Origin: a virus
Lineage: Duplodnaviria; Caudoviricetes
Virus record (IMG/VR): IMGVR_UViG_3300021387_001464
Span: 47,679 to 111,678 of that record
DNA: 64,000 nt
Reading direction: 5' to 3' (one strand)
Below are positions 1-64,000 of the stretch, in pieces. How positions within the stretch are numbered: position 1 is the first letter of the stretch; each line of letters starts with the position of its first letter. The position numbers were made by a program, and so were the translations under genes. The notes beneath the pieces were generated by a model. The model saw only the letters and a list, made by a program, of their open reading frames with translations, ran no database searches and had not been told where the DNA came from.

Positions 1-5
1 TCTAT

Positions 6-425
6 ATGGCAGTGAAGATGGCGCTCGACAAACACAAGCAGACGAACACCGAGTTGAAGGCCAAACTGGAGTGCGGACGTATCTGTGGCGAGTTGGCCGT
101 TGGTCAGTTCGATGCGCTGATGGACGATATGAAACGAAAGTTTGGCGTTGACTACACGCCGCTGTTCGTAGCAGGCCGCTACACCGACCCATTATATTCG
201 TGGGAGCAGGTATGCGACCTGTATGTCAAAACCGACGACCCTGCAGACTATATCGACTTGAACAGCGATGACAACCTGCGACTGGCGGCTGACGTGCTGG
301 CCCGCAAGTTGAACGACTGCGAACTACTGAACCGTATTGGCAAACACGCTATCGAAATGAACCTGGAAACGGCAAAGAAGTATGCCTCCGAGGAAGATTT
401 GGAGGAGTTAGGTGTCAAGGAGTAA
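6..425 (+). CDS. hypothetical phage protein (possibly 5'-truncated by window edge)
   Basis: 139-aa ORF with phage-typical codon usage, in operon orientation. Confidence 0.6.
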   Translation: MAVKMALDKHKQTNTELKAKLECGRICGELAVGQFDALMDDMKRKFGVDYTPLFVAGRYTDPLYSWEQVCDLYVKTDDPADYIDLNSDDNLRLAADVLARKLNDCELLNRIGKHAIEMNLETAKKYASEEDLEELGVKE

Positions 426-432
426 TAGAGCG

Positions 433-846
433 ATGAAACACGCAGGATCACGATACAAGGACTTTCCCAGTCTGAAGAAGCGCGGGCTGCGCATACCTGT
501 GCGGCAGGTGGCGGTCATTCAGACGTGGCGCACGGACTATGGACCGAAGGGCGAGGAGACACCGTTGCTCACCATCGAACTGCACGGCGCAGCACGGGTG
601 ATGGTCGGCAGGGTGGTGGACAGTTGGTGCGGAATACTCTGCAAGGGCTACACCCTGACGTGGGAGCCGATAGCCTCGCGCCTGAACGGGCGCTGCAGCA
701 GTTCGCTGGTGCTCACCATCGACCGCCCCGACCTCCATATTCTCGGTGCCGACGAGTGGGCGCCGCTGCTCAAAGACCGCATGGAGCGCCTGTTTCATTG
801 CCGCGTCACGGTGTTCACCGACTACAACCGCTGGCTCAACGCCTGA
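433..846 (+). CDS. hypothetical protein
   Basis: ORF directly after the previous stop; ATG at 433 chosen over the upstream alternative start at 412. Confidence 0.6.
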   Translation: MKHAGSRYKDFPSLKKRGLRIPVRQVAVIQTWRTDYGPKGEETPLLTIELHGAARVMVGRVVDSWCGILCKGYTLTWEPIASRLNGRCSSSLVLTIDRPDLHILGADEWAPLLKDRMERLFHCRVTVFTDYNRWLNA

Positions 847-853
847 CGATTTT

Positions 854-888
854 TGTCCGCTTACTAAAAACAACTTTTCCTACCTTTG
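854..888 (+). promoter_or_regulatory. phage-type promoter TGTCCG-N21-TACCTTTG
   Basis: Bacteroidetes -7 box (TAnnTTTG) at 881-888 with TGTCCG 21 nt upstream; same geometry recurs about 10 times in the window. Confidence 0.7.
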
Positions 889-907
889 CTCACAACAAAT
901 AGGCGAT

Positions 908-1174
908 ATGACAATGATTTATACTCTCAACGAAAAACTACGCTTTGTGCCCTCATGTGGGGTGCAATCGGTGGGTTATCCCCAATCCTGCACGCAGAAA
1001 TGCACGACTTTTGTGCTGAAAAGCGTGCGTAGTATTGCACGTAGAAATACACAAACTATGCACGAAACTACGCATCAAACTATGTGCAAACCTATCCACA
1101 AACCTAAACGCAAATCTATCGCCGATTTTGCACGGCATTCTGCACGGAATCTTGCACAGAATAATCATCAATAA
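908..1174 (+). CDS. possible short ORF over a 12-bp-periodic repeat region
   Basis: AGGCGAT-ATG start context shared with other genes; much of the ORF is degenerate 12-mers (TGCAC.../CAAAC...), so it may be non-coding. Confidence 0.3.
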   Translation: MTMIYTLNEKLRFVPSCGVQSVGYPQSCTQKCTTFVLKSVRSIARRNTQTMHETTHQTMCKPIHKPKRKSIADFARHSARNLAQNNHQ

Positions 1175-1196
1175 TAGTATCAAAATATAATGTAAT

Positions 1197-2330
1197 ATGG
1201 GACGAAAACGTAACCCTTATATCCAGCTGTTCACCCGCGACATATTATCGTCGCCACGATGCCGTGCCTTGTCGGAATCGGCGGCTGGAGTGTACCTCTT
1301 TTTACTCTGCCGACTGAACGAGCCGCCCACCCCTGGTGCCTACCGTATCAGCGACTGGGAACTGCACCCCACATGGAAGCGCTCTAAGACGCAGCAATGC
1401 CTTGCAACCCACGATAAATACGAGCGTTTGCAGTATTTTGCCGCCATGCTGTCGAAGAACGATTTGCCGTGGAAACAGGCCGCTATCCTGGCTGGTCTGC
1501 AGGAGCTTTATAAGTATGGTATCGTGACCGTCGAGGGTGACATGCTGATACAACCGCGTATGTTTAAGGACAACGGTTTTGAACTGCCTGATTTGGACAA
1601 TGACGGCGACCCTATTGGCACCATTCTCGACGACCCGACGAGCGGGTCTATGGCGCTTAAAGGTGACGATGATTTTACACAAAATAACGGTGCAAATAAT
1701 GGTGCAGAAAAACGTACCGATTCAGGTACAAAAAAAGTGCAGGAAAAAGTACACGTTTCTCACGCGCCCGCTACGCGCGCTTTGAGCGTTGAGAATATGA
1801 GTAATAATAGTAATAGTAAAGGTAATAAGGGGGTGCAGGGGGACGCGACCGCCGACGACAATTCGTGCAGAATGCCGTGCAAAAATCCAAAAACGGATAA
1901 AGATAACCCTAAACACCAAAACGAGGGCGCTAACGGCGTTTTTGATTCCGAGGCGGTAAATTCTACATCTGCGCCACAAAAACCCGTCAGCGAGCCCCAA
2001 AATGCCCGCAAACGACCTTCTGTGGTGGCTGACAATCCCCCGACATTGGAGGATATTCAGGCTTATATGGACGAGCGGGCACAGCAGGGCAAGCCTTTCG
2101 TGTATGTCACGGCAGAGAGCTTCCTCGATGCCTGCGAGCAGAGCGGGTGGCGACTGAAGGACGGTAAGCCGATGATGGACTGGCGGGCTCGTATGCGTAC
2201 TTTCGAGAACTACCGCAAGGAGCATGGCGACCGTCCTGTGGCGCAGGGTAGGGTACAGGCGCAGCCCAAGCCTGGCGACCCCGTAGGTGCCACCCCCACG
2301 GCGAAGGGTAAGTATAAGAATAAATGGTAA
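1197..2330 (+). CDS. phage replication initiator / replisome organiser-like protein
   Basis: N-terminal YIQLFTRDILS...GVYLFLLC domain, low-complexity linker, C-terminal PPTLEDI...F...GW...DWRA motif; lies directly before a DnaC-like ATPase. Confidence 0.65.
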   Translation: MGRKRNPYIQLFTRDILSSPRCRALSESAAGVYLFLLCRLNEPPTPGAYRISDWELHPTWKRSKTQQCLATHDKYERLQYFAAMLSKNDLPWKQAAILAGLQELYKYGIVTVEGDMLIQPRMFKDNGFELPDLDNDGDPIGTILDDPTSGSMALKGDDDFTQNNGANNGAEKRTDSGTKKVQEKVHVSHAPATRALSVENMSNNSNSKGNKGVQGDATADDNSCRMPCKNPKTDKDNPKHQNEGANGVFDSEAVNSTSAPQKPVSEPQNARKRPSVVADNPPTLEDIQAYMDERAQQGKPFVYVTAESFLDACEQSGWRLKDGKPMMDWRARMRTFENYRKEHGDRPVAQGRVQAQPKPGDPVGATPTAKGKYKNKW

Positions 2331-2357
2331 TACGAATATACGCATATAAAGAGGACT

Positions 2358-3110
2358 ATGGCAAACTTACAGAACCATATTGACGACGAAACCCGCAAGG
2401 CATTGCAGCAGATAGCCGCCGCACAGCACGCTGCCACCGATGCCGCCAAGGCGAAGCGTGACCGCACGGCGATGATGGCCGACGTGATCCGTCAGCAGCG
2501 CAAGGGTGGCGGTTTCAAGGGTGATGCTAAGGTGCGCTGGACGCTGCAGGATGCCGACGTGCTGCTGATGCGTGGACTGGCCTATGCCATCGGTCCTACG
2601 GCGCAGTGGTTGCCGGAGTACGACCAGGTGGCCGACTGGCTCAGCGACAACCAGGGCAAGGGACTGATGTGTATCGGCGACTGCGGACGTGGAAAAACCA
2701 TCATCACTCGCGACATCCTGCCACTGGTGTTCAAGAACTACATCCAGATACACGATGCCCAGGCCGACTACTGGTTCCACCCCGTATATAGCTACTTTCA
2801 GGCGAAGGAGTTGAAGAGCCGCTGGGACGAGATAGTACGTGGCAAGATTATCTGCATCGACGACGTGGGTACCGAGCCGATTGCGAAGGTGTATGGTGAG
2901 ACGCACAACTACTTCTCTGAGCTTGTTGACCTCTGCAACGACCGCGACAAGCTCTTGATATGCTCCACCAACCTGACCCATGCGCAGCTCTTCGGTGGTG
3001 AGGAGGACGGCATCGTCTATCCTGCCCGTTGCGACCAGCGCACCTTCTCGCGGCTGGTGGGCAACACCGTGCGCGTGTATTTTGAAGGAGACGATTTACG
3101 AATTAAATAA
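2358..3110 (+). CDS. DnaC/IstB-like AAA+ ATPase (helicase loader)
   Basis: Walker A GDCGRGKT, Walker B ICIDDVG, STNL motif, C-terminal FEGDDLR. Confidence 0.8.
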   Translation: MANLQNHIDDETRKALQQIAAAQHAATDAAKAKRDRTAMMADVIRQQRKGGGFKGDAKVRWTLQDADVLLMRGLAYAIGPTAQWLPEYDQVADWLSDNQGKGLMCIGDCGRGKTIITRDILPLVFKNYIQIHDAQADYWFHPVYSYFQAKELKSRWDEIVRGKIICIDDVGTEPIAKVYGETHNYFSELVDLCNDRDKLLICSTNLTHAQLFGGEEDGIVYPARCDQRTFSRLVGNTVRVYFEGDDLRIK

Positions 3111-3124
3111 AAAACATTAAGACT

Positions 3125-3346
3125 ATGATTCATTTCGGAAAAGACCCTCACGAGGACAAGGTGATTATCGAGGTCGGCAATGAAGACCTGCTGCACCTGA
3201 AGAATGTGCTGATGGCCATGCCGCTGCCCGAGCGGCGCGTGTTCCACGGCGTCAAGGAACTGCTGGAGACCGACAAGGCGCTCCGCAAGTACATCGACCC
3301 ACAAATGACAAGGAAAGGAGACAATGACAATGGTAAAGGCGAATAA
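3125..3346 (+). CDS. hypothetical protein
   Basis: 73-aa ORF with AAGACT-ATG context. Confidence 0.6.
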   Translation: MIHFGKDPHEDKVIIEVGNEDLLHLKNVLMAMPLPERRVFHGVKELLETDKALRKYIDPQMTRKGDNDNGKGE

Positions 3347-3503
3347 ATTGTGTCGGGGCGAGCACTGCCCCAGCCGTGTCCAGTGCATCCACTATCTGCA
3401 GTATATCACCAGCACCGAGGCAGCGCCCTCGATAGCCCACTGCACCGACGGCAAACTGTTCGAGCGTGACCCGAAGAACGTGCATCCGCAACATCGCCGT
3501 TAA
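3324..3503 (+). CDS. small Cys-rich hypothetical protein
   Basis: MTMVKANKLCRGEHCPSRVQC... 59 aa, overlaps previous stop; translated by hand. Confidence 0.5.
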   Translation: MTMVKANKLCRGEHCPSRVQCIHYLQYITSTEAAPSIAHCTDGKLFERDPKNVHPQHRR

Positions 3504-3571
3504 GGACTACGAATTTCACGAATTGAACGAATTGGTTTTTACGACAACAGATTACACGGATTACACGGATT

Positions 3572-4510
3572 ATGACAATAGGACTGATAGACGTTGACGG
3601 GCATAACTTCCCGAACCTCGCACTGATGAAGCTGTCGGCTTACCACAAGTCGATGGGCGACACGGTGGAGTGGTACGGCATCTTTGGCGAGTACGACCGG
3701 GTGTATATGGCAAAGGTATTCACACATACTCCCGACTACAACACGGTCATACCGAACGCAAAGGAGATTGTGCGGGGCGGTACTGGCTACGACATCAAGA
3801 GCCGACTGCCAGAACAGGCAGAGAAGATAGTGCCAGACTACTCGCTCTATCCGTACATCGACAGCAAGACCGCTTACGGGTTCCTTACAAGGGGTTGCAT
3901 CCGCAAGTGCCCTTGGTGTATCGTGCCGAAGAAAGAGGGCAGCGTCTATCCCTATCAAGACGTAGAGGATATTGCCGTTGACGGACGTTCACGGCTCATA
4001 CTGATGGACAACAATATCCTTGCCCTGCGCGACTATGCCGAAGAGCAGTTTGTAAAAATCATCAAGAACGGCTACCGCGTAGATTTCAACCAAGGTCTTG
4101 ATGCAAGGCTGGTGGACGATGATATGGCGAAGATGCTGGCATCTATGAAATGGATAAAGGCCATCCGCTTCGGCTGCGACACTCCCAAGCAGGTCGAGGA
4201 ATGTGACGTCGTGATAGATAAGTTGCGCACCTACGGCTTCAATGACGAGGTGTTGCTCTACACGATGATATACGGCGATATCAACGAATGCTTTGAGCGC
4301 ATCAACCATTGGCGCGACCCCAAGTATCGGACGCTGGTAGTCTGTCAGGCCCAACCTCAGTTAGACTTTACAACCACTAAGCAGAACATTCCACAGTGGC
4401 AAAAGGATATGGCGCATTGGGCAAACAAGCGTTGGCTGTACTTCGCCGACGATTTCCATAATTTCAGTCCCCGCAAGGGCTTCCGATGCAGGGAATACTT
4501 TAATTCGTGA
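3572..4510 (+). CDS. radical SAM protein
   Basis: CxxxCxxC in TRGCIRKCPWC; N-terminal PNLALMKLS and GGTG motifs; DFNQGLDARL. Confidence 0.85.
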   Translation: MTIGLIDVDGHNFPNLALMKLSAYHKSMGDTVEWYGIFGEYDRVYMAKVFTHTPDYNTVIPNAKEIVRGGTGYDIKSRLPEQAEKIVPDYSLYPYIDSKTAYGFLTRGCIRKCPWCIVPKKEGSVYPYQDVEDIAVDGRSRLILMDNNILALRDYAEEQFVKIIKNGYRVDFNQGLDARLVDDDMAKMLASMKWIKAIRFGCDTPKQVEECDVVIDKLRTYGFNDEVLLYTMIYGDINECFERINHWRDPKYRTLVVCQAQPQLDFTTTKQNIPQWQKDMAHWANKRWLYFADDFHNFSPRKGFRCREYFNS

Positions 4511-4620
4511 AATTCGTGTAATTCGTGGTCGAAAAAGAACAATCCGTTCCATCCGTGCCATCCGTGTTCAAAAATAAATAAAACAACCCAAATATTCACT
4601 TATTAAACATTTTCAAAACA

Positions 4621-5856
4621 ATGAGAACAAACGAGATTTCTATCGACGTGCAGGGCTTCAAGAAAGTCCTCGACATGGTGAAGGGCTGCGTGCCCTCGAA
4701 ACCCACAATGCCTATCCTCGCCAACGTGAAGCTGGACTGGGACAAGGCTACTGGCAAGTTCTACCTCTCTGCCTCCAATGGCGATCAGTATCTGACCGTG
4801 GAGTGTGCCGAGCGCCGCAAGGTGGACGACGGCATTCAGATCGAGGCTTGTGTTCACATGCTGAAGGAAGACCCCAAGGAGCACTGGCAGCCCGTCTGTC
4901 TGCCCTTTGCCGCCCTGCGTGAGATGTTCGCCCTGCTGCCCGCCGCCCGCCGCTGTCTGGTGCAGTTGGAGGAGAAGGACGATGTGCGCAAGATGAAGAT
5001 TGACTATCAGGAAGGCAAGACGTCGCTGCCTTACGATGCCGCCGACGAGTTCCCCGTGCCTCCCGCAGTGGAAGCCGAGAAGTGTCGCTTCCAGACCGAT
5101 GCCGCCCCACTGCTCACCGCCGTGCGCAGTGCCAAGACCTGTTCTGCTGACGACGAGTTGCGTCCCGTGATGAACTCGGTGTGTCTCGACTGCTTCATTG
5201 ACAGCATCGTAGTCGTAGCCTCCGACGGTCATACTATGTATAAGCAGGTGCTCGAAACGCCAGGCTACATGCAGCAGGTAGGCTTCCCCGCCGATGGCAG
5301 CACCCGTCTGCTGTTGCCCAAGCAGGCTATGTCGAGCGTTGTCAGTGCCCTCGACAAGAGCGAGCGCATCACTGTCACTGCCGACTCGCAGCGCATGCAG
5401 TTCTCTACCGACGGCGTGACACTCATCACCCGCTGCATCGAGGGCAACTACCCCAACTACGAGGCCGTCATCCCCAAGGACAATCCTTATAAGGTATCTA
5501 TGAGTCGTGACACCCTGCGCATGGCTCTGCGCCGTGTCGGTCTGTCGGCCAACACATCGAGCAACATGGCTACCCTCTCTTTCGCGACCGACGCCTTCGT
5601 GGTGGCTGCCGATGACTACGAGTTCTCCCGCGAGGGCTCTGAGCGTGTGCCCATCCAGCAGAACGACGCCTTCCTGCCTGCCGATTTCAAGATAGGCATC
5701 AAGATCAGCAGCACCCTCGACCTGCTCGACCTGCTCGACGAAGACAGCATCCAGTTGTTCCTCTCCGACCCCAGCCGTGCCATCCTGCTGAAGAACGAGT
5801 CGCCCACGCTGCAAGGCAAGACGCTCCTGCAGATGCCGATGTTGGTAAATCAGTAA
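4621..5856 (+). CDS. dnaN: DNA polymerase III beta sliding clamp
   Basis: PTMPILANV, DELRPVMNSV, VASDGH, IEGNYPNY, DPSRAILL, terminal MPM; 411 aa. Confidence 0.9.
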   Translation: MRTNEISIDVQGFKKVLDMVKGCVPSKPTMPILANVKLDWDKATGKFYLSASNGDQYLTVECAERRKVDDGIQIEACVHMLKEDPKEHWQPVCLPFAALREMFALLPAARRCLVQLEEKDDVRKMKIDYQEGKTSLPYDAADEFPVPPAVEAEKCRFQTDAAPLLTAVRSAKTCSADDELRPVMNSVCLDCFIDSIVVVASDGHTMYKQVLETPGYMQQVGFPADGSTRLLLPKQAMSSVVSALDKSERITVTADSQRMQFSTDGVTLITRCIEGNYPNYEAVIPKDNPYKVSMSRDTLRMALRRVGLSANTSSNMATLSFATDAFVVAADDYEFSREGSERVPIQQNDAFLPADFKIGIKISSTLDLLDLLDEDSIQLFLSDPSRAILLKNESPTLQGKTLLQMPMLVNQ

Positions 5857-6086
5857 GTTTTTAACGACCACGGATTACGCGGATTGACACGGATTATAGC
5901 CCGCCCAAAGAAGAACAAAGGTCGTCGCTTGTTGCTCCTCAAAATCCAAACAAAATCTATTTTGAAAATCGCAATGTACCTTGAAGGATTTTGAACAAAG
6001 ATTTTTGGAAGATTTTAAGCCCACAAGGGCGCCCAAAAGAATCCGTGAAATCCGTGCCATCCGTGTTCAAAAAAGAAAAAGCAATT

Positions 6087-6485
6087 ATGAAATGTGATAA
6101 GATTTATATTTCAGGCCCTATCAGCAGCCGACCGCTGGGCGTGGCTATCAACCACTTCATGCTGGCGGAAGCCAAGTTGCAGGCGCAAGGCTACCGCACT
6201 TGCAATCCGCTGAAGATGCGCCTTTGCGTGTGGCTGGCTCAGCACGGCCACTACCGCCTCTGTCTCTGGATTCAGCTGTTGTGGATGTCGGCCACGTGTC
6301 AGTGCATCTATTTGCTGGACGGGTGGCACACGTCCGACGGCGCAAGGGCAGAGCGTGCCGTGGCGCGAGTGATGGGCATGACCGCCCTCTACGAGAAGCA
6401 GCGTAGAGCTCCCAGTAATATACCAGCACCGACCCACGTGCTGACACCTGAGAAGAAAACGAGTAAGAAACATAAAAAGAACTAA
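6087..6485 (+). CDS. DUF4406-like (nucleoside deoxyribosyltransferase-fold) protein
   Basis: KIYISGPIS...NP...IYLLDGWHTSDGARAE. Confidence 0.75.
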   Translation: MKCDKIYISGPISSRPLGVAINHFMLAEAKLQAQGYRTCNPLKMRLCVWLAQHGHYRLCLWIQLLWMSATCQCIYLLDGWHTSDGARAERAVARVMGMTALYEKQRRAPSNIPAPTHVLTPEKKTSKKHKKN

Positions 6486-6491
6486 GGCGAT

Positions 6492-6974
6492 ATGGGAATG
6501 ATTGACCAAATGAAGTATGCCAAGATACTGTATCTGGCAGACGTGTTGGAGGATATTCAGAACGACATGAGCAGGGACTACCGCTGCCACAACTACGCCG
6601 AAAGCATCAGCGACATTGTGAAAAGGCTACGAGAGACGATAGCCGTTACCGATGCGCAGGGCGAAATGAAGTGCGAGGACTTTGAAATCAGGCGCATGGA
6701 GTACCGCAGGAAGATTTGCGTGTTGGATGTACCAATCGAGGGAATAGACGATATGGAGAAATACATCCGTCGTGACGTAGAAAATAGCCTACTGCACGAA
6801 ATCGCAGAAAAGAAACTGATAGATGTCCGCAGGCATGAGGATCGTGACAACAACATGTTGATATTTACGGCATCGTTGATAGTCGGGGTAAGCAAACAGC
6901 CATACGTCCCGCAAGAGACACCGCCGACATTCGTTGACAATTTGGCAAAGTATTTAGAAGAGACCAGACAATAG
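6492..6974 (+). CDS. hypothetical protein
   Basis: 160-aa ORF, AGGCGAT-ATG context. Confidence 0.65.
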   Translation: MGMIDQMKYAKILYLADVLEDIQNDMSRDYRCHNYAESISDIVKRLRETIAVTDAQGEMKCEDFEIRRMEYRRKICVLDVPIEGIDDMEKYIRRDVENSLLHEIAEKKLIDVRRHEDRDNNMLIFTASLIVGVSKQPYVPQETPPTFVDNLAKYLEETRQ

Positions 6975-7075
6975 TAATAACCAATTAAAAACATTTGCGA
7001 TTATGAGATTTAGAGCCCCTTGATAAGGGGCGGCTATAATGCAGGGATTTATATCAACATTAAAAAGTAATTATT

Positions 7076-7648
7076 ATGAGATCAAGAACAGCACAATGGT
7101 TTGAGTGCAAAATCAAGTATGAGAAGGTGATGGAGGACGGGCTGCAGAAGCAGGTCGTGGAGCAGTACGTGGTTGACGCCCTGTCGTTTGCAGAGGCGGA
7201 GCAGCGCATCATCGAAGAGATGTCGCAGTACATCAGCGGCGAGTTTGAGGTGACGGACGTGAAGAAGGCGGCCTACAAGGAAGTGTTCTTCATGCAGGAC
7301 GGCGAGAAGATCCTGTCGCACGAGACGGAGAAGCTGAGCCGTGCCATGAACAAGGGCAGGGAGGCCGCTATGGAGCAGTACAACAAGCCGATGGACTGGA
7401 ATCCGAACAATGCTGACACCCGCTGGTACAAGGCGAAGCTACAGTTTATCACCATCGACGAGCGGACGGAGAAAAAGAAGCGTACCAACGTGACGTATCT
7501 GGTGCAGGCTTGCTCGCTGCACAATGCGCTCGACAACATCGACACGGTGATGAAGGGCACAATGATTGACTATGTGCAAGCCAACGTCGGCGAGACACAG
7601 CTGGTGGACGTGTTCGAGTACAGCAAAGGCAATGAAGTCGAGGAGTAA
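7076..7648 (+). CDS. DUF4494-family protein
   Basis: WFECKIKYEK...YVVDALSFAEAE...WYKAKLQFITIDE...YLVQA...ET.LVDVF, typical of the Bacteroidetes family; carries an internal insertion. Confidence 0.8.
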   Translation: MRSRTAQWFECKIKYEKVMEDGLQKQVVEQYVVDALSFAEAEQRIIEEMSQYISGEFEVTDVKKAAYKEVFFMQDGEKILSHETEKLSRAMNKGREAAMEQYNKPMDWNPNNADTRWYKAKLQFITIDERTEKKKRTNVTYLVQACSLHNALDNIDTVMKGTMIDYVQANVGETQLVDVFEYSKGNEVEE

Positions 7649-7685
7649 GTTTTAACGACCACGGATTACACGGATTTCACGGATT

Positions 7686-7877
7686 ATGGATTGCTACATG
7701 GGTATTCACGTCGCACTTGGTAAGAGCGACATTATTACAGACTGCAAATATTGCCGCAAGACCGACCGCAAAGGGTTTGGTCTTGACTATGCCTACGGCT
7801 ATGAGTGTCGCATCAAGTCAGAGAAGCGCAACTGTAACCGATGCCGTTATTGCTACTTTGGCCGCAGACGGTGGTAA
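7686..7877 (+). CDS. small Cys-rich protein in a 9-mer-bracketed cassette
   Basis: CKYC and CNRCRYC; ATG and TAA lie inside the flanking 9-mer repeats. Confidence 0.55.
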   Translation: MDCYMGIHVALGKSDIITDCKYCRKTDRKGFGLDYAYGYECRIKSEKRNCNRCRYCYFGRRRW

Positions 7878-7940
7878 TCCGTTAAATCCGTGTAATCTGT
7901 GTTCAAAAAAAATAATTAGTGGTTAAAAAGGAATACGACA

Positions 7941-8270
7941 ATGAGACAACTATCAGAAATTAAAAAGGACATTGAGGTGATCGACGGAAAGATTGCCGCA
8001 TTGAAGGAGCAGCGCAGAGTGCTGGCCAACGAGGGCATGGAGCGCATGTTTGCCGACTTCTGCGAGAAGTACGGCGTGAAGAAGGGCGATGTGGTGCATA
8101 CCGACCGCTACGGCGACATGATGGTGTGCGGCATCGACGCCCGATGGGGCGACTGGATTCAGATTCGCAAAATCAAGAAGGACGGCCAGCCGTACTGTGT
8201 CACCAACGTGCAGTCGCAGAGTGTGTTTGAAGGCTGCAAGGTTATCGGACATATTGATATGGAGGACTGA
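7941..8270 (+). CDS. hypothetical protein
   Basis: 109-aa ORF with N-terminal coiled coil. Confidence 0.65.
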   Translation: MRQLSEIKKDIEVIDGKIAALKEQRRVLANEGMERMFADFCEKYGVKKGDVVHTDRYGDMMVCGIDARWGDWIQIRKIKKDGQPYCVTNVQSQSVFEGCKVIGHIDMED

Positions 8271-8272
8271 CA

Positions 8273-8674
8273 ATGCAAGCATTTACTATCAAGACAAACA
8301 AGAGCGACTATCCATTCCTGGTGATAGCCGACGGTTTCAAGAGCGCAGTCGAGGTGTTGTATCAGAAAGGCATCTACGACACCGACATCGTTTCCGTGCA
8401 GCAGATGGAGTCTGTCAAAAGCGACCATATCCTCATTGAAGAGCGGCTGACCGACAAGGAAGTTCTCAGGGAGGAAGTGCGCCGTGAGTTGCAAGAGACT
8501 ATGCCGAAATGGATGCCAGAGCCTGCTGGAGCGGCAGGCGGTGCCGACCGCGACATCTACCTGATAAGAACGTCAAAGGGGCATTACTTCACGTCATCGT
8601 GCATCGGTGGCAATAACCACTACCTTGTGCTTGACGCATTGGAGCAACTGCCAGGATTGCCAAAGCAAGACTAA
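8273..8674 (+). CDS. hypothetical protein
   Basis: 133-aa ORF, starts 2 nt after the previous stop. Confidence 0.6.
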   Translation: MQAFTIKTNKSDYPFLVIADGFKSAVEVLYQKGIYDTDIVSVQQMESVKSDHILIEERLTDKEVLREEVRRELQETMPKWMPEPAGAAGGADRDIYLIRTSKGHYFTSSCIGGNNHYLVLDALEQLPGLPKQD

Positions 8675-8719
8675 TTCACGCCGCAAGGCATAGTATTAAC
8701 AATCAAAATTCAAACGACA

Positions 8720-9193
8720 ATGCAAAACTTTGATGAATTGGCTGAGAGGTATCTCGGCCTGGTGGAGAAACAAAAAGAGAGTGAGGGCAAGGCTGTGGAC
8801 AGCTTTACCCATGGTGACATGGAGACGTGCTTTGTGTCAGGGGCACAGTCGATGGAGCAGTTGCAGGAGGGCTGCGAGGGCACCTTTGGGCAGGCCATCG
8901 GCTCGCTGAAGCACGGCTTTCTGGTGCGTCGCAAGGGCTGGAACGGCAAGGGCATGTTCCTCTTCATGCGTCCGTGGGACTCGCTGAAGGACGGGTTTAT
9001 CATCGACACGGTGAAGTCGCTGCCCTACAACTTCAAGGAGTGGGTCAAGGCACACCCCAACGCCGAGGGTGAGCGGTTCTTCGACCAGTACATCTGCATG
9101 AAGGCCGCCGACGGCACGATAGTGAACGGCTGGAATGCCACACAGGTGGACATGCTCTCCGAGGACTGGGTGCTGGTGGACCCCAACGAGTAA
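8720..9193 (+). CDS. DUF2829 / Tad2-like protein
   Basis: FGQAI..LK.G..VRRKGWNGKGMFLF...GW...Q.DMLSEDW signature. Confidence 0.8.
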   Translation: MQNFDELAERYLGLVEKQKESEGKAVDSFTHGDMETCFVSGAQSMEQLQEGCEGTFGQAIGSLKHGFLVRRKGWNGKGMFLFMRPWDSLKDGFIIDTVKSLPYNFKEWVKAHPNAEGERFFDQYICMKAADGTIVNGWNATQVDMLSEDWVLVDPNE

Positions 9194-9296
9194 GCCCACA
9201 CAGCCACCGACCCCGCAGGGCGACCGCCCCTGCGGGGGATTGGAAAACGAACCACTAATTTCACGAATTAAACGAATAAAATTATCAAAAGGAATT

Positions 9297-9458
9297 ATGA
9301 AAATTGTAAGATTTGACGAAAAAGGAAATTGTCAGTTTGTATATTTCAACTGGCGCAAGTTTAAGTTTGAAACATCGTGCTGGGCAAACAATATCAGCGG
9401 ATTGTTTGGTAAGAACAACAACAAGAAGCATTTGATTATAGGACTTCACAATATGTAG
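9297..9458 (+). CDS. small hypothetical protein
   Basis: MKIVRFDEKG... 53 aa, AT-rich. Confidence 0.45.
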   Translation: MKIVRFDEKGNCQFVYFNWRKFKFETSCWANNISGLFGKNNNKKHLIIGLHNM

Positions 9459-9469
9459 GAGACGAAACT

Positions 9470-9610
9470 ATGGCAGAAGGTTATAGCATTGATTTTGGTA
9501 GGTTCGTATTGGGTTGTTGCAAGACATACACAACCTACGGCAAGTGCAAGACTAAGGAAGGAACGATTTATCAGTTCTGGAAGTTATACATTTGGATAAA
9601 GGAGGACTGA
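9470..9610 (+). CDS. small hypothetical protein
   Basis: MAEGYSIDFGRF... 46 aa, AAACT-ATG context; translated by hand. Confidence 0.45.
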   Translation: MAEGYSIDFGRFVLGCCKTYTTYGKCKTKEGTIYQFWKLYIWIKED

Positions 9611-9613
9611 TAT

Positions 9614-9832
9614 ATGAAGATAGAGATTGACATTGTGCCCGAGAAGTTGGTGACAAAGCAGGGCGAAGTAAAGTTTGACCCTTCCAACGTCACCTGTGCA
9701 GTATGTGGTAAGAAGATGCGATTGAACGGGATGAACAACGACGGACAGGACTACGATTTTCACTATGTCTGTCCTGACTGCGACACCGACACCCGCATTT
9801 GGGCGAGACAACTGCACGGCTTTATAGACTGA
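9614..9832 (+). CDS. Zn-ribbon small protein
   Basis: CAVC...CPDC. Confidence 0.55.
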   Translation: MKIEIDIVPEKLVTKQGEVKFDPSNVTCAVCGKKMRLNGMNNDGQDYDFHYVCPDCDTDTRIWARQLHGFID

Positions 9833-9843
9833 ACGAAACGGCT

Positions 9844-10014
9844 ATGGAACACCTAACCCTACCACCCGATGTATTGGCAACAGTGCCAATAACCGACATT
9901 CGGCATACGCTCAGCGAGATAGACAAGCACCGCCATGTTCATGCTATCATGAGAATGTCAGACAAGCAGCGGAGCCAATACTCTAACGAGTACAACCGAA
10001 CCCATAAAAAGTAA
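9844..10014 (+). CDS. small hypothetical protein
   Basis: MEHLTLPPDV... 56 aa. Confidence 0.4.
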   Translation: MEHLTLPPDVLATVPITDIRHTLSEIDKHRHVHAIMRMSDKQRSQYSNEYNRTHKK

Positions 10015-10023
10015 AACAAGGAT

Positions 10024-10164
10024 GCCTCTGAAAGCGTCGCAGAATAGAGCAACGGCGCATGGATTGTTAGTCAGGCCAAAAAGAAAGCCCCACGGGAACC
10101 AGCAACGGCCTACGGTTTGAAAATCTTCGCAAGAGCGGTGGTGCGATACCACCCAGAGGCTCCA
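10024..10164 (+). ncRNA. tRNA-like structured RNA candidate
   Basis: 7-bp acceptor-like stem GCCTCTG/CAGAGGC, then T-CCA; T-arm GGTGG-TGCGATA-CCACC; about 105-nt oversized core. Confidence 0.45.
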
Positions 10165-10178
10165 CAAAACGAAACAAT

Positions 10179-10580
10179 ATGCCACAGCAACTTGAATTAT
10201 TCAGAACACCACCAAAGCCAACAAAGCAAGTGGTGAACACAGAGAGAGCGAAATCCATGCCACCGTATGACCCTAACGCTTTTCACCACATCTACGAAAT
10301 CAAGGAGAACGGCGAAAGGGAATGGGTGGACAGTTACACGTCGAAGTTCAGCGTGAAATATGCGATGGAGATATTCTATTGCAATCAGAAGCACAGGAGT
10401 TCATTCGACTTGAGCAACATAAGGGAAGCTCAGCGGGCTATCAAGGTGAGCGAATCAATGCGCTCGGTGACATTGGAACTTAACGGGCATCTGTATATCT
10501 GTACGAGCAAGCCCGGCAAATCAGTCGTTGAAGGGAAAAACGGCAGCAAGTTCGATTATGAGCCTTGGCGACCTGAGTAA
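10179..10580 (+). CDS. hypothetical protein
   Basis: 133-aa ORF beginning MPQQLELF (clamp-binding-like QLxLF). Confidence 0.6.
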   Translation: MPQQLELFRTPPKPTKQVVNTERAKSMPPYDPNAFHHIYEIKENGEREWVDSYTSKFSVKYAMEIFYCNQKHRSSFDLSNIREAQRAIKVSESMRSVTLELNGHLYICTSKPGKSVVEGKNGSKFDYEPWRPE

Positions 10581-10646
10581 ATCCGTAAAATCCGTGAAAT
10601 CCGTGGTCAGCCCTCACTCCTCAGACATCAGCCATCTGAAAAAGTC

Positions 10647-10729
10647 TGTCCCACTTTCGCCAGCGCGATGTATTACCTTCGTACCGGCAAACAATGTCCG
10701 CAAGGACTGATGCAAAATTCGTAAATTTG
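10647..10729 (+). promoter_or_regulatory. tandem phage-type promoters
   Basis: TGTCCC-N21-TACCTTCG (10647-10681) and TGTCCG-N21-TAAATTTG (10695-10729). Confidence 0.65.
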
Positions 10730-10750
10730 CCTACGAAATGAAAAAACAAG

Positions 10751-10805
10751 AGTGCTTGCACTTTTTCCAAAAAGTGCTTGCACAATCTGGAAAGAGTGCT
10801 TGCAC
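10751..10805. repeat. three AGTGCTTGCAC units at exact 22-bp spacing
   Basis: units start at 10751, 10773 and 10795; core GTGC-TT-GCAC is palindromic. Confidence 0.85.
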
Positions 10806-10866
10806 TCCCTGAAAATGGCCATAAGGCAAAATGTAACATATTTTTAATTTTTAAAACCAAAAGAAA

Positions 10867-11361
10867 ATGGCACAAATGACCATGAAAGTGCGTAAGGTGA
10901 ACGCACAGAACCCCAAGACGCAGGCCAAAGGCTTTGCCGCCCGCGCCATCACCAATGGTAAGCAGTCGTTTGCAGACATCTGCGAACTGGCAGGACTGAA
11001 CACCACGATGAACGTGGCTGAGCTGGAGGCTGCCGGCAAGCTGATTCTGCAGGCCGCTGCCCGTGAGTTGAAGAACGGCAAGATTGTGGACCTGGGTCCC
11101 ATCGGCGCTATCTACCCTGCCGTGAGCGGCAAGTGGGCTGAGAAGGCGGAGGACTTGCAGAAGAGCGACCTGACGCTGAAGGTGAACTACCGTCCGAGCG
11201 ACGAGATTGACGCTGCCATCAAGGGTGCCAAGCTGGCATGGGCAAGCGCCGAGGACGAGAAGAAGGAACAGGAGAACGGTGGCGAGAACACCACGACTGA
11301 TCTTGACGAGGGCGGCAACACCGGCGGCGGCAACACCGGCGGAGGCTCGGACGAAGGCTAA
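10867..11361 (+). CDS. HU-related DNA-binding protein (Bacteroidetes HU-like family)
   Basis: ELKNGKIVDLGPIGAIYP...KVNYRPS and a Gly-rich acidic tail. Confidence 0.75.
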   Translation: MAQMTMKVRKVNAQNPKTQAKGFAARAITNGKQSFADICELAGLNTTMNVAELEAAGKLILQAAARELKNGKIVDLGPIGAIYPAVSGKWAEKAEDLQKSDLTLKVNYRPSDEIDAAIKGAKLAWASAEDEKKEQENGGENTTTDLDEGGNTGGGNTGGGSDEG

Positions 11362-11414
11362 TGTCTGATGTCTGATGGCTGATGTCTGATGTAAGACGTC
11401 ACCACCAAGGGACA

Positions 11415-11548
11415 AGCGGGGCTGCGCGGTATGTCCGCAGCGGACCAACATTCCCCACCTTACCATCGTCAGCGACAACGCTACGGCTGACACCCCGAGG
11501 GAATGCCGCGAGATGGGTAGCGCCATCCGCACCCCGCTCTTTTTTTTA
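11415..11548 (+). ncRNA. multi-stem structured element ending in a U-tract (terminator or sRNA)
   Basis: AGCGGGG/CCCCGCT outer stem followed by T8; inner stems ATTCCC/GGGAAT, GTCAGC/GCTGAC, GATGG/CCATC. Confidence 0.35.
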
Positions 11549-11578
11549 GAACGACAACAAGATTTTTTAATAGGCGAT

Positions 11579-11821
11579 ATGAACACAATACTTATAGTTA
11601 TACTGACGATAATGGCTATCATCGTGCTGATTGCCATCTATGTTTCGGCATGGAAATGCGGCTGTCAGGCAGGCATCGAGTATGCAATGAAGTACAGCGT
11701 CAGCCGAACTGTTGACGAAATACGCAAGGGTTTCGAGCAGATGGGCTACGGCAAAATATTCGACAAGGTAGTAGAGAACACGCTCAACATCGAGAAATTG
11801 GAACAATACAAGGAGGGCTGA
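11579..11821 (+). CDS. small membrane protein
   Basis: N-terminal hydrophobic helix; AGGCGAT-ATG context. Confidence 0.6.
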   Translation: MNTILIVILTIMAIIVLIAIYVSAWKCGCQAGIEYAMKYSVSRTVDEIRKGFEQMGYGKIFDKVVENTLNIEKLEQYKEG

Positions 11822-11824
11822 CGC

Positions 11825-12061
11825 ATGGGAGAAGAACTGATACCTGCCGGACTTGGCAAGCTATACATTGCGCCTGCTGGCGACATGAACCCCGAGCACT
11901 TGCATCCCATTGAACTGTACAGCGTGGCAATCGACTTAGGCGACGGAGAAAGCTATGCCAGCGAAAGCACATGGGGCAACAACGGCGGCAAGGGGTACTG
12001 CATCACGGGTACGCTGAAGCTGGAAAATAACAAGGAAACACGGAAAGCCTGCAAAAGTTGA
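11825..12061 (+). CDS. hypothetical protein
   Basis: 78-aa ORF. Confidence 0.5.
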   Translation: MGEELIPAGLGKLYIAPAGDMNPEHLHPIELYSVAIDLGDGESYASESTWGNNGGKGYCITGTLKLENNKETRKACKS

Positions 12062-12339
12062 TGCGCGGACAAGGCCGACTTCCCCGCAAGGAAAAGAAGC
12101 GTATGCGTAACAGCATCATGCGGAACAAGCGGGCACTCATCTTCGTGCTCATCGCCACGATGATGGACTACGGCACTGCATTCAACGATGCCGCCGCTTT
12201 CATATTCGCAGGCAGACCGAGGACAACCGACTGCGAAGATCACTCCATCATGCAGATTAACAATGCAGAGTGGCACGCGGTCGATACCCTCGTCCGCCAT
12301 CTCTATAAGCATCGCGGCACAATGCTGAAAAGGCTGTGA
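12061..12339 (+). CDS. hypothetical protein
   Basis: RLPRKEKKR motif; TGATG overlap with the previous gene. Confidence 0.5.
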   Translation: MRGQGRLPRKEKKRMRNSIMRNKRALIFVLIATMMDYGTAFNDAAAFIFAGRPRTTDCEDHSIMQINNAEWHAVDTLVRHLYKHRGTMLKRL

Positions 12340-12438
12340 CAACGCAATCGCAATTTGTTCCCAGAGGTGTAAATCCGTTCAATCCGTGTAATCCGTGGTC
12401 AAAAATTCTCAAAAAACATCAAAAAAACAATAGGCGAT

Positions 12439-12825
12439 ATGAACAAATTCCAAAAGGGCGATATGGAAGAAATACAGGATGCTTGCAGCGAGGGCAAGGA
12501 ATTTTACTTAGACAGCCCTGATAGTGACCGTAGGGCGTTCTTCAAGTTTGGAGGAACGACTTATTTCATTACGCGGGATGGCAAGGTGCTCTCATCGCGA
12601 GGCGACGGGTATCGCGAGCACGAGATTGCGCAGTATAATGGCAAGGGTTATCGTCGTGTACGGCTACGTGGCAAGACATTCAAGGTTCACCGCCTGGTGG
12701 CCGAGGCATTCGTGCCCAACCCTGACAACTTGCCCTATGTGCTGCACATTGACGGGGACCGCGAGAATAACATCTGTAGAAACCTGGAGTGGTCCGCAAA
12801 GCAGAGCAACCACCATGGGAAGTGA
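12439..12825 (+). CDS. HNH endonuclease (NUMOD4-associated type)
   Basis: GYRRVRL...VHRLVAEAFVPNPDNLPYVLHIDGDRENN...NLEW. Confidence 0.85.
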   Translation: MNKFQKGDMEEIQDACSEGKEFYLDSPDSDRRAFFKFGGTTYFITRDGKVLSSRGDGYREHEIAQYNGKGYRRVRLRGKTFKVHRLVAEAFVPNPDNLPYVLHIDGDRENNICRNLEWSAKQSNHHGK

Positions 12826-12897
12826 AAAGTGAAAAGTGAAAAGTGAAAAATTTCTTGCTTAGGCAAGCGTACTAAAGAAACGATTAGCTACCGCCGT

Positions 12898-13052
12898 ATG
12901 AGTTATGTCGATAAACCCATCATCCTTGGCAGGTACAGCCCGAGTCAGAATGGCATAGTGGTAAGCCCACGCGGACCCGCACTCTGCCTTGCAGGGGGGG
13001 TAACGGACACGATACGGACAAGCCGAAAATACTGATAGAACATGAATTGTAA
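12898..13052 (+). CDS. mini-TRD module M1, phase OFF (G7 at 12994-13000; G8 restores frame)
   Basis: restored product MSYVDKPIILGRYSPSQNGIVVSPRGPALCLAGGGNGHDTDKPKILIEHEL. Confidence 0.7.
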
Positions 13053-13185
13053 AACAATGCTATTGAATCCACAGGGGGGGGTATGCCGCACCATCAAGTC
13101 ACAGTATTACAAAAGCAGCGTGGCGAATTTCCTGCTGCAGACCACCAGAGGAGCAACGGCAGTATTGATAGAATATGAACTATAA
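13042..13185 (+). CDS. mini-TRD module M2, ON (G8 at 13074-13081)
   Basis: MNCKTMLLNPQGGVCRTIKSQYYKSSVANFLLQTTRGATAVLIEYEL. Confidence 0.7.
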   Translation: MNCKTMLLNPQGGVCRTIKSQYYKSSVANFLLQTTRGATAVLIEYEL

Positions 13186-13400
13186 GCGCATACCGAAGCC
13201 AGCGAACCTGCGAGACCATACACCGAGTATGGCCGAAGCATTGCCCTATATGATAGAGGCGTGCGGTTTGAGGGGGGGGGTGTTTGTTCGACTATCGCCA
13301 CTTTGTGTACGACACCATCGACGGATGCTACCCGTTCCCAGTGACCACAAGGATTCATGCCAGTAATCAGATTTGGCTATGCAAAGAAATAGAACTTTAA
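13175..13400 (+). CDS. mini-TRD module M3, OFF (G9 at 13272-13280; G8 restores frame)
   Basis: restored C-terminus RGGCLFDYRHFVYDTIDGCYPFPVTTRIHASNQIWLCKEIEL. Confidence 0.6.
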
Positions 13401-13414
13401 AACAAGATAAAAGA

Positions 13415-14920
13415 ATGATTGCAAAAGTTTATCCAGATGGGCATCCTGACTTGCAAGGCAAGAAGGACCCGACGCACCCAGTGCGCTATTTCGACATCCG
13501 TAAACTCACTCCACGCAAGTGCTATTCACTGATGGGCGTGCCGCCGCAGCAGATCGACACGCTGATGAAAACCGAAAAGAAACCATATATGGCATGGGTG
13601 GGCGTAGATGCCGAACTGGCTGTGTTCGGACTGGAGCCGAGTGCCACGCGCCGCGAGGTCGATGAAGCATATCGCGAGGCTATCGAGAGTCTAAGAAGAC
13701 CCACCCCCGACCCCTCCCTGGGCGAGGGAGGGGAGTGTGAAGACCCCGACAGACCCACCCCCATGCACCTCCCTGCTGAGGGAGGGGAGTGTGAAGAGCC
13801 TGAAATGAGCGAAGAGGAGGTGGCCCTGATGCGTGAGAACTACGATATGAACTACCAGCGCATCATCGCTGCCAGCCAGGAGCAGCGTTACGGTGACGTG
13901 CAGATTATTGCCAACTCGTCGCATTACAAGCTGGCGGGTAACTCCATCGTCTGCGACGTGCTGATGTATATCTACGAGGAACTGATGTACCCGACGGGCC
14001 GCCGACTGCCGCAGGAGCAGACCGACCTGTTCGCCCAGCCGCAGTTCCGGCTGACCCGAAACTGGAAGAAAGAGCCGCTGAAGTTGGTAACACTTTGCAG
14101 CGGCTACGACTCGCAGGCAATCGCTATGGATATGCTGCAACAGCGCTATCCGGACTTCCGATGGGAACTGAAGGCATGGAGCGAGTTCGACCCCGAGAGC
14201 AGCCGGCCACTGGAAGAGCAGCCCGCCGTGGTGGCCCATAATCTGCTGTTCCCACAATACAAGGATTTGAACCGTGGCGACATGACCAAGGCCGACTGGA
14301 GCGACCTCGCCGATGCAGGTATCGACCTGCTGACATATAGTACTCCGTGTCAGTCCATCTCACAGGCTGGCAAGCGAGAGGGTATCAAGAAAGGTAGTGG
14401 CACTCGCAGCGCCGTGCTGTGGAGCACCGAGATGGCGGTAGAGCATCTGCGACCGAAGGTGCTATTGCAGGAGAATGTGCGGGCGCTTATCAACAGCGTG
14501 AACATGCCCGACTTCCGCGAGTGGTGCAGCCTGCTGGAGAGCTACGGCTACGTGAACTTCCTCGCGCCATCGTTCCCGACGGTCTGGGGCACCGACAAGC
14601 GCGACAAGAAGACCGTGCCGGGCATCCTGAACGCCAAGCATTATGGTGTGCCACAGAACCGCGAGCGGGTGTATATGGTCTCCATTCGTGCCGACCTGCT
14701 CGGTGGCACGCAGTATGAGTTTCCCCGTCCTTTCCCGCTCGACAAGTGCATTGCCGATGTGCTGGAGGATAATGTCGATGAGCGTTTCTTCCTGAAGCCC
14801 GACTCGGTAATCAAGTTCCTCACAGTGAATGAATCGACTGACAGTAACGATATACACTATACGGTAACGGACCACAAACTCTCCGATGAAGAAATCGCCA
14901 AGATTCGTAGTGGAAAGTAG
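13415..14920 (+). CDS. circularly permuted DNA (cytosine-5) methyltransferase lacking a TRD
   Basis: motif IX IRKLTPRKCYSLMG and motif X HYKLAGNSIV come first, then I (LCSGYDSQ), IV (STPCQ), VI (ENV) and VIII (PQNRERVY); protein ends about 80 aa after motif VIII. Confidence 0.9.
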   Translation: MIAKVYPDGHPDLQGKKDPTHPVRYFDIRKLTPRKCYSLMGVPPQQIDTLMKTEKKPYMAWVGVDAELAVFGLEPSATRREVDEAYREAIESLRRPTPDPSLGEGGECEDPDRPTPMHLPAEGGECEEPEMSEEEVALMRENYDMNYQRIIAASQEQRYGDVQIIANSSHYKLAGNSIVCDVLMYIYEELMYPTGRRLPQEQTDLFAQPQFRLTRNWKKEPLKLVTLCSGYDSQAIAMDMLQQRYPDFRWELKAWSEFDPESSRPLEEQPAVVAHNLLFPQYKDLNRGDMTKADWSDLADAGIDLLTYSTPCQSISQAGKREGIKKGSGTRSAVLWSTEMAVEHLRPKVLLQENVRALINSVNMPDFREWCSLLESYGYVNFLAPSFPTVWGTDKRDKKTVPGILNAKHYGVPQNRERVYMVSIRADLLGGTQYEFPRPFPLDKCIADVLEDNVDERFFLKPDSVIKFLTVNESTDSNDIHYTVTDHKLSDEEIAKIRSGK

Positions 14921-15106
14921 TGCTGTGCTGCGGGGCGTGCGGACAGAGCACGCCCGTGCAGTACGCCGTATCTACGGTGACAGGGGGGGTACTGCCACTT
15001 CTCGGACCGCAACTACCTGCCTGCTACCGATGGCTGCAGCAACACCATCACTGGCGTACAGAAGGACAACCTATTGATAGTTGAATATGAATATAAAGAG
15101 TGTTAA
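14910..15106 (+). CDS. mini-TRD module M4, OFF (G7 at 14983-14989; G8 restores frame)
   Basis: restored ...RTEHARAVRRIYGDRGGYCHFSDRNYLPATDGCSNTITGVQKDNLLIVEYEYKEC; start is GTG 14910 or ATG 14886. Confidence 0.7.
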
Positions 15107-15230
15107 GCCCTACGACGATTACAATTCTACCCCCCCCCGACGCGATGGTGTCATTGGCACCGTTACAAGGCAAATTGGAACATCAGCACCAAGGAACGGC
15201 TGGAAAATATTGATAGAGTATGAAATATAA
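15087..15230 (+). CDS. mini-TRD module M5, ON (C9 at 15130-15138)
   Basis: MNIKSVKPYDDYNSTPPRRDGVIGTVTRQIGTSAPRNGWKILIEYEI. Confidence 0.7.
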   Translation: MNIKSVKPYDDYNSTPPRRDGVIGTVTRQIGTSAPRNGWKILIEYEI

Positions 15231-15384
15231 CAGGATATTGCAAATAGGCAACCTTACTGAAGGTGCAGGCAGAAACAACCCGCAGCGCAGAAGGCTCTAC
15301 TCGCCCTATGGCATTGCACCAACGGTGTACGGCTATCAAGGCGGTGGCAATTTGCAACCCTTGGTATTGATAGAGTATGAGTAG
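15220..15384 (+). CDS. mini-TRD module M6 (no tract)
   Basis: MKYNRILQIGNLTEGAGRNNPQRRRLYSPYGIAPTVYGYQGGGNLQPLVLIEYE. Confidence 0.75.
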   Translation: MKYNRILQIGNLTEGAGRNNPQRRRLYSPYGIAPTVYGYQGGGNLQPLVLIEYE

Positions 15385-15577
15385 CGTTACCCCCATATTG
15401 CGGCAAGTCCCTGTTCGGCGAGTGCGGACGGAATGGGCAAAGGCCATCCGACGAGAGACGGGCACCAACCCGTTTCAAGCCAAACAACTGGAGGAGTTTG
15501 TGTCGGACTACATGCCTACCATCACCGCCAGTGCAAACATCGAGAACTACATAAAGGTAGAGTATGATATTGATTAA
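15377..15577 (+). CDS. mini-TRD module M7 (no long tract)
   Basis: RTEWAKAIRR...MPTITASANIENYIKVEYDID; resembles M4. Confidence 0.7.
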   Translation: MSSVTPILRQVPVRRVRTEWAKAIRRETGTNPFQAKQLEEFVSDYMPTITASANIENYIKVEYDID

Positions 15578-15746
15578 AGAAACGATGCCCAACGAAGACC
15601 GCTTCCCTGTCCGTATCTCAGCAAGTCGTGGCAGGGGGGGGCAAAGACCGTTCCATCAGGTCATTGAACTCGGATCGTCGCAAGCCACAAACACCATCAC
15701 ATCAGTACAAAAAGATAATCTGGTATGGATAGAGCGAGATATTTAG
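15564..15746 (+). CDS. mini-TRD module M8, ON (G8 at 15634-15641)
   Basis: ASRGRGG...QVIEL...TNTITSVQKDNLVWIERDI. Confidence 0.75.
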   Translation: MILIKETMPNEDRFPVRISASRGRGGQRPFHQVIELGSSQATNTITSVQKDNLVWIERDI

Positions 15747-15878
15747 TTGGCGTACATCCGTTCTCTCACGCTTTGGAGTGTGAGGGCAAAATATGGGGGG
15801 GGGCAAATCAGTCCTGCCCTGCGGAGTACGGATTATAAATGTCCTCATTGTGTATTGATTGAGTATGAAGGAGTTTAA
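15725..15878 (+). CDS. mini-TRD module M9, OFF (G9 at 15795-15803; G8 restores frame)
   Basis: restored ...GKIWGGQISPALRSTDYKCPHCVLIEYEGV. Confidence 0.7.
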
Positions 15879-16045
15879 GTTTATTGGATGGACACGGCTC
15901 GGCAGTGGAAAAGGTGACGTATCAAAGTATCATCTGCGCCACTACTGTAACGCCATAACCTCGTTTGCAGGGGGGGGGTATTGGCAAGGATTCGCAGACT
16001 GGAATGTATAACACCACACCGTATGTATTGATAGAATATGAGTAA
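15865..16045 (+). CDS. mini-TRD module M10, OFF (G9 at 15970-15978; G8 restores frame)
   Basis: restored ...HYCNAITSFAGGGIGKDSQTGMYNTTPYVLIEYE. Confidence 0.7.
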
Positions 16046-16233
16046 AGAAAAGAAAGTTCGCCGATGCGACAACATTGCAGGGAAGTGGATGCCCGATGGC
16101 TCTATCCGCTTCTACCAAATGAACGAGCGGAAAGGCGGTGTGCCCGAACTTGTCAACGGCTACGCTGGGGGGGGTCATGCCCTGTATCATAGCAGGCCAT
16201 GAGCATTATGTTATTGTAGATTATGACCTATGA
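16038..16233 (+). CDS. mini-TRD module M11, OFF (G8 at 16167-16174; G7 or G10 restores frame)
   Basis: restored ...PELVNGYAGGVMPCIIAGHEHYVIVDYDL. Confidence 0.65.
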
Positions 16234-16484
16234 GTAACGTCAAGCATTATCCAACCGACGGGCGACCGTTTCTCTCCACCGCTTTGAGGGGGGGGCAGTT
16301 CGTGCTGCAAGTTCGACAAGCCACGGAGCAGGGCTACATCGAGTGTGTCAGCGGTGGCGTGTTCGATGTGGCTTATCCTTCCAGCCAGCTGCGCCGTGCC
16401 CGCGTCAAGGACGACGGCCTCGTGGCATCAGCGCTCATGTCGGGTGAAACATCACAATGCGTATTCATAGAATATGACGAATAA
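16230..16484 (+). CDS. mini-TRD module M12, ON (G8 at 16288-16295)
   Basis: QVRQATEQGYIECVSGGVFDVAYPSSQLRRARV...CVFIEYDE, like the 'QATKKGY...SKTRRGRV' variable-region segment of phage C5-MTases. Confidence 0.75.
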   Translation: MSNVKHYPTDGRPFLSTALRGGQFVLQVRQATEQGYIECVSGGVFDVAYPSSQLRRARVKDDGLVASALMSGETSQCVFIEYDE

Positions 16485-16614
16485 AAAATATTACGGAGGA
16501 ATATACTGTTGCTCTTCGCAATATGTGAAGAAAAAGCCTCTATGGGGCGTAGCACGTTGCATTATGGCTGATAAGGCTGACTATCATTTATTAGTAGAGT
16601 ATGAAGGCTATTAA
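16474..16614 (+). CDS. mini-TRD module M13 (no long tract)
   Basis: MTNKKYYGGIYCCSSQYVKKKPLWGVARCIMADKADYHLLVEYEGY. Confidence 0.65.
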   Translation: MTNKKYYGGIYCCSSQYVKKKPLWGVARCIMADKADYHLLVEYEGY

Positions 16615-16895
16615 ACTATCGCGCACCACATCGGCTACGGCCAAGCATTTGAGGGGGGGGGGACTTCCTGCCGGTTCAAGGCTGCGATTCAGCGAGAGCA
16701 GTCGAAAGCTCGCTTTCAGACTGCCGAGCGCAAGCAGGCTCGACGGGTTACTTGTTACCTGTCAATACCACGACAGGCGGCTGCGCCTGTACGCTCAACA
16801 CCCGCTACGACGGTATGCAACTGCCAGAGGATATCCTCTCGCTCGCACACTATCCAAAGACAGTCGTGCTTATCGAATATCATCCTGACGGGTAA
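16601..16895 (+). CDS. mini-TRD module M14, OFF (G10 at 16653-16662; G9 restores frame)
   Basis: restored ...LPVNTTTGGCACTLNTRYDGMQLPEDILSLAHYPKTVVLIEYHPDG; contains a 67-bp repeat insert. Confidence 0.65.
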
Positions 16896-17004
16896 GGTTT
16901 CGTCCTCGCAAGATGGAGTGGTCGTATCGCCATACGGCATTGCACCCACCCATTCCGCAGGGCACGGTAACTGTCCAAAGATACTGATAGAGTATAATAT
17001 ATAA
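16879..17004 (+). CDS. mini-TRD module M15 (ATC where the other modules have ATG)
   Basis: (I)ILTGKVSSSQDGVVVSPYGIAPTHSAGHGNCPKILIEYNI; paralogue of M1 and M6. Confidence 0.6.
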   Translation: MILTGKVSSSQDGVVVSPYGIAPTHSAGHGNCPKILIEYNI

Positions 17005-17046
17005 CAAATTCAATTTATTTATTCACAAAACAAAAAAGTAACGATT

Positions 17047-17619
17047 ATGGCAAACTTTTCAGGCAACATCAATCTACTTGGCTTCAAGGGAGCCAAAGTG
17101 TTCACCAACCTCGACGCACAGCGACCGCAGATCGCCTACGTGTGCATCCCAGTAAACTACAACGACATCCAGCTGTCGCAGGACGGCAGGTACGCCAACG
17201 CCCGCGTCTTCATGGCCGAGACCAACGACAAGTTCCGGCAAGCCTGCATACAGCGCAAGCAGCAGTCGGGCGACAGCATGGAAGGCTACATGCCACCCTC
17301 GCACCAGATGGAAGTGTCGTTCTCGCCCGAGTTCCGCCAGCGAGCCCTCGAAGCCGCCCGCAAGCGACTCCTGAGCGAGCACCCCGAATGGACGGGCGCC
17401 GACCTCGAAGACCCCGAGCGCAACACCGACCTGCGCAACGCCATGTACGACGCCGTGCGCTGCCGACTGGGAAGCATGTACTGCCACCAGCGCCAGTCAG
17501 CCGCGCCCGCCGCAGCAGCCCCCGCCACCGCCACCGCCGCACAGGGCGCACAAGGCTGGACTCCGCAGGACGGCCAGCCGTTCCCAGCACAGGAGGAGAA
17601 CGATGACCTGCCATTTTGA
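17047..17619 (+). CDS. putative single-stranded DNA-binding protein
   Basis: Ala/Gln-rich linker and acidic C-terminal DDLPF tip. Confidence 0.55.
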   Translation: MANFSGNINLLGFKGAKVFTNLDAQRPQIAYVCIPVNYNDIQLSQDGRYANARVFMAETNDKFRQACIQRKQQSGDSMEGYMPPSHQMEVSFSPEFRQRALEAARKRLLSEHPEWTGADLEDPERNTDLRNAMYDAVRCRLGSMYCHQRQSAAPAAAAPATATAAQGAQGWTPQDGQPFPAQEENDDLPF

Positions 17620-17692
17620 GGGCTGAGGGCTGAGGGCTGATGGCTGATGTAGGGGTCGCCTCTTGCGAAGCGCCCCGAAACAAGAAAAGGAG

Positions 17693-17727
17693 TGTCCGCG
17701 TAGTTGCGGGCACTCTTTTTAATTTTG
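17693..17727 (+). promoter_or_regulatory. phage-type promoter TGTCCG-N21-TAATTTTG
   Basis: exact 21-nt spacer; heads the tail operon. Confidence 0.75.
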
Positions 17728-17750
17728 TACCCAACAAGACACGAATAGAT

Positions 17751-18785
17751 ATGTTTGGACAGAAATCGACACGACAAATCGACCTGCATCTGCCTACGGG
17801 CTGGAACCGCTGCACCACGGAGGAGCTGGAAGCCATCGCCGCCGCCATCATTCAGGAGCAGCAGCGAGTAGATAGATACCACCCCTTCGACTGGAGTAGG
17901 GTGAAGCTGAACGTCGCCCTTTCCATTAACGATATATCGACATATCGACATAACGATATATCGAAGGACGACGAAAGCACTTGGCTCGTAAAGCGCCCGC
18001 AGGACAAGGAGCCGTGGCCTATCACCATGGGGCAGCTGGTGGCACTGACCGAGCGGCTGGCGTGGATAGACGACGAGAAGGCGGATAAGACGATCTTCCA
18101 GTTCCCGTATAATTCATTGAACATTGAACATGGAACATTGAACATTAAAGTTCAAGGTCCCCCGCCACTGCTCGACGGCTACACCTGGAACGAGTACCGC
18201 CTGCTGACCGACTGGATGCAGGCGTATATGCGGCATAGCAATGCCATAGTGAAAATGAAGAATGAAGAATTAAGAATGAAGAATCAGGAGGCGGCGGCGC
18301 AGGCACAGCGGGAGTTCCTGGCTATCCTGTTCAAACCCTGCGAAAAATCGCAGGGGACAGCAGCTGTGAATGATGGCGGCGGCAGCAAAAAAATGTTCAA
18401 TGTTCAACGTTCAATGTTCAATGTTCAATGTTCAATGTTCAATGCTCAATCTTCAATGTTCAATGTTCAATGTTCAATGTTCAATGATTTCGACCCCGTA
18501 AAATGGCAGGTCATCCTCTTCTGGTGGTCGTCGCTCATGTCGATGCTTGCGAAGAAGTTCCCCAAGGTATTCAAGCAGCAGCCCGTGGGCAAGGGCAAAC
18601 GCCGCCCGCAGCAGCAGGACACCCCGTGGGACTTTTACAACCGCGTGACCGCCACGATACAGAAATACATCGGCGGCCTCTCCGAGCAGGACGTGAACAA
18701 CGCTACCTATGGCACCATCCTGCAACAGCTGGAGATGATGGCCGACGAGGCAGCGGAAATGGAAAAACTGAAAATGAAAAAGTAA
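17751..18785 (+). CDS. hypothetical virion-morphogenesis-region protein with four in-frame heptamer-repeat insertions
   Basis: ATG 17751 lies downstream of the promoter; repeat-derived peptides NDISTYRH, NIEHGTLNI, MKNEELRMKN and (MFNVQCS)n. Confidence 0.7.
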   Translation: MFGQKSTRQIDLHLPTGWNRCTTEELEAIAAAIIQEQQRVDRYHPFDWSRVKLNVALSINDISTYRHNDISKDDESTWLVKRPQDKEPWPITMGQLVALTERLAWIDDEKADKTIFQFPYNSLNIEHGTLNIKVQGPPPLLDGYTWNEYRLLTDWMQAYMRHSNAIVKMKNEELRMKNQEAAAQAQREFLAILFKPCEKSQGTAAVNDGGGSKKMFNVQRSMFNVQCSMFNAQSSMFNVQCSMFNDFDPVKWQVILFWWSSLMSMLAKKFPKVFKQQPVGKGKRRPQQQDTPWDFYNRVTATIQKYIGGLSEQDVNNATYGTILQQLEMMADEAAEMEKLKMKK

Positions 18786-18791
18786 AAAGAT

Positions 18792-21389
18792 ATGCACAGC
18801 CACTTAGACATTCAAGTAAACGGCAAGAGCCTGGTGATACCCGAGGACTCTTCGCTGAGTGCGGAAGAGAAGAATCCGTTGTTCAACGACGTGACGTTCT
18901 TCTCGTACCCGATGCAGATACCCGTAGGGGGCAACCGCGAGGTGCTGAAGAACATTGCCCACCGCGACAGTAATATGCGGGCAATGGACTTGGAGCACGC
19001 TGATGCCCGTATCTTTGCCGACGGACTGCCACTGAACAGCGGACAGGTCATCACGCAGGACGGCTCGGAAATCAAGGACACCTTCGAGTTCAACATCGAC
19101 GCCCAGCAGCAAAGTTTCTCGGAGCTGATAGGCGATATGGAGTGCCGCGACGTGGATATCAGCGAGAAGCATATCGTGATAGGCGAGAAGTTGGGACGTA
19201 TGAAGGTGACGGGCAGTATTCTTTTTGAGGAACTGCGTAACCACTACCTCGACGGCGACTTCAAAGACCAGACGGTGTTGTGGGCAAGTCGTAACGACCA
19301 GTTTGAGCATACACTGGAGTCGCCGCAGGCGCTGGGTTTCTCTATCTACGGCAGGACGCAAGGTTTTCCTGAGGCGGTGCGCTGGCGCGAGACGGGTGCG
19401 CCGATGATTACCGAGGACTTCACGAACGTCACCGAGCCTTATCCCACGTCGCCGTTCTGTAACGTCCGTGCGGCCTACGCCCACAACGACGGCGACGGCG
19501 GTACGGTGAGAGGTAACAGCAAGGGTAGCGACCCCGAGGACTACGGCCAGTATTGGTGTCTGCCGGCAGCCCGTCAGCAGAGTGGTGTGTGCTTCTACGT
19601 GCTGTTCTTTCTGGACTGTCTGTTCGAGCAGTTGGGCGTGATATTCAACAAGGACGAGCTGCTGGCGGTGGAAGACCTGAAGCGCGTGTTCTTCTACACC
19701 ACGCTGTGTCGTTACGACGAGGTGAGCACGAACAGGAAGTTAAGGAACGGCGACATACAGAAGTGGCTCGACTCGCGCGACTGCGGCGGCAAGCTGGGGC
19801 TTACCATTCATGCCGGTCACGCCAAGCGGGGTAGGGAAAAGTACGACGACGACGGATCAGGATGGCTTCCGAGAGAGCAGGGCTTTTCGGAGCTGGATGA
19901 AAGTTACGAGATACCCTATGGGCAACCTTACGACGGCTCGTGGGTGTTTCATTATATGCGCTATAATGCAGACGACGATGCTCACTATGTGCGCCATATC
20001 CATACTAACCTCGACGTGGAGACGGAGGTGGTGGACATGATTGCCAACAGCGACTGCTTCCCCGACGCCTCGGTGAGCAGTGTCATCAAGTCGCTGGAGG
20101 CATCGTTCGGCATCCGCTTCCTGTACGACCCTGAGAAGCGCATCGTCACCGCCCGCCTGCTGCGTAATATCTATAAGGAACAGGTGCTGCGCTCGTTCAA
20201 TGGCAAGGTGCTGTCGATGACACCCGTCAACGAGAAGATAACGGGAGTGCGTGTAGGGTATAGTGCCGAGAGCGACAGCAAGGATCAACAGAAAAACGTG
20301 CGCTACGGCATCAAGGACTACGATACGGAGTTCGACTACATCGACTTCCCCAAAGACCGTACCGTGACCGACAAGACCTATCAGCAGCTGGTGACGGAGC
20401 AGGACATCATCACCAACGACAACCGCAGGGTGTATATCGACCGCCAGACGGGCGACTGCTACCGCATCAAGATTGACGCCGACGCTACCGACACCTACTC
20501 CATGCACCCTGTGTTGTTTCAAGTAGCGCAGTGGAAGGGCATAGAAGAGGGTGACTGCTCGGAGAAGAACAAGGACTACGTGCGGGAGCTTATCAGTGAG
20601 TTCAAGCCGCTGTCGCAGAACATCATCAACGCCCGCGACTACAACAACGACACCGTAGGCGCTGTGGCCCCGATACTGGCTCCGTATCTGGACGTGGATA
20701 TGGAGCGCGAACTCAGCGAGCAGCGCATCGAGAGCAGTATTCAGGGTATTAAGATACCGGACAACGCCACTTGCGCCTTTGACGATGATGTTACTCTGGC
20801 ACTGAGCGAGACACTGAAACTACGAGAGAGCTACGACCCCACACAGACCGACACGGGCAACTCGCCGCTGCAGGACTTGGACTGGGGTCTGACCATCGGC
20901 ATCATGCGCGGCGGCGGCAACAATGCCGGCATCGAGAACTACCAACAAAATTACGATGGTTTTGGCAACGACAAGTGGCGTCACACGGTAGGCACCTATG
21001 CCGTCTATAGCGACTGCCTGACGCAGAAGGGCGAGCCTTTCGACTACAACGGACAGGACGAGGGCTTGGGCGGAGAACACTTCTCGCTGCAAATACGCTC
21101 ATGGCAGCAACCGTCGTGGGCTGACGCACCGATTATCATTGCCGACAAGGAGGTGATGAACCGTGGACTGTACGACACCTTCCTGCATCCTCATGCCTAC
21201 TTCCTGCTACACCGCAAGCCGTACAAGGTAAAGGTGCTGGCGACGATGGCGCAGTTGCTCGACATCCGTAACCACTGGTCGGATAAGTTCGTCATCGACG
21301 GCAAGGTGGGATGGATTAACGCCATTAAGTATAACATTGAGAAGGCCACGGGCGTCAGCGAGGCTGAACTGGAGTTCTATTCATTATAA
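18792..21389 (+). CDS. putative tail/baseplate structural protein
   Basis: 865 aa; N-terminal EKNPLF...FSYP motif seen in Bacteroidetes siphovirus tail proteins; position in operon. Confidence 0.55.
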   Translation: MHSHLDIQVNGKSLVIPEDSSLSAEEKNPLFNDVTFFSYPMQIPVGGNREVLKNIAHRDSNMRAMDLEHADARIFADGLPLNSGQVITQDGSEIKDTFEFNIDAQQQSFSELIGDMECRDVDISEKHIVIGEKLGRMKVTGSILFEELRNHYLDGDFKDQTVLWASRNDQFEHTLESPQALGFSIYGRTQGFPEAVRWRETGAPMITEDFTNVTEPYPTSPFCNVRAAYAHNDGDGGTVRGNSKGSDPEDYGQYWCLPAARQQSGVCFYVLFFLDCLFEQLGVIFNKDELLAVEDLKRVFFYTTLCRYDEVSTNRKLRNGDIQKWLDSRDCGGKLGLTIHAGHAKRGREKYDDDGSGWLPREQGFSELDESYEIPYGQPYDGSWVFHYMRYNADDDAHYVRHIHTNLDVETEVVDMIANSDCFPDASVSSVIKSLEASFGIRFLYDPEKRIVTARLLRNIYKEQVLRSFNGKVLSMTPVNEKITGVRVGYSAESDSKDQQKNVRYGIKDYDTEFDYIDFPKDRTVTDKTYQQLVTEQDIITNDNRRVYIDRQTGDCYRIKIDADATDTYSMHPVLFQVAQWKGIEEGDCSEKNKDYVRELISEFKPLSQNIINARDYNNDTVGAVAPILAPYLDVDMERELSEQRIESSIQGIKIPDNATCAFDDDVTLALSETLKLRESYDPTQTDTGNSPLQDLDWGLTIGIMRGGGNNAGIENYQQNYDGFGNDKWRHTVGTYAVYSDCLTQKGEPFDYNGQDEGLGGEHFSLQIRSWQQPSWADAPIIIADKEVMNRGLYDTFLHPHAYFLLHRKPYKVKVLATMAQLLDIRNHWSDKFVIDGKVGWINAIKYNIEKATGVSEAELEFYSL

Positions 21390-21491
21390 TAAACAGCGGT
21401 AGCAAATTTTTCACTTTTCACTTTTTACTTTTCACTTATCACTTTTCACTTTTCATTTTTCACTTTTCACTTATCACTTATCACTTAAACT

Positions 21492-22643
21492 ATGGCACAA
21501 GCAATATCACTCATCAGCGGTTCGCCGCTCATCGGCAGTCCGATAGTCTATCGGGTAGTACCGGCTGCATACGGCGACAATCGCACGTTTCACCGCATCA
21601 TCGTTCGCGTCTATGCCAAATTAGAGACCGACGAGGACTACACCACCTTCGACTTCTCCACACCCGTAGAGACCAAGACGGCGAACGGCGTGACTACTAC
21701 GCAGCCGTCGCTGTTCGACATCTCGTCGGCTCTGCAAGCCGTGGCCGACAAGTATGCGTATGCCGCCACACCGCCAGAGCACTACCCCTACATCCAGTTC
21801 CGCATCGAGGCATGGGACGAGTGGATGATCGACGGCACCATATATCCCGAACAGGATGTGGTGCAGTGGCCGTCAGCGTCCGTTGACCAGCAGCAGTTCT
21901 ACGGCTATGCCTTCATGGGCGCATGGACCGACTTGGAGCGCACGAACGCTATCGAGAGCGAGGGTGTGGAATACCTCGACACGCTGCAGATGTCGCGCAA
22001 GCCCACCAGCAGCCCTGAGATAGTCTTTACAGGCTGCGAGTTCATCTATCCAGACCAGTTCCTACGCTCTATCCTCGACACCGACTACATGAGCGAGGGT
22101 GCCGACCCAAGGTTCGTCAGTGGCGCACCCGACAACGGACCACGCTCGCTCACCTACACCCCGCAAGCCGAGGGCGCAGCCACCATTGGCGGCCACAACA
22201 TCTATGCCGTGCCGCTTCCTGCCGAACGTGGCTATCAGCTGCGCTTCATTAACGGACTGGGCTGCATGGAATCGCTATGCGTGCAGAGCCTGGTAAAGCG
22301 CGAGACGAATATCACCACTGCCAAGCACGCCGTAGCCCGTCAGGAAACACTGAAGAAATTCTCGCGCAGCGTGGTGCGCAAGAGCAACGACCGCGAGACG
22401 TGGGCGCTGACCAGCGGTCCACTTGACGAAGCGTGGGCATCGTGGTACATCCATGAGTTCCTGATGGCCGAGCAGATATGGATAGAGCTCAACTCTCATA
22501 CATCATCCCTCAGCCATCAGACCATCTGGCTACCCTGTCACGTGGTGCCCGAAGAAACCACCGTGCTCGAAGACCGCGAGAAGGCACAGCCCCTGGAGGT
22601 ACAGTTCCGACTGGAGATGGACATCAACGGCTCGCCGATGTAA
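21492..22643 (+). CDS. putative tail protein
   Basis: 383 aa; LRFINGLGCMES motif; tail operon context. Confidence 0.5.
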   Translation: MAQAISLISGSPLIGSPIVYRVVPAAYGDNRTFHRIIVRVYAKLETDEDYTTFDFSTPVETKTANGVTTTQPSLFDISSALQAVADKYAYAATPPEHYPYIQFRIEAWDEWMIDGTIYPEQDVVQWPSASVDQQQFYGYAFMGAWTDLERTNAIESEGVEYLDTLQMSRKPTSSPEIVFTGCEFIYPDQFLRSILDTDYMSEGADPRFVSGAPDNGPRSLTYTPQAEGAATIGGHNIYAVPLPAERGYQLRFINGLGCMESLCVQSLVKRETNITTAKHAVARQETLKKFSRSVVRKSNDRETWALTSGPLDEAWASWYIHEFLMAEQIWIELNSHTSSLSHQTIWLPCHVVPEETTVLEDREKAQPLEVQFRLEMDINGSPM

Positions 22644-22683
22644 CGAAAACGATAACGAAAACGATAACAAAACCAACACAGAT

Positions 22684-23310
22684 ATGTTCAGATTAGATAA
22701 TATTTTAGAACGCTGGGCAGAGCTCTACACGCCCCTCAGCCACAACAGCGCATCCAGCGGTTCGTCCGCTGGAGTAAAAAAAAGTTTCTTCCGCATCGGC
22801 ATGATCGATGCGCAGTCGTACTTCGTGCGCAACTACAACATGATGAACGGCTGCTGCATGGCCTACGCCACCCACATCGAAGCCGAACTGGCACAGCAGA
22901 ACCCCAAGGCCGTCACGTACCGCCACGCCATCTATTTCCTCGTCAAGCAGCAGAACGCACAGGGCAAGACCGACGTCACCGACGAGGACGCCGCCACCGA
23001 GGCCCGCTTCCTTACCGACAACATGGTGCAAGACCTTCTCGCCGTGCTCTGGGCGATGAAAGGCATGGTGGGCGGCAAATCGCTTCCCGCCAGTGCGGTC
23101 AGCGGTTTGCCCGCTGGCGTGTTGCAGTTCATCGAGCAGACCGCCCGCGACCCAGAATACGCCGAAGGCTTGCGCGGCCTCCAGTTGGAAGGCGCTCATT
23201 GGGGCACCATCCCCGGTGTCTTCAACGGCTGGCAGCTCTGCGGCCTGACCATCGAGCAAGTCACCCCTCGTCTGCTCTGTGTGAACCCTGAGAGGTACGT
23301 GAAAGAGTAA
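22684..23310 (+). CDS. hypothetical protein (tail completion-like by position)
   Basis: 208-aa ORF in the structural operon. Confidence 0.5.
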   Translation: MFRLDNILERWAELYTPLSHNSASSGSSAGVKKSFFRIGMIDAQSYFVRNYNMMNGCCMAYATHIEAELAQQNPKAVTYRHAIYFLVKQQNAQGKTDVTDEDAATEARFLTDNMVQDLLAVLWAMKGMVGGKSLPASAVSGLPAGVLQFIEQTARDPEYAEGLRGLQLEGAHWGTIPGVFNGWQLCGLTIEQVTPRLLCVNPERYVKE

Positions 23311-23468
23311 CCATCCGTATCACACACCCCCTTTGATGCGCATCGCACACCCCGTGTGATGCGCATGATTGTTTTTTCAGCCCTCTTACATCTTACATCA
23401 TCCCTCTTACATCTTACATCTTACATCATCCATCGGCCATTAAAACATCAGTCCTCGGCGAAAGCCGT

Positions 23469-23503
23469 TGTCCGTATGTTACTACACCTTTTATATAATT
23501 TTG
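23469..23503 (+). promoter_or_regulatory. phage-type promoter TGTCCG-N21-TAATTTTG
   Basis: exact 21-nt spacer. Confidence 0.75.
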
Positions 23504-23528
23504 TAGCAACAAAAACAAAGATTAGACT

Positions 23529-24068
23529 ATGGCAGGTTACGGAAGAGACGGAAAGGCACTGTTGCCGCTACGGTATGTCACCAACATGTTCAAGGAACAA
23601 ACCTTGAAGCAGTTGAAAGCCAACATGCAGACACAGCGTGTTTGGCCTTACGAGATTTATCCAGGATTCCACACGGTCAATGAATATCGCCGCCAACGTG
23701 GCGAATGGTATGCCAATGGTGAAGGCGTGAAGTCATTTGAAGGTGAGGTTTACGAGGCTGACGAAGATACAGGCATGGTGACGATGGGCTTCCGCTTCAA
23801 CGACTACATGCAGTATGTGGACATCGGTGTAGGCGCAGGCCGTAAGGCAGAGGATGTTGACCGTGCCAAAAACGTAAACTTCAAGCAACGATATATCAAT
23901 AAGTGGCAACCGCGTGCAGGAAAAACCCACCGTCCGGGCATCCGTCCTGAACTGAACCACCTGCTGACACGTCTGGAGGGCTATGTTCAAATGTACTACG
24001 ACGCAAAACTCGACTTCAAAATACTGGAAACTTTTGAAGGCCAGCCTTGGAGTTTCAATATCCTATAA
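23529..24068 (+). CDS. hypothetical structural protein
   Basis: YMQYVDIGVGAG motif; directly precedes the tape measure gene. Confidence 0.55.
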   Translation: MAGYGRDGKALLPLRYVTNMFKEQTLKQLKANMQTQRVWPYEIYPGFHTVNEYRRQRGEWYANGEGVKSFEGEVYEADEDTGMVTMGFRFNDYMQYVDIGVGAGRKAEDVDRAKNVNFKQRYINKWQPRAGKTHRPGIRPELNHLLTRLEGYVQMYYDAKLDFKILETFEGQPWSFNIL

Positions 24069-24092
24069 AACATCACAAAAACAATACAGACT

Positions 24093-27000
24093 ATGGCATC
24101 AAAAAAATCAGAACTCGTCCTTACCTGTAATGCCACCGCGTTGAAAGACGTGATGAATTTCCTAAATAAGCAGTTGGATGACCTTATCCGTAAGCGTGAC
24201 CGACTGAATGCTAAGGGTGTGCAGAACTGGACCGCACAGGATAAGAAAAACTTTAAGCAGTGGGGCGATGATATAGCTGCCATCAACTCGGCAATGCAGA
24301 AAAACCGAGATGAAATGGTAAAGTATGGTCAGGTGATGAAAGACCTGGCAGGCGCAAAAACCAAAGACTTGAAGCGAGCACTCGGCGAGGTAAAGCGAGC
24401 ACTTGACAATATGTCGGCTCGTGACCCTGGACGTGCGCAGTTGGAAGCAGATCTAAAGAAGATACAGCGTCAGATTGATGCAAACACAGTGTCTGTCAAG
24501 AAAAACCAGTCCGCTTGGGGTGCTCTCGGTACGACCATGAAGAACCTCTTTGCCTACGCTGGTATCTTTGCGGGCTTTAACTTGCTGAAATCTAAGTTAG
24601 ACGAAGCATACGAGGCCAACAAGCGGTTCTCTGACTCTATGGCTAACGTCCGTAAGGTGTCGGGATTGACAATGGACGAGATTGGCAAATTGGCCAACAA
24701 CCTGTCGAAGATAGATAGCCGCACAGGACTGGGCGGTTTGATGGAACTCGGGTACACTGGTGCAAAACTCGGCTTCGGCAATTATGGTATCGAAGGTCTG
24801 GAGTCCTTCGCTAAGTCTGCCGTCAAAGTACAGAATGCTTTGAGCGAGGATATGGGTGCCGACGCGATGACTGCCCTGTCAAAGATGGTCGAGGTAATGG
24901 GGCTGATACCGAAGATGGGTGTCGAGCGGGCCATGGACGCTACTGGCTCTGCTATCTTCAAGCTGGCATCCACCTCTACCGCCACGGGTACAAACATTGT
25001 AGAGTTCTCAAAGCGACTGATGGGTTTGGCGAATATCGCTCATATCAGTACGCAGGATTTGTTGGCATTTGGCTCTGCTGCCGACAGTATGGCGTTAATG
25101 CCGGAAGTGGCAGCTACGGCTTTCAACAAACTTATCACCGCCGTACAGAAGCAGCCTAACTTGATTGAGAATGCACTGCATATAGAAAAAGGTACTATCA
25201 GTGACCTTTACCAGACAGGACACATGACCGAAGCCCTCGTGACTATCTTTGAGAAGATGCGCGAGAAGGGTGGCATGAATGCCCTGATGCAATCGGGTGT
25301 ATTCAAGGACCTCGGCTCCGACGGTGCCCGTCTGGTGGCTGTGATGGCTACAATGGCCAACCGCGTCGATATGCTGAACGCCCACCTCGCCGTGTCACGT
25401 CAGGCTTTCGAGGAAGGTACTGCCGTTGCTCAGGAGTACGCTATCCAAATGGACACCGCCGCCGCCTACAGCGAGCGAGCCGCTAACATCTGGGAAAAGG
25501 CATTTGTCAATCCAGAGGGTGTCGATACCGTTAAGGAGTTTACGAAGGCATGGTATGAAGTGTCGAAAGCGCTGACAAGTAATAAGGTTGCTATGGCCGA
25601 AGTTAAATTCCTACTCGGCGGCATACTTGAATTACTAAAAGGTATTCTCTATTTCCTTCCTGCATTGTTGAGCGGCCTTGCCGTACTTGGCGCAGGGCGA
25701 ATGTTCGTGGCACTGCGCTCTGCGCTCGAAATGACACGCCTTTCAGCCGTAGGACTGTCGTTATCGCTCAACGGAATAAAAACAGCATGGACGGCTCTTT
25801 CTGCTGTTGGTAAAGCCAACTGGATAGGTGCTGCTGCCACAGCCCTGTTCATGATTATCGAAGCCTTTGGTATGTTCAACAAGAAGGTGCAGGAAGCCAC
25901 TGGTTATATGAAGGGTTTCAAAAAAGACTTGGGCGACCTGAATGTAGAATACGGTAAAGCAGAATCAGAACTGCGCCGCTACCGTCGAGCCATCGACGAA
26001 GCCAATTCTGGCAGCAAGCAACGTCTGGCCACCATCAACACCTTTAATAGTAAGTTCAAGCCGTACCTGTCGAACCTGCTGACCGAAAAGTCAACGGCGC
26101 TCGACGTAGCCAAGGCATATAACGAAGTCACCAAGGCTATACGTGCAAAGTTGGCAATGCAACTGAAAGAAAAGGACATTGAGAAATATGTTGCACCCCG
26201 TGAGCAGTGGGCCGCCGAGCGTCGCCAGGAATACGAGAAGCGTGCCAACGAAGCGGGTAAAGGTCAGTATGGCTCTACGTGGATTACGGGCTACGCACAG
26301 GACAATCGCAATAAGACGATTGACACGATGGTGCGCGACATCGGCAAGCAGTATTACAACCTGCCGCAGCAGATCATCGACGAGGTATCGAAACAAGCCG
26401 CCGCAGGCAATACCAGTTTCAATAACTACGGCAACATCATCAACAGTCGTTATCTGAAAGACGCTAATGCCTTGCTTGCCGCCAGCAGTTATCTGCGTCA
26501 GGAGCGTTCAGCAGAGAATGCTCTACGCTACACCAACAAGAAGTGGGGACCAGAGCAAAAACTGATTGACGACCTTACTACCCAACAGGACGAGCCGATT
26601 GAGCCACTTGTCCCTGCCCCCGACAAAGACGCTGAGCGTGCCCTCACCAAAGCACAGCGCGAGGAAAAGAAGCACTTGAAAGACCAAATGGAAGAAGCTG
26701 AAAAGGACTCTACCGCTGTCATCAATGCCATTGAGGAGTTCTACCGCTTGCAGGAGAGTGCCGTGGAGCAACTGGTGGCCGACGGCAAGATGACACGCGA
26801 GGAAGCCGACCGTGCGCTGAACTACGTGAAGAACCGCAAGGACTTGATGTTGATGAACGCTCGCCGTGCCATTGCCGGCAAGGACAGCGACTTCGAGAGC
26901 CTGCGCAAGACGATGGGGCAGGATATGCTGCGCCCCGACGACCAGAACTCGCAGCGAGCTATGAACACCGTGCAGACTATCGACGTGGCCGAAGCTGCCC

Positions 27001-28856
27001 GTCGTCTGCAGAAGTTTGACGGCTCAAAGGCAGTGTATGACCTGAATGCCGGTTCGTTTACGCAGGCCATGCTGAAGAACGCCGCCCAGAACGAGCTGAA
27101 CATCCAGCGCCGACAGGCTGCCGTACAGACGGAGATTGACAAGCTACTGTTGCAGTATCGGTATGTGGAACAGGCACAGCGCGACTTCGGCGACAAGTTG
27201 GTCAAGATGGGACTCATCACCGACGGCTATCAGAAGGTGGTGCAGCAGCTGGCTGACGGCACGGAGATTGTTGCCAACACCAACGATGTGCAGGGCTTTG
27301 CCAACAAGGTGGTGGGACTGGGCAGCTCGCTCTACGCCGTCAATCCAGAGAGCACCGACCAGTTGAAGCAGTTGATGCAGACCACCATGACCACCAATGG
27401 CACGGACAAAGAGTCGTTCGCCGCTATCTTCCCCAACTACGACAAGTGGATGGAGCAGCCCGAGAAGTATAAGGAGCAGATGCAGGCTATGTATGAATTG
27501 ATGATTCAGTACGAGGGCATCTACTACGACAAGCTGAAACAGCGCGACGACTTGCAGAACAAGCGCCTCGGCTCGTGGTGGAACCACTCCGACCAGAAGA
27601 AGGAGAACGACCAGAAACTGCGCGACATCCAGCTCTACGACTTCCAGTATAACACGATGCACGAGGGCGAGACGATGGGCTTTATGATGGGACTGACCAA
27701 CGACCTCACCCACGACCCGGAGGTGATCCACGAACAAGCCGTACTGGAACAGAAGATTGCCATTTGGAAGAAGGCCAAAGAAGAGCGTGAGGCAGATCTT
27801 ATCTCCGAGCAGGTCTATCAGGATAAGTTGCGTGACATGCAGGATCAGACAATGGCCTACTCGCAGAAGGTGATGGAAAACCTTAATAAACGTATCTCGC
27901 GCATCCAGAATTTCGTCAAGCCCGTCGAGACCGCTGCCAACACCATCGGTAAGAAGTTGGGCGACATGATATTCAACATGCAGTCGGAGGAATCCACGTG
28001 GGAACAGATTTGGAAGAACATGGCACTGGCTATGGCTGAGTCGCTGCTGACGATGGTTGGTCAGTACGCGCAATACCAGATACAAAAGGCCGCCATCAAC
28101 AAGTCCGAAGTGCTCGACGAAGCCGCCAAGGCACAAGCCATCACCATGCTCGGCATCAGCAGTGGTGCTGCCAAGACCATCGGTACCTTGGGTTGGTGGG
28201 GTATCGCCCTCATCCCCGTCATCACGTCGCTCCTGATGGGCTTGCTGACATCGGCACTATCGACGGCCAGCGAAAGCAGTAACGACACATCGTCATCCAC
28301 CGCCGCCACCAAGAATACCAAACTCGTCAGCGGTATGCTGACCTACGATAAGGGTAATGTGCAGCGGTTCATCGGTCAGGACGGCAAGGTATATACCGCC
28401 ACTGCCGAGCCTGCACCGAAGGACGGACTCATTACGCACCCCATCGCCACCACCGTGCAGGGTCAGCCCGCACTCGTGGCAGAGAACGGTCCCGAAATCG
28501 TCATTGGCCGCGAAACCACCAAGGCCATTATGATGAACGAGCCCGAACTCATCCGCTACCTCGCCAACTATCAGAAGCACGGCGGTCGTCGCCTGTTCGA
28601 CAGAGGGAATGCTGATGCGGCGCTTCGTAATAACGATATATCGACATATCGAGATAACGACACAAACGACGCCGCCACCGAGCGTCAGGCGCTCATCAAC
28701 CGCCTTGACCGCAGCGACGCACTGATGGAACAGGTGCTCTACTACCTCCAGAACCCCATCGCCCCCGAAATCGCCATGTACGACACGGGCGGCAAGAAGG
28801 GCTTGCGCTCGAAGATGAAGGAAGCCGACCGCTTCATGTCCCGCTACGACGGGTGA
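24093..28856 (+). CDS. tail tape measure protein
   Basis: 1587 aa, helical/Ala-rich; TP901-type FSDSMANVRKVSGL core; hydrophobic segments; C-terminal LVAENGPEIVI. Confidence 0.9.
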   Translation: MASKKSELVLTCNATALKDVMNFLNKQLDDLIRKRDRLNAKGVQNWTAQDKKNFKQWGDDIAAINSAMQKNRDEMVKYGQVMKDLAGAKTKDLKRALGEVKRALDNMSARDPGRAQLEADLKKIQRQIDANTVSVKKNQSAWGALGTTMKNLFAYAGIFAGFNLLKSKLDEAYEANKRFSDSMANVRKVSGLTMDEIGKLANNLSKIDSRTGLGGLMELGYTGAKLGFGNYGIEGLESFAKSAVKVQNALSEDMGADAMTALSKMVEVMGLIPKMGVERAMDATGSAIFKLASTSTATGTNIVEFSKRLMGLANIAHISTQDLLAFGSAADSMALMPEVAATAFNKLITAVQKQPNLIENALHIEKGTISDLYQTGHMTEALVTIFEKMREKGGMNALMQSGVFKDLGSDGARLVAVMATMANRVDMLNAHLAVSRQAFEEGTAVAQEYAIQMDTAAAYSERAANIWEKAFVNPEGVDTVKEFTKAWYEVSKALTSNKVAMAEVKFLLGGILELLKGILYFLPALLSGLAVLGAGRMFVALRSALEMTRLSAVGLSLSLNGIKTAWTALSAVGKANWIGAAATALFMIIEAFGMFNKKVQEATGYMKGFKKDLGDLNVEYGKAESELRRYRRAIDEANSGSKQRLATINTFNSKFKPYLSNLLTEKSTALDVAKAYNEVTKAIRAKLAMQLKEKDIEKYVAPREQWAAERRQEYEKRANEAGKGQYGSTWITGYAQDNRNKTIDTMVRDIGKQYYNLPQQIIDEVSKQAAAGNTSFNNYGNIINSRYLKDANALLAASSYLRQERSAENALRYTNKKWGPEQKLIDDLTTQQDEPIEPLVPAPDKDAERALTKAQREEKKHLKDQMEEAEKDSTAVINAIEEFYRLQESAVEQLVADGKMTREEADRALNYVKNRKDLMLMNARRAIAGKDSDFESLRKTMGQDMLRPDDQNSQRAMNTVQTIDVAEAARRLQKFDGSKAVYDLNAGSFTQAMLKNAAQNELNIQRRQAAVQTEIDKLLLQYRYVEQAQRDFGDKLVKMGLITDGYQKVVQQLADGTEIVANTNDVQGFANKVVGLGSSLYAVNPESTDQLKQLMQTTMTTNGTDKESFAAIFPNYDKWMEQPEKYKEQMQAMYELMIQYEGIYYDKLKQRDDLQNKRLGSWWNHSDQKKENDQKLRDIQLYDFQYNTMHEGETMGFMMGLTNDLTHDPEVIHEQAVLEQKIAIWKKAKEEREADLISEQVYQDKLRDMQDQTMAYSQKVMENLNKRISRIQNFVKPVETAANTIGKKLGDMIFNMQSEESTWEQIWKNMALAMAESLLTMVGQYAQYQIQKAAINKSEVLDEAAKAQAITMLGISSGAAKTIGTLGWWGIALIPVITSLLMGLLTSALSTASESSNDTSSSTAATKNTKLVSGMLTYDKGNVQRFIGQDGKVYTATAEPAPKDGLITHPIATTVQGQPALVAENGPEIVIGRETTKAIMMNEPELIRYLANYQKHGGRRLFDRGNADAALRNNDISTYRDNDTNDAATERQALINRLDRSDALMEQVLYYLQNPIAPEIAMYDTGGKKGLRSKMKEADRFMSRYDG

Positions 28857-28976
28857 TGTGTGATGGATGATGTCTGATGTCTGATGTAAGATGTAAGATG
28901 GATGGTGTAAGACAACTTTTCGCTTTTCACTTTTCACTTTTCACTTAAAAAGATATACACTGCACCGACAAAGCAA

Positions 28977-29011
28977 TGTCCGTCCACTTGGCCGGGCATT
29001 GTTTAATTTTG
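28977..29011 (+). promoter_or_regulatory. phage-type promoter TGTCCG-N21-TAATTTTG
   Basis: exact 21-nt spacer. Confidence 0.75.
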
Positions 29012-29035
29012 TAGTAGCAACAAAACGAAATCAGC

Positions 29036-32000
29036 ATGGATTACATAGCACAACCGAAAGACTACTGGATAGCACCGAACGCTATCAATATTACCCTGAA
29101 TGCACTCGGCAATCCCAACCGCACACAAGGCTCTGTGGCCAGCGGAGCCGTCGTTCTTTGTTACATAGAGGGTGTTGACGGACTGGGTTATAATAACGGA
29201 CACCGCTTCAGGACGTGGCCGCTGACCATCAGTCCGACGTACTTCAATACCGACACCGAGAAGTATGTCTATGCGGCTATTCCTCGTGCATCGTCTGGAA
29301 GCACACAGGCAATAATAGTGTTCCCCAGCGAGCAGTTAGATATCTACGGTCGTAATGCAGCAGATGAGCAGGTGGGTAGCCTGGATTACTATTATATATG
29401 GTTGCAGGGTATCATTACCGCTACCGACGGCACGACCGACCGTGAGTGGCGGCAACGTATAAACTTCGGACAGAAGGGTACTGACGAGGACTTATACGAT
29501 AACAGCACGTCTGACTGGTATCAATATTCTAAGGCGAGCGAGGAAGTGACGTTCCTGAAGAATATCATTATGAAGGCGGGCACTACGTTCCGCAACCTGA
29601 TACTCGGCTACAAGGAACTGACGGGTGTCGCCACATCGGAAACCCTCTACACTGATAGCGACGTGCTGGTGGCCACTCCTGGCTATGTGGAGAACCAGTA
29701 TCTGAGCAAGACGCACGAGGACACGGCTGCCGCCAAGATTACTTTCCAGGAAGGTCTCAATGCTAAGCATATCAGAGTGACAGGTAGTAACGGCACGACA
29801 CCCGACGCAGACAATATCACTCAAAAGGAAGTCGGTCTTGAAGTCGAGCAGAGTGGCGTCATCGGTGGCATATTCCGTGTTGCTAAAAGCATTCTGACTA
29901 AGACGGTACAAAGCCTTAACTTCTCGGGCGGCGACTCGCTGACCGGCACTGGCTGGCAACTGACCGACAACTACGGGAATGGTCGCTCACGGCTGGTGGT
30001 TGACGATGCCGTTTTCCGTGGAAAGGTGACGCTGAACGAACTGGAGGTGCGTAAACTGATGGCGATGGGTGGCAACTATGTATTTTCGCCTGCCGCCAGT
30101 GTCATCGAGCAGGTAGATTACTACGGCTACATCCTGACACCCGGCGAGCAGGAGTATACGGTAGGACTTCTTGGATATGAGTATGTCAAGGTGCCGTGGG
30201 TGCTACGTTTGATACCGCTCTCCCTTCGCGGACGCTATCTTTCTAAGAAAAAATGGGTGCGCTCAACGATGAGCCAGGAGGACTACTCCCGTGTGGTATT
30301 CTATCGCTGCTGGCTGAAGGCTGATGACGGCAGCACGCAGACTATCAACACGTGGAAAGAGGGTATGCTTGCACGCTGCCAGACATTCGACACCTCACAG
30401 ATAGAGAATGGCGACCATTCGGGTAAGTACGACTCCCCCGACTCTGGGTTGCACGGGAAAGACGTCACCAACAAACTCTACTGGCGTGCTGTTACCGCTA
30501 CTGCACAGGGTGTTGATAAGGATAGCTACCAAGGGAAGAGTGCTGTCCTTGATGACGGACGGAAGCATAACTATATAGATCTCTCTAACACCTGGCAAGA
30601 CGGTGTGCAACTCTATCTTAGCGGTAGCGACCATGTGTCTGCCGGCGATCACATCGTGTGCTATGGTGACTGGAAGGACGCGAACCTTTCACATTTCGTC
30701 ACTATCGAGACGATTGGCGGCGATGCTCCAGCCGTCAAGGAGTTCCGTGGCGTTGGCTATACGGACGGAACGAGTATCGACTGGTCACTCGACAATAAGT
30801 GCAAGACAAAAATCAGTCCTGTAGCAGGCAACGATTTCTATGCCCCTCACTTCTACGTCGAAACGGAAGACTCCGTGCGTGACGTTGCTACGTTTATGGT
30901 GAGCACCGACGGCATCATAGCAGAGGTAAAAGGAGTGCAGAGTAATGGTAAGAACCTGCTGTCTGGAGTAATGACAGGCAACGGATGGAAGAGTGGAACC
31001 GTAGCGGACGGCATCTTTGAGTATGACGACGATGCTGATTTCGACAGTAATGGTGAGTGGATATCTCCCGCTGAAGGAGATACGCTTATTGTGTCGCCCG
31101 AAATCGTTATCACCAAGCGGCATATATATACTGTATCTGCTTATATCGAGGGAACGCAGACTATTCGTGTGGCAATAATATTACTGGGTCAAACGCCCGA
31201 ACTAAGAAATATCACCGGCACAGGAAGAGTATATGTTACCACAGAGCTCACCGCTGGCACATATCGTATTGTTATCGAAGCATCAAAAATCCGTCATGCG
31301 CAGGTTGAACTTGCTGACGGCTGGAACTTTGCTCCAACTGCTTTTGAAACTTCCAGTACGGAAGTGTCATCGAGGATTAAGCAGACGGCAGACGAGATAA
31401 ACATCAGTATTACTCAGGGTTTACAGCGTACTGGTGTCGATATTACGCAAGGGCTTATCAACCTCATTGCTAATAAGACGTTGTTTGGAACAAGTGACGG
31501 CACTCCGATGATTGCCGTGCAGATGTGCGACTCTGATGGTAATGTATGGGATGGCAACCCCTCAACAAAATCCCGATACACAATTCCGTCTATCGTGTTC
31601 TATAATGGAGAAATAGGTCAGACGGATGTAGAGGCACAGTGGGTGCTCAACTATCTTGGTTTTATCCGTGCCACAAACGCAGGAGTGCCGTATTCGTTTA
31701 CGAGTGTAGATAATGTTATATGCTTTGAAGCGCCGACAGGAGAAAAAATAACCCATATCGGAGAGGATTCTGAATATGAAATGGATAGCGAAAACATGGC
31801 GCTTATGTTTTTCTATTCATCAAGAATTGTCTATGAGCGGATGTTTCTCTTTAACTGCGGATATTATATCAACGACAGTGGCGTAAAGATATATCAGCCT
31901 ACAAATGGCAAAAACTACGAAATGTATAACGATATGCCAGGCTTACGTCGCTATTGGCTGACGAGGAATGTCAATAATGTATTTGTTCCAGACCTGACTA

Positions 32001-32419
32001 CAAACGCCACCGCAAAGGGGTATTACTGTGTAGTAGCAGAAGGAAATTACGAAGGTAAATGGCCGGATGGAGACCAGTGGCATACCGTATCATCGAATAC
32101 GAATAGGGCAGGAGTAAATGTCGATCCGCCTATAGACCCGATACGGACAGTGGAAAATGCTATTATGTTCCATCTTGTCTATTTCGACGAGACGAGCTTT
32201 TCTGAATCTGGTCCTGCTGGCTTGATGGAAAGATACGAATATGCTTTCGTGTTATTCTATGAAGGTTGGGTACAAGGTGTGCGGTCAGGAATAGACAGAA
32301 CGTGTATTGCAGCAATTGGTGGTAGTAGTTCTTCTGAAAACAATCCGACCTTCTACAACAATACAAACCCTGACGGCATCTGTACCATTCAGAAGATTAT
32401 CGACAAATATAACGAATAG
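29036..32419 (+). CDS. tail/host-specificity protein
   Basis: 1127 aa; YLSKTHEDTA..KITF, GWQL..RL.VD...RGK..LNELEVRK, SRIKQTADEI motifs; more AT-rich C-terminal part. Confidence 0.7.
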   Translation: MDYIAQPKDYWIAPNAINITLNALGNPNRTQGSVASGAVVLCYIEGVDGLGYNNGHRFRTWPLTISPTYFNTDTEKYVYAAIPRASSGSTQAIIVFPSEQLDIYGRNAADEQVGSLDYYYIWLQGIITATDGTTDREWRQRINFGQKGTDEDLYDNSTSDWYQYSKASEEVTFLKNIIMKAGTTFRNLILGYKELTGVATSETLYTDSDVLVATPGYVENQYLSKTHEDTAAAKITFQEGLNAKHIRVTGSNGTTPDADNITQKEVGLEVEQSGVIGGIFRVAKSILTKTVQSLNFSGGDSLTGTGWQLTDNYGNGRSRLVVDDAVFRGKVTLNELEVRKLMAMGGNYVFSPAASVIEQVDYYGYILTPGEQEYTVGLLGYEYVKVPWVLRLIPLSLRGRYLSKKKWVRSTMSQEDYSRVVFYRCWLKADDGSTQTINTWKEGMLARCQTFDTSQIENGDHSGKYDSPDSGLHGKDVTNKLYWRAVTATAQGVDKDSYQGKSAVLDDGRKHNYIDLSNTWQDGVQLYLSGSDHVSAGDHIVCYGDWKDANLSHFVTIETIGGDAPAVKEFRGVGYTDGTSIDWSLDNKCKTKISPVAGNDFYAPHFYVETEDSVRDVATFMVSTDGIIAEVKGVQSNGKNLLSGVMTGNGWKSGTVADGIFEYDDDADFDSNGEWISPAEGDTLIVSPEIVITKRHIYTVSAYIEGTQTIRVAIILLGQTPELRNITGTGRVYVTTELTAGTYRIVIEASKIRHAQVELADGWNFAPTAFETSSTEVSSRIKQTADEINISITQGLQRTGVDITQGLINLIANKTLFGTSDGTPMIAVQMCDSDGNVWDGNPSTKSRYTIPSIVFYNGEIGQTDVEAQWVLNYLGFIRATNAGVPYSFTSVDNVICFEAPTGEKITHIGEDSEYEMDSENMALMFFYSSRIVYERMFLFNCGYYINDSGVKIYQPTNGKNYEMYNDMPGLRRYWLTRNVNNVFVPDLTTNATAKGYYCVVAEGNYEGKWPDGDQWHTVSSNTNRAGVNVDPPIDPIRTVENAIMFHLVYFDETSFSESGPAGLMERYEYAFVLFYEGWVQGVRSGIDRTCIAAIGGSSSSENNPTFYNNTNPDGICTIQKIIDKYNE

Positions 32420-32449
32420 AGCTATAAAAAATACATAAAAGAATAAACT

Positions 32450-33082
32450 ATGACAGAATTTCCAACGACTACTGAAGAACTGGAGCAGTACATAAGCGAC
32501 TATATGGATGCTCATGTGGCCGAGCGTATCGGTGAAATCACGAACGAGGCAATAGCACAGGCCGTAAAAGAATATATGGAGGAGTACGGTGCAGCGCTGG
32601 AAGATAACGGTGACGGCGGTGCTGTTCCTCTGGTGGCAGACGACTACTTTATCCGAAACAACGGCGAGCACATGAACGATACCAGCGTTCCTATGGCCGC
32701 CAACTCTGCCGGCGTACCTGTCAGTTATTTTCAGGCGCGGCTTCGTGCTTTTGCCTTGGCGGCGGCAAGCCTTGTGAATGCAAGCGACATTGCCACACCT
32801 ATCGTCGAGCAGATAGAGACGGATGTAACCATCAACCCTAACGTGATGAATGTCTGGAGCACGGCGGTCGCGTCGCTGCAAGTGGCATTTGCTGCAGGCA
32901 CGGCAGGCCGTATCGCTCACTACATGATGCAGTTTATTGCGGACGAGGGTTTTACGCTGACGCTGCCTAACGGCATACTATGGATGAATGGCGAAGAGCC
33001 TGAATGGGTGACAGGTAGTGCGTACCAGGTGAGTGTAGAAAGTGGCTTGGCGATTGCCGCTGAGTTTCCTGTTAATTCATAA
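32450..33082 (+). CDS. tail-associated hypothetical protein
   Basis: C-terminal TLTLPNGILW...P......YQVSV motif common in Bacteroidetes phage tail-fibre regions. Confidence 0.55.
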   Translation: MTEFPTTTEELEQYISDYMDAHVAERIGEITNEAIAQAVKEYMEEYGAALEDNGDGGAVPLVADDYFIRNNGEHMNDTSVPMAANSAGVPVSYFQARLRAFALAAASLVNASDIATPIVEQIETDVTINPNVMNVWSTAVASLQVAFAAGTAGRIAHYMMQFIADEGFTLTLPNGILWMNGEEPEWVTGSAYQVSVESGLAIAAEFPVNS

Positions 33083-33087
33083 TAGCA

Positions 33088-33192
33088 ATGGATAATTTCA
33101 GAAGAAGGCTGATGATGGCCGCACAGGCCGTCAAGGAGATATGGGACGCATGGTTCCGCTCGGAAGGATGGTTTCACTCCGAGGGATGGTAG
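33088..33192 (+). CDS. 34-aa micro-protein
   Basis: MDNFRRRLMMAAQAVKEIWDAWFRSEGWFHSEGW; translated by hand. Confidence 0.45.
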   Translation: MDNFRRRLMMAAQAVKEIWDAWFRSEGWFHSEGW

Positions 33193-33229
33193 TGGTTAGT
33201 TGATAGTTTAGAGTTTAAAGTTTATAGAT

Positions 33230-36200
33230 ATGGCAAGAACAAAGAAAATAGTCATTGAAGGTCAGAACCTTCTGACGAATATCACCCAGCCTTGGGGTGG
33301 AGTGAATAACGGCGAGAGTGTAATAACAGTCTATGGCACGCAAGTGCCTCCAGGTTATGAGTGGGGTGTGAACCGAGGCGAGATAGAGCGGTTTATGAAG
33401 GAGCAATATGGAACGAAGTTTGGTGACTTCCGTACCACTGATCCTGATGCGAACAACTTCATCCATCTGCTCTGCTTTGCTACCAAGGCAGACGCGGCGG
33501 CGTGGGACGAAGACCCGGAGGGCGCTGCAGAGTTGATAGTGAAAGACCTGACTATCCCCATCTCTACGGCGAGCGTGGATAGCTATGTCGCCACACTATC
33601 GACCAATCGCAGTACCAGCATCCAGTATCTGATGAAGGACGGCGACGACTTCTATATTCCACTGCGTCTGAACGCCACGCATATCATTGCCGCTACCTCG
33701 ACGCAAGAGCCGATGTCCGGCAATGGTACGCTGATAGTGGAACGTAGCAACAACGGCACGGACTGGACACAGGTGCGCAGCAGTACGATGGCGGCCAGCA
33801 GTGAGCAGACAGGCTATCCGATGACTATCAATATGAAGGGATTGCTTGTTGACGGCAACCTGAACTATATCCGTCTGCGTGCTACCTTCCCCTATACCGA
33901 CACAGAGGGGCAGGCAAAGGTGATGGGTACAACGCCTATCGTATTGCAAGTAAATAGTGTGTCGCTGACCGTCGAAATGACTACACCCTGGCATGAGCCG
34001 CAGGTTGATCCGTCGGCGCTATCACTGGCGTACAATATCCGTGGAAACATTAACAGAGTGCTGCATCTGAAGGTAACGGGCTCAGCGGGTACTTACGAGA
34101 CGTCACAGACCGTCACTGCCGCACAGACGCAGGCTACCTTCTCGCTGGTAGAAATGTCAGCCTACGGACTGCTGACGCACGGCATTAAGACCTGTGAGGC
34201 ATGGCTGACGGCAGGTGACGAGACGTCTGGAGAGCTGGAGAGCGAGCATCTGATTAACCGAATCATGGTGGTGCGGACGTCGGCAGGTGAAGAGGTGTAT
34301 ATGCAGCCGAAGTTGCTCATCTCTGAAATGAAGAGCGAGGTGGAAAACTTCGTGCAGACCCGCTTGCTGGCCTACGCCATCTACTCGCCGACCAAGAACA
34401 GCGAGGGTGACATCGTGAACAACGGTCCTGCCATCCCTACTACGTTCATTCTGACTAACTCTGCTAACAGTATTATATCGTCTCAGCAGAACCGCTACGC
34501 CTCGGTGCTCGTCACGCCACAGCCAGGACAGCGCTACTATCTCGACCTGACGGTGGAGATTGAGCAGGACGGCGACACATTAGCATCGTTCCTGCACGCT
34601 ACCCGCGAGGTGAACGGCGTGGCGCGTGACTTCTTGTTGGAGTCTATCGGCAGCGGCAGTATCTACCTGCGTGTCGATAACACGGGCGGCTTCCAGCCTA
34701 CAGCAGGCTCCACGTTCCTGCTAAACCCCAAGCAACGCAACAACGAGGAAGCTAACCCGATGACCATTCTCAATGCCAAGGCCAACAATGCAGTCATAGA
34801 CAGTGAGTGGCAGAACTTCCGCTTAGGTAACGAGGACGGCTATATCAAGGATGAGAACGGCGAGTCGTGCCTGCGTATTCCTGCCGGCCGCAAGCTCTTC
34901 ATTCGTTACAATCCGCTCGCACTACTCTACCGTTCACCAAACGCTTCGCTGACGATGGAGTTCGACGTGGCTATCCGCAACATCACCAACGAAGATGATC
35001 CTATCCTGAAACTCGCCGAGCAGGTGAGTGGCGTGTGGCGCGGTCTGCGCCTGTTGCCGATGACGGGTTTCTTCACCACTGAGTCATGGAATGCCGACGA
35101 AGAGAGTGATTTCCGTTGGAGCGAGGATGAGCGTACACATATTGCTGTCAATATTGTCAACGCTGTCTATCCCAATGCGCACGGCGATGCGCTGGTGACA
35201 GCCGAGAAGGAGGCACAGGGTCGCGGCTCTATGTCGCTGGTTCGCATCTTTATAAATGGCATCATCAAGCGCGAACTGGTATATACCCCGTCGGCTACAG
35301 AGTTCTGCACGGGCTCAATGAGTAATGGCGGATTCGAGATTGGTCAGAATGGTGCCGACATAGACATCTATGGTATGCGATTCTTCGAGGGTGTAGCCCT
35401 CGACTCAGAAAATGTCAAGCAAGACTGGCTTTCGACAATACCAGACAGCGACAAAAAAAGAAGAATTAAGGCCGAAAATGATATTATCGACCCGAACACT
35501 GGCCTGATAGGTCTCGACTATATTGCCGGCAATGGTAATATAGTAGGTCTTCGTCGTAACTGGCTCATCTGGCATGGAAATGAGCCGTATCACGACAATG
35601 TTCACAAGAACGAAACAGGCTGGATTGAGTGGGCTCGGTATGACAATGACGGCAACTATCTGCCAGAATATTCAGGTACATTTTGCAAAGAAACAAAGAG
35701 TGTCCCACAAAAGCCACAGGGTACAACAGCCAAGACTTACTACTACTACAATGATCAGTGGGATTGCGGCAAGGCAACTGGCATCATCACCATTGACATC
35801 ACCATGTTGCACAGCAGTATCACGGCTGAGTGGGATGCTAACTACGAATGGCTGGACGGTGACAAACAGCCAACGGGCGAGGTTGGTGCATGGATGATGA
35901 AGGGTGGTTACTTAGGTAAGAATTTCCCGCTGCCTACGGAGTCAGCCCTTCCGTATCACGGTACACCGACCACCGTCACCGTACCCGACGGCTGGATCGA
36001 CGGCAATGGCAAGTATCGTGGTGTTGGCGTACAGATAGCCGAGGGAATTCCGATGGCACAGAAAACTGTCAACAAGATTAACTATGCCTCCAGCATGCAG
36101 TCGCACCTGATTGGCATCAACTGGCTCTACAATGAACTGCATACACGTATCTGCGGTAAGAACACCATGCAGCTGGCAGTCGATGGCGCAATGGTGGCCA

Positions 36201-39200
36201 AGCGCACCGAGCCGTTCCTGTTCTTCACACAGGCAGAAGGCGCACAGCGGGCAGTATTCCGTGGTCCTTCCGCATGGGGAGCAGGTAAGATGGACAAACC
36301 ATCGTGGGGCTATGTGAAGTCAGCACATTCCGACTTCTGCATGATTGAGGGTGCTGATAACGACAAGCAGCTGACGGATATGCGTGTGCCCTGGGATGAT
36401 GAAGCGCACGGTGGCACCCCTGCCAAGGTTTACTATGATCCCGACGAGGAAGCCTTCTATTACCGCATAGCAGGTGGTGATGCTGAGAAGTGTATCGACT
36501 TCGACGCTGGCAAGACGGACGATGACGGCTATCCGAAGTCTAATATCGTAGGCTATATCAAGGCAGCATGGAACTTCCTGTATCTGCATGCTCCCCGCAT
36601 ACGTCACTACGAGGGGACGCTGGCAGAGTTCATGACAGACGCGGAGTGGGCACAGCGGCCTATCACCGCCGAAACCACAGAGGAAGAGCGTGAGCGCATC
36701 GAACTGGCCCGCAGCCGCGTGAACACCGCCAACAAGTATTGGTGTCACTCCGAAGGTGGCAGTGCTGCAGGTGACTATCTGCTGAAGCGTTATGACTTCG
36801 CGGATGGTGAGTGGGTGGATGCTGGACTTTGGAATGGTACGCAGTACGCCCAGATAGACCTCCGCACCTACAGCATGACGGCAGCGGCATGGAACGCGCT
36901 GACGGAGGCCGAGCGCAACCAGAGTGCCATCGTCAACAAGGCTTTCGTGGATGCTATCGTCGCCGACTGCCGAGCAAACATCGGCAACTACTTCAAGGTG
37001 TCGTCGCTGAAGTTCCACTACTGCTTCCAGAACCACTTTATCGCCGGAACGGATAACTGTTCAAAAAATACCTACTATGTACTCGACCCGTCAACGCATC
37101 TGTTCGAGATGCACCAGGACGATGTTGACACGACGCTGGCAACGGACAACAGCGGCTTGCAGTCGAAGCCGTACTACATTGACCGTATGCACCCGTATGG
37201 CGGTGCTAATGCCAAGCGTATCGCCATGACAGGTGATGTGGATAACGCCAACATCTTGTACGAGGGCTATTACAACGTCCTTTTCGACCTCTGTGAGCTG
37301 ATGTATGAGCCGACAGGAGAGCTGCAGGCCATGATGCACACCATCTTATCGGAGATGGCTTCGCTGACGGGCGGACTTGACAACGAGGAAACAACGGCCA
37401 TGAGTGGCGTATGGAAGGCATTGAACCGTTATCTGTTCAACATTCAGCGCTACTTCCCTGCCACCGTGTATAATGAGGCAGCACGCATCCGTTACGAGTT
37501 CCCCGAACTGATAGGTTTCCTGTCGGACATCCGTGCGGTACGTCCCATCAAGCAGTCGTTGGGCGACCAGTTGCAGGCTGAGCTTCAGTTTATGAAGCGC
37601 CGCCTTGTCTATATGGCGTCGTATGCTGCCTTTGGCGAGTTCACTCCTACCGGATTACGCAGCGGACTGACAGGACTGAGCGAGGCTACCGACTCGTTCG
37701 GTATGCAGAAGTTTGCCCTGCCTGGTTCTTCGTCTCCCTCTCCCTACGTCTTTAACCTCGTTCCGCACCAGTGGATATACCCGACGGGCGGACGTGAGAC
37801 GAACAACCTCATCGACCCTCATGAGCGTGTGGCTCCCGGCGACACCTTTGTGCTTGACATCAATCCAGGACAGGCTTCTGACCTCGGTGTGAATGTGTTC
37901 GGACTGAACTACTACCGCGAGCTGGGCAACGTAGGTGACATGGTAGCCAACAACGGACAGGCTAACTTTACACTGAACGGTCGCCGACTGGTGAAGTTCG
38001 AGGCTGTTCCAACAGTTTTCTATACTGATGCACAGCTGCCGGCCTTCCGTGTGAACAACATCATTATCGGCTCTGCTACACGCCTGAAGGAGTTCAACGT
38101 GAGAGGTGCGGTGATTGGTACTGGTACGCTGAACCTGTCATCGCTGACCCTTGCTGAGACAATAGACACGAGGAATACCAAGATTTCGCAAATCCGCCTG
38201 CCGGAAACATCGACACTAACAACGCTTCGTCTGCCTGCCACGCTGACGCAACTGTCGCTGACGGGACAGTCGGGACTGAGCACGCTCGACGTGCAGGGTG
38301 TCGATGTGATGACGCAGCTGACGATGACGGGCGTTCCCCTGCTGATGGGTGTGCGTTCGATGGTGCTCTGTGACGCCCTGCGCTCTGCCGACACGCGCCG
38401 CGAGAATACCACTACACTTATCCGACTGGCAGACATCGACTGGACGGAAGTGCAGGCTAACCTGATGAAATGGTTGATAGGTGTTGGTGATAACGGCACA
38501 TGTGACATCACGGGCAGCATCGTCATGTTCAACGGTGTCGGGGCTGCTACACTGTCATACGAAGAGGTGGCGAAGTTAATCACAAGATATGGCGACATAC
38601 GCTCGACCGACAATTCGCTGTACGTCAATTATCCGACTACCAATATTACGACCGACAGCATATCTATTGAAGGAAAGAAATATGTTGTTAATGCTGACAT
38701 TGAGACTGACAGTGAGGGCAACAGGTGGTGGAAACAACTTGGACTTTTGGTAAGCAGCGGTAACAACGTCGCTATCGTCACTACTCCTGACGGTCGCATC
38801 ATCCCCGATGTGCGATGGGAGTTTGTAGAACCCGATGCCGATACCTTTGCCGAGTTCCCTGATGAGTTCTCTTCATGGATTGTCATCAATAGCCTTGCAG
38901 CAAGACAGGTGCGTACCGTCCGTGTGACGCTGCATACCACTACGGGTGTCGATGTGACATGCGACAAGAAGGTAGGCTTTTGGAATCGCGTTCCAGAAGT
39001 GGGTGACTTTGCGTGGACCGACGGAACATTCGATAACGAAGATGACCAGTCCAAGAAGATGGCTGGCGTTGTAGTGATGCGTGAGGTGCTGGAACGTGAT
39101 GAAGAGGATAATATCATCGCCGCTAAGTTGTGGGTAGAAGGTACTCACAATATCGGTCTTCCTGCGAGCTATGTAGGTCGCGGCAGCGCTAACGTTCCGA

Positions 39201-40231
39201 CATACAACGACCAGGGATTCACGACATCGTGGGGTATCTATCCGAGCGCTTCGCTTGGATTCAGCGACGCCACAGGCGAAAATGCCGATCCGCTGATAGC
39301 GCATATCCGCAGTGAACTGGGTGTCAGCGACCCGTTCGAGACCCCGCTGCCGAACAAATCGACCGACTTTTATATATCCCCATCCACATACCAGGATGAG
39401 ACGAACGATCAGCCTGTTAGCGGTGCTATGGAAACAAGTACCACCTACGCACAGGCTGGTGACGGAACGGGCTATAAGCAGAGAACACAGAGTGAGGCCG
39501 CCATGGACTTTGCGACGGAGTATGAGAATGCGACGCTGCTTGCTTATGCCAACCGCATCTTAAAGGCCGTCTATACCTATTTCCCAACCATCCACAGTCA
39601 GATAGAGGCGCTTGGCATGAGGGTAGGTATTGACATTGATGCCGAGGACATTCCGCTGACTCGTCAGGCTGCTGCAGACATTATGATGCTGATCATTGAA
39701 GCTGCCGACGCTGCGGCAGGTGGCAATCTGACTGGCCTCGCACGTTATCGTGAGCTGATGTTCATTCCCGTCCGTGTATGCTCGCTGTGGAGTCCCGCCG
39801 AGGTAGCGGCTAACGCTATCACAGAGGAGGAACTTGATGAGCAGTACCGTCGCGGAAAGTGGATGCTGCCAAGTAACGGTCTGCTGGCACGTATCTTCAA
39901 CTTCCTGTGGAATAGTAGCTGCACTACGGATCCTGATACCGGAGCTAAAACCCGTACCAACGGAGCGCAGGCGACTATCAATAATAGTAACGAGCGGTCT
40001 GGTGAATTTGTCGCACACGAAGCGCAGCTGCCATTATTCTCTAATGTGTTATACAGAAGCAACAGTAGGCGAAACATCAATCTGAGTGCCAGCAGTAACC
40101 ATTGGAGTGTTACGGAGTACTACCGCAACCTCGCGAGGTACGTGTACTTCATCAATGGCCTCGTGAGCTACTACGGCAAGTACTACAGTAACGTTGTTCG
40201 TCCTGTCGCAGCATTCATATTTAGGGCGTAG
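33230..40231 (+). CDS. large tail/adhesin protein, DGR target with C-terminal variable (CLec-like) domain
   Basis: 2333 aa; LRR-like stretch; C-terminus WSVTE...VVRPVAAF is encoded by the VR. Confidence 0.85.
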   Translation: MARTKKIVIEGQNLLTNITQPWGGVNNGESVITVYGTQVPPGYEWGVNRGEIERFMKEQYGTKFGDFRTTDPDANNFIHLLCFATKADAAAWDEDPEGAAELIVKDLTIPISTASVDSYVATLSTNRSTSIQYLMKDGDDFYIPLRLNATHIIAATSTQEPMSGNGTLIVERSNNGTDWTQVRSSTMAASSEQTGYPMTINMKGLLVDGNLNYIRLRATFPYTDTEGQAKVMGTTPIVLQVNSVSLTVEMTTPWHEPQVDPSALSLAYNIRGNINRVLHLKVTGSAGTYETSQTVTAAQTQATFSLVEMSAYGLLTHGIKTCEAWLTAGDETSGELESEHLINRIMVVRTSAGEEVYMQPKLLISEMKSEVENFVQTRLLAYAIYSPTKNSEGDIVNNGPAIPTTFILTNSANSIISSQQNRYASVLVTPQPGQRYYLDLTVEIEQDGDTLASFLHATREVNGVARDFLLESIGSGSIYLRVDNTGGFQPTAGSTFLLNPKQRNNEEANPMTILNAKANNAVIDSEWQNFRLGNEDGYIKDENGESCLRIPAGRKLFIRYNPLALLYRSPNASLTMEFDVAIRNITNEDDPILKLAEQVSGVWRGLRLLPMTGFFTTESWNADEESDFRWSEDERTHIAVNIVNAVYPNAHGDALVTAEKEAQGRGSMSLVRIFINGIIKRELVYTPSATEFCTGSMSNGGFEIGQNGADIDIYGMRFFEGVALDSENVKQDWLSTIPDSDKKRRIKAENDIIDPNTGLIGLDYIAGNGNIVGLRRNWLIWHGNEPYHDNVHKNETGWIEWARYDNDGNYLPEYSGTFCKETKSVPQKPQGTTAKTYYYYNDQWDCGKATGIITIDITMLHSSITAEWDANYEWLDGDKQPTGEVGAWMMKGGYLGKNFPLPTESALPYHGTPTTVTVPDGWIDGNGKYRGVGVQIAEGIPMAQKTVNKINYASSMQSHLIGINWLYNELHTRICGKNTMQLAVDGAMVAKRTEPFLFFTQAEGAQRAVFRGPSAWGAGKMDKPSWGYVKSAHSDFCMIEGADNDKQLTDMRVPWDDEAHGGTPAKVYYDPDEEAFYYRIAGGDAEKCIDFDAGKTDDDGYPKSNIVGYIKAAWNFLYLHAPRIRHYEGTLAEFMTDAEWAQRPITAETTEEERERIELARSRVNTANKYWCHSEGGSAAGDYLLKRYDFADGEWVDAGLWNGTQYAQIDLRTYSMTAAAWNALTEAERNQSAIVNKAFVDAIVADCRANIGNYFKVSSLKFHYCFQNHFIAGTDNCSKNTYYVLDPSTHLFEMHQDDVDTTLATDNSGLQSKPYYIDRMHPYGGANAKRIAMTGDVDNANILYEGYYNVLFDLCELMYEPTGELQAMMHTILSEMASLTGGLDNEETTAMSGVWKALNRYLFNIQRYFPATVYNEAARIRYEFPELIGFLSDIRAVRPIKQSLGDQLQAELQFMKRRLVYMASYAAFGEFTPTGLRSGLTGLSEATDSFGMQKFALPGSSSPSPYVFNLVPHQWIYPTGGRETNNLIDPHERVAPGDTFVLDINPGQASDLGVNVFGLNYYRELGNVGDMVANNGQANFTLNGRRLVKFEAVPTVFYTDAQLPAFRVNNIIIGSATRLKEFNVRGAVIGTGTLNLSSLTLAETIDTRNTKISQIRLPETSTLTTLRLPATLTQLSLTGQSGLSTLDVQGVDVMTQLTMTGVPLLMGVRSMVLCDALRSADTRRENTTTLIRLADIDWTEVQANLMKWLIGVGDNGTCDITGSIVMFNGVGAATLSYEEVAKLITRYGDIRSTDNSLYVNYPTTNITTDSISIEGKKYVVNADIETDSEGNRWWKQLGLLVSSGNNVAIVTTPDGRIIPDVRWEFVEPDADTFAEFPDEFSSWIVINSLAARQVRTVRVTLHTTTGVDVTCDKKVGFWNRVPEVGDFAWTDGTFDNEDDQSKKMAGVVVMREVLERDEEDNIIAAKLWVEGTHNIGLPASYVGRGSANVPTYNDQGFTTSWGIYPSASLGFSDATGENADPLIAHIRSELGVSDPFETPLPNKSTDFYISPSTYQDETNDQPVSGAMETSTTYAQAGDGTGYKQRTQSEAAMDFATEYENATLLAYANRILKAVYTYFPTIHSQIEALGMRVGIDIDAEDIPLTRQAAADIMMLIIEAADAAAGGNLTGLARYRELMFIPVRVCSLWSPAEVAANAITEEELDEQYRRGKWMLPSNGLLARIFNFLWNSSCTTDPDTGAKTRTNGAQATINNSNERSGEFVAHEAQLPLFSNVLYRSNSRRNINLSASSNHWSVTEYYRNLARYVYFINGLVSYYGKYYSNVVRPVAAFIFRA
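40092..40216 (+). repeat. DGR variable repeat (VR)
   Basis: 125-bp ungapped match to 40978-41102 with 15 mismatches, all at TR adenines. Confidence 0.97.
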
Positions 40232-40251
40232 TCCATATTCACTGCTTTTAC

Positions 40252-40277
40252 GGGTAGCGGCCTTGAAGCCGCTACCC
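40252..40277 (+). promoter_or_regulatory. DGR target-recognition hairpin downstream of VR/IMH
   Basis: perfect 10-bp stem GGGTAGCGGC-CTTGAA-GCCGCTACCC, 20 nt after the target stop codon. Confidence 0.75.
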
Positions 40278-40303
40278 TCCGAAGCGAAACAAATAAGAAA
40301 TCA

Positions 40304-40432
40304 ATGAAAGAATACTGCACCGAGGTAGAAGACGTACAGCAGACGGTCAGCGAAACGTACATCATTGGCCAAATGAGATTAACAATAACAGAATATAACG
40401 GAAAACTCACAGCACAATGGGAGAGAATGTAA
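40304..40432 (+). CDS. small hypothetical protein in the DGR cassette
   Basis: 42 aa MKEYCTEVED..., overlaps the start of the Avd-like gene. Confidence 0.4.
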   Translation: MKEYCTEVEDVQQTVSETYIIGQMRLTITEYNGKLTAQWERM

Positions 40433-40890
40433 CAGAGAAGCCCACCGCCGGCGTACATATTCCTGAAGAGGTGGTGCGTCAGAGTGAAGAAAAGAAACAG
40501 CAGCACCGCACGATACGGCAGACGCAGGTGTACCGTGACGTGGCGAACCTGAAATATCTAATCGTCCGTCACATGAGTAATGCTCCACGGAAGTACGCCA
40601 AGTATTTCGACGAGATGCTTGTTACGGTTAGCAACGCCAAGCAGAGCCTTGCGCTCGGACTGATAGGGCGCAACGTAGAGCAGCAGTACGAGAACATGAG
40701 CTATGCACAGGTGATGGTAGAGGATATTCAGGATGACGCCATCATCCTGCACCAGCTGGGGTTGGTAGATAAAAAAGAGAAGAAAAGTATAAGGAGCTTG
40801 GCACAAAAGATAGCCGCGCAGATAGTCCGGCTGCGCGATTATTACAAAAGCCAGGGGATAGACATGAACGGTAAAACGTGTGAACCATGA
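40417..40890 (+). CDS. avd: DGR accessory variability determinant (Avd-like four-helix bundle)
   Basis: 157-aa helical, basic protein between VR and TR/RT. Confidence 0.65.
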   Translation: MGENVTEKPTAGVHIPEEVVRQSEEKKQQHRTIRQTQVYRDVANLKYLIVRHMSNAPRKYAKYFDEMLVTVSNAKQSLALGLIGRNVEQQYENMSYAQVMVEDIQDDAIILHQLGLVDKKEKKSIRSLAQKIAAQIVRLRDYYKSQGIDMNGKTCEP

Positions 40891-42368
40891 GCTATCGAGC
40901 GCTACATAATCGGCTGAATGGGCGTCTTACTGCGGGAGGAAACTCCTTCAGTTACGAAGATGCAAAGACGCAAAAAGGCAGTAACCATTGGAGTGTTACG
41001 GAGAACAACCGCAACAACGCGAGGAACGTGAACTTCAACAATGGCAACGTGAACAACAACAACAAGTACAACAGTAACGTTGTTCGTCCTGTCGCAGCAT
41101 TCGGTGATGTTGTGTCAACTCCTTTTCTTCTCTTTCTTCTCTCTGTCTGGAAGGCATACCACGACTGCTTGCGAAATAAGATGTCATCGACGCAGGCAGT
41201 GGAATACATGCAGATAGCTGCCTTCGACATACCCTGCCTGGCCTGGGAGCTATGGACAGGCACCTACCAGCCAGGCATATCCACTTGTTTTCTTGTCCGC
41301 TATCCCAAGTGGCGCGAAGTTTTTGCCGCCTGCTTCCGCGACCGTATCGTACATCACTGGATTTGCCTGCGCCTGGAGCCCTTGTTTGAGCTTCGCTTTC
41401 GTGAGCAAGGCAACGTAAGTTTCAACTGCCGCAAGGGGTTCGGTACCGACAGGGCTGTTGAGTACGTGTCAGAGGCCATGCGCCGCATTAGCGACAACTA
41501 TCATAAGCCCGCGTGGGTATTCCGTGGTGACATCGTAGGTTTCTTTATGGCCATCAACAAGGAGCTGTTATGGTATCTGCTGGAGCGCTTCATGCGCCGC
41601 TGGCAGTTCCGCGAGCAACATTTCGGATGGTGTAAGTACGGTTTGGCAGGACAACCGAAAATGTACTGGGACATTCTCTTTAATGTGACGCGCATCATAG
41701 TGATGCACCACCCCGAACAGAACTGCGTATTGAACTCACCCGTACACTTGTGGAAGAACCTCGCGCCAAACAAGAGCCTGTTCACATCGTCAACGGGCGA
41801 GCCCATCGGAAACCTGACCACACAGTTATTCGCCAATTTCCTGATGTCATTCTTTGTGGCATACGTGCAGTTTGTGTTCCGCCGCAAACGGTTCGACATG
41901 GCACAGTTTGTGGATGATTTCGTGTTGGTATGCGACGATCTACGCTTCCTTGTTGACAGCATTCCGCTGCTCGAGACGTTCCTACGTGACAAACTGCTGC
42001 TGACACTCCACGAGAACAAGCGCTATCTGCAGCCCGTTAGTCACGGCGTGCTGTTTGTCGGCACAATGATTAAGCCGTCAAGACAGTATCTCAGTAACCG
42101 CACTATATCAAGAATGACGGAGAAGTGCAACGGTTTCCGCGAGATACTGAACGGCATGACTACCGATGCCTTGCCGGACCTGACAACACTGGAACATATC
42201 GAGCAGGTCGTCAATAGTTACCTCGGCTTTACTCGACGAAGACAGACCTACGACTTCAGGACGAGCACCATCGACAGTATGGGTGACGCCTTCTGGTGTT
42301 ACTTTGTCGTGCGTGGACATTACGAGAGCATCCGACTGAGACGTCAGTACAGAATGATACATGTTTAA
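40887..42368 (+). CDS. DGR reverse transcriptase (start uncertain; reading frame is open through the TR)
   Basis: REVFAACFRDRIVHH, CRKGFGT, DIVGFFM, PIGNLTTQLFANF, FVDDF, GVLFVG. Confidence 0.93.
   Translation: MSYRALHNRLNGRLTAGGNSFSYEDAKTQKGSNHWSVTENNRNNARNVNFNNGNVNNNNKYNSNVVRPVAAFGDVVSTPFLLFLLSVWKAYHDCLRNKMSSTQAVEYMQIAAFDIPCLAWELWTGTYQPGISTCFLVRYPKWREVFAACFRDRIVHHWICLRLEPLFELRFREQGNVSFNCRKGFGTDRAVEYVSEAMRRISDNYHKPAWVFRGDIVGFFMAINKELLWYLLERFMRRWQFREQHFGWCKYGLAGQPKMYWDILFNVTRIIVMHHPEQNCVLNSPVHLWKNLAPNKSLFTSSTGEPIGNLTTQLFANFLMSFFVAYVQFVFRRKRFDMAQFVDDFVLVCDDLRFLVDSIPLLETFLRDKLLLTLHENKRYLQPVSHGVLFVGTMIKPSRQYLSNRTISRMTEKCNGFREILNGMTTDALPDLTTLEHIEQVVNSYLGFTRRRQTYDFRTSTIDSMGDAFWCYFVVRGHYESIRLRRQYRMIHV
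40978..41102 (+). ncRNA. DGR template repeat (TR)
   Basis: AAC-rich invariant copy of the VR. Confidence 0.97.
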
Positions 42369-42386
42369 CCAAAATAATAGCAGATT

Positions 42387-42728
42387 ATGAAACAGATTTA
42401 TGATTTTGAGCCAAATCCGGTAGAGACAATCATTTCTACAGGCATGATGACAACAGTGTTTCGCCTCGACATCACCAAGAAGGAAGACGGAACGTATGTG
42501 TGTGAAGAAGTAGAGTATAATCACAAGGAGCCGCTAACGGAAGAAAAGGATTACGGCCCGATGGTCAGCACGCTCATTCGTGCTCACTACTCGCAAGATC
42601 AAGTAGAAGCTATCACGCAGAACTACCTCGCCGATTTCGAGGACCGTAAAAAAGAGTTTGATGTTTTGCAGGAGTGGCGTGCGGAATCCAAGCGGATAGC
42701 CAAGGCGCTTTTTAATAACATACAATAG
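42387..42728 (+). CDS. hypothetical protein
   Basis: LIRAHYSQDQVEAI..N...WR...K.IAK motif seen near Bacteroidetes tail/DGR loci. Confidence 0.65.
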   Translation: MKQIYDFEPNPVETIISTGMMTTVFRLDITKKEDGTYVCEEVEYNHKEPLTEEKDYGPMVSTLIRAHYSQDQVEAITQNYLADFEDRKKEFDVLQEWRAESKRIAKALFNNIQ

Positions 42729-42761
42729 TAGCGTACTGAACAATTCCTCTGGGATAGGAAT

Positions 42762-42896
42762 AAAAAAGTAATCCCGCCCTGCATAAAGCTCTCTTACCTT
42801 CCTTATACATTCAATCTGCCAGTGACAGCCGGCGGGATTACAATAGTCCTTCTGCTGTTACTGACAGATTTTTATGTCCACTAAGGAAGGTAAGAG
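42762..42896 (-). ncRNA. pseudoknotted sRNA candidate
   Basis: 15-bp stem 42791-42805/42882-42896; inner stem 42813-42829/42854-42870; loop 42831-42841 complementary to 42768-42778; - strand TATCTTTG box at 42901-42908; terminal U-tract. Confidence 0.5.
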
Positions 42897-42932
42897 GTCG
42901 CAAAGATAATTATAATTTTATAAAATCTGACA

Positions 42933-43169
42933 ATGAAACGTATAGAATTAACCATTTTTAGTGCAGGCGGGCTTCAAATGTTGCAAAAATGTGGCATCAG
43001 ACCTGAAGATGGAAAGTATATTCCACTCTATCGCGAATATGTAGAAATGCTTGAACGCGGCGAGAAAGTGACGTATATTCAAGACGTACTCGCCAAGAAG
43101 TACGGCATTTGTCCGCGTACTGTTTATGACATTTATTCGCGTCTCAATGAGAGTATATCTGTAATATAA
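42933..43169 (+). CDS. small HTH (Mor-like) DNA-binding protein
   Basis: EKVTYI..LAKKYGICPRTVYDIYSRL. Confidence 0.6.
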   Translation: MKRIELTIFSAGGLQMLQKCGIRPEDGKYIPLYREYVEMLERGEKVTYIQDVLAKKYGICPRTVYDIYSRLNESISVI

Positions 43170-43333
43170 TCAATGCTTTGCAAGATGTTTTCAGAATGCG
43201 TAAAGTCGTTGCATCGCTATAAGACGTAATTCTTTGTGTTGCCTGATAATTATGAATAACTTCGCAAGCGGATATCCAAAAGGATTTCCACTACAGTTCA
43301 CTTAATTATTAACAACACAAAAACATTACAACT

Positions 43334-43903
43334 ATGGCACTCGAAATGAATGACCTAATGATGTTGAGGGGAATGGACTCGAAAGAGGGTCTGTCGCCTT
43401 ACGAGCAGGTGAAGCTCGATCACATGACTGCACGTAACCACACCTCTGGTATCGGAGTTGCAGGACTCGTTCTTGGCACTGTTGGCACGGCAGTAGGCGT
43501 TGGCGCATGGCTGTTTGGTGGTATGTATGGCAATGCTAAGGCCAACCAGGCCAAGGAGGTTGCTCTCGCCGCCAAGGAGATTGCTGCCCTGCAGAACGGC
43601 GCAACCCAGCGTCAGCTCGACCAGTTGACCAACCTGTTTGCTGCAGAGCGTCAGGAGCGCATCGCTGGCGACGTGACGCTGAACCAGACCATTACTGACA
43701 CCGTGAGCGGCAGTCAGCAGGGGACACTCACTGCCCAGCAGCAGGCAGAGCTCGCAGCTTCACAGGCTACACAGCAGGTGATGGCGCAGACCTACTCCGA
43801 CTTCGTGACTGGTCGCGCATCGCTGAACCCGACTCCCGTCAGCCTGTACTCGGCTCCCCAGCCTTGTGCTTGTCCTGCCAGCGGCTGCGGTTGCGGCGCG
43901 TAA
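43334..43903 (+). CDS. hypothetical protein with glycine-zipper-like TM segment and CGC tail
   Basis: GVAGLVLGTVGTAVGVG; ends CACPASGCGCGA. Confidence 0.7.
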   Translation: MALEMNDLMMLRGMDSKEGLSPYEQVKLDHMTARNHTSGIGVAGLVLGTVGTAVGVGAWLFGGMYGNAKANQAKEVALAAKEIAALQNGATQRQLDQLTNLFAAERQERIAGDVTLNQTITDTVSGSQQGTLTAQQQAELAASQATQQVMAQTYSDFVTGRASLNPTPVSLYSAPQPCACPASGCGCGA

Positions 43904-43964
43904 AGGTTTCTTGTAGGCGGCGGTTTTGCCGCTGCCTACTTCCTTTTCAAAATTTCACGGCAAT

Positions 43965-44333
43965 ATGATATGGAACTATGGTAAACGTAAACGACGTATG
44001 CAGATGGTAAATCAAGGATTAAGAGCAACAAGCAAGAGCAGTCTGAAACTGCAATGTCTCTTCTGTGCAAAGGGCGACCTGAAGGAAGCAAAGGAACTCT
44101 ACGATTTCTTTGCGAGCGATATGCCCGACCTCCCGGACTACGACCCCGTGCCACCGACCTGGCAGCAGAATACGGCACAGACCATCAACGGCATCATGGA
44201 CTGGGTGAAGGAGAACCAGGGAACGCTGGCGCAGGCTTACGACTTCATATCGGGCATCGTCAAAAATCGGGGCATACCGCCAACGGCTGTGCCAGAGCCA
44301 CCAGCCGCACCGCTGCCGCCCATCAACGAATAA
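43965..44333 (+). CDS. hypothetical protein
   Basis: 122-aa ORF. Confidence 0.6.
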   Translation: MIWNYGKRKRRMQMVNQGLRATSKSSLKLQCLFCAKGDLKEAKELYDFFASDMPDLPDYDPVPPTWQQNTAQTINGIMDWVKENQGTLAQAYDFISGIVKNRGIPPTAVPEPPAAPLPPINE

Positions 44334-44352
44334 TGACTAATTCACGGCAAAT

Positions 44353-44553
44353 ATGAATGTATATCCCATAACTATCAAGATTTATGCCAACGACGAGCAG
44401 GAAGCACAGCGGGCACAGCACGCCCTCGGCCAGTTCGTCAACGATATGGGCGCACTGGGCATTCCTGTAACCGGCAATAAGATTGCCGAGGCAGTGCCTC
44501 AGTGGAACAAGAACATTATAGTAAAAAACCAGATTATCAGTCACTTCAAATGA
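44353..44553 (+). CDS. hypothetical protein
   Basis: 66 aa; upstream TTCACGGCAA motif shared with the previous gene. Confidence 0.6.
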   Translation: MNVYPITIKIYANDEQEAQRAQHALGQFVNDMGALGIPVTGNKIAEAVPQWNKNIIVKNQIISHFK

Positions 44554-44873
44554 GCAAGAATATGGAACAGACAAATCAGAACCAGCAGACTCAGCAGCCG
44601 CAATTTAAGTGTCCAGGCAACTGCCTGCAATGCCTGCCAGCACAACGGCAGTATTGCGCCTCACAGCACGCCTACTCGAACATGAAGGTGCTCGATAAAA
44701 TCATGGAGACGCTGCTCGGTATGAAGAATCAGATGGACGCGATGCAAGACACCATCGGCGAACTGTCGGCTAAGATTGAGGCTATCCAGAACGGCGAAGC
44801 CGCCGTGTTCGATCCAAACGACGAGGGCGAGCTCTTCCCTAAGGAGAATGTAAAAGACGCAAAAGACAAATAG
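44550..44873 (+). CDS. hypothetical protein (Cys motif plus coiled coil)
   Basis: CPGNCLQC...C; ATGA overlap with the previous gene. Confidence 0.6.
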   Translation: MSKNMEQTNQNQQTQQPQFKCPGNCLQCLPAQRQYCASQHAYSNMKVLDKIMETLLGMKNQMDAMQDTIGELSAKIEAIQNGEAAVFDPNDEGELFPKENVKDAKDK

Positions 44874-44971
44874 TGCGTCTCACGGTTTTTCCGTGAGAAA
44901 AGATATAGCGCAAGAAGGGCGGCGGCGCACCAAAAGGCTCCCAATATAATTAACACAAAAACTAAAGTATT

Positions 44972-45451
44972 ATGCCAAACTGTAACTGTAATTGCAAGAA
45001 CGGACAGGACGTACTCGACTTCCTGACTTCCGTACCTGGCGGCACCGCTGCCAATGCAACGTATCAACTGGGGTTGACCCACTTTACTTGCGGCAACCGC
45101 AAGATGCTTGTGGCTGACCCGACGCATCCTGTCATCGCACAGCTGACGGCAACACCCGTCGGCACACCTATCGACCTTGGCAACGGCACCTTCTGTCAGG
45201 AGTGTCAGATTGCAGGAACCGTCACTTACAAGCCCTGTAACTCCTGCTCGCCGCAGACGGAGTATGTCAGCCAGCGTGTCTGTCTGCCGTGCTCGTCGGC
45301 TGTACCGCCAACACTCACCATCGGCACCGTGGCCGCTTCGCCCAAGCCCATCACATATTATCAGAACAATGGCTGCGGATGCTGTCAGGGGACTTATCCC
45401 TGCACCAACCGCATCGCCATCACCACGTCGATTAACGTTACAACAGCATGA
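44972..45451 (+). CDS. Cys-rich hypothetical protein
   Basis: 159 aa, many Cys/Thr/Pro. Confidence 0.65.
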   Translation: MPNCNCNCKNGQDVLDFLTSVPGGTAANATYQLGLTHFTCGNRKMLVADPTHPVIAQLTATPVGTPIDLGNGTFCQECQIAGTVTYKPCNSCSPQTEYVSQRVCLPCSSAVPPTLTIGTVAASPKPITYYQNNGCGCCQGTYPCTNRIAITTSINVTTA

Positions 45452-45822
45452 ACTGGCTCGACGTACTGATGATTGTTTTTTCAGCGACAGCCGCCAACCA
45501 CCTCGGTCTGGTGGCTGCCGCTGAGAGCGTCGTCCGTCACCGCCTGCCAATACTGAACTGCCCCAAGTGCGCGGCATTCTGGAGTGTGATAGTGTATGGA
45601 GTTGCAGTGGAGATTTATTTTTCACTTTTCACTTTACACTTTTCACTTACCGTCCTCGCCGCCGCTTTTCTCTCTGCATGGTCAGCCATCTGGCTCGACC
45701 TTTTTATGGGAATTATCGATCAACTATATATAAAGGTATATGACACGATTTATTCAACAACAGATACCACCGACACCGACGCGCTCGATATCGCAGACCC
45801 CGTGTCCGATGTGTCCGATTAG
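45448..45822 (+). CDS. membrane protein with CPKC motif
   Basis: hydrophobic; LNCPKCAAFW; in-frame (TTTTCAC)n insert. Confidence 0.6.
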   Translation: MNWLDVLMIVFSATAANHLGLVAAAESVVRHRLPILNCPKCAAFWSVIVYGVAVEIYFSLFTLHFSLTVLAAAFLSAWSAIWLDLFMGIIDQLYIKVYDTIYSTTDTTDTDALDIADPVSDVSD

Positions 45823-46003
45823 CGTCCCGTATGCTGCGGTATCACCGCAGCCTGAATCCGGAACAATATCGGAAAAGGCATCGAAATCGATGCCTAAACG
45901 TCAAAATAAGAAATAAAAATCGCCGATTTTTGCTTATTTCGACGAAAACGTAAAAATAAACAGGTTTTGGCGTGCTTAATGTATCACTAAATAAGAAAAA
46001 GAA

Positions 46004-46513
46004 ATGATGACAGCAGAAGAAATGAAAAAGGAGTTTTATGAACTCTACGACATGATGGCCATGAGCCACGATGTTGAAAACATGCGGACGTTCGGCAACG
46101 TCCACAAGGAAATGATGGAGTGGATGATCCAGAACAAACCCGACCTCGCACAAGAGTGGGTTGGTAAACTGGAGAGCATCAAGTGGTGTAACTATCTGAC
46201 GCCGAAGGAGGCCGAGAAAATCGTCTCTGAGATGGTACCCAAGGCTCCGTGGAGTCGTGAGGTGTGGAAGAATGCCATGACCCAACTTGAACTGCCGATA
46301 GAGGAAGAGCCGTATTATAATTCGTGCGCCCTCTGGGTGGTGATGAACCAAGTCTATACCGTTCATGCACAGACTATCGCCGACAACATCCTGAAGAAGC
46401 CGCTGGCCGAGATTCCCGCTGACCAGCTTGTTCCCGGCATCCGTGCTCTCGCCCTTGACCTTCTGAAGGACAAAGACAAGAACTACTGCGTGCGCTCGTA
46501 CTTCGGTTTGTAG
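46004..46513 (+). CDS. hypothetical protein
   Basis: NYLTPKEAEKIV..M...WS...YN..ALWVVMN...L.DKD family seen in gut phages. Confidence 0.7.
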   Translation: MMTAEEMKKEFYELYDMMAMSHDVENMRTFGNVHKEMMEWMIQNKPDLAQEWVGKLESIKWCNYLTPKEAEKIVSEMVPKAPWSREVWKNAMTQLELPIEEEPYYNSCALWVVMNQVYTVHAQTIADNILKKPLAEIPADQLVPGIRALALDLLKDKDKNYCVRSYFGL

Positions 46514-46559
46514 TTTAGTGTAGGCAGCGGTTTTGCCGCTGCCATTATCACTTTCGCCT

Positions 46560-46838
46560 ATGCCCAGCACCAACGCAATCGCCCGCCGTATGCTCCTTGA
46601 ACGCATCTACAACAAGATGACCGACGAGGAAAAGCGCATCTTTGCCATGATGACTATGCAGAACAAGAGCAATGGCGAAATACTGCAGGCTATCCGGCAA
46701 AACCAACAGCACTTGGAGCACCTTGTGGAGCACACCGACCGCGACCAGTGGTACAAAGCCTTTGGCAGCGATGTGGCCGCCAACGTGCTAACCACTTCTG
46801 TCTTCTGGCTCTTAGGCAAACTCTTTGCGAAGCGTTAG
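46560..46838 (+). CDS. hypothetical protein
   Basis: 92 aa with C-terminal hydrophobic segment. Confidence 0.55.
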   Translation: MPSTNAIARRMLLERIYNKMTDEEKRIFAMMTMQNKSNGEILQAIRQNQQHLEHLVEHTDRDQWYKAFGSDVAANVLTTSVFWLLGKLFAKR

Positions 46839-46897
46839 CGCGTTTTACGGTTTCCATCACAAAAGACTATCCGTTCATATTATCGCCGTGAACGCCG

Positions 46898-46936
46898 GCG
46901 GGTAACAGGCTCAAAAGCCTGCTGCCCGCTTCTTTG
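46898..46936 (+). terminator. intrinsic terminator
   Basis: GCGGGTAACAGGC-TCAAAA-GCCTGCTGCCCGC followed by TTCTTT. Confidence 0.6.
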
Positions 46937-46937
46937 T

Positions 46938-46972
46938 TGTCCGTAGCCTAAAGGTCGTTTGTGTTATCTTTG
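46938..46972 (+). promoter_or_regulatory. phage-type promoter TGTCCG-N21-TATCTTTG
   Basis: exact 21-nt spacer; upstream of the holin. Confidence 0.75.
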
Positions 46973-46998
46973 CATTAGAAATATAAAAAACAAAGACA

Positions 46999-47664
46999 AT
47001 GATTACAAAACTCATACTATCAATTAACGTAGCGTTCAACGGACTCTTACAATCCATTGTCAATGCCACTTGGATCGAATGGCTTTTCCTGACTATAGGC
47101 GGTGCTATAGGGTGGGTGATAGGCAGATTTGAACCGGCGTTTCCTTTATTGGCGGTAGCTTTTATGTTTGTGCTCTATGACGCATGGAGTGCTTACGAAC
47201 TTGACAAGCGTGTGCATAAGGTCTATCCGGACAAAGTGAAGCGCGAACAGGCTAAGTTCGTCAGCTATAAGTTCCGCAGTGTCATACCTACGCTGATTGA
47301 GCGTATGGTAATTATCATTTTGGCTTACGCTTGCGAACGCTGGGTGTTTGTTCACGTTACTATCCCCGTTTCTTATATCGCTGCCGCTGTTGTTTGTGCC
47401 GAGCAAGCGTTAAGCATTGCCGAAAACAAAGCGTCATGCCGCCTACCAGGCGACCGGCATGCCCGAGTATGGAAGATGTTGGCAAAAGTCCTTATCGACA
47501 AGACGGAACGGCACTTTGACCTGGACTTAGGTGAAGAGGCGCACAAGATGAGTGAAAGTAATGAATACATCAATAATGGCGACATCGTAGCCACCGTTCC
47601 AAACGATTCTTCGTCAGAAAAAAAGTCTATTGAAACAGATTCCTACAATGAACACATTGATTAG
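46999..47664 (+). CDS. putative holin
   Basis: 3-4 TM segments; ALSIAEN...W..L.K.L.DKTERH motif of Bacteroidetes phage holins. Confidence 0.7.
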   Translation: MITKLILSINVAFNGLLQSIVNATWIEWLFLTIGGAIGWVIGRFEPAFPLLAVAFMFVLYDAWSAYELDKRVHKVYPDKVKREQAKFVSYKFRSVIPTLIERMVIIILAYACERWVFVHVTIPVSYIAAAVVCAEQALSIAENKASCRLPGDRHARVWKMLAKVLIDKTERHFDLDLGEEAHKMSESNEYINNGDIVATVPNDSSSEKKSIETDSYNEHID

Positions 47665-47772
47665 TAATAGTATTTGTTTAGTTTAGTAATGAAAAAAGGA
47701 AAGCAAGCGTGCTTTCAAGATTGTTTAATGGTTATTAGTTATACGGTTTTAGGTTTTTAGTTATTTTAAGGT

Positions 47773-47806
47773 AAGCGAGGTAGTCGTGATGACCACCTCG
47801 CTTTTT
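47773..47806. terminator. terminator between the convergent operons
   Basis: AAGCGAGGTAGTC-GTGAT-GACCACCTCGCTT followed by a T-run. Confidence 0.7.
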
Positions 47807-48359
47807 AGTCTTCTTTCTTAGGGATTAGTTGTTTTACATCTTCCCACGTTGCTACTTCCATCTGCCCCGTATTGGGGTCATACGAACCGACTGCCAGTGG
47901 TTCGACAGCAGCTTCCGTACTGTCAGGGATGATAAAGAACTCAAACGGTTCTACCTTGGGCGGCTCCATGTCGCTGAAGGCTATCTCCTGACGACGCGAC
48001 CATTTGATGCGGTCGATGTCATTGCGCTGCAGCTTTGGATTCTTGGATAACGCCTCACGGACGGCGGCGAGTTCTTCCTTCTGCAGATAATCTTCCCATA
48101 CCTGTTGCGACAGACGCAGATAGGTGTACTGATAGATGGCGTGAATGCTGTTGATCCAGTCATCGGCACCATTGACCATCAGGAGCGACGCAAAGGGCTG
48201 CGCGATAAACAGTCGGTGTGCCTTGTGGTCAAACGACAGCATACCACTTTGGAATACTTGCTCCAACCAACTCCATGTCTGCATCAACTTACGCTGTTGC
48301 TTCTGTGCTTTCTTCTGCTGGCGATGCTGTTTCCATCTGCTGAGTAGGTTCCATTTCAT
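47805..48359 (-). CDS. hypothetical protein
   Basis: likely start MKWNLLSRW at 48359. Confidence 0.6.
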   Translation of the reverse strand: MKWNLLSRWKQHRQQKKAQKQQRKLMQTWSWLEQVFQSGMLSFDHKAHRLFIAQPFASLLMVNGADDWINSIHAIYQYTYLRLSQQVWEDYLQKEELAAVREALSKNPKLQRNDIDRIKWSRRQEIAFSDMEPPKVEPFEFFIIPDSTEAAVEPLAVGSYDPNTGQMEVATWEDVKQLIPKKED

Positions 48360-48969
48360 TTTTCTTTTCTTTTTTACGGTTTGACTTATTCTTAGGTTCG
48401 GCGATGTCTGAGGGCTGATGACTGACGTCTGATGTTGCAGCCGTTGCTGCTTCCAGTTCCACACGGCGGGCACGGAAGAGGGCTTCAAAGGCGGCGGTGG
48501 CGGCATGGATAGCGGGGCTGTTGTTGCCGCCGAGCTGGCCGCCATAGAGGTGCAGGGCTGGCGACACGATGTCGGGCATCGTGCCTTGGATGACGACGGT
48601 GTGCGACGAGCCGCGCCACATCATCAGTTCGGGTATGGGCTGGTCGTCGGGCAGCATGGCGAGTTGTACCTCGCAGTCGGGGAATGCCGGATGCAGGGCG
48701 ATGTCGGACTCATGCACCATGAGGCGCAGAGTGGCGATGTAGCCCAGCGAGGTATAGCGACTGATGAGACGCATGGACTCCTGCGGCATCTCGCTGGCGG
48801 CGATGGTCAGCGTGCGGGGGCGGTCGCCGGAGAGGAGCATCGTGTCCTTGATGAAGAGTTTGGCGGTGACATCGCCGTTGGTTTGAAACAGGGCCGCTTG
48901 TCCGTGGGCCTCTCTGAGTAGCTGTCCGAGCTGTCGTTCGGCGCAGCAGGGTTCGATGATGTTTGTCAT
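48289..48969 (-). CDS. hypothetical protein
   Basis: likely start MTNIIEPCC, downstream of a promoter. Confidence 0.6.
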   Translation of the reverse strand: MTNIIEPCCAERQLGQLLREAHGQAALFQTNGDVTAKLFIKDTMLLSGDRPRTLTIAASEMPQESMRLISRYTSLGYIATLRLMVHESDIALHPAFPDCEVQLAMLPDDQPIPELMMWRGSSHTVVIQGTMPDIVSPALHLYGGQLGGNNSPAIHAATAAFEALFRARRVELEAATAATSDVSHQPSDIAEPKNKSNRKKEKKNEMEPTQQMETASPAEESTEATA

Positions 48970-49026
48970 ATTCGTTTGGTTGTTTGGGGGTTGCGATGGA
49001 ATCGCAACATGCTTAACTTTCGAGTA

Positions 49027-49061
49027 CAAAGATAGGGAGAAACGGGCGGTGCGGACGGACA
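49027..49061 (-). promoter_or_regulatory. phage-type promoter TGTCCG-N21-TATCTTTG
   Basis: reverse complement; exact 21-nt spacer. Confidence 0.75.
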
Positions 49062-49062
49062 C

Positions 49063-49094
49063 AAAAAGCCTCTCGGCTCGCGTCGGGAGGCTTT
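49063..49094 (-). terminator. intrinsic terminator of the capsid operon
   Basis: AAAAAGCCTCTCG...CGGGAGGCTTT. Confidence 0.65.
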
Positions 49095-49157
49095 CAACAA
49101 ACTAATCTACTAAAACAAATCTATTATCGTGTATGTGAAACGAATTTGTGTTTTAGC

Positions 49158-49706
49158 TTACGCATCCTGGATAACCAGTTCGTCCAGCGTCTTGTCCTCG
49201 GGGAGGTCGAGGAACAAGTTGCCGTACTTGACGGGACCCAAAATCAGGTTGGCCGTAGTGACACGGTCGCTGTCAGGCGTATCGCCCGTGGTGGTGGTGA
49301 TGCCGCCCTGGTCAGCGTGAATCTTCTTGTTGGGGTCGTACATAATCTGGATGTCGTCTCCATCGGGCATGATGACGAACAAGTCACCCAGGTTGTTCAG
49401 CGCACGGGTCAGGAGCGAAGTCTTGCGGTTCACTGCGTCGAACACGAGCGTAGCGGTCAGGTTGTAACCCTTGCGCTTGCCGTTGCTGGAGCCTTCAATC
49501 TTCTGCGACTCCTCCTTCAGGTCAAGCTTGACGAGACCCTTACCGTCATTAAAGGCGAGACCGCTATACACGTTTCCGGTAGCTGTCAGGGGGGCTTTGA
49601 GGTCGCTGCGCAGACCGAGGTATGCTACTTCACCAAGACCGGCGAGGTTCTCCAGACACTCGTCGGCTGCGGAGTAGTTAATCAATGATGGACATGTCTG
49701 TGGCAT
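49158..49706 (-). CDS. putative major tail (tube) protein
   Basis: 182 aa, beta-rich; C.EN.AGL N-terminal motif; follows the capsid gene. Confidence 0.55.
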   Translation of the reverse strand: MPQTCPSLINYSAADECLENLAGLGEVAYLGLRSDLKAPLTATGNVYSGLAFNDGKGLVKLDLKEESQKIEGSSNGKRKGYNLTATLVFDAVNRKTSLLTRALNNLGDLFVIMPDGDDIQIMYDPNKKIHADQGGITTTTGDTPDSDRVTTANLILGPVKYGNLFLDLPEDKTLDELVIQDA

Positions 49707-49810
49707 AATCGTATGAATTTAAATGTTTTTGTGTTGAATAAGAAATTAAAGGGGAGGGAGCCTTTCGTGGGCGATATAGCACTGGGGCTCCCTAAACCCC
49801 TTCCGTGAGT

Positions 49811-51073
49811 TTACTCGTCAGCCTCGAAGATGGCAACAGCGCTCTCGGGCTGACCCTTCGTTACGACGTTAGCCGTAGCGGTGGTGGCGTTGCTTGCGCC
49901 CATCCAGCGAACGAACTTGTAGCCAGTCTTCGGAGTGGCGGTGATGGTCAGGGTAGTACCCTTAGCGTACTCGCCGTTCACAGGAGCGGGAGAAACGCTT
50001 ACGTCACCCATAGTGGCGTTGTTGACAACAACGGTGAAGCTATCCTTCTGGTAGTCACCGCTCCAATACTTGTCCTCGATGGTGCCGCCGTTCGTGCAGA
50101 AGAACGGAGCCTCGATGCGGAGGATGCGGGTGCCGAAGATACCCTGAATCTGGAAGGTGATGGTCTTGTGGTCGCCGCCAGGAGTGGGATCGCCGTGCAT
50201 CACGCTAACAAATGACTGGTCAGCCTCGCTGTTCACACCCATCTCCATGTTGCCAGGAACAGTGGCGATGACACGTGTGCCGTCACCAAAATCGTCAGAG
50301 GGACAGAAAGTCACCTTCGGGTACTCGCGCACCTTGAAGTTGCCGTTGGCATCGGGCAGGAACTGCACGGCCTGGTGGCTGCGGTGCTTCTGCTCGTAGG
50401 CGTCAGCGATGTGATTGCCATAAGCAGTGCTCATGTAAACAATCGTCTCGCGGCGCTTCAGGGCTGGATGCCACTGGTTGTACCACTTCACGAAGCTGTC
50501 CCAAGCGGCGCTGTCGCCCTCGCTCTGAGGGGCGTCGAGAGCGTCCATCTCAACGAGGTTGCCCTTCTTCTTGGAAACGAGACCGGCCTGGATGTCCTTC
50601 GTCAGGTCAGCGTGCCAACCGTTGAAGAGGGTCATTTCTGGCTTCTCAGACTCCTCGTCACCGTGCCACAGGCAGGGGAAGATGTTGTCGTTGAAGGCGA
50701 TACCAATCTGGTTGATGAACTCCTCGGCCTTGGGGAAGTGGAAAGCGGCGCTGCCGTTGATGGTCAGCTGCTGGGGCTTCTCCTGGAAGTCGTCCTCGTT
50801 GGCGGTGTAGTGGTCCCACACGATGTGAGCCTCCAAAACGCGCTCAGAGAGATAACCGAGGTTAGAGTTCTGTGGCTGACCTACCACCTTACGGCGAGCC
50901 GTGCCACCCTTACGGTTGAAGATGGTAGCCGTGTCCTTGAACTCGATACCAGTGATGACCTTGATGGCCATGCGCTTCAACTCGTCTTCGCTGTAGTAAG
51001 CGGGACCCATGATAATGTTGCTCTGCAACTTATCCTTGACGTGGGTCAGATTGTCAATACCAATGAATGCCAT
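49811..51073 (-). CDS. major capsid protein with C-terminal Ig-like/B-repeat domain
   Basis: 420 aa, follows the protease; WHGD...LFNGW; tail GTTLTITATPKTGYKFVRW. Confidence 0.7.
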   Translation of the reverse strand: MAFIGIDNLTHVKDKLQSNIIMGPAYYSEDELKRMAIKVITGIEFKDTATIFNRKGGTARRKVVGQPQNSNLGYLSERVLEAHIVWDHYTANEDDFQEKPQQLTINGSAAFHFPKAEEFINQIGIAFNDNIFPCLWHGDEESEKPEMTLFNGWHADLTKDIQAGLVSKKKGNLVEMDALDAPQSEGDSAAWDSFVKWYNQWHPALKRRETIVYMSTAYGNHIADAYEQKHRSHQAVQFLPDANGNFKVREYPKVTFCPSDDFGDGTRVIATVPGNMEMGVNSEADQSFVSVMHGDPTPGGDHKTITFQIQGIFGTRILRIEAPFFCTNGGTIEDKYWSGDYQKDSFTVVVNNATMGDVSVSPAPVNGEYAKGTTLTITATPKTGYKFVRWMGASNATTATANVVTKGQPESAVAIFEADE

Positions 51074-51173
51074 AGTCTTGATAATTTTTGTGTTGGTGAA
51101 TAAATGTGTGAATTAAAAGTTTAGTTCTTGTGTTGGTTGAGGGTGAGTCATTGCGGGAGAACTGCAAGGCATA

Positions 51174-52859
51174 CTACTTGTGCTCGGTCTCCCACTCCTT
51201 CTTACGCTTCATGTTCTCCTCGTAGGAGAGACTATCGTCATAGGCATACTGAGTGCCGATGACAACTTGCGGGACGTTCATGCCATCGCCGTTGCTGGCA
51301 GGACTTGCTGCACCAGGAGCACCTGCATCCTGCTTCATCTCGTCGATGGTAGCATTCAGGTCGCTGATCTGCTGGTCGCGCTCAGCGATGGTGTTCTGTG
51401 CGGTAGTCAGACTCTCCTTTGTACCGTTCAGTTCGGTCTGCATAGCCTCGATGCTCTCGGCCTTTGCGTTGACCTCGCTTTGCAGGTCAGCCTTCTCCTG
51501 CTCCAGAGCGGAAATCTGGTTATCCTTCTCTTCGATAGCAGTAGTGTGAGCGGCGTTCAAGTCCTCGATGGCCTTAGCGTGCTCAGCCTCCTTAGTTTCT
51601 GTCTGGGCAGTCAGTTCCTCGACCTTAGCGGTCAAATCGTTCTTCTCGGCGGTCAGACTCTCAACCAATGCCAGTGCATCGGCTTTCTCCTTCTGCATCG
51701 CCTCGATGTTTGCGTTCAGAGTGGCGAGCAAATCCTTGTTGAAGAAAGTGCCCTCCTCTGAAACTTGCATCTCCTCGACTCCGAGAAGAGCAAACACTGC
51801 TGGGAATTGTTCTTTCATGTTGATACTATTTAAAGTGGTTGATGATGTGTTGGCTTGCGCGGAAGCAACGGCAGAGCCGCTGCCTACGGTGGAAGCACTG
51901 GCTGCTGCTGGGCGCTTGGCAATCTTGCGGCTGGCTGTGCGTTCAATGGGTTGTTCGGTACCGTTGGCGAGGTTGAAGACGCGGCTGATTACCTGGCCGA
52001 GCATCATCTCACCGTCGCACAGGATGCCCATCACGTCCTTAGCGTCGAATACCTTACCGTCTAGGTGCTCGTCCTTGGCATTTGGGAAAGCGGCCTTCAT
52101 GTCGGCACGGAACTCAGCCTCCAGATTGTCAAGCTCTTCAATGAGCAGCTTGGCATCGTCGTTCTCAGCGATGTCGCGCATTTCCTTATTCTTATTGACA
52201 CTCTTAGTGGCGTAGTATTCGTGGTAGGTCTCGCCCCACTGATACTTTTCTCCGTTCTTCATGGTGCAGAAAGCAGCCATCACGCCTACGCAGCCCAACT
52301 GGTCTTTCGGGTTCATTACATACACCTCGTCGCAGAGCGAAGCGAGATACATACCTGCCGAAGCGCAAAGTCCGTCGATGAAGGCAATGACACGCTGACC
52401 ACGGGCGTGAGCATAGTCAATGCCCTGCTGGAAGTCGTTCTTAGCCCAAGCGCTTCCGCCAGGGGTGTTGACCGTCAGTACGTGTCCTTGGCAAGCAGGA
52501 TTGTTAGCAGCCTCCATCATCCAGTCGCGGATTTCCATCGACCCGTAGCTGCAAGCGCCGCCATTGCGGGTGATAGGTCCGTCAATAGGCATAACATTGA
52601 CGAAAGGTTCATTCAACTCTGACAGGCTGTCGCCGCGCCAGCCATAGCGACCGTGCGTCTTTCCGTCCTGTGTCACCTGATACTCGCGAATAAAGTCCTG
52701 TCCCTGCTGACCGATGGCCATTGGCGACTTCTTCTCGCGCTCGATGCCGAGAGAAGCATGGTTTGTGATGTTGTACTGCAGCGTAGGCAGGATGCTGTGC
52801 AGGAACTCCTGCTGGATCATCCACTCCTTGTTGCTGAGTATTTCAAATAGTCCGTTCAT
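51174..52859 (-). CDS. S49 (SppA/ClpP-like) prohead protease fused to a coiled-coil scaffold
   Basis: NTPGGS, DGLCASAGMYLASLCD, GCVGV; long acidic coiled coil. Confidence 0.85.
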   Translation of the reverse strand: MNGLFEILSNKEWMIQQEFLHSILPTLQYNITNHASLGIEREKKSPMAIGQQGQDFIREYQVTQDGKTHGRYGWRGDSLSELNEPFVNVMPIDGPITRNGGACSYGSMEIRDWMMEAANNPACQGHVLTVNTPGGSAWAKNDFQQGIDYAHARGQRVIAFIDGLCASAGMYLASLCDEVYVMNPKDQLGCVGVMAAFCTMKNGEKYQWGETYHEYYATKSVNKNKEMRDIAENDDAKLLIEELDNLEAEFRADMKAAFPNAKDEHLDGKVFDAKDVMGILCDGEMMLGQVISRVFNLANGTEQPIERTASRKIAKRPAAASASTVGSGSAVASAQANTSSTTLNSINMKEQFPAVFALLGVEEMQVSEEGTFFNKDLLATLNANIEAMQKEKADALALVESLTAEKNDLTAKVEELTAQTETKEAEHAKAIEDLNAAHTTAIEEKDNQISALEQEKADLQSEVNAKAESIEAMQTELNGTKESLTTAQNTIAERDQQISDLNATIDEMKQDAGAPGAASPASNGDGMNVPQVVIGTQYAYDDSLSYEENMKRKKEWETEHK

Positions 52860-52889
52860 GTGTCGTGTGAATTTTGAATTTAACTGCTG

Positions 52890-52924
52890 CAAAGTTCACA
52901 CTGCGTGCGTGGCGGCTGCGGATA
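52890..52924 (-). promoter_or_regulatory. variant phage-type promoter TATCCG-N21-GAACTTTG
   Basis: one mismatch in each box, same spacing; heads the protease-capsid operon. Confidence 0.55.
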
Positions 52925-53173
52925 TAAAAAGGCGGTTTTTAATGGATTTAGGGCAAAAATTATCGGTTTACCGATACTTATATATAAAAAAAGGAGGCAA
53001 ACTATCCTCTCGGACGGTTTGCCTCTAAAATAAATACTACGAAAAACATGCTATTGTCTGTCACAGATGTTGCATATCAAAACAAACTTTAACTTTTAAA
53101 CTTAGAGTCAAAAAATACCCGACGCTTCGGGCCGTTTACATAACAAAATATGAATTACTATGAAAAAATCATT

Positions 53174-53677
53174 CTATACTAATCGGATGACGTGGCTCAT
53201 GCTTTGCAGCGTCAGCTTGACGGTGGCTTTCTGGTTCACGTCCTGCTCGTCGAGCAGCAGCAGACTGGTGCCCGGCAGCGAATAGAGCAGATAGCGCGTG
53301 CCGTCCTGTGTGGTCAGAACTACGTGGAAATGCCGTGTCTGCAAGCCTTCTACGGCAATGCGGGTGGCCTCGAAGCCAGCGGTGACAGGCACTTGCAGAT
53401 CGTGACCGACCATGATACCAGCAGGCACCTGCTTGTCGGTCTGCTTCAGTGACGGGGCACTGTCTATCTCGCCATCGTCGCCGTCCTGCACATTGTAGGC
53501 CAGGCTCAGCCCAGGCGCACCGATACGACTGATGGTCTGGCCGTCCACGGTCTTCGTACTTGCCATTTCCGTGCATCGCACCTGAAACGGCACCTCCAAA
53601 TCACACAGCGACGCCAGCACCACATCTACACGCACTACGTCGTCTAACAGTTGTTCGCTACAATTCTGAATCATCAT
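53174..53677 (-). CDS. hypothetical protein
   Basis: 167-aa ORF. Confidence 0.6.
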   Translation of the reverse strand: MMIQNCSEQLLDDVVRVDVVLASLCDLEVPFQVRCTEMASTKTVDGQTISRIGAPGLSLAYNVQDGDDGEIDSAPSLKQTDKQVPAGIMVGHDLQVPVTAGFEATRIAVEGLQTRHFHVVLTTQDGTRYLLYSLPGTSLLLLDEQDVNQKATVKLTLQSMSHVIRLV

Positions 53678-53771
53678 TTTTATCGTTTAATTGCTAAAAT
53701 TATATTTCTTGCTATGTTTATTTTCTCTTAACACTTAATAAGAGTTAAATGCTTATATTATTTAATATCTC

Positions 53772-54539
53772 TTAACTTACGCCTTTTGTTTCATTAACAC
53801 GATGAAATTCTGCCAAAATCTCTTCAATAGTGATAGATTTGTTGGCTTCTTCCTTCTCGTAAACGAACAGCACCTCCTCGTCTTTCACGTCCTTGCCAAG
53901 CAGTTGAGCGTCTTCCATCCAGCGGGTAGCCATGCGGCGCATGGTGTCGCGGTCTTTGGTGTTGGTGCCCAGACACATGTTGTTGCGGTAGAAGAATCTG
54001 TCGATACACGACATCACGTCGCGGCGCAGTCCGCGCTTGTCGTTCAGTGCTATCTCTTCACACACCTCGTGGAGCATCACTCGGATAAACTCATTACGCA
54101 TCACTCGTGCCAGTTCGCTGGCACCGCCTGCAGTCAGCGTGAACGATGTTGTGACCTGTCGGTACACACCGTCTATCATCACCGCCTTGGGTGCCTGGAT
54201 GCACAGGTAGTCGTAGCCGTCGGTCTTTTTGTTCTTTGTGGAGTTGGTCAGGAAGTTCACTTCCTCCATCGACGGCCATTCCGTTGCGTCACGCTTCAGC
54301 AGCGCCTTGCCGCCTTGCGGTCGGCGACCGTTCAGTATGTTTTTCCACATGCGCTCCGAGAAGCACAGCGTGTGGTCCATCTGACTTTCCGACACCAGCA
54401 GCAGGTCGTTCATCATAATGGCGGTCTCGTCCTGATAGGCTGAGAACACCACTGGCTGAAACTCCGTCAGCGGCTGCTTGTATCGTCCTCTGTACCATTG
54501 TGCCACGGCGGTAGGCACCTTTATATATATATTAGCCAT
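53772..54539 (-). CDS. hypothetical protein
   Basis: 255-aa ORF starting MANIYIKVP. Confidence 0.65.
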   Translation of the reverse strand: MANIYIKVPTAVAQWYRGRYKQPLTEFQPVVFSAYQDETAIMMNDLLLVSESQMDHTLCFSERMWKNILNGRRPQGGKALLKRDATEWPSMEEVNFLTNSTKNKKTDGYDYLCIQAPKAVMIDGVYRQVTTSFTLTAGGASELARVMRNEFIRVMLHEVCEEIALNDKRGLRRDVMSCIDRFFYRNNMCLGTNTKDRDTMRRMATRWMEDAQLLGKDVKDEEVLFVYEKEEANKSITIEEILAEFHRVNETKGVS

Positions 54540-54549
54540 AGGGTTGTCG

Positions 54550-55422
54550 TCAGTTCATTGCTTCCAATTCACGTTTTGCCGCTTCGGTCTGTCTGAGTGT
54601 GGTCAACTTCATGCGGTAGGCACTCTCGGCCACCTCTTCCAGCCCCTCGGCCTTGCAGGGATATTCCATGCCGATGTAGTATTTTCCTGCCCACTCAAAG
54701 AACGTGGGCGTCACGTTGTTCACCACCTTGGGTTTGCCGTTTTCCGGCTGATCGCCAGAGAGGTCGGCCTGCATCAGCGTGTATAGCGTCTCCATGCGCA
54801 CCACTGGCAGCAGCATGCGTTCTCGCTCTATGCGGATGCTCTGCGAGATATAGTGTGGGGTTTTACGGCGTGGATGCTTCGGGTCGGCAGGTATCTCGTC
54901 GTCACGATACAATTCTATGTACCGGCAGAACGCCTCGTGTTCCATCTTCAGGTTCAGTTCCTGTTTCACCTTCTCCAACGCTGCTTCGTCCTTCGTGTCG
55001 TCGGGCATGGCTATTCCCGCCCGTTTCGCCCACTCGGCCAATGGCAGCATCTGACGCACCGCAGTCCACGGCGACAGGCGCTTATTATAGATGCGAGTAG
55101 CAGTATCAGAAGGACGGAAACCCTTACGTGGCAATACCAGTACACCGTTGCGCTGCTTGACGTCAGGCTCAAAGAGTTCTTCGCCCTCGTCCGTGCGGCC
55201 CACGCTGCGCCACATCTTTTCATTGACTTTTCCTGGCTCAAAGGCCACACACGCCACACCGCCGGCAAAGGCCGCAGGCGACGAATAGTAGGCTGCTGCG
55301 CCCACCTTCTTGGCGAACACCTCCGCAGCACGTTCTGCTTTGTTGCACTCATTCCAAAAACTTCTGAATTTCTTGCCCAGTTCGGTACTGGTATTAAATC
55401 GGTAATAGAATCTTTTAGTCAT
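54550..55422 (-). CDS. hypothetical protein
   Basis: likely start MTKRFYYRF; TACCTTTG box upstream near 55490. Confidence 0.65.
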   Translation of the reverse strand: MTKRFYYRFNTSTELGKKFRSFWNECNKAERAAEVFAKKVGAAAYYSSPAAFAGGVACVAFEPGKVNEKMWRSVGRTDEGEELFEPDVKQRNGVLVLPRKGFRPSDTATRIYNKRLSPWTAVRQMLPLAEWAKRAGIAMPDDTKDEAALEKVKQELNLKMEHEAFCRYIELYRDDEIPADPKHPRRKTPHYISQSIRIERERMLLPVVRMETLYTLMQADLSGDQPENGKPKVVNNVTPTFFEWAGKYYIGMEYPCKAEGLEEVAESAYRMKLTTLRQTEAAKRELEAMN

Positions 55423-55574
55423 CGCTTCTTTTATATAAATAAGGTGTAAGTTGAATCGCTTTGGTTCGTAAGACTTTAAGTTTACGATGCAAAGGTACAA
55501 ATAATCGTTCGGAAACGTTCATAAAAACGGTTGAAAATTATAAGAAATTAACAGAAACGTTCGGAAAATACCCA

Positions 55575-57569
55575 TCACCCTCCCGGCATCACAACGAAGC
55601 CCATGCCGTTGCGGAAGTGCTTCACGCCCATATACAGCTCGTCGAAGGCGTCGGTGCCGTCGGTACGGAGCTCTTCGGGTGTCGCGTCCTGAGAATCGAC
55701 GGACAGCTTCTCACCGCCCTTGTCCTTCTTGAACGTGGTGCCGTTGTGACCGTAGGAGAGCTTCACGTCGCACTGCTCGATGGCGGCGGTCAGCGGCTCG
55801 TTGTTCTGCGCGTTGATGGCGATGGCGGGATAGCCGAAGCCGGCGAATGCCTCGTTGATGTCTTTGTACTTCTGCATGTGCGAGGGCGCTTGGCCGATAT
55901 CTACGGCGTTCACGTTCCACCCGTACTTGCGCAGTTCCTTGATGACGGTATCTTTGATGTCATCCATCGAGATGCCGTGCAACTTGAACTTGGCGGTGTG
56001 CGAGTAGTAGTAGTTGATGTTCTTGTTCTTCTTCTTGAACGGGGTGTAGTAGCGGTCGAAGTCGCGTATCAGGTCCTGTATCATGCCGCCGTTCTTGACG
56101 AACATGGAGTTGACGACGTTGAGCGTATCTACGCCGCCACGTTTGTAGAGCTGACCAACCACTATCCAGTTAATCAGGTTGTTGTAGTCCAGTGCCACCT
56201 CCAGCGGCAGGTTGGTGTCCAAGTCGCCGTCCAGCGTGCAGTCCTTCACGTTCGACAGGTAGTCGAAGTCGGGGCTCTCATACTCTGTCGGGTAGAGCGT
56301 GCCGCCCACCATCTGCTTGCCCTGCTTGATGGCGTAGCTCTTGTCGATTGCGGGGCAGTCATCGTCGATGTAGGTGTGGCGGTCGGGGTCGAAGTTGCAG
56401 TAGAAGCCCTCGCCGCTCTTCTTCGGACGGATATTCAGGATGCTTACCGCAAAAACTAACGGCGGCAACGCCAAGTGCATTTGCCGTATGTACGATTCTC
56501 CCAGTATATCGACATTATCAAGGCTGCTGGCACGCACGAAGTAGAACGACGCACAGCGCAGTTCATTGATGTGCTTCTGATACTTCTTCGAGCCACGGAT
56601 GGCCATCATCTCGAAGTGCTCGTCCTCGGTAATCAGGTACTTGTAGTCGAACAGCAGTTCCGCATCGTCCTCCGTGATGAGCTTATACGCCAGCAGCATC
56701 TCGATGGTGTGCTTGTTATCCACCTGATACTGACGGGGGATAATCCTGAAACCGCCCTCGCGTGCTTCCACGGCGGCGGCAATGCCTCGGATGCGCTCAC
56801 GGGTGTCGGCGCTGACCACCTGCACCCTGTGACCGCCTTTCTTTGCCGAGCGCAACAGTTCGTTAAAGAACATCACGCGGTCAGCGTATGCGTCCAGTTC
56901 GGCTTGAATCTGACGGTAAGTCTTGCCTTTGAACTCACCATAGTCTATCACCTTGTCTAAGGTATCTTCTTCCTTGCCAAGCCAGTTGCCTTTGTTCGTC
57001 AGCGAGGCATCGCTCACAAAGCACGTACTCTTATAGTAGGGGTTCTCCTCGGAAAAAGATTTCAATCCCATCGGATGCACGATACCCGAGTTGGCAGGCA
57101 TCACCTCTTCGTCGATTTTCTTCTTCGGAAGGAACTTGCACTCGTCGGCATCCACATAGCATAGCGTCATGCCGTTGGCCGATCCGAACACCGAAAGACT
57201 GAGCGCATGGAGCAAGTGGCCATTAGCAAACCACATGGCGTTCTCATACGACTTCGGACGGATGATGCACGGCGGCGTACCCTTGGGCGGCTTGCCCCAA
57301 CCGAAGTGCGTGCCCTCCTTGAAGCCGTAGAACCTTTCGAGTGCAGCAATCACACCGGGGATGGTCCTGGAGTAAAGCTGCTTTCTACTGGCACCAAGAA
57401 ACGCTCCTGCACCCTGCGGCAGCGTCTGAGCCACCGCCCAGAGGCGCGGACCCAACACGCCGTCCGTCTTACCAAACCGTCGGGCAGCCAAAACTCGTAA
57501 GTCACGGGCACCAGCGTAGAAAATGCGCTGCTGCACTCGGTTCATGTAAACATCTCTTGCGTCTGACAT
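55575..57569 (-). CDS. terL: terminase large subunit
   Basis: Walker A AARRFGKT, Walker B YVDADECKF, nuclease VALDYN...TDGTDAFD. Confidence 0.88.
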   Translation of the reverse strand: MSDARDVYMNRVQQRIFYAGARDLRVLAARRFGKTDGVLGPRLWAVAQTLPQGAGAFLGASRKQLYSRTIPGVIAALERFYGFKEGTHFGWGKPPKGTPPCIIRPKSYENAMWFANGHLLHALSLSVFGSANGMTLCYVDADECKFLPKKKIDEEVMPANSGIVHPMGLKSFSEENPYYKSTCFVSDASLTNKGNWLGKEEDTLDKVIDYGEFKGKTYRQIQAELDAYADRVMFFNELLRSAKKGGHRVQVVSADTRERIRGIAAAVEAREGGFRIIPRQYQVDNKHTIEMLLAYKLITEDDAELLFDYKYLITEDEHFEMMAIRGSKKYQKHINELRCASFYFVRASSLDNVDILGESYIRQMHLALPPLVFAVSILNIRPKKSGEGFYCNFDPDRHTYIDDDCPAIDKSYAIKQGKQMVGGTLYPTEYESPDFDYLSNVKDCTLDGDLDTNLPLEVALDYNNLINWIVVGQLYKRGGVDTLNVVNSMFVKNGGMIQDLIRDFDRYYTPFKKKNKNINYYYSHTAKFKLHGISMDDIKDTVIKELRKYGWNVNAVDIGQAPSHMQKYKDINEAFAGFGYPAIAINAQNNEPLTAAIEQCDVKLSYGHNGTTFKKDKGGEKLSVDSQDATPEELRTDGTDAFDELYMGVKHFRNGMGFVVMPGG

Positions 57570-57632
57570 TTTGCTATCTATTATATGTACGTCTTCTTAC
57601 ATCTTACATCAGCCATCTTACATCAGCCCTCG

Positions 57633-57983
57633 TCACCCCCTCCTCCTCACAAACATGGCCAGTTGTCCGGTGGCGTCGCTCACCTCCAGCAAGAAGCCCG
57701 CCATCTTCAGGTCGTCGATATACAGGCGCAGGGGGTCGCCCAGTCCGCACACCGTCGCCTTGAAGAAGTCGCGCAACTGCGACTCGTCCAGCGCCTCGTA
57801 GCCCTCGTCGTACTCGCAGCACGGCACATAGTGGCGCACAAAGGCCGACACCTTCTCCTTAATCACATAGTCCTCCAGGTGAACCTGAAACTGGTCGCCG
57901 TTGCCCTCAGCCACCATCGTGTCGTCCGGCTCGTCCTCCCAGTCGTCCCAGTCCTGGTTCTTCTTCTTACGTTTCTTTGCCAT
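57633..57983 (-). CDS. hypothetical protein
   Basis: 116 aa. Confidence 0.6.
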   Translation of the reverse strand: MAKKRKKKNQDWDDWEDEPDDTMVAEGNGDQFQVHLEDYVIKEKVSAFVRHYVPCCEYDEGYEALDESQLRDFFKATVCGLGDPLRLYIDDLKMAGFLLEVSDATGQLAMFVRRRG

Positions 57984-58002
57984 AGTCTTTATTCGTTTTT
58001 AT

Positions 58003-58135
58003 ATTGTCAAGTGACTTTTTCCCGATTGTCACAGTGACTCTTTCGAGATTGTCACGTGACGATGCTTTTTCAGCCCCTACTACTTGAGCCATCGTTAAAG
58101 TTAACTTAAAGCATCGTTAAAGTTAACTTTAAGCA
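58003..58135. repeat. two sets of 22-bp-spaced palindromic repeats
   Basis: ATTGTCA..GTGAC at 58003/58025/58048; CATCGTTAAAGTTAACTT at 58090/58112. Confidence 0.75.
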
Positions 58136-58200
58136 ACCTTCAAGTACCCCCTGCCGTTTTCAGCCCTTTTTCCGACCACGGATTTCACGGATTGCACGGA

Positions 58201-58407
58201 TTATCGTTTGCGGCGGCGCTGCATGAGAGCGATGCCGTACTCCTTGGGTGATGTGTATTCCTTGATGCGTCGCCGCTTTTCTATCTCTCGGTCGATGCAC
58301 GCTGCTGGCTCAATGCCGTACTCGCTTTTCATCACCTGCGACAACTCGTTGACCTCCTTTGCCGTGAGCCTGCAAAGTTCTTCCGATACTTCCTGAATGT
58401 TTGCCAT
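58201..58407 (-). CDS. ribosomal protein bL12 (L7/L12) N-terminal-domain homologue with a novel basic tail
   Basis: MANIQEVSEELCRLTAKEVNELSQVMKSEYGIEPAA matches the Bacteroidetes bL12 N-terminus (..LTVKEVNELA..LKEEYGIEPAAA, recalled from memory). Confidence 0.75.
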   Translation of the reverse strand: MANIQEVSEELCRLTAKEVNELSQVMKSEYGIEPAACIDREIEKRRRIKEYTSPKEYGIALMQRRRKR

Positions 58408-58411
58408 TACG

Positions 58412-58696
58412 TCAGTCCTTTAATAATTCATTCGTCTTTTGGATAATCTCTTCCACGACCTCGTAGGTCGGTGCGCCTTGTCCGCAGACGATAAAGCCCA
58501 TGCGTGGTGCTTCGTCAAAATTCGGGCAGACTGGGCAGTGGCTCCACTTCGGCTTCGGACGCTTGCGGTTCGGCGAGCAGCACCAGCCCTCGCTGATGAC
58601 TACCGGCTGGTCTGGGTTGCTGTTCTGATTCGTCTGCCACGTGTCGCCCATCTCCCAGTTGATGCACTCGCAGCACATCTTCTCACTCTTGCTCAT
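58412..58696 (-). CDS. Cys-rich hypothetical protein
   Basis: CCECINW...GWC...C; AGGCGAT-ATG context. Confidence 0.6.
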   Translation of the reverse strand: MSKSEKMCCECINWEMGDTWQTNQNSNPDQPVVISEGWCCSPNRKRPKPKWSHCPVCPNFDEAPRMGFIVCGQGAPTYEVVEEIIQKTNELLKD

Positions 58697-58773
58697 ATCG
58701 CCTTATTCGTTCAATTCGTGAAATTCTTTCAGTCGCTACGCTTTGTGAAAGCGCTAAAGCGATTACGTGGTCG

Positions 58774-59437
58774 TTAAAAAAGTTCCAGTTGCACGGCCTG
58801 CTGTGCCGTGGGGTGGTTTATCCAGTCGAGCGTGGTCTGTCCGATCCAGCCCTTGCGCCACACCCACCAGGCGTAGCTGACTGCCGAGCCGCCTCCGGCT
58901 ATCATGCCGTCGAAGTCGGCGTTCTTGGCACATAGCACGCGCTCCGAACATTGCAGCACCAGCGCAGGCGGCGTGACACCGAAGATGCGCTGATAGCGCT
59001 CCTTGCCCTCGGCAAACGTGGTCTTCAAGAACAGGCACAGCAGTCCGTCCGTTGGCAGCAGTCGCAGGGCGTGCAGCACGTACTCCGTGGCGTACTTGTA
59101 GGGCGGGTTGGTGACGATGGCCGTGCAGCCCTCGGGCATCTGCTGCTGCTCGAAGAAGTTTACCCCCCCCCATTCCGTAGCCACGGTCTATGAGGTCGGT
59201 GCTTACCACGTGGTAGCCGCGCTGCCGTAACCGCTCGCTCAGACAGCCGCTGCCGCACGACGGTTCCCACACACCCTGCGGCAACTCCACATAGGGGTAG
59301 TCGCACAGCAGGTCGATGGCCACGGGGTCGGTAGCGTAGAAGTCATCCGTCTCGCGCTCCTTCTCCGTGTGGTTCGATGCCCCCAGCGTCTTGAAGATGC
59401 TGTTGCCGTTGCCGTTCCAGTCTTTATTGCTGCTCAT
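58774..59437 (-). CDS. N6-adenine (amino) DNA methyltransferase, frameshifted at a G9 tract (phase OFF; G8 restores frame)
   Basis: 5' frame: DFYATDP, WEPSCGSG, STDLIDRGYG; 3' frame: VNFF...IVTNPPY...YAWWVW; junction at C9, 59163-59171. Confidence 0.85.
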
Positions 59438-59471
59438 TCAATTCGTTTAATTCGTGTAATTCGTAGTCGTG

Positions 59472-59750
59472 CTAAAACCCACCTGTTTCGGTGGTCGGAG
59501 CATTGATGTCTCGGAAGTGGCTGCGCAGTTCGCGGATGGCGGTGTCGATGGCCACGCCTATCTGCTTGGGGGTGTAGCCCATGTCGCTGAAGCCGATGTT
59601 GCCGCGACGGTAGCGCTGCAACTGGTGCAGTATGCGCACTGCCTTGGCACGCTCCGTCTGCTTGCGGTGTATCTCCACCGCCGTTATCTCGTCGCAACTG
59701 TGCAACAGGTCTGCCGCCTGCTGCAAAAGAGTGTTTGCATGTTTCATCAT
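59472..59750 (-). CDS. hypothetical protein
   Basis: YRRG...PKQIGVAIDTAI motif. Confidence 0.6.
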   Translation of the reverse strand: MMKHANTLLQQAADLLHSCDEITAVEIHRKQTERAKAVRILHQLQRYRRGNIGFSDMGYTPKQIGVAIDTAIRELRSHFRDINAPTTETGGF

Positions 59751-60481
59751 TTCTGTTCGTTTTCTACAAAGATGTCCTTTTCCTCTTCCTCTTCGGGAGC
59801 CTGCCATACGCCGTTGATTTCCTCCAGCTCCTGCGTCAGCTCCTTCTCCGTCAGTCCGTACCTCTTGCGCAGCTTCTCGCGCTCCTCGTCAGAAAGGCTC
59901 TGTCTGTCGCTCTTGACCACGCTGACGTCGCCGGTGATGTTGATGTTCGTGTTCGGCATCTGCTCCTGCGGGTCCTCGTCGTCCTTGAAGTCGTTGTTGA
60001 TCTTCGCAAGGTCCTGGTTGGCCTGCTTCACCGCCTGCCATGTGCCCGTCTTACGACCGTACTCCATCATCCACCCGATGTTGCTCTCGAACATCGCCTT
60101 GTGGATGTGCTTCTTCGACACGTTCAGACGACCCACCAGCTGATTCACCAGCCAGATGTCGTTCGACAGGTTCGTCTCCGAGCGCACCGACACAGCCCCC
60201 GTGTCGGGGTTCACGCTGATGCCCAGCGCCTGCATCATCTCCGCCGCCTCCTCGTTGCCCAGTCGGGCATTGTCGGCAAGCGTGCGGTAGTCGCGCCGTG
60301 CAATGTTCTTCACGATGGTGCGCACCGGCACGGCAGGGTTCTCCGTGAACAGCCGGTAGCACTCCAGGCACAGCCGTGCACGGAACTTCTGGTCCAGCGA
60401 CATGTGCATCTTGTCCAGCTCCACCCCGCTCGTGCTCCACCGCACCACCTTATCTACATATCCTTGGGAAAGTTGACTCAT
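59747..60481 (-). CDS. putative terminase small subunit
   Basis: 244 aa, helical, upstream of terL; positional inference. Confidence 0.4.
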   Translation of the reverse strand: MSQLSQGYVDKVVRWSTSGVELDKMHMSLDQKFRARLCLECYRLFTENPAVPVRTIVKNIARRDYRTLADNARLGNEEAAEMMQALGISVNPDTGAVSVRSETNLSNDIWLVNQLVGRLNVSKKHIHKAMFESNIGWMMEYGRKTGTWQAVKQANQDLAKINNDFKDDEDPQEQMPNTNINITGDVSVVKSDRQSLSDEEREKLRKRYGLTEKELTQELEEINGVWQAPEEEEEKDIFVENEQK

Positions 60482-60573
60482 TTTTCTAATTGACTATTGA
60501 ACATTGAAGATTGAGCATTGAACATTGAACATTGAGCATTAAACATTGAACATTGAGCATTGAACATTGAACA

Positions 60574-62115
60574 TTATTTTGCGCCCTGCTCCCGCTTACT
60601 CGCAGTCTTGTCCTCTTGTTTTGTTGATTTCTTGCTTGATTGCTTTGTTGATTGCTTGGCAGCGGCCTTGCTTGTCTTCTTGTGTTTCTTTTCATCGGCA
60701 GCCCCGTCCGCAGGTGTATCTACTCCCCGCCCTGACAGGGAGGGGCTGGGGGTGGGTCTGTTTTCATTCCGCTTGCGATTCTCCTCCTTCGTCTTTTCCA
60801 GCACGGGCAGGTAACTATTGGCCACCTCGTCGCCCGCCAACTGGCGAACGCGCTCTATGCGCTCCGTCATCGTTTTCACCCGCTCGTCGCTGGCAGGCTT
60901 GTCGGTGCGCATGATGTAGCGGTGCAACTGCTGCAGTTCCTCCTTCTTCTCCTGCTCCGCCTTCATCTTAGCCGCATATTCCGGGTTCTCCTGCTCGATG
61001 ATGGTGCGGATGCGCACGTCAATCTCAGGACTCTCCTTCTTCACCTTCTCATAGTAAGGCCGCGTGATATACTGAATCTTCTCTATGTCCACACCCTTGA
61101 AGCGCTTCTTGAAGCCGTCCACGAACGGCACGTCCAGATACAACCGCTTATGCAGCACAGCCAGTTCCTCGTCCACGTCGGCATACGTCGCCAGGTAAGC
61201 CTCGGTAGCCACCTTAGCCTGCTCCGCATACTCCGCTATCTCCTCCTGTTTGCCGCCCATCTCGGCCAGCATTTTCGCCCTTTCACTCGCCGCCTCTGCC
61301 GTCGTGCGCTGGCTCTGCACCAACTTCACCCGCTCCTGCAGCGGCTTCGACATCAGCCACGCCAGTTGGTCCAGGTGCAACTTGTCCTGCGCCATCCGTG
61401 CCTCATACGAGTCGTTCATCAGCTGAGCGCAAGGGCTGACGGTTGATGGCTGAGGGTTGATGTCTGATGGCTGATGTTCCGCAGCCGCCGTGCCGCCGCC
61501 AGCTACTACTCCCGTCGGTTTTCCGGCGGGAAACAGGCTGGGGTTCATCTTTTCCTCCCTTGCCCTTCGTGCCTCGCGCTCCGCTTTCAGCTCCGCATTG
61601 TTCTTCTCGCGCTGTGCTTCGCCGCTGACCACCTCAAGTCCCAGCATACGGGCTATCGTGCGGCGCTTGCGGGTCTCAGGACCGTCGTCTGTAGGTAGCA
61701 CCACCTCGCCGCGCAACCGTGCCGCCGTCTCTTCCTTCGTAGGACGACCACGGCGACGCAAGGGCGCACCAGGCAGTACCACCGCCGTTGCCTTACCCGT
61801 GCTGTCCGTCATCACCAGTCCGTCGGCCAGCGCCTCCTTTACCTTTTCTATATATACAGGCAGACGGTACGCACGGCGGCTATAGTCACCAAAGCGCAGC
61901 GCCTGCTCGCAGAAACTCTGCGCCCACGGCCACGCCCCCAGCAACCCGAACAGCCGCTGCATCATCGTCTGATCGTCGCGTGTCCACACCGCACGGCTGT
62001 CCTTCGCCAGCACCGCGATGCGCTCGCCACCCTTGTTCAACACCTCCGAGAAACCCTGCACCCACTGCAACTGCTCCTCGGCACTCATGTCCTGGTAAAA
62101 TTTCTGTGTTGCCAT
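60574..62115 (-). CDS. hypothetical coiled-coil protein with AT-hook-like RRRGRPT
   Basis: 513 aa. Confidence 0.7.
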   Translation of the reverse strand: MATQKFYQDMSAEEQLQWVQGFSEVLNKGGERIAVLAKDSRAVWTRDDQTMMQRLFGLLGAWPWAQSFCEQALRFGDYSRRAYRLPVYIEKVKEALADGLVMTDSTGKATAVVLPGAPLRRRGRPTKEETAARLRGEVVLPTDDGPETRKRRTIARMLGLEVVSGEAQREKNNAELKAEREARRAREEKMNPSLFPAGKPTGVVAGGGTAAAEHQPSDINPQPSTVSPCAQLMNDSYEARMAQDKLHLDQLAWLMSKPLQERVKLVQSQRTTAEAASERAKMLAEMGGKQEEIAEYAEQAKVATEAYLATYADVDEELAVLHKRLYLDVPFVDGFKKRFKGVDIEKIQYITRPYYEKVKKESPEIDVRIRTIIEQENPEYAAKMKAEQEKKEELQQLHRYIMRTDKPASDERVKTMTERIERVRQLAGDEVANSYLPVLEKTKEENRKRNENRPTPSPSLSGRGVDTPADGAADEKKHKKTSKAAAKQSTKQSSKKSTKQEDKTASKREQGAK

Positions 62116-62148
62116 AATCTATTGCTTTATTATTGTTTTATCTGCGTA

Positions 62149-62182
62149 CAAAATTACAAAAATGCGCCCTGTCGCACGGACA
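62149..62182 (-). promoter_or_regulatory. phage-type promoter TGTCCG-N20-TAATTTTG
   Basis: heads the terminase operon; spacer is 20 nt. Confidence 0.65.
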
Positions 62183-62209
62183 ACTTTTTCAGCCCCTCCC
62201 GCACGGACA

Positions 62210-62244
62210 CAAAAAAGCCCGCAGGTGTTTCCACCCACGGGCTT
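62210..62244 (-). terminator. intrinsic terminator
   Basis: AAAAAAGCCCG...CGGGCTT. Confidence 0.6.
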
Positions 62245-62470
62245 CAATCGTACGTCATCCCTCTTACATCTTACTTCTTACCTCTTACATCATACCTCTT
62301 ACTTCATACATCAGTAGTTAAGAAGTTATGGAAGTTAAGAAGTTAAGCCGATAGCTATACACATGTAATGGTAATGGCTTAACTACTGTCCGAAGGACGA
62401 GCGAAGCTATAACTTCTTTAACTTCTCTAACTTCAGTAATCTTCCATCATCCATCAGACATCAGCCATCT

Positions 62471-63118
62471 TTACTTCTTCCTCTTCACCCCATATCGCCG
62501 CAGCACCTCGTCGTAGCAGCGCGTGAATCCTGCCAGCGAAATCCTCTTCACCACCTGCTCATGTCGCAGCGGGTCGTTCCATCGCACGGCAATCCACTTG
62601 CCAGCCATCATTGCGTCGCGGTCGGCATTGAACACGAACGTCCCAAAGAACGTGTCACCCGCATGCTCCACACCGCCAAACGTCATATTCACCGTGCCGA
62701 AGTCCTCCGTGCTGTCATCCTTTGGCAGCTCCACGCGCCACTCGTAGTCCACCTGTCGGTCAGGAAACTCGCCGTGCCGCTCCGTCACCGCCTCCAGCGT
62801 CTCGTCCATGAACAGCACACCGTCGTACCACTCCAGCACGCCCAGTCTGTTCGACCCGAGAAAGAACGAAGCCGCCAACTGCTGCCTGTCGTCAAAGTAG
62901 CGCATATAGTGTGACTTCTTTCCCGTGTACTCGTCCTCCGTGGTGTATGCCTCCCATCCCTGTTTGTCGCCGTACACCATCTGTGCCTGCATCTGCAAGG
63001 CTGCGAGTAAGCAAGAGCAGACCAAAGCTCGCTTTAGGTTTGCCGAGCGCAAGCAGGCTCGAACGTAGTTCAACACCGTCACTACGGCCATCAAGGCCAA
63101 AACAAACATCTTTTTCAT
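62471..63118 (-). CDS. exported protein whose signal peptide is interrupted by a repeat insert
   Basis: MKKMFVLALMAVV...QAQ; C-terminal ISLAGFT; 67-bp repeat at 62996-63062. Confidence 0.65.
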   Translation of the reverse strand: MKKMFVLALMAVVTVLNYVRACLRSANLKRALVCSCLLAALQMQAQMVYGDKQGWEAYTTEDEYTGKKSHYMRYFDDRQQLAASFFLGSNRLGVLEWYDGVLFMDETLEAVTERHGEFPDRQVDYEWRVELPKDDSTEDFGTVNMTFGGVEHAGDTFFGTFVFNADRDAMMAGKWIAVRWNDPLRHEQVVKRISLAGFTRCYDEVLRRYGVKRKK

Positions 63119-63177
63119 ATCGCCAAAAATTTATAGGGTTAAACAATAAATACTTCATACATCAGCCATCAGACATC

Positions 63178-63564
63178 TTATTTCACGAACCCTAACTTGA
63201 TGGCCTCGTGGCAGTGGGGGCAGATGAACGCTACGTCGGCGGTCAATGCGGACGACGGCTGCTCATTCTCTTTCGGTTGTTCGATAGCCTGCTGTTCAGC
63301 GGTATCTACTCCCCGCCCTAACAGGGAAGGGTCGGGGGAGGGTCTTTGCATTGCGGCCAACAGCTGCTGACGCTCGCCGTCGGTGAGTTCATCCATAAAG
63401 AACTCGGCGATGGGTATTCTGGCCGCCTCGGATATCTGGCGCAGGGTCTTCACCGTCAGGTTGCGGTCTATGGCGCTCTGCAGGGCGCTGGGCTTCATGC
63501 CCATTTCGCGTGACACGTCGCGCAGCTGCATCCCGTGTCGCTCTATCACATCATTGATTTTCAT
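63178..63564 (-). CDS. Cro/CI-type HTH regulator with C-terminal CPHC Zn knuckle
   Basis: GMQLRDVSREMGM...NLTVKTLRQISEA...FF; FICPHCHEAIKL. Confidence 0.8.
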   Translation of the reverse strand: MKINDVIERHGMQLRDVSREMGMKPSALQSAIDRNLTVKTLRQISEAARIPIAEFFMDELTDGERQQLLAAMQRPSPDPSLLGRGVDTAEQQAIEQPKENEQPSSALTADVAFICPHCHEAIKLGFVK

Positions 63565-63607
63565 ACGCTGGTCATTTATTTTAGTCGTTTTATGCTTATT
63601 TATTTGG

Positions 63608-63639
63608 CAAAGGTACAACAAAAGAGCCATATTTGCAAA
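63608..63639 (-). promoter_or_regulatory. host-type Bacteroidetes promoter TTTG-N20-TACCTTTG
   Basis: canonical -33/-7 boxes ahead of the HTH gene. Confidence 0.65.
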
Positions 63640-64000
63640 TATTTTCGCCACTTTTTGCCAAAAACGGCATATTTTTTTGCGCTTTTTAGCCTTTTTTCTT
63701 GCCAAATCAGCCATTATTTTCGCCAAAACTGGCTTTTCCGTGCTTTTTATTCGCTTTTTGTGCCATTTTGCTATTTCTGTTAAAAACGAAAGGCTCGAAA
63801 TGTTAAAACGCACGACTAAACCCCTTAAAATGGGCAAAATAATTGCTTATTTTCAATTATCTGCCGCCTTTCGTGCTTTTTGCCTGTGCCGACCGCCACC
63901 GCTAACTTGCTGAATATCACGTAGTCCGTTCCCGAAACTCAAACCCGATGCCTCTCAAACCAACGCGAGACCGCCGCCACACTGCCGCAGCACCAGCTGC

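Follow-up and report, generated by a model that had tools for sequence, protein, structure and literature searches.

The array at positions 12898-17004 of the window (the whole stretch of 64,000 nucleotides analyzed here) appears to encode a multispecific phage C5-MTase that has been split into one catalytic core and 15 separately translated TRD mini-proteins of about 45-100 aa. We consider it reasonably probable that these free TRD subunits serve the one core in trans, each with its own phase-variable switch. The first-pass annotation had interpreted the locus as interchangeable TRD subunits docking on a TRD-less core; of this interpretation, the TRD identity of the modules, their nature as separate genes, the lack of a TRD in the core and the variability of module sets have been upheld, but seven of the modules proved to be split at homopolymer tracts. 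No published description of this system was found in the literature.

Array layout and catalytic core

The core and its mini-ORFs, three ahead of it and 12 behind, were found where the first-pass annotation had placed them; all are on the + strand (Table 1). An uncultured gut/rumen phage with a genome of 111.7 kb is the source. All 15 modules are present, but seven of them (m1, m3, m4, m9, m10, m11, and m14) are not intact in this assembly because each is split into two frames at a poly-G tract, and m15 lacks its own ATG. The conserved end strand, previously ascribed to every module, was found as (I/V/L)x(I/V)EY(E/D) in 13 of the 15, m3 and m8 being the exceptions. The ATG of m4 lies 35 nt inside the end of the core gene, so that the two overlap. 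At the m15 junction ATC is found where ATG is expected, and the frame is open back to the m14 tract; m15 would thus be readable from the leader of m14 if that tract were G8 or G11. The same m15-m14 layout is present in two related loci, L004 and L001.

Table 1. Features of the module array and its 5' neighbor, with tract lengths and frame states in the present assembly.
Feature	Coordinates	Strand	Type or end sequence	Tract	State or remark
HNH endonuclease gene	12439..12825	+			directly 5' of the array (context)
m1	12898..13052	+	SPSQNGIVVSP...KILIEHEL	G7 at 12994-13000	out of frame; single ORF at G8
m2	13042..13185	+	CRTIKSQYYK	G8 at 13074-13081	in frame
m3	13175..13400	+	end LCKEIEL	G9 at 13272-13280	out of frame; single ORF at G8
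core	13415..14920	+	motifs IX-X-I-IV-VI-VIII		circularly permuted C5-MTase catalytic core without TRD
m4	14886..15106	+	RTEHARAVRR...SNTITGVQKDN	G7 at 14983-14989	out of frame; single ORF at G8
m5	15087..15230	+		C9 at 15130-15138	in frame
m6	15220..15384	+	RRRLYSPYGIAPT	none	intact
m7	15377..15577	+	VRRVRTEWAKAIRR...TITASANIEN	none	intact
m8	15564..15746	+	NTITSVQKDN; end VWIERDI	G8 at 15634-15641	in frame
m9	15725..15878	+	SPALRSTDYKCPHC	G9 at 15795-15803	out of frame from orthologous ATG 15725; single ORF at G8
m10	15865..16045	+	FIGWTR...CNAITS...GIGKDS...MYNTTPY	G9 at 15970-15978	out of frame; single ORF at G8
m11	16038..16233	+	end VIVDYDL	G8 at 16167-16174	out of frame; single ORF at G7 or G10
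m12	16230..16484	+	QATEQGY...RRARV	G8 at 16288-16295	in frame
m13	16474..16614	+		none	intact
m14	16601..16895	+	CACTLNTRYDG...AHYPKTVVLIEY	G10 at 16653-16662	out of frame; single ORF at G9
m15	16615..17004	+	SSSQDGVVVSPYGIAPT...KILIEYNI		TRD part about 16897-17004

The core belongs to PF00145 (E 6e-36, Pfam search), and all ten MTase motifs were located in it; the modules carry none of the conserved MTase motifs, and the eight that were scanned gave no Pfam hit at E ≤ 1. The order of motifs is IX (RKLTPRKC, at about aa 29) and X (GNSI, 175), followed by I (LCSG, 227), IV (PCQ, 311), VI (ENV, 353) and VIII (QNRER, 414), confirming a permuted enzyme of the M.BssHII type in which IX-X precede I-VIII and the termini lie in the variable region. 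Its AlphaFold model matches 4dkj (M.MpeI), M.HhaI and M.HaeIII, with E down to 5.6e-12. The chain begins with MIAK beyond the m3 stop codon, about 20 residues before motif IX, and ends about 85 residues past motif VIII at ...VLEDNVDERFFLKP..., a segment followed by the TRDs in the C5-MTase of Staphylococcus phage SpP. The termini therefore sit where canonical TRDs begin and end, and the core is without a TRD or variable region, as had been proposed. Between IX and X there is a conserved, family-specific insert of about 110 aa, modeled as confidently folded at residues ~53-95 and 133-163 and disordered at 96-129; the insert could provide the core with its own means of recognition.

Modules as separately encoded TRD homologues

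The modules had been likened to variable-region segments of C5-MTases, and this was borne out by direct matches to such regions for at least seven of them (m2, m4, m6, m8, m9, m12, and m15). The clearest homology to canonical C5-MTase TRDs is that of m12. At E ≤ 1e-3 its profile detected 612 proteins, and every one of ten long matches sampled is a PF00145 enzyme that is matched in the gap between VIII and IX. The module aligns with aa 246-300 of the SpP enzyme (VIII at 157, IX at 353) and with aa 278-356 of the Streptococcus phage Javan93 C5-MTase, immediately ahead of IX. The other six match the same enzymes as m12, again in the variable region, at positions in tandem. A direct sequence match to canonical TRDs was obtained for none of m1, m3, m5, m7, m10, m11, m13, and m14. 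The assignment of m1, m7, and m14 as putative TRDs rests on their BLAST clustering with matched modules and that of m10 on the natural fusion of a related module to the core; m3, m5, m11, and m13 are candidate TRDs only by layout and the common terminal strand.

Like arrangements with different module sets are carried by related phages; they were found in about 45 metagenomic loci with the sets shuffled, and modules flank this core family in every locus examined. In five of the loci (L007-L010 and L013) a module of the CNTITS type, related to m10, is fused in frame to the N-terminus of the core. Among the best 120 core homologue clusters, 46 have an N-terminal module fusion and 56 start at MIAK, unfused as in the window; a TRD kept at the N-terminus of the same chain is thus a property of relatives only and not of the window core. 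The family of the fused module is constant within a clade, with no rotation. As judged from sequence, these natural fusions support a functional tie between modules and core.

Values of dN/dS were 0.06-0.26 for modules (0.06 for m7 against L004), a range that also covers comparisons in which one of the two copies is out of frame, and 0.16-0.21 for the core. The low values and the recurring layout indicate separate genes, as the first-pass annotation held, which are conserved and selected and not decayed pieces of one ORF. In other runs, cassettes have been lost or replaced exactly at junctions: 15230 is joined to 15882, and 16036 to 16229 in run X5, where m11 is wholly missing; m3 is exchanged for a diverged cassette of equal length in X5, and 114 other letters stand in place of m13 in X2 and X5.

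The junction motif TTGATAGARTATGA occurs nine times (≤2 mismatches) against 0.56 expected, always on the + strand and within the array. The codons of the LIEYE-like strand also hold the ATG of the next module and stops in all three frames; the next ATG is supplied in this way at most junctions, and most modules have their ATG in a termination-reinitiation context. Neighboring modules lie in different frames, and so they are not tandem TRDs of one polypeptide. The junction would accordingly do three things, encoding the docking strand, halting ribosomes in three frames and giving the next ATG, and since it combines three-frame stops with a new ATG, a module should be translated whatever the frame state of the one before it.

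In complex prediction, core plus m12 gave a score of 0.45, and the best of three controls gave 0.00. Among solved complexes, 58 of 80 passed the mark for this score; among mismatched pairs, 2 of 110 did. At scores of 0.60 or below, just 7 of the 80 solved complexes passed it, together with both of the passing mismatches. At least 19% of contacts were shared between the core plus m12 runs, and the partner had a pLDDT of 31-40, its fold being uncertain. Docking of a free module on the core is thus weakly suggested by the modeling. In fragment complementation of M.SssI, distal variable-region splits near motif IX were poorly tolerated (PMC3404938), an observation that counts against the docking model.

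Homopolymer tracts and probable frame switching

The tracts form a layer absent from the first-pass annotation, and the most striking one. A G7-G10 or C9 tract lies inside the coding sequence of 11 modules; the whole 111.7-kb genome has 14 G/C runs of at least seven, of which 11 are inside 3.7 kb of the array. All seven split modules go out of frame exactly at the tract, and a change of 1 nt restores a single ORF. The three tract-free modules would always be on, m15 is probably out of frame, and about half of the module library would be off in this genome.

Among 159 unique modules compared, 34 of those with no tract were intact and five unclear. Modules with a tract are mainly G8 when in frame (25) and mainly G7 when out of frame (45); in relatives, a G8 tract usually goes with an in-frame module and a G7 or G9 tract with an out-of-frame one. 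Five module pairs differ in tract length alone and have opposite frame states within the pair. In assembled Logan contigs, where variation is read between strains and samples, 1-nt changes were seen in other runs from G8 to G7 at 13074 (m2, in other runs of the same sample and in another sample) and from G7 to G8 at 14983 (m4, in runs X5 and X3). Two features of contingency loci have been confirmed in this way, namely a coding homopolymer that sets the frame and tract lengths that differ among near-identical sequences. Since 11 modules carry a slippery G or C run, the phage population can probably turn single methylation specificities on and off.

Proposed mechanism, alternatives and known systems

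Because of the circular permutation, the C-terminus of the core (past VIII) and its N-terminus (before IX) flank the TRD site. We infer that one mini-protein at a time docks there, its C-terminal strand (V/I)L(I/V)EY(E/D) adjoining the N-terminal strands of the core, so that the docked module would complete the small domain and set the methylated sequence. Polymerase slippage would frequently change tract lengths and move single modules in or out of frame, and the set of methylated motifs would therefore vary among progeny. The benefit may be a hedge between protection from host Type II restriction and evasion of methylation-dependent (Type IV) restriction.

If the mini-proteins were made but gave the core no specificity, the core would use its IX-X insert or a relaxed specificity, and the TRD-like peptides would act, e.g., as DNA-binding decoys, regulators or competitors of host enzymes. 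The conserved and confidently folded family-specific insert and the weak indication of docking speak for this, but we regard it as rather unlikely because the homologues of the modules are TRDs that work only within the MTase small domain, the core ends exactly at TRD boundaries, in-frame natural fusions place a module at the TRD position, and modules accompany this core family wherever it was examined. Slightly harder to accept is a reservoir of silent cassettes, in which only a core-fused TRD is used and the free modules are stores recombined into the expression site via the junction repeats; it can be likened to pilS/pilE-type antigenic variation. Cassette loss and replacement exactly at junctions, module order shuffled among loci and the single fused module of many relatives agree with such a reservoir. 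Against it, the window and 56 of the 120 homologue clusters have no fusion and yet keep a conserved core (dN/dS 0.16-0.21), the fused module is always of one family per clade and does not rotate, most modules have their own ATG in a termination-reinitiation context, and frame-switching tracts are sensible only for translated genes.

The tracts themselves might not be heritable switches and might reflect assembly errors, or constant transcriptional or ribosomal slippage by which all modules are expressed at some level. Homopolymers are prone to sequencing error, the comparison is one of assembled contigs, and transcriptional slippage is known at long homopolymer runs. This explanation is improbable, since dozens of assemblies made independently in different studies show the same ±1 pattern, G7 being commonest, alternative lengths appear in contigs of other runs at 50x word depth, and tract-free modules are essentially never frameshifted (34 intact against five unclear); slippage during expression would add to variation at the DNA level and not substitute for it. 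Least credible is that the modules are pseudogene fragments left by the decay of a single long gene for a multi-TRD methyltransferase, even though canonical relatives hold the same TRD types in tandem in one chain and seven modules are frameshifted in this assembly. Module dN/dS is far below 1, the lesions occur at tracts only and each is mended by 1 nt, junctions with the next ATG and three-frame stops recur along the array, the core-plus-mini-ORF layout is kept over about 45 diverged loci, and unfused cores are conserved. This last explanation was already contradicted by the comparative data.

The proposed free TRD subunits acting in trans can be compared with several known systems. Phages of Bacillus and other Gram-positive bacteria have multispecific C5-MTases (M.SPRI, M.Phi3TI, M.H2I, and M.Rho11sI, as well as the Javan93-type and Evtepia-phage enzymes matched here). 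These are likewise phage-borne and combine one core with several short TRDs (~40-70 aa), presumably of one specificity each, and at least seven window modules are homologous to their tandem TRDs. They hold all TRDs between VIII and IX of a single polypeptide, whereas in the window each TRD is a gene of its own with separate start and stop codons, the permuted core lacks a TRD, and an individual homopolymer switch is present in most modules. Specificity on a separate subunit is also a feature of Type I HsdS/HsdM, and phasevarions depend on simple-sequence repeats in Type III mod, Type I hsdS and Type IIG genes. The enzymes concerned methylate N6-adenine and belong to cellular R-M systems, each with a single switch or a few; the phage, in contrast, has a C5 enzyme whose alternative specificity subunits carry as many as 11 switches, each independent of the others. 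Coding simple-sequence repeats switch methylation stochastically, with a Campylobacter Type IIG enzyme as an example (PMC4889913).

Natural circularly permuted C5-MTases (M.BssHII, M.Alw26I, M2.Eco31I, M.Esp3I, and M2.BsaI; PMC5944983) share with the window core the position of IX-X ahead of I-VIII and new termini in the variable region, and the fused relatives (TRD-IX-X-I...VIII) fit this topology; their TRD is in the chain and gives one specificity, unlike the separate TRD genes of the window. In the two-polypeptide enzymes M.AquI and M.EcoHK31I, and in artificial complementation of M.SssI, M.MpeI, and M.HhaI (PMC3404938, PMC5944983), an enzyme is similarly assembled from separate polypeptides cut in or near the variable region. 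These have two fixed partners, both with conserved catalytic motifs, whereas the small partners in the window have no catalytic motif, come in 15 alternatives and are free from VIII and IX on both sides. Hypermutable homopolymers serving as bet-hedging switches in phage genes are represented by Fletchervirus, with poly-G in receptor-binding protein genes (bioRxiv 10.1101/2025.10.21.683753), and by homopolymer loci in T2/T4 (bioRxiv 10.1101/2025.10.21.683753 and its reference 47). Such phage contingency loci act on receptor binding or other single genes and not on an array of methylation-specificity modules.

Catalytic core and conservation of the module array

The ORF of the catalytic core matched PF00145 (E 6e-36), and its motifs IX (RKLTPRKC) and X (GNSI) precede motifs I (LCSG), IV (PCQ), VI (ENV), and VIII (QNRER). 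Its AlphaFold2 model (mean pLDDT 78.5) has structural matches to M.MpeI, M.HhaI, and M.HaeIII. The N-terminus lies about 20 residues ahead of motif IX, and the chain ends about 85 residues past motif VIII at a ...VLEDNVDERFFLKP... segment, which in canonical enzymes (e.g., the methylase of Staphylococcus phage SpP) lies ahead of the recognition domains. Since the chain ends at this pre-TRD segment and begins just before motif IX, it is a core without a variable region; the first-pass annotation had described it in this way, and the Pfam match, the permuted motif order, and the chain boundaries flanking the TRD site bear this out. The 3 mini-ORFs upstream (modules m1-m3) and 12 downstream (m4-m15) were also found, all on the + strand. 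The terminal strand previously ascribed to all of them is present, in the form (I/V/L)x(I/V)EY(E/D), in 13 of the 15 and absent from the other two. The array with its core is a real arrangement, far beyond chance. Coordinates are listed in the table.

Coordinates of features in the window, the genome record, and related loci or sequencing runs
Feature	Sequence	Position	Remarks
Low-complexity stretch	window	12800-12943	
Tandem AAGTGAAAAGTGAA repeat	window	12820-12847	just upstream of m1
HNH endonuclease gene	window		directly upstream of module array
Permuted C5-MTase core	window	13415-14920 (+)	
Insert between motifs IX and X	window	13553-13900	core residues ~47-165
53-nt tandem duplication	window	13697-13803	within the insert
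Core poly-C tract	locus L002	5127	C10
Core poly-C tract	locus L001	193	C8
Core poly-C tract	locus L003	5095	C8
m14/m15 shared leader and tract	window	16601-17004	
m14/m15 shared leader and tract	locus L004	7376-7688	
m14/m15 shared leader and tract	locus L001	2193-2509	
G/C run outside array	genome	29405	G8
G/C run outside array	genome	37661	G7
G/C run outside array	window	59163	C9, - strand ORF 58763-59437
Cassette change	run X5		m11 missing, m3 replaced
Cassette change	runs X2 and X5		m13 replaced
Cassette change	run X3		15230 joined to 15882
381-aa ORF	window	17640-18785	
MFNVQCS repeats	window	18300-18500	within the 381-aa ORF
Diversity-generating retroelement	window	33230-42368	
125-nt repeat, first copy	window	40092-40216	3' end of 2333-aa ORF 33230-40231
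125-nt repeat, second copy	window	40978-41102	pairs with first copy
Reverse transcriptase gene	window	40887-42368	phrog_1423, E 8e-55; adjoins second repeat copy

The insert between motifs IX and X is family-specific and is composed of a folded conserved part (...KKPYMAWVGVD..LAVFGLEPSAT..EV.EAY...), a variable acidic disordered stretch carrying the tandem duplication, and a long helix. A likeness to the J-domain was rejected as not significant (E 1.8). The insert may be a docking platform for the modules.

A core and an array of LIEYE-ended mini-ORFs are present at every one of thirteen viral and about thirty metagenomic loci, whose cores are 53-97% identical; the sets and order of the modules vary among these loci, as had been anticipated for related phages. 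For orthologous modules, also where the copy of one partner is out of frame, dN/dS was 0.06-0.26 compared with 0.16-0.21 for the core. That the modules are separate genes under selection is well supported by these values, which are comparable to those of the core. In contigs of other sequencing runs, whole cassettes are lost or replaced precisely at the junctions between modules.

Among the 120 best core homologue clusters, 56 are unfused and start with MIAK like the core of the window, while in 46 a module of another type (...TILAGISSRNHYFxCEE...) is fused in frame to the core N-terminus. Likewise, five related loci (L007-L010 and L013) have a fused module resembling the m10 family (...FVGWTR...CNTITS...), in which a linker of about 10 residues connects the terminal strand to MIAKIYPDGH. 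The fused relatives share the ‘Type H’ permuted topology of M.BssHII (PMC5944983). Within one clade the fused module is always of the same family, which argues against rotation of cassettes through an expression site. In the AlphaFold2 model of P0011, a natural fused relative, the N-terminal module had pLDDT of 31-38, too low for the model to show the packing of a module. Another 18 of the 120 clusters begin after a poly-C tract just behind motif IX, and in some relatives this tract lies in the GVPPPQ codons of the core. The core is out of frame at the tract in L002 and in database proteins starting after it; the core of the window has no such tract behind motif IX. The poly-C tract may act as a master switch, or may split the core into TRD-IX and X-I-VIII pieces.

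Modules as target-recognition domains

By tblastn, m12 was aligned to the VIII-IX interval of annotated phage C5-MTases, namely at aa 246-300 of the SpP enzyme (motif VIII at 157 and IX at 353) and at aa 278-356 of the Javan93 enzyme, immediately ahead of motif IX. A word-indexed protein search with m12 gave no longer proteins, but these were found by an exhaustive HMMER search of 1.84 billion representative proteins with a profile of five m12 orthologues, which gave 612 matches at E<=1e-3 and 142 at E<=1e-10. Of the best 150 matches, 61 were longer than 250 aa; all ten of the long matches sampled were PF00145 enzymes, and m12 matched in the variable region where the Pfam match breaks after motif VIII (in P0153, the Pfam match extends up to residue 224 and m12 matches at 358-409). 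Because 55 of the best 150 were 130 aa or shorter, many with VFIEY-like terminal strands, free-standing copies of the m12 type are common. Modules m2, m4, m6, m8, m9, and m15 also match the long enzymes at neighbouring positions, e.g., m4 at 170-197, m6 at 198-226, and m12 at 248-296 in P0243. The array thus corresponds to the tandem TRD set of a multispecific methylase with one gene per TRD. The assignment of at least seven modules as putative TRDs, proposed at first for the whole array, is well supported by these sequence matches.

Pfam gave no significant match for the eight modules searched (m2, m5-m8, m12, m13, and m15), and PDB profile searches with the m12 and TLNTRYD families gave chance matches only (E>0.1). 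A tblastn search of an m14-type module against phages gave zero matches. A match in an Evtepia phage was rejected as a free module, being an ordinary multi-TRD C5-MTase annotated as hypothetical.

Homopolymer tracts and junctions

Eleven modules contain homopolymer tracts, ten of poly-G (7-10 nt) and one of C9, a layer that the first-pass annotation did not mention. The whole genome has 14 runs of G or C with a length of at least 7, and 11 of them are these tracts. Seven modules (m1, m3, m4, m9, m10, m11, and m14) are split over two frames exactly at the tract, and a tract change of 1 nt restores each of them to one ORF, open between the junction ATG and the LIEYE stop. An alternative genetic code was dropped as an explanation of the split modules, since reassignment of stop codons would not repair a change of frame. 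In a census of 159 unique modules from 45 loci, G8 was present in 25 of the 36 tract-bearing modules that are in frame, while those out of frame mostly had G7 (45, requiring +1) or G8-G9 (17, requiring -1); of the tract-free modules, 34 were intact and 5 unclear. Five module pairs differ in tract length alone and have opposite frame states, four of them between loci L030 and L035 with changes in both directions. In contigs of other runs (word depth about 50), the tract at 13074 is G7 instead of G8 and that at 14983 is G8 instead of G7, the latter being the length predicted to restore m4. Changes in tract length therefore outpace the accumulation of point substitutions, as is characteristic of contingency loci; this is seen among assembled contigs, between loci and between runs. 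Hypermutability of the tracts is well supported. Contingency loci reported in phages include those for receptor-binding proteins and those of T-even phages (10.1101/2025.10.21.683753). The distant relatives L006-L013 have modules with few long tracts, which is consistent with an origin of the tracts within one clade. Of the three G/C runs outside the array, two fall in ORFs of 224-234 aa and could likewise be contingency loci.

At the junctions, the L-I-E-Y-E/D codons are TTGATAGARTATGA, a motif that includes the ATG of the next module and occurs 9 times (<=2 mismatches) against 0.56 expected, on the + strand and in the array only. The second frame of the junction is closed by TGA and TAG and its third frame by TGA, and 0-5 codons further on comes the stop of the module itself. 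Whatever its frame, a ribosome therefore terminates only a few bases from where the next module starts. This layout fits termination-reinitiation coupling, and translation of a module would not depend on whether its neighbour is in frame. No inverted repeats or invertase-type shufflon were found in 12400-17400, and promoter and terminator scans gave no interpretable signal.

The junction between m14 and m15 has ATC in place of ATG. Between m15 and the m14 tract, the m15 frame has no stop in the window, L004, and L001, being open over 65-95 codons in these three diverged loci, and the tract length that turns m15 on is one less than that for m14 in all of them; in L002, where the junction after an m14-type module is normal, the alternative frame is closed. 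A single leader and tract may thus select m14 or m15, whose alternative frames overlap; another possibility is that m15 initiates at a codon other than ATG.

Assembly in trans and genome setting

In complex prediction, run for m12, the core and the module scored 0.45 compared with 0.00 for the best control, with contact agreement between runs of at least 19% and partner pLDDT of at least 30. Of 80 solved complexes, 58 reached the mark for this prediction, as did 2 of 110 mismatched pairs; among those that reached it, only 7 of the 80 solved complexes had a score of 0.60 or under, as had both mismatches. The docking proposed in the first-pass annotation was thus not predicted with confidence, and the score weakly suggests that free m12 may bind the core. 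Precedent for assembly from fragments is mixed: M.AquI and M.EcoHK31I form from two polypeptides split in or near the variable region, but splits of M.SssI near motif IX are poorly tolerated in fragment complementation (PMC3404938, PMC5944983). The strongest indirect argument is genetic, because conservation of a TRD-less core makes little sense if the recognition domain is not supplied in trans.

We infer that the modules dock in trans, that methylation is multispecific, and that its purpose is anti-restriction. The joint reading, in which the TRD-less core would take any of about 15 free TRD mini-proteins, eleven phase-variable and m14/m15 in alternative frames, and the lineage could swap cassettes with relatives at the conserved junction, stands in our judgement at an even chance. 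Under this reading, a lineage with eleven individually phase-variable modules could explore about two thousand methylome states. If correct, C5-MTases with dissociable specificity subunits would have their first example here, and no denser array of contingency loci would be known from any virus. Among multispecific phage C5-methyltransferases we see the system as a variant with a new architecture, and full-text literature searches gave no account of free-standing C5 TRD genes or an array of this kind. If the mini-proteins act in trans, a dissociable peptide of about 50 aa would confer specificity, which to our knowledge has not been described for C5-MTases; engineers of targeted methylation have sought dissociable specificity through split enzymes. 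The phages would run a combinatorial, stochastic methylome, which could serve as a hedge, balancing escape from Type II restriction against avoidance of methyl-dependent restriction. Because gene callers miss or mis-join most modules, current annotation hides the system, and variation of tracts and cassettes at such loci offers a ready marker of phage micro-evolution in metagenomes.

The window covers bases 47679-111678 of a 111,678-bp IMG/VR virus record rated complete by CheckV, and encodes a tape-measure protein, a sliding-clamp-like protein, an HNH endonuclease, and a reverse transcriptase. The stretch is present in animal gut metagenome runs, sheep and bovine gut among them, and the core family is abundant in rumen and gut metagenomes with hundreds of core clusters. 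A 104-kb contig with a 71%-identical core was binned with an uncultured rumen Prevotellaceae MAG, which is a faint pointer to the host. The core family was not found in the deposited phage genomes searched: blastn of the whole array gave no match, and in tblastn of the core the I-VIII half alone was aligned with coverage of 57% or less, so none of these phages has the permuted core.

The window also contains a diversity-generating retroelement, in which all 15 mismatches between the repeat copies fall on A positions of the second copy, the signature of a template repeat. With the tract-bearing array, the phage therefore has two separate diversification systems. Contigs of many unrelated organisms accumulate around the tandem repeat ahead of m1, to a word depth of about 50,000, which marks the stretch as low-complexity sequence and not a feature of the array. 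The 381-aa ORF contains about eight copies of the peptide MFNVQCS.

Follow-up and report, generated by a model that had tools for sequence, protein, structure and literature searches.

Why should a rumen-type phage surround one cytosine methylase core gene with about 15 tiny genes for putative DNA-reading modules, eleven of which contain a slippery run of G or C? We consider it very probable that these eleven runs are hypermutable contingency tracts switching free TRD mini-genes, which would serve a C5-methyltransferase core that has no TRD. The features of the window, the 64-kb stretch of phage DNA analysed here, are given in Table 1, together with the states of orthologous modules in related loci (L numbers).

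Table 1. Modules and methyltransferase genes of the window; ON, in frame; OFF, out of frame, with the run length that leads to the conserved end.
Feature	Position	Strand	Run	State and remarks	Orthologues in relatives
M1, TRD-like mini-ORF	12898..13052	+	G7 12994-13000	OFF; G8 gives ..ILIEHEL	G8, in frame, in L019 and L058 (closest); OFF in L002, L021
M2	13042..13185	+	G8 13074-13081	ON	8/8 OFF (G6, G7 or G10)
M3	13175..13400	+	G9 13272-13280	OFF; G8 gives ..WLCKEIEL; 3' end overlaps core ATG	L026 G8 ON; L023 G10 OFF
C5-cytosine methyltransferase core, circularly permuted	13379..14920	+		PF00145; no TRD of its own, no tract	
M4	14886..15106	+	G7 14983-14989	OFF; G8 gives ..LLIVEYEYKEC	G8 ON in L019, L024, L026, L027, L035, L050; G7 OFF in L002, L020, L022, L023, L030, L033, L054
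M5	15087..15230	+	C9 15130-15138 (Pro-Pro)	ON	L026 C7 OFF; L024, L050 C8 ON
M6	15220..15384	+		Tract-free; ON; resembles M.HhaI recognition loops	L025 G7 gained, OFF
M7	15377..15577	+	No long tract (C5)	ON	C8 ON in L004, L035; C7 OFF in L024
M8	15564..15746	+	G8 15634-15641	ON	G6/G7 OFF; G8 ON
M9	15725..15878	+	G9 15795-15803	OFF from ATG 15725; G8 gives ..VLIEYEGV	L022 G8 ON; G7, G9, G10 alleles OFF
M10	15865..16045	+	G9 15970-15978	OFF; G8 gives ..VLIEYE	G8 ON (n=5); G7 OFF (n=8); G6 OFF (n=1)
M11	16038..16233	+	G8 16167-16174	OFF; G7 gives ..VIVDYDL	L022 G7 ON; L050 G8 OFF
M12	16230..16484	+	G8 16288-16295	ON; best TRD evidence among modules	G6 to G9, both states
M13	16474..16614	+		Tract-free; ON	
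M14	16601..16895	+	G10 16653-16662	OFF; G9 gives ..VLIEYHPDG; G11/G8 give read-through to M15 end	
M15	16894..17004	+		Ends ..ILIEYNI; without its own ATG; frame open back to M14 tract	
Second DNA methyltransferase	58774..59437	-	G9 on - strand (C9 59163-59171 on +)	OFF; motifs EPSCGSG and TNPPY	

The core matches PF00145 of Pfam (E = 3.9e-36), and its motifs run in the order IX-X-I-IV-VI-VIII, demonstrating that it is circularly permuted. In a relative whose core is 56% identical (L039), two stretches align with M.HhaI, residues 80-134 with 271-320 and residues 225-376 with 52-198; the stretch equivalent to M.HhaI 199-270 is missing from the core. Judged by sequence, M12 can be firmly identified as a TRD of this permuted enzyme; for the remaining modules the identification is weaker. 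M12 matches positions 59-110 of phrog_16427, directly adjoining the positions matched by core motif IX (111-137), and shares 39% identity with the TRD of a canonical C5-methyltransferase in another relative (L017). A profile search with M12 returned 633 proteins, of which the best matches were free-standing (70-117 aa), and all ten of the long matches that were checked proved to be PF00145 enzymes matched in their TRD region. Modules other than M12 had no match in Pfam or PHROGs, and the top PDB match of a profile built on M1, M6 and M15 was to M.HhaI 228-257 and was weak (E = 0.27). Three TRD families exist in core-fused as well as free-standing form (78%, 75% and 38% identity); the M3 type is joined in frame with the core in L021 and the M10 type is fused at the core N-terminus in low-GC relatives. 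Relatives with fused TRDs (L020, L021 and L039) show the M.BssHII-like order TRD-IX-X-I..VIII. In an AlphaFold2 model of a natural TRD-core fusion the TRD part had a pLDDT of 30-43, which gave no structural support for the TRD reading.

A regular-expression scan of the 64 kb found 12 G/C runs of at least 7, of which 11 fall within 12994-16662, one per mini-ORF, with exactly the coordinates and lengths reported in an earlier, sequence-only reading of this DNA. That reading had allowed no further run of this length except in a second methyltransferase gene, and the rescan leaves C9 at 59163 alone, in a gene matching phrog_799; the next in length is G6 at 49589. The clustering of 11 of 12 runs in 5.7% of the window has a binomial p of ~2e-13, and there are 29 occurrences of GGGGGGG, counting overlaps and both strands, compared with 4.5 ± 3.2 in 100 dinucleotide-preserving shuffles, none of which reached 29. 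A chance origin of the runs is excluded, and codon usage opposes them. The tracts usually encode Gly-Gly(-Gly), with Pro-Pro in one case; GGG is the rarest Gly codon of the phage, with a share of 5.7% in 16 long ORFs, and GGGGGG was found at none of the 54 Gly-Gly pairs in the same ORFs. Low-GC relatives write the homologous Gly-Gly-Gly as GGT GGA GGT, GGT GGT GGT or GGC GGC GGC, or have other residues. The tracts had also been described as lying at non-homologous positions, which is true between module families; within a family the tract position is shared by all orthologues, limiting the claim to comparisons between families.

In the window, M2, M5, M8 and M12 are each open from ATG to the ..IEY.. 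end, and a one-base change in the run (+1 in M1 and M4; -1 in M3, M9, M10, M11 and M14) leads to the conserved end in all seven of the remaining cases, bearing out the frames that had been proposed; the tract is the sole lesion of these OFF modules. The ATG of M4 lies 35 nt inside the core 3' end in a different frame, and M9 has a second, in-frame TTG start at 15747, its orthologues starting at the ATG equivalent to 15725. We compared the array with 27 non-duplicate related phage loci or contigs. Their 130 tract-bearing modules comprised 52 ON and 78 OFF, as counted by a caller that detects modules that are ON or tract-restorable and leaves otherwise-broken modules outside the tally; the related arrays consist almost wholly of such modules, with a few intervals left over. 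State followed length (ON/OFF: G8 43/5; G7 4/56; G9 5/13; G10 0/4), and relatives in the opposite state exist for 10 of the 11 window tracts, the exception being M2, whose relatives are all OFF. The same array is present in 16 low-GC relatives as a tract-free version in which all 32 called modules are intact.

Comparison of tract lengths across related genomes, which had been suggested as a check, showed that orthologous lengths vary between independent assemblies and that the frame flips with them. Two loci from separate samples (L028 and L029) have no mismatch in 2882 nt and differ at 2 of 8 tracts; L030 and L033 (99.2% identical) differ at 7 of 11, and L003 and L067 (94.7% identical) at 6 of 7. 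Over 19 pairs of at least 93% identity (71 kb aligned; the pairs are phylogenetically non-independent), length varied in 40 of 52 G/C runs of at least 8 and in 1 of 15 G7 runs. Among the control runs of these pairs it varied in 0 of 114 G/C runs of 4-6 and in 0 of 73 A/T runs of 5-7, the high-GC clade offering only a small A/T control; in low-GC relatives, length also varies in a few A/T runs of 6-8, mostly in apparently non-coding positions. Tract length changes far outpace substitutions, and the differences between assemblies attest to fast change while being silent on reversibility and on the rate per generation.

If the tracts were truly fixed in frame, the one-base differences would be homopolymer miscalls of sequencing or assembly. 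The same alignments argue against this, as their shorter G/C and A/T runs are invariant, and the length differences come from many assemblies of separate projects (IMG/VR, JGI, ENA, NCBI MAGs and an isolate genome), include changes of +1, -1 and 2 bases and span G6 to G11. The commonest OFF length, G7, is nevertheless the commonest ON length, G8, minus one, which is the typical direction of a homopolymer undercall, and three related contigs terminate at or within ~15 nt of a tract, pointing to assembler trouble there. Consensus errors at G7/G8 are, on the other hand, rare in short-read assemblies, the long ORFs of the window (1127-2333 aa) are uninterrupted, and the runs are real and strongly enriched regardless of their exact length. 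We give the miscall explanation only the very slightest chance.

Downstream of the tract, dN/dS was 0.19 for OFF-OFF pairs, 0.14 for OFF-ON pairs and 0.10 for ON-ON pairs. Purifying selection acts on the frame past the tract, also where both alleles compared are OFF, and the modules are not pseudogenes. The alternative that the mini-ORFs are leftovers of duplicated TRDs, with the homopolymers as inactivating hot spots and no adaptive switching, has a small chance in our estimation: besides this constraint on the out-of-frame part, it is opposed by the lack of any other lesion in the OFF modules of the window, by runs composed of the rarest Gly codon, by the new appearance of tracts in families that are tract-free elsewhere (M6 and M7, Table 1) and by the recurrence of identical length states inside very close clades. 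In its favour are the shuffling, gain and loss of modules among relatives and the proportion of tract-bearing modules that are OFF (60%, with 40% ON), which is near the two-thirds to one-third of random tract-length drift.

The M14 tract may act as a selector between M14 and M15. The layout of M15, ATG-less and with a frame open back to the M14 tract, is present in at least 11 related loci, with the L024 allele sitting in the M15 frame. All three frames are open over a long stretch 3' of this tract, which would also suit programmed recoding, whereby slippage of RNA polymerase or the ribosome gives some full-length product at any DNA length and the runs set expression ratios. Transcriptional slippage is possible at long homopolymers, a point for this explanation, and is best documented for A/T runs. 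Recoding would, however, need length and out-of-frame layout to stay constant, whereas both change between near-identical genomes, and many alleles are plainly in frame; as an addition to DNA-level switching it is possible, and as a substitute for it we see a slim chance.

Runs are not confined to the array. Two more methyltransferase genes of the genome carry them, and 13 of the 14 G/C runs of at least 7 in the whole 111.7-kb genome lie inside DNA methyltransferase genes. In the second methyltransferase, the halves flanking C9 match contiguous positions of phrog_799 (185-268, E = 1.5e-19; 274-389, E = 1.3e-27). The core itself contains a poly-C run in relatives, whereas that of the window is tract-free. 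Given the possible M14/M15 choice, the two further methyltransferase genes and the core poly-C of relatives, the number of switches differs from exactly 11.

Slipped-strand ON/OFF switching with selection acting on each run in its own right, as first proposed, is supported by the length variation, the purifying selection downstream and the presence of runs against codon usage. In the proposed mechanism, slippage in phage DNA replication would gain or lose one G, so that the ribosome enters or leaves the frame ending in the conserved ..LIEY.. strand and each specificity module is toggled separately from the rest, in a heritable and reversible manner. ON modules would be translated by coupling, their ATG overlapping the end of the preceding module, and would probably dock non-covalently in the gap that separates the two ends of the core, the C-terminus following motif VIII and the N-terminus preceding motif IX; a docked module would then direct 5mC to its own target sequence. 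As tract length flips modules ON and OFF, the population probably varies in the DNA sites that are methylated, and the resulting range of methylation patterns could be a hedge against the diversity of restriction systems in Prevotellaceae hosts. It is plausible that the bet is hedged between restriction of the ordinary and of the methyl-dependent kind; the earlier figure of up to 2^11 methylation states presupposes that the core can work with all of the free modules. Inferred here are how fast switching proceeds within a population, that TRD and core assemble in trans, which targets the modules specify and that there is a fitness benefit.

Phasevarions of bacteria (Seib et al. 2020; Atack et al. 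2020; as cited in PMC12707154) involve Type III mod and Type I hsdM/hsdS genes subject to phase variation, and resemble the present system in that simple repeats lie in methyltransferase or specificity genes and slipped-strand mispairing toggles methylation. Those described are chromosomal N6-adenine systems with one or few switches, whereas here a single phage C5-cytosine core is accompanied by ~11 separately switched specificity mini-genes. Campylobacter Fletchervirus phages have hypermutable poly-G tracts (Sorensen et al. 2021, Cell Rep 35:109214; as cited in PMC12823448 and bioRxiv 10.1101/2025.10.21.683753), and in these accounts phage-borne, in-gene G7-G11 runs likewise produce subpopulations of differing phenotype; their tracts, however, are in receptor-binding proteins and affect host range at adsorption, unlike those in DNA-modification genes here. 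Phage contingency loci are also described in T2 and T4, as is a poly-G tract in the methylase gene of Bordetella phage BPP-1 that was never studied further (bioRxiv 10.1101/2025.10.21.683753). These share reversible repeat frameshifts as phage bet-hedging, BPP-1 being one earlier instance of poly-G in a phage methylase, but there one tract serves a whole gene, in contrast to the arrayed specificity modules here, which would be switched one by one.

Multispecific C5-methyltransferases of the Bacillus phages SPR, phi3T, rho11s and H2 reportedly carry several TRDs of ~40-50 aa with distinct targets. A single phage catalytic core is again served by several short TRDs; these stand in tandem between motifs VIII and IX of one polypeptide and are co-expressed, whereas each putative TRD of the window has a separate ORF with individual start and stop codons, and mostly its own switch. 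PMC12707154 cites Trautner et al. 1996 (EMBO J 15:1434) for the Bacillus phage enzymes. To our knowledge, no enzyme uses exchangeable TRD subunits. Natural circularly permuted C5-methyltransferases include M.BssHII and M.Alw26I among others, and split or complementing forms include M.AquI alpha/beta and complementing fragments of M.SssI and M.BspRI (PMC5944983, PMC3404938). Their breakpoints likewise fall in the variable region, and activity can be regained when separated parts reassemble (PMC5944983, PMC3404938); the core of the window differs in being wholly TRD-less, with ~15 alternative small proteins, the predicted TRDs, offered in its place.

The source record is 111 678 bp long, of which the window covers bases 47679-111678, and a regular-expression scan of these 64 kb found 12 G/C runs of 7 or more, 11 of them within 12994-16662 and the twelfth, a C9, at 59163. 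A sequence-only reading had listed the same eleven runs with the same lengths and had claimed no others outside the second methyltransferase; both claims were borne out, the C9 lying in the NPPY methyltransferase. The eleven clustered runs, of 7-10 G/C, lie one inside each of eleven mini-ORFs among the modules M1-M15 that flank a C5-cytosine methyltransferase core, and the heptamer GGGGGGG occurs 29 times compared with 4.5 ± 3.2 times in dinucleotide-preserving shuffles. The mini-ORFs are 40-95 codons long with a hydrophobic ..LIEY.. motif conserved at the end of each, and at the junctions (..TATGA..) the ATG of the next ORF overlaps the LIEY end of the preceding one. Each module has its own ATG and stop with the exception of M15, which has no ATG.

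Features of the array and of the other run-bearing sites in the genome (window coordinates unless prefixed G000:C1, the whole-genome coordinates of the source record, or L065)
Feature	Position	Strand	Remarks
HNH endonuclease gene			directly upstream of the array
M1-M3, three mini-ORFs 5' of the core		+	single tightly packed operon
Core C5-cytosine methyltransferase, 513 aa	13379-14920	+	PF00145, E 3.9e-36
M4-M15, twelve mini-ORFs 3' of the core		+	same operon
NPPY methyltransferase	58774-59437	-	carries one run; out of frame; both halves match phrog_799 at contiguous positions
Third DNA methyltransferase (N6_N4_Mtase)	G000:C1:28863-29561 (= L065:1364-2062), upstream of the window		in-frame G8; PF01555, E 3.9e-33
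G7 run	G000:C1:37661-37667		between ORFs

The frame is open from ATG to the LIEY end (ON) in M2 (G8), M5 (C9), M8 (G8) and M12 (G8), and also in M6, M7 and M13, which carry no long run. The remaining seven run-bearing modules are closed (OFF), and a one-base change in the run reopens each of them, as the sequence-only reading had it, so that all eleven lie within ±1 nt of the open frame: the in-frame length is G8 for M1 and M4 (both G7 here) and for M3, M9 and M10 (all G9 here), G7 for M11 (G8 here) and G9 for M14 (G10 here). M9 also has an alternative TTG start in frame. A frame running from the M14 tract to the end of M15 (249-339 nt) is open in the window (16601-17004) and in at least 11 relatives (L001, L003, L004, L022, L023, L024, L026, L030, L033, L037 and L051), L024 actually being set in it; the M14 tract may be a three-way switch with M14, a fusion with M15 or neither of them as the product. 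Window 12820-12849, which lies between the stop of the HNH gene and the ATG of M1, holds a perfect tandem repeat of the heptamer AAGTGAA (4.3 copies), missing in relatives whose HNH gene abuts M1, and this might be an extra repeat-based regulator of the operon.

Two other readings of this layout were rejected. Cassette shuffling at the repeated ..ATAGAATATGA junctions was discarded as the main mechanism, given that recombination between these direct repeats could only delete, that modules keep their own ATG and that conserved LIEY codons, together with the start that overlaps them, account for the junction sequence. Also discarded was a polyprotein arising from frameshifts at every junction, in which the downstream modules would not end up linked to the core in any useful order.

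Motifs PCQ, ENV, QxRxR and GNS are readable in the translated core, and motifs IX-X precede I-VIII as in permuted-type PF00145 proteins. In L039, a relative with 56% identity, residues 80-134 correspond to M.HhaI 271-320 (motifs IX-X) and residues 225-376 to M.HhaI 52-198, ending where the variable region begins. Judged by this motif order the core is circularly permuted, and the piece missing from it is, by the same alignment, the target-recognition domain (TRD). The window core begins ~12 residues before a conserved MIAK.. segment, with no TRD, and its ATG is overlapped by the M3 stop; a TRD within the same polypeptide (TRD-IX-X-I..VIII, the M.BssHII order) is absent here and present in L020, L021, L022, L028 and L039. 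Some relatives have a poly-C run in the Pro-Pro-Pro stretch of the core right after motif IX (C10 at L002:6154; C8 and C7 in L030 and L033; C8, C8, C7 and C7 in L001, L003, L037 and L067), with the core frame broken at C7 or C10, and this run could be a master ON/OFF switch; the window core has no poly-C run there (GTGCCGCCGCAGCAG). Motifs IX and X of the window core are also separated by an acidic insertion of ~130 aa (13660-13830) with an internal duplication (..EGGECE.. twice), missing from the low-GC relatives, where cores are 373-427 aa.

Only M12 among the modules showed homology to the segment that lies between motifs VIII and IX of C5 methyltransferases. It matches positions 59-110 of phrog_16427 ('DNA methyltransferase'), of which positions 111-137 are matched by motif IX of the core, and is 39% identical to the segment just N-terminal of motif IX in a canonical C5 methyltransferase on the related contig L017. 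A profile of M12 orthologues (HMMER) found 633 proteins among 1.84 billion representatives, the best being free proteins of 70-117 aa, and reached PF00145 proteins at library-wide E-values down to 1e-14 with the TRD region aligned; longer proteins containing M12 were found only by this profile scan and none by word-indexed search. This homology demonstrates that M12 is a TRD. When the modules were scanned one by one against Pfam and PHROGs, only M12 had a match, and the top PDB match of an M1/M6/M15 profile, weak at E 0.27, was to the two DNA-recognition loops of M.HhaI (228-257).

For three TRD families, members were seen both as in-frame fusions to a core N-terminus and as free ORFs ending in ..IEY-stop, with fused and free members sharing 78% (L020 versus L032), 75% (L021 versus L026) and 38% identity (L039 versus L004). 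In 16 low-GC relatives, mostly from other metagenome assemblies, a TRD is fused to the core and five to eight free modules come after it; the 32 modules called in low-GC relatives are all intact and tract-free. The split architecture therefore predates the switches and is kept independently of them. In an AlphaFold2 single-chain model of the natural fusion L020 (24-row alignment) the core was confident and the TRD had a pLDDT of 30-43.

The runs are at odds with the codon usage of the phage. Of the glycine codons, GGG is the one used least (45/787) in a set of 16 long window ORFs comprising 11 278 codons, in which none of 54 Gly-Gly pairs is written GGG-GGG; in ten modules Gly-Gly(-Gly) is written in pure G. 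The corresponding Gly-Gly-Gly of the M1 family reads GGT GGA GGT, GGT GGT GGT or GGC GGC GGC in low-GC relatives, in which the M4 tract site encodes Asn-Ser-Gly. The G/C runs are built, not accidental. The array holds 11 of the 14 G/C runs of at least 7 in the complete genome. A reverse transcriptase adjoins tail genes at window 40887-42368 (phrog_1423, E 8e-55, with a weak RVT_1 match), and the phage probably also has a diversity-generating retroelement.

To follow tract length beyond one assembly, the core protein was searched against IMG/VR, metagenome and GTDB genome contigs, giving >60 related loci. High-GC relatives, mostly from rumen-type metagenomes and Prevotellaceae MAGs, have 62-97% core identity and the same kind of array with G/C runs clustered around the core. 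Modules were called automatically from an ATG in the previous junction, an LIEY end and an optional frame change at a run; in 27 non-duplicate loci this gave 130 modules with runs of at least 7, 52 ON and 78 OFF, and tract length predicted state (ON/OFF: G7, 4/56; G8, 43/5; G9, 5/13; G10, 0/4). Relatives of opposite state exist for 10 of the 11 window tracts, those of M2 being all OFF; thus M4 is G7/OFF in the window and G8/ON in L050 with identical leader peptides, and M1 is G7/OFF in the window and G8/ON in L019 and L058.

The contigs L028 and L029 come from separate samples and match at every base over 2882 nt, yet differ in length at two of eight tracts; L030 and L033 (99.2% identity) differ at 7/11 tracts, with 8/10 gap openings at G/C runs, and L003 and L067 (94.7%) at 6/7. 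Comparing tract length across related genomes had been proposed with the sequence-only reading as a check on it, and in 19 pairs of at least 93% identity (71 kb aligned; the pairs are not independent) lengths were unequal at 40/52 G/C runs with a longer allele of at least 8, at 1/15 G7 runs and at 0/114 G/C runs of 4-6. In the high-GC clade pairs they were unequal at 0/73 A/T runs of 5-7, only two of these being 7 long, a control that shows a contrast in placement and is no proof that slippage is confined to G/C; in low-GC relatives variation also affects a few A/T runs (6-8 long), most of which appear to be non-coding. Indels are unmistakably concentrated in these G/C coding tracts, and tract length changes much faster than substitutions accumulate. 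The repeats lie inside ORFs, a one-unit change flips full-length to truncated product, and lengths are polymorphic between conserved flanks, as in contingency loci; the recurrence of the same lengths within close clades suggests high-frequency reversible switching.

That these length differences are artefacts of assembly is highly improbable: such errors would leave the existence of the runs and their codon bias unexplained, and 2-base differences, the constancy of the shorter runs and the spread across many projects also argue against them. Slippage of the RNA polymerase or ribosome at the runs, which may add leakiness, is as a full account very unlikely, since it does not explain length variation in the DNA itself. 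None of 50 697 deposited phage genomes matched the region in a blastn search, and exact-flank pattern scans of IMG/VR gave no extra alleles of the M12 and M4 tracts. Three contigs (L001 at its start, L020 and L050 at their ends) break at a poly-G/C tract or within ~15 nt of one, as would be expected if length heterogeneity at the tracts, or poor coverage there, interrupted the assembly graph. In the low-GC clade without G tracts, L040 (position 5445) and L047/L048 differ by a frame-shifting A6/A7 at one module start, which could be a poly-A counterpart of the switch. Related arrays with G7-G11 runs were seen in the cultured Prevotella sp. MGM1 (L100, NZ_BEWV01000204.1) and in rumen Prevotellaceae MAGs (L067/L068), and the host is likely to be a member of the Prevotellaceae, for which an experimental system is at hand; in a Lepagella muris isolate (L087) only G/C runs of 8 were seen near a related methyltransferase, and no LIEY-type ends.

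A decaying array was also considered, and is quite unlikely. Pooled Nei-Gojobori dN/dS 3' of the tract was 0.19 when both alleles were OFF, 0.14 when one of them was ON and 0.10 when both were, values that contradict decay, and modules carry no lesions besides the tract. Because dN/dS is 0.19 between OFF alleles, a frame that is unreadable in the assembled genotype is still under purifying selection, and lineages must therefore, on this reasoning, be ON much of the time; OFF modules are, on these values, not dead genes. Almost the whole length of the arrays is taken up by modules that either are ON or would be restored by a change in their tract, and tracts have newly arisen in families that elsewhere lack them (M6 in L025; M7 in L004, L035 and L024). 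One chimeric module (L027:1405-1644) combines an M4 leader (to ..YGDRGG) with a TRD body from a different family (..RRYYGIYAFVRADF..), the two meeting at the G8 tract, and tracts may double as recombination junctions that shuffle leaders and TRDs.

In the mechanism that we propose, DNA slippage would alter tract length, and the reading frame would set whether translation yields a complete TRD with its terminal LIEY strand. Inserted between the conserved C-terminal tail of the core and its N-terminal segment, which is nearly invariant (MIAK.YPDGHPDL..), TRDs would complete it in trans, and the docked TRD would direct 5mC to its own target. Judged by the architecture, the separate polypeptides would assemble into an active enzyme. 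This is credible because for C5 methyltransferases there are established cases of circular permutation, and of complementation between fragments, with the variable region as the site (M.BssHII, M.AquI, and M.SssI and M.BspRI fragments; PMC5944983, PMC3404938). Taken as a whole, we give somewhat better than even chances to a combinatorial methylation switchboard in which a TRD-less permuted core would take any of ~15 exchangeable TRD subunits, most toggled by their own tract, with the M14 tract perhaps choosing between M14 and M15 and perhaps a poly-C master switch in the core of some relatives; one lineage could then yield thousands of methylomes, and the system would be common among phages and prophages of Bacteroidales from rumen and gut, one of them in a cultured Prevotella isolate.

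Phase-variable methyltransferases are bacterial regulators and defence switches, and poly-G contingency tracts in phages have been recognized only recently. If the proposed reading is true, the two would be united in a new way, in a virus that varies the methylation of its own DNA one module at a time to counter the very diverse restriction systems found in Bacteroidales, and this would be the first C5 methyltransferase with exchangeable, separately encoded specificity subunits, comparable to HsdS in Type I systems. It would offer a natural account of strain-level methylome heterogeneity in gut and rumen viromes, and the free-TRD architecture could serve as a programmable 5mC writer. Automated annotation pipelines will label most such genes as frameshifted or overlook them.

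Bacterial phasevarions and the poly-G tracts in receptor-binding proteins of Campylobacter Fletchervirus use the same switch principle as the array tracts. Contingency loci have been described in T2/T4, with a poly-G in the BPP-1 methylase gene mentioned and left unstudied (bioRxiv 10.1101/2025.10.21.683753). Our literature search found no paper on free-standing, individually switched TRD genes; the kind of switch is known and the underlying free-TRD architecture appears to be undescribed. The array resembles the multispecific C5 methyltransferases of Bacillus phages (SPR/phi3T type) in serving one core with many short TRDs, but these have their TRDs contiguous between motifs VIII and IX of one polypeptide, whereas the window modules are separate ORFs and show no such arrangement. 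By its gene architecture the system may also be comparable to split C5 methyltransferases of the M.AquI type.
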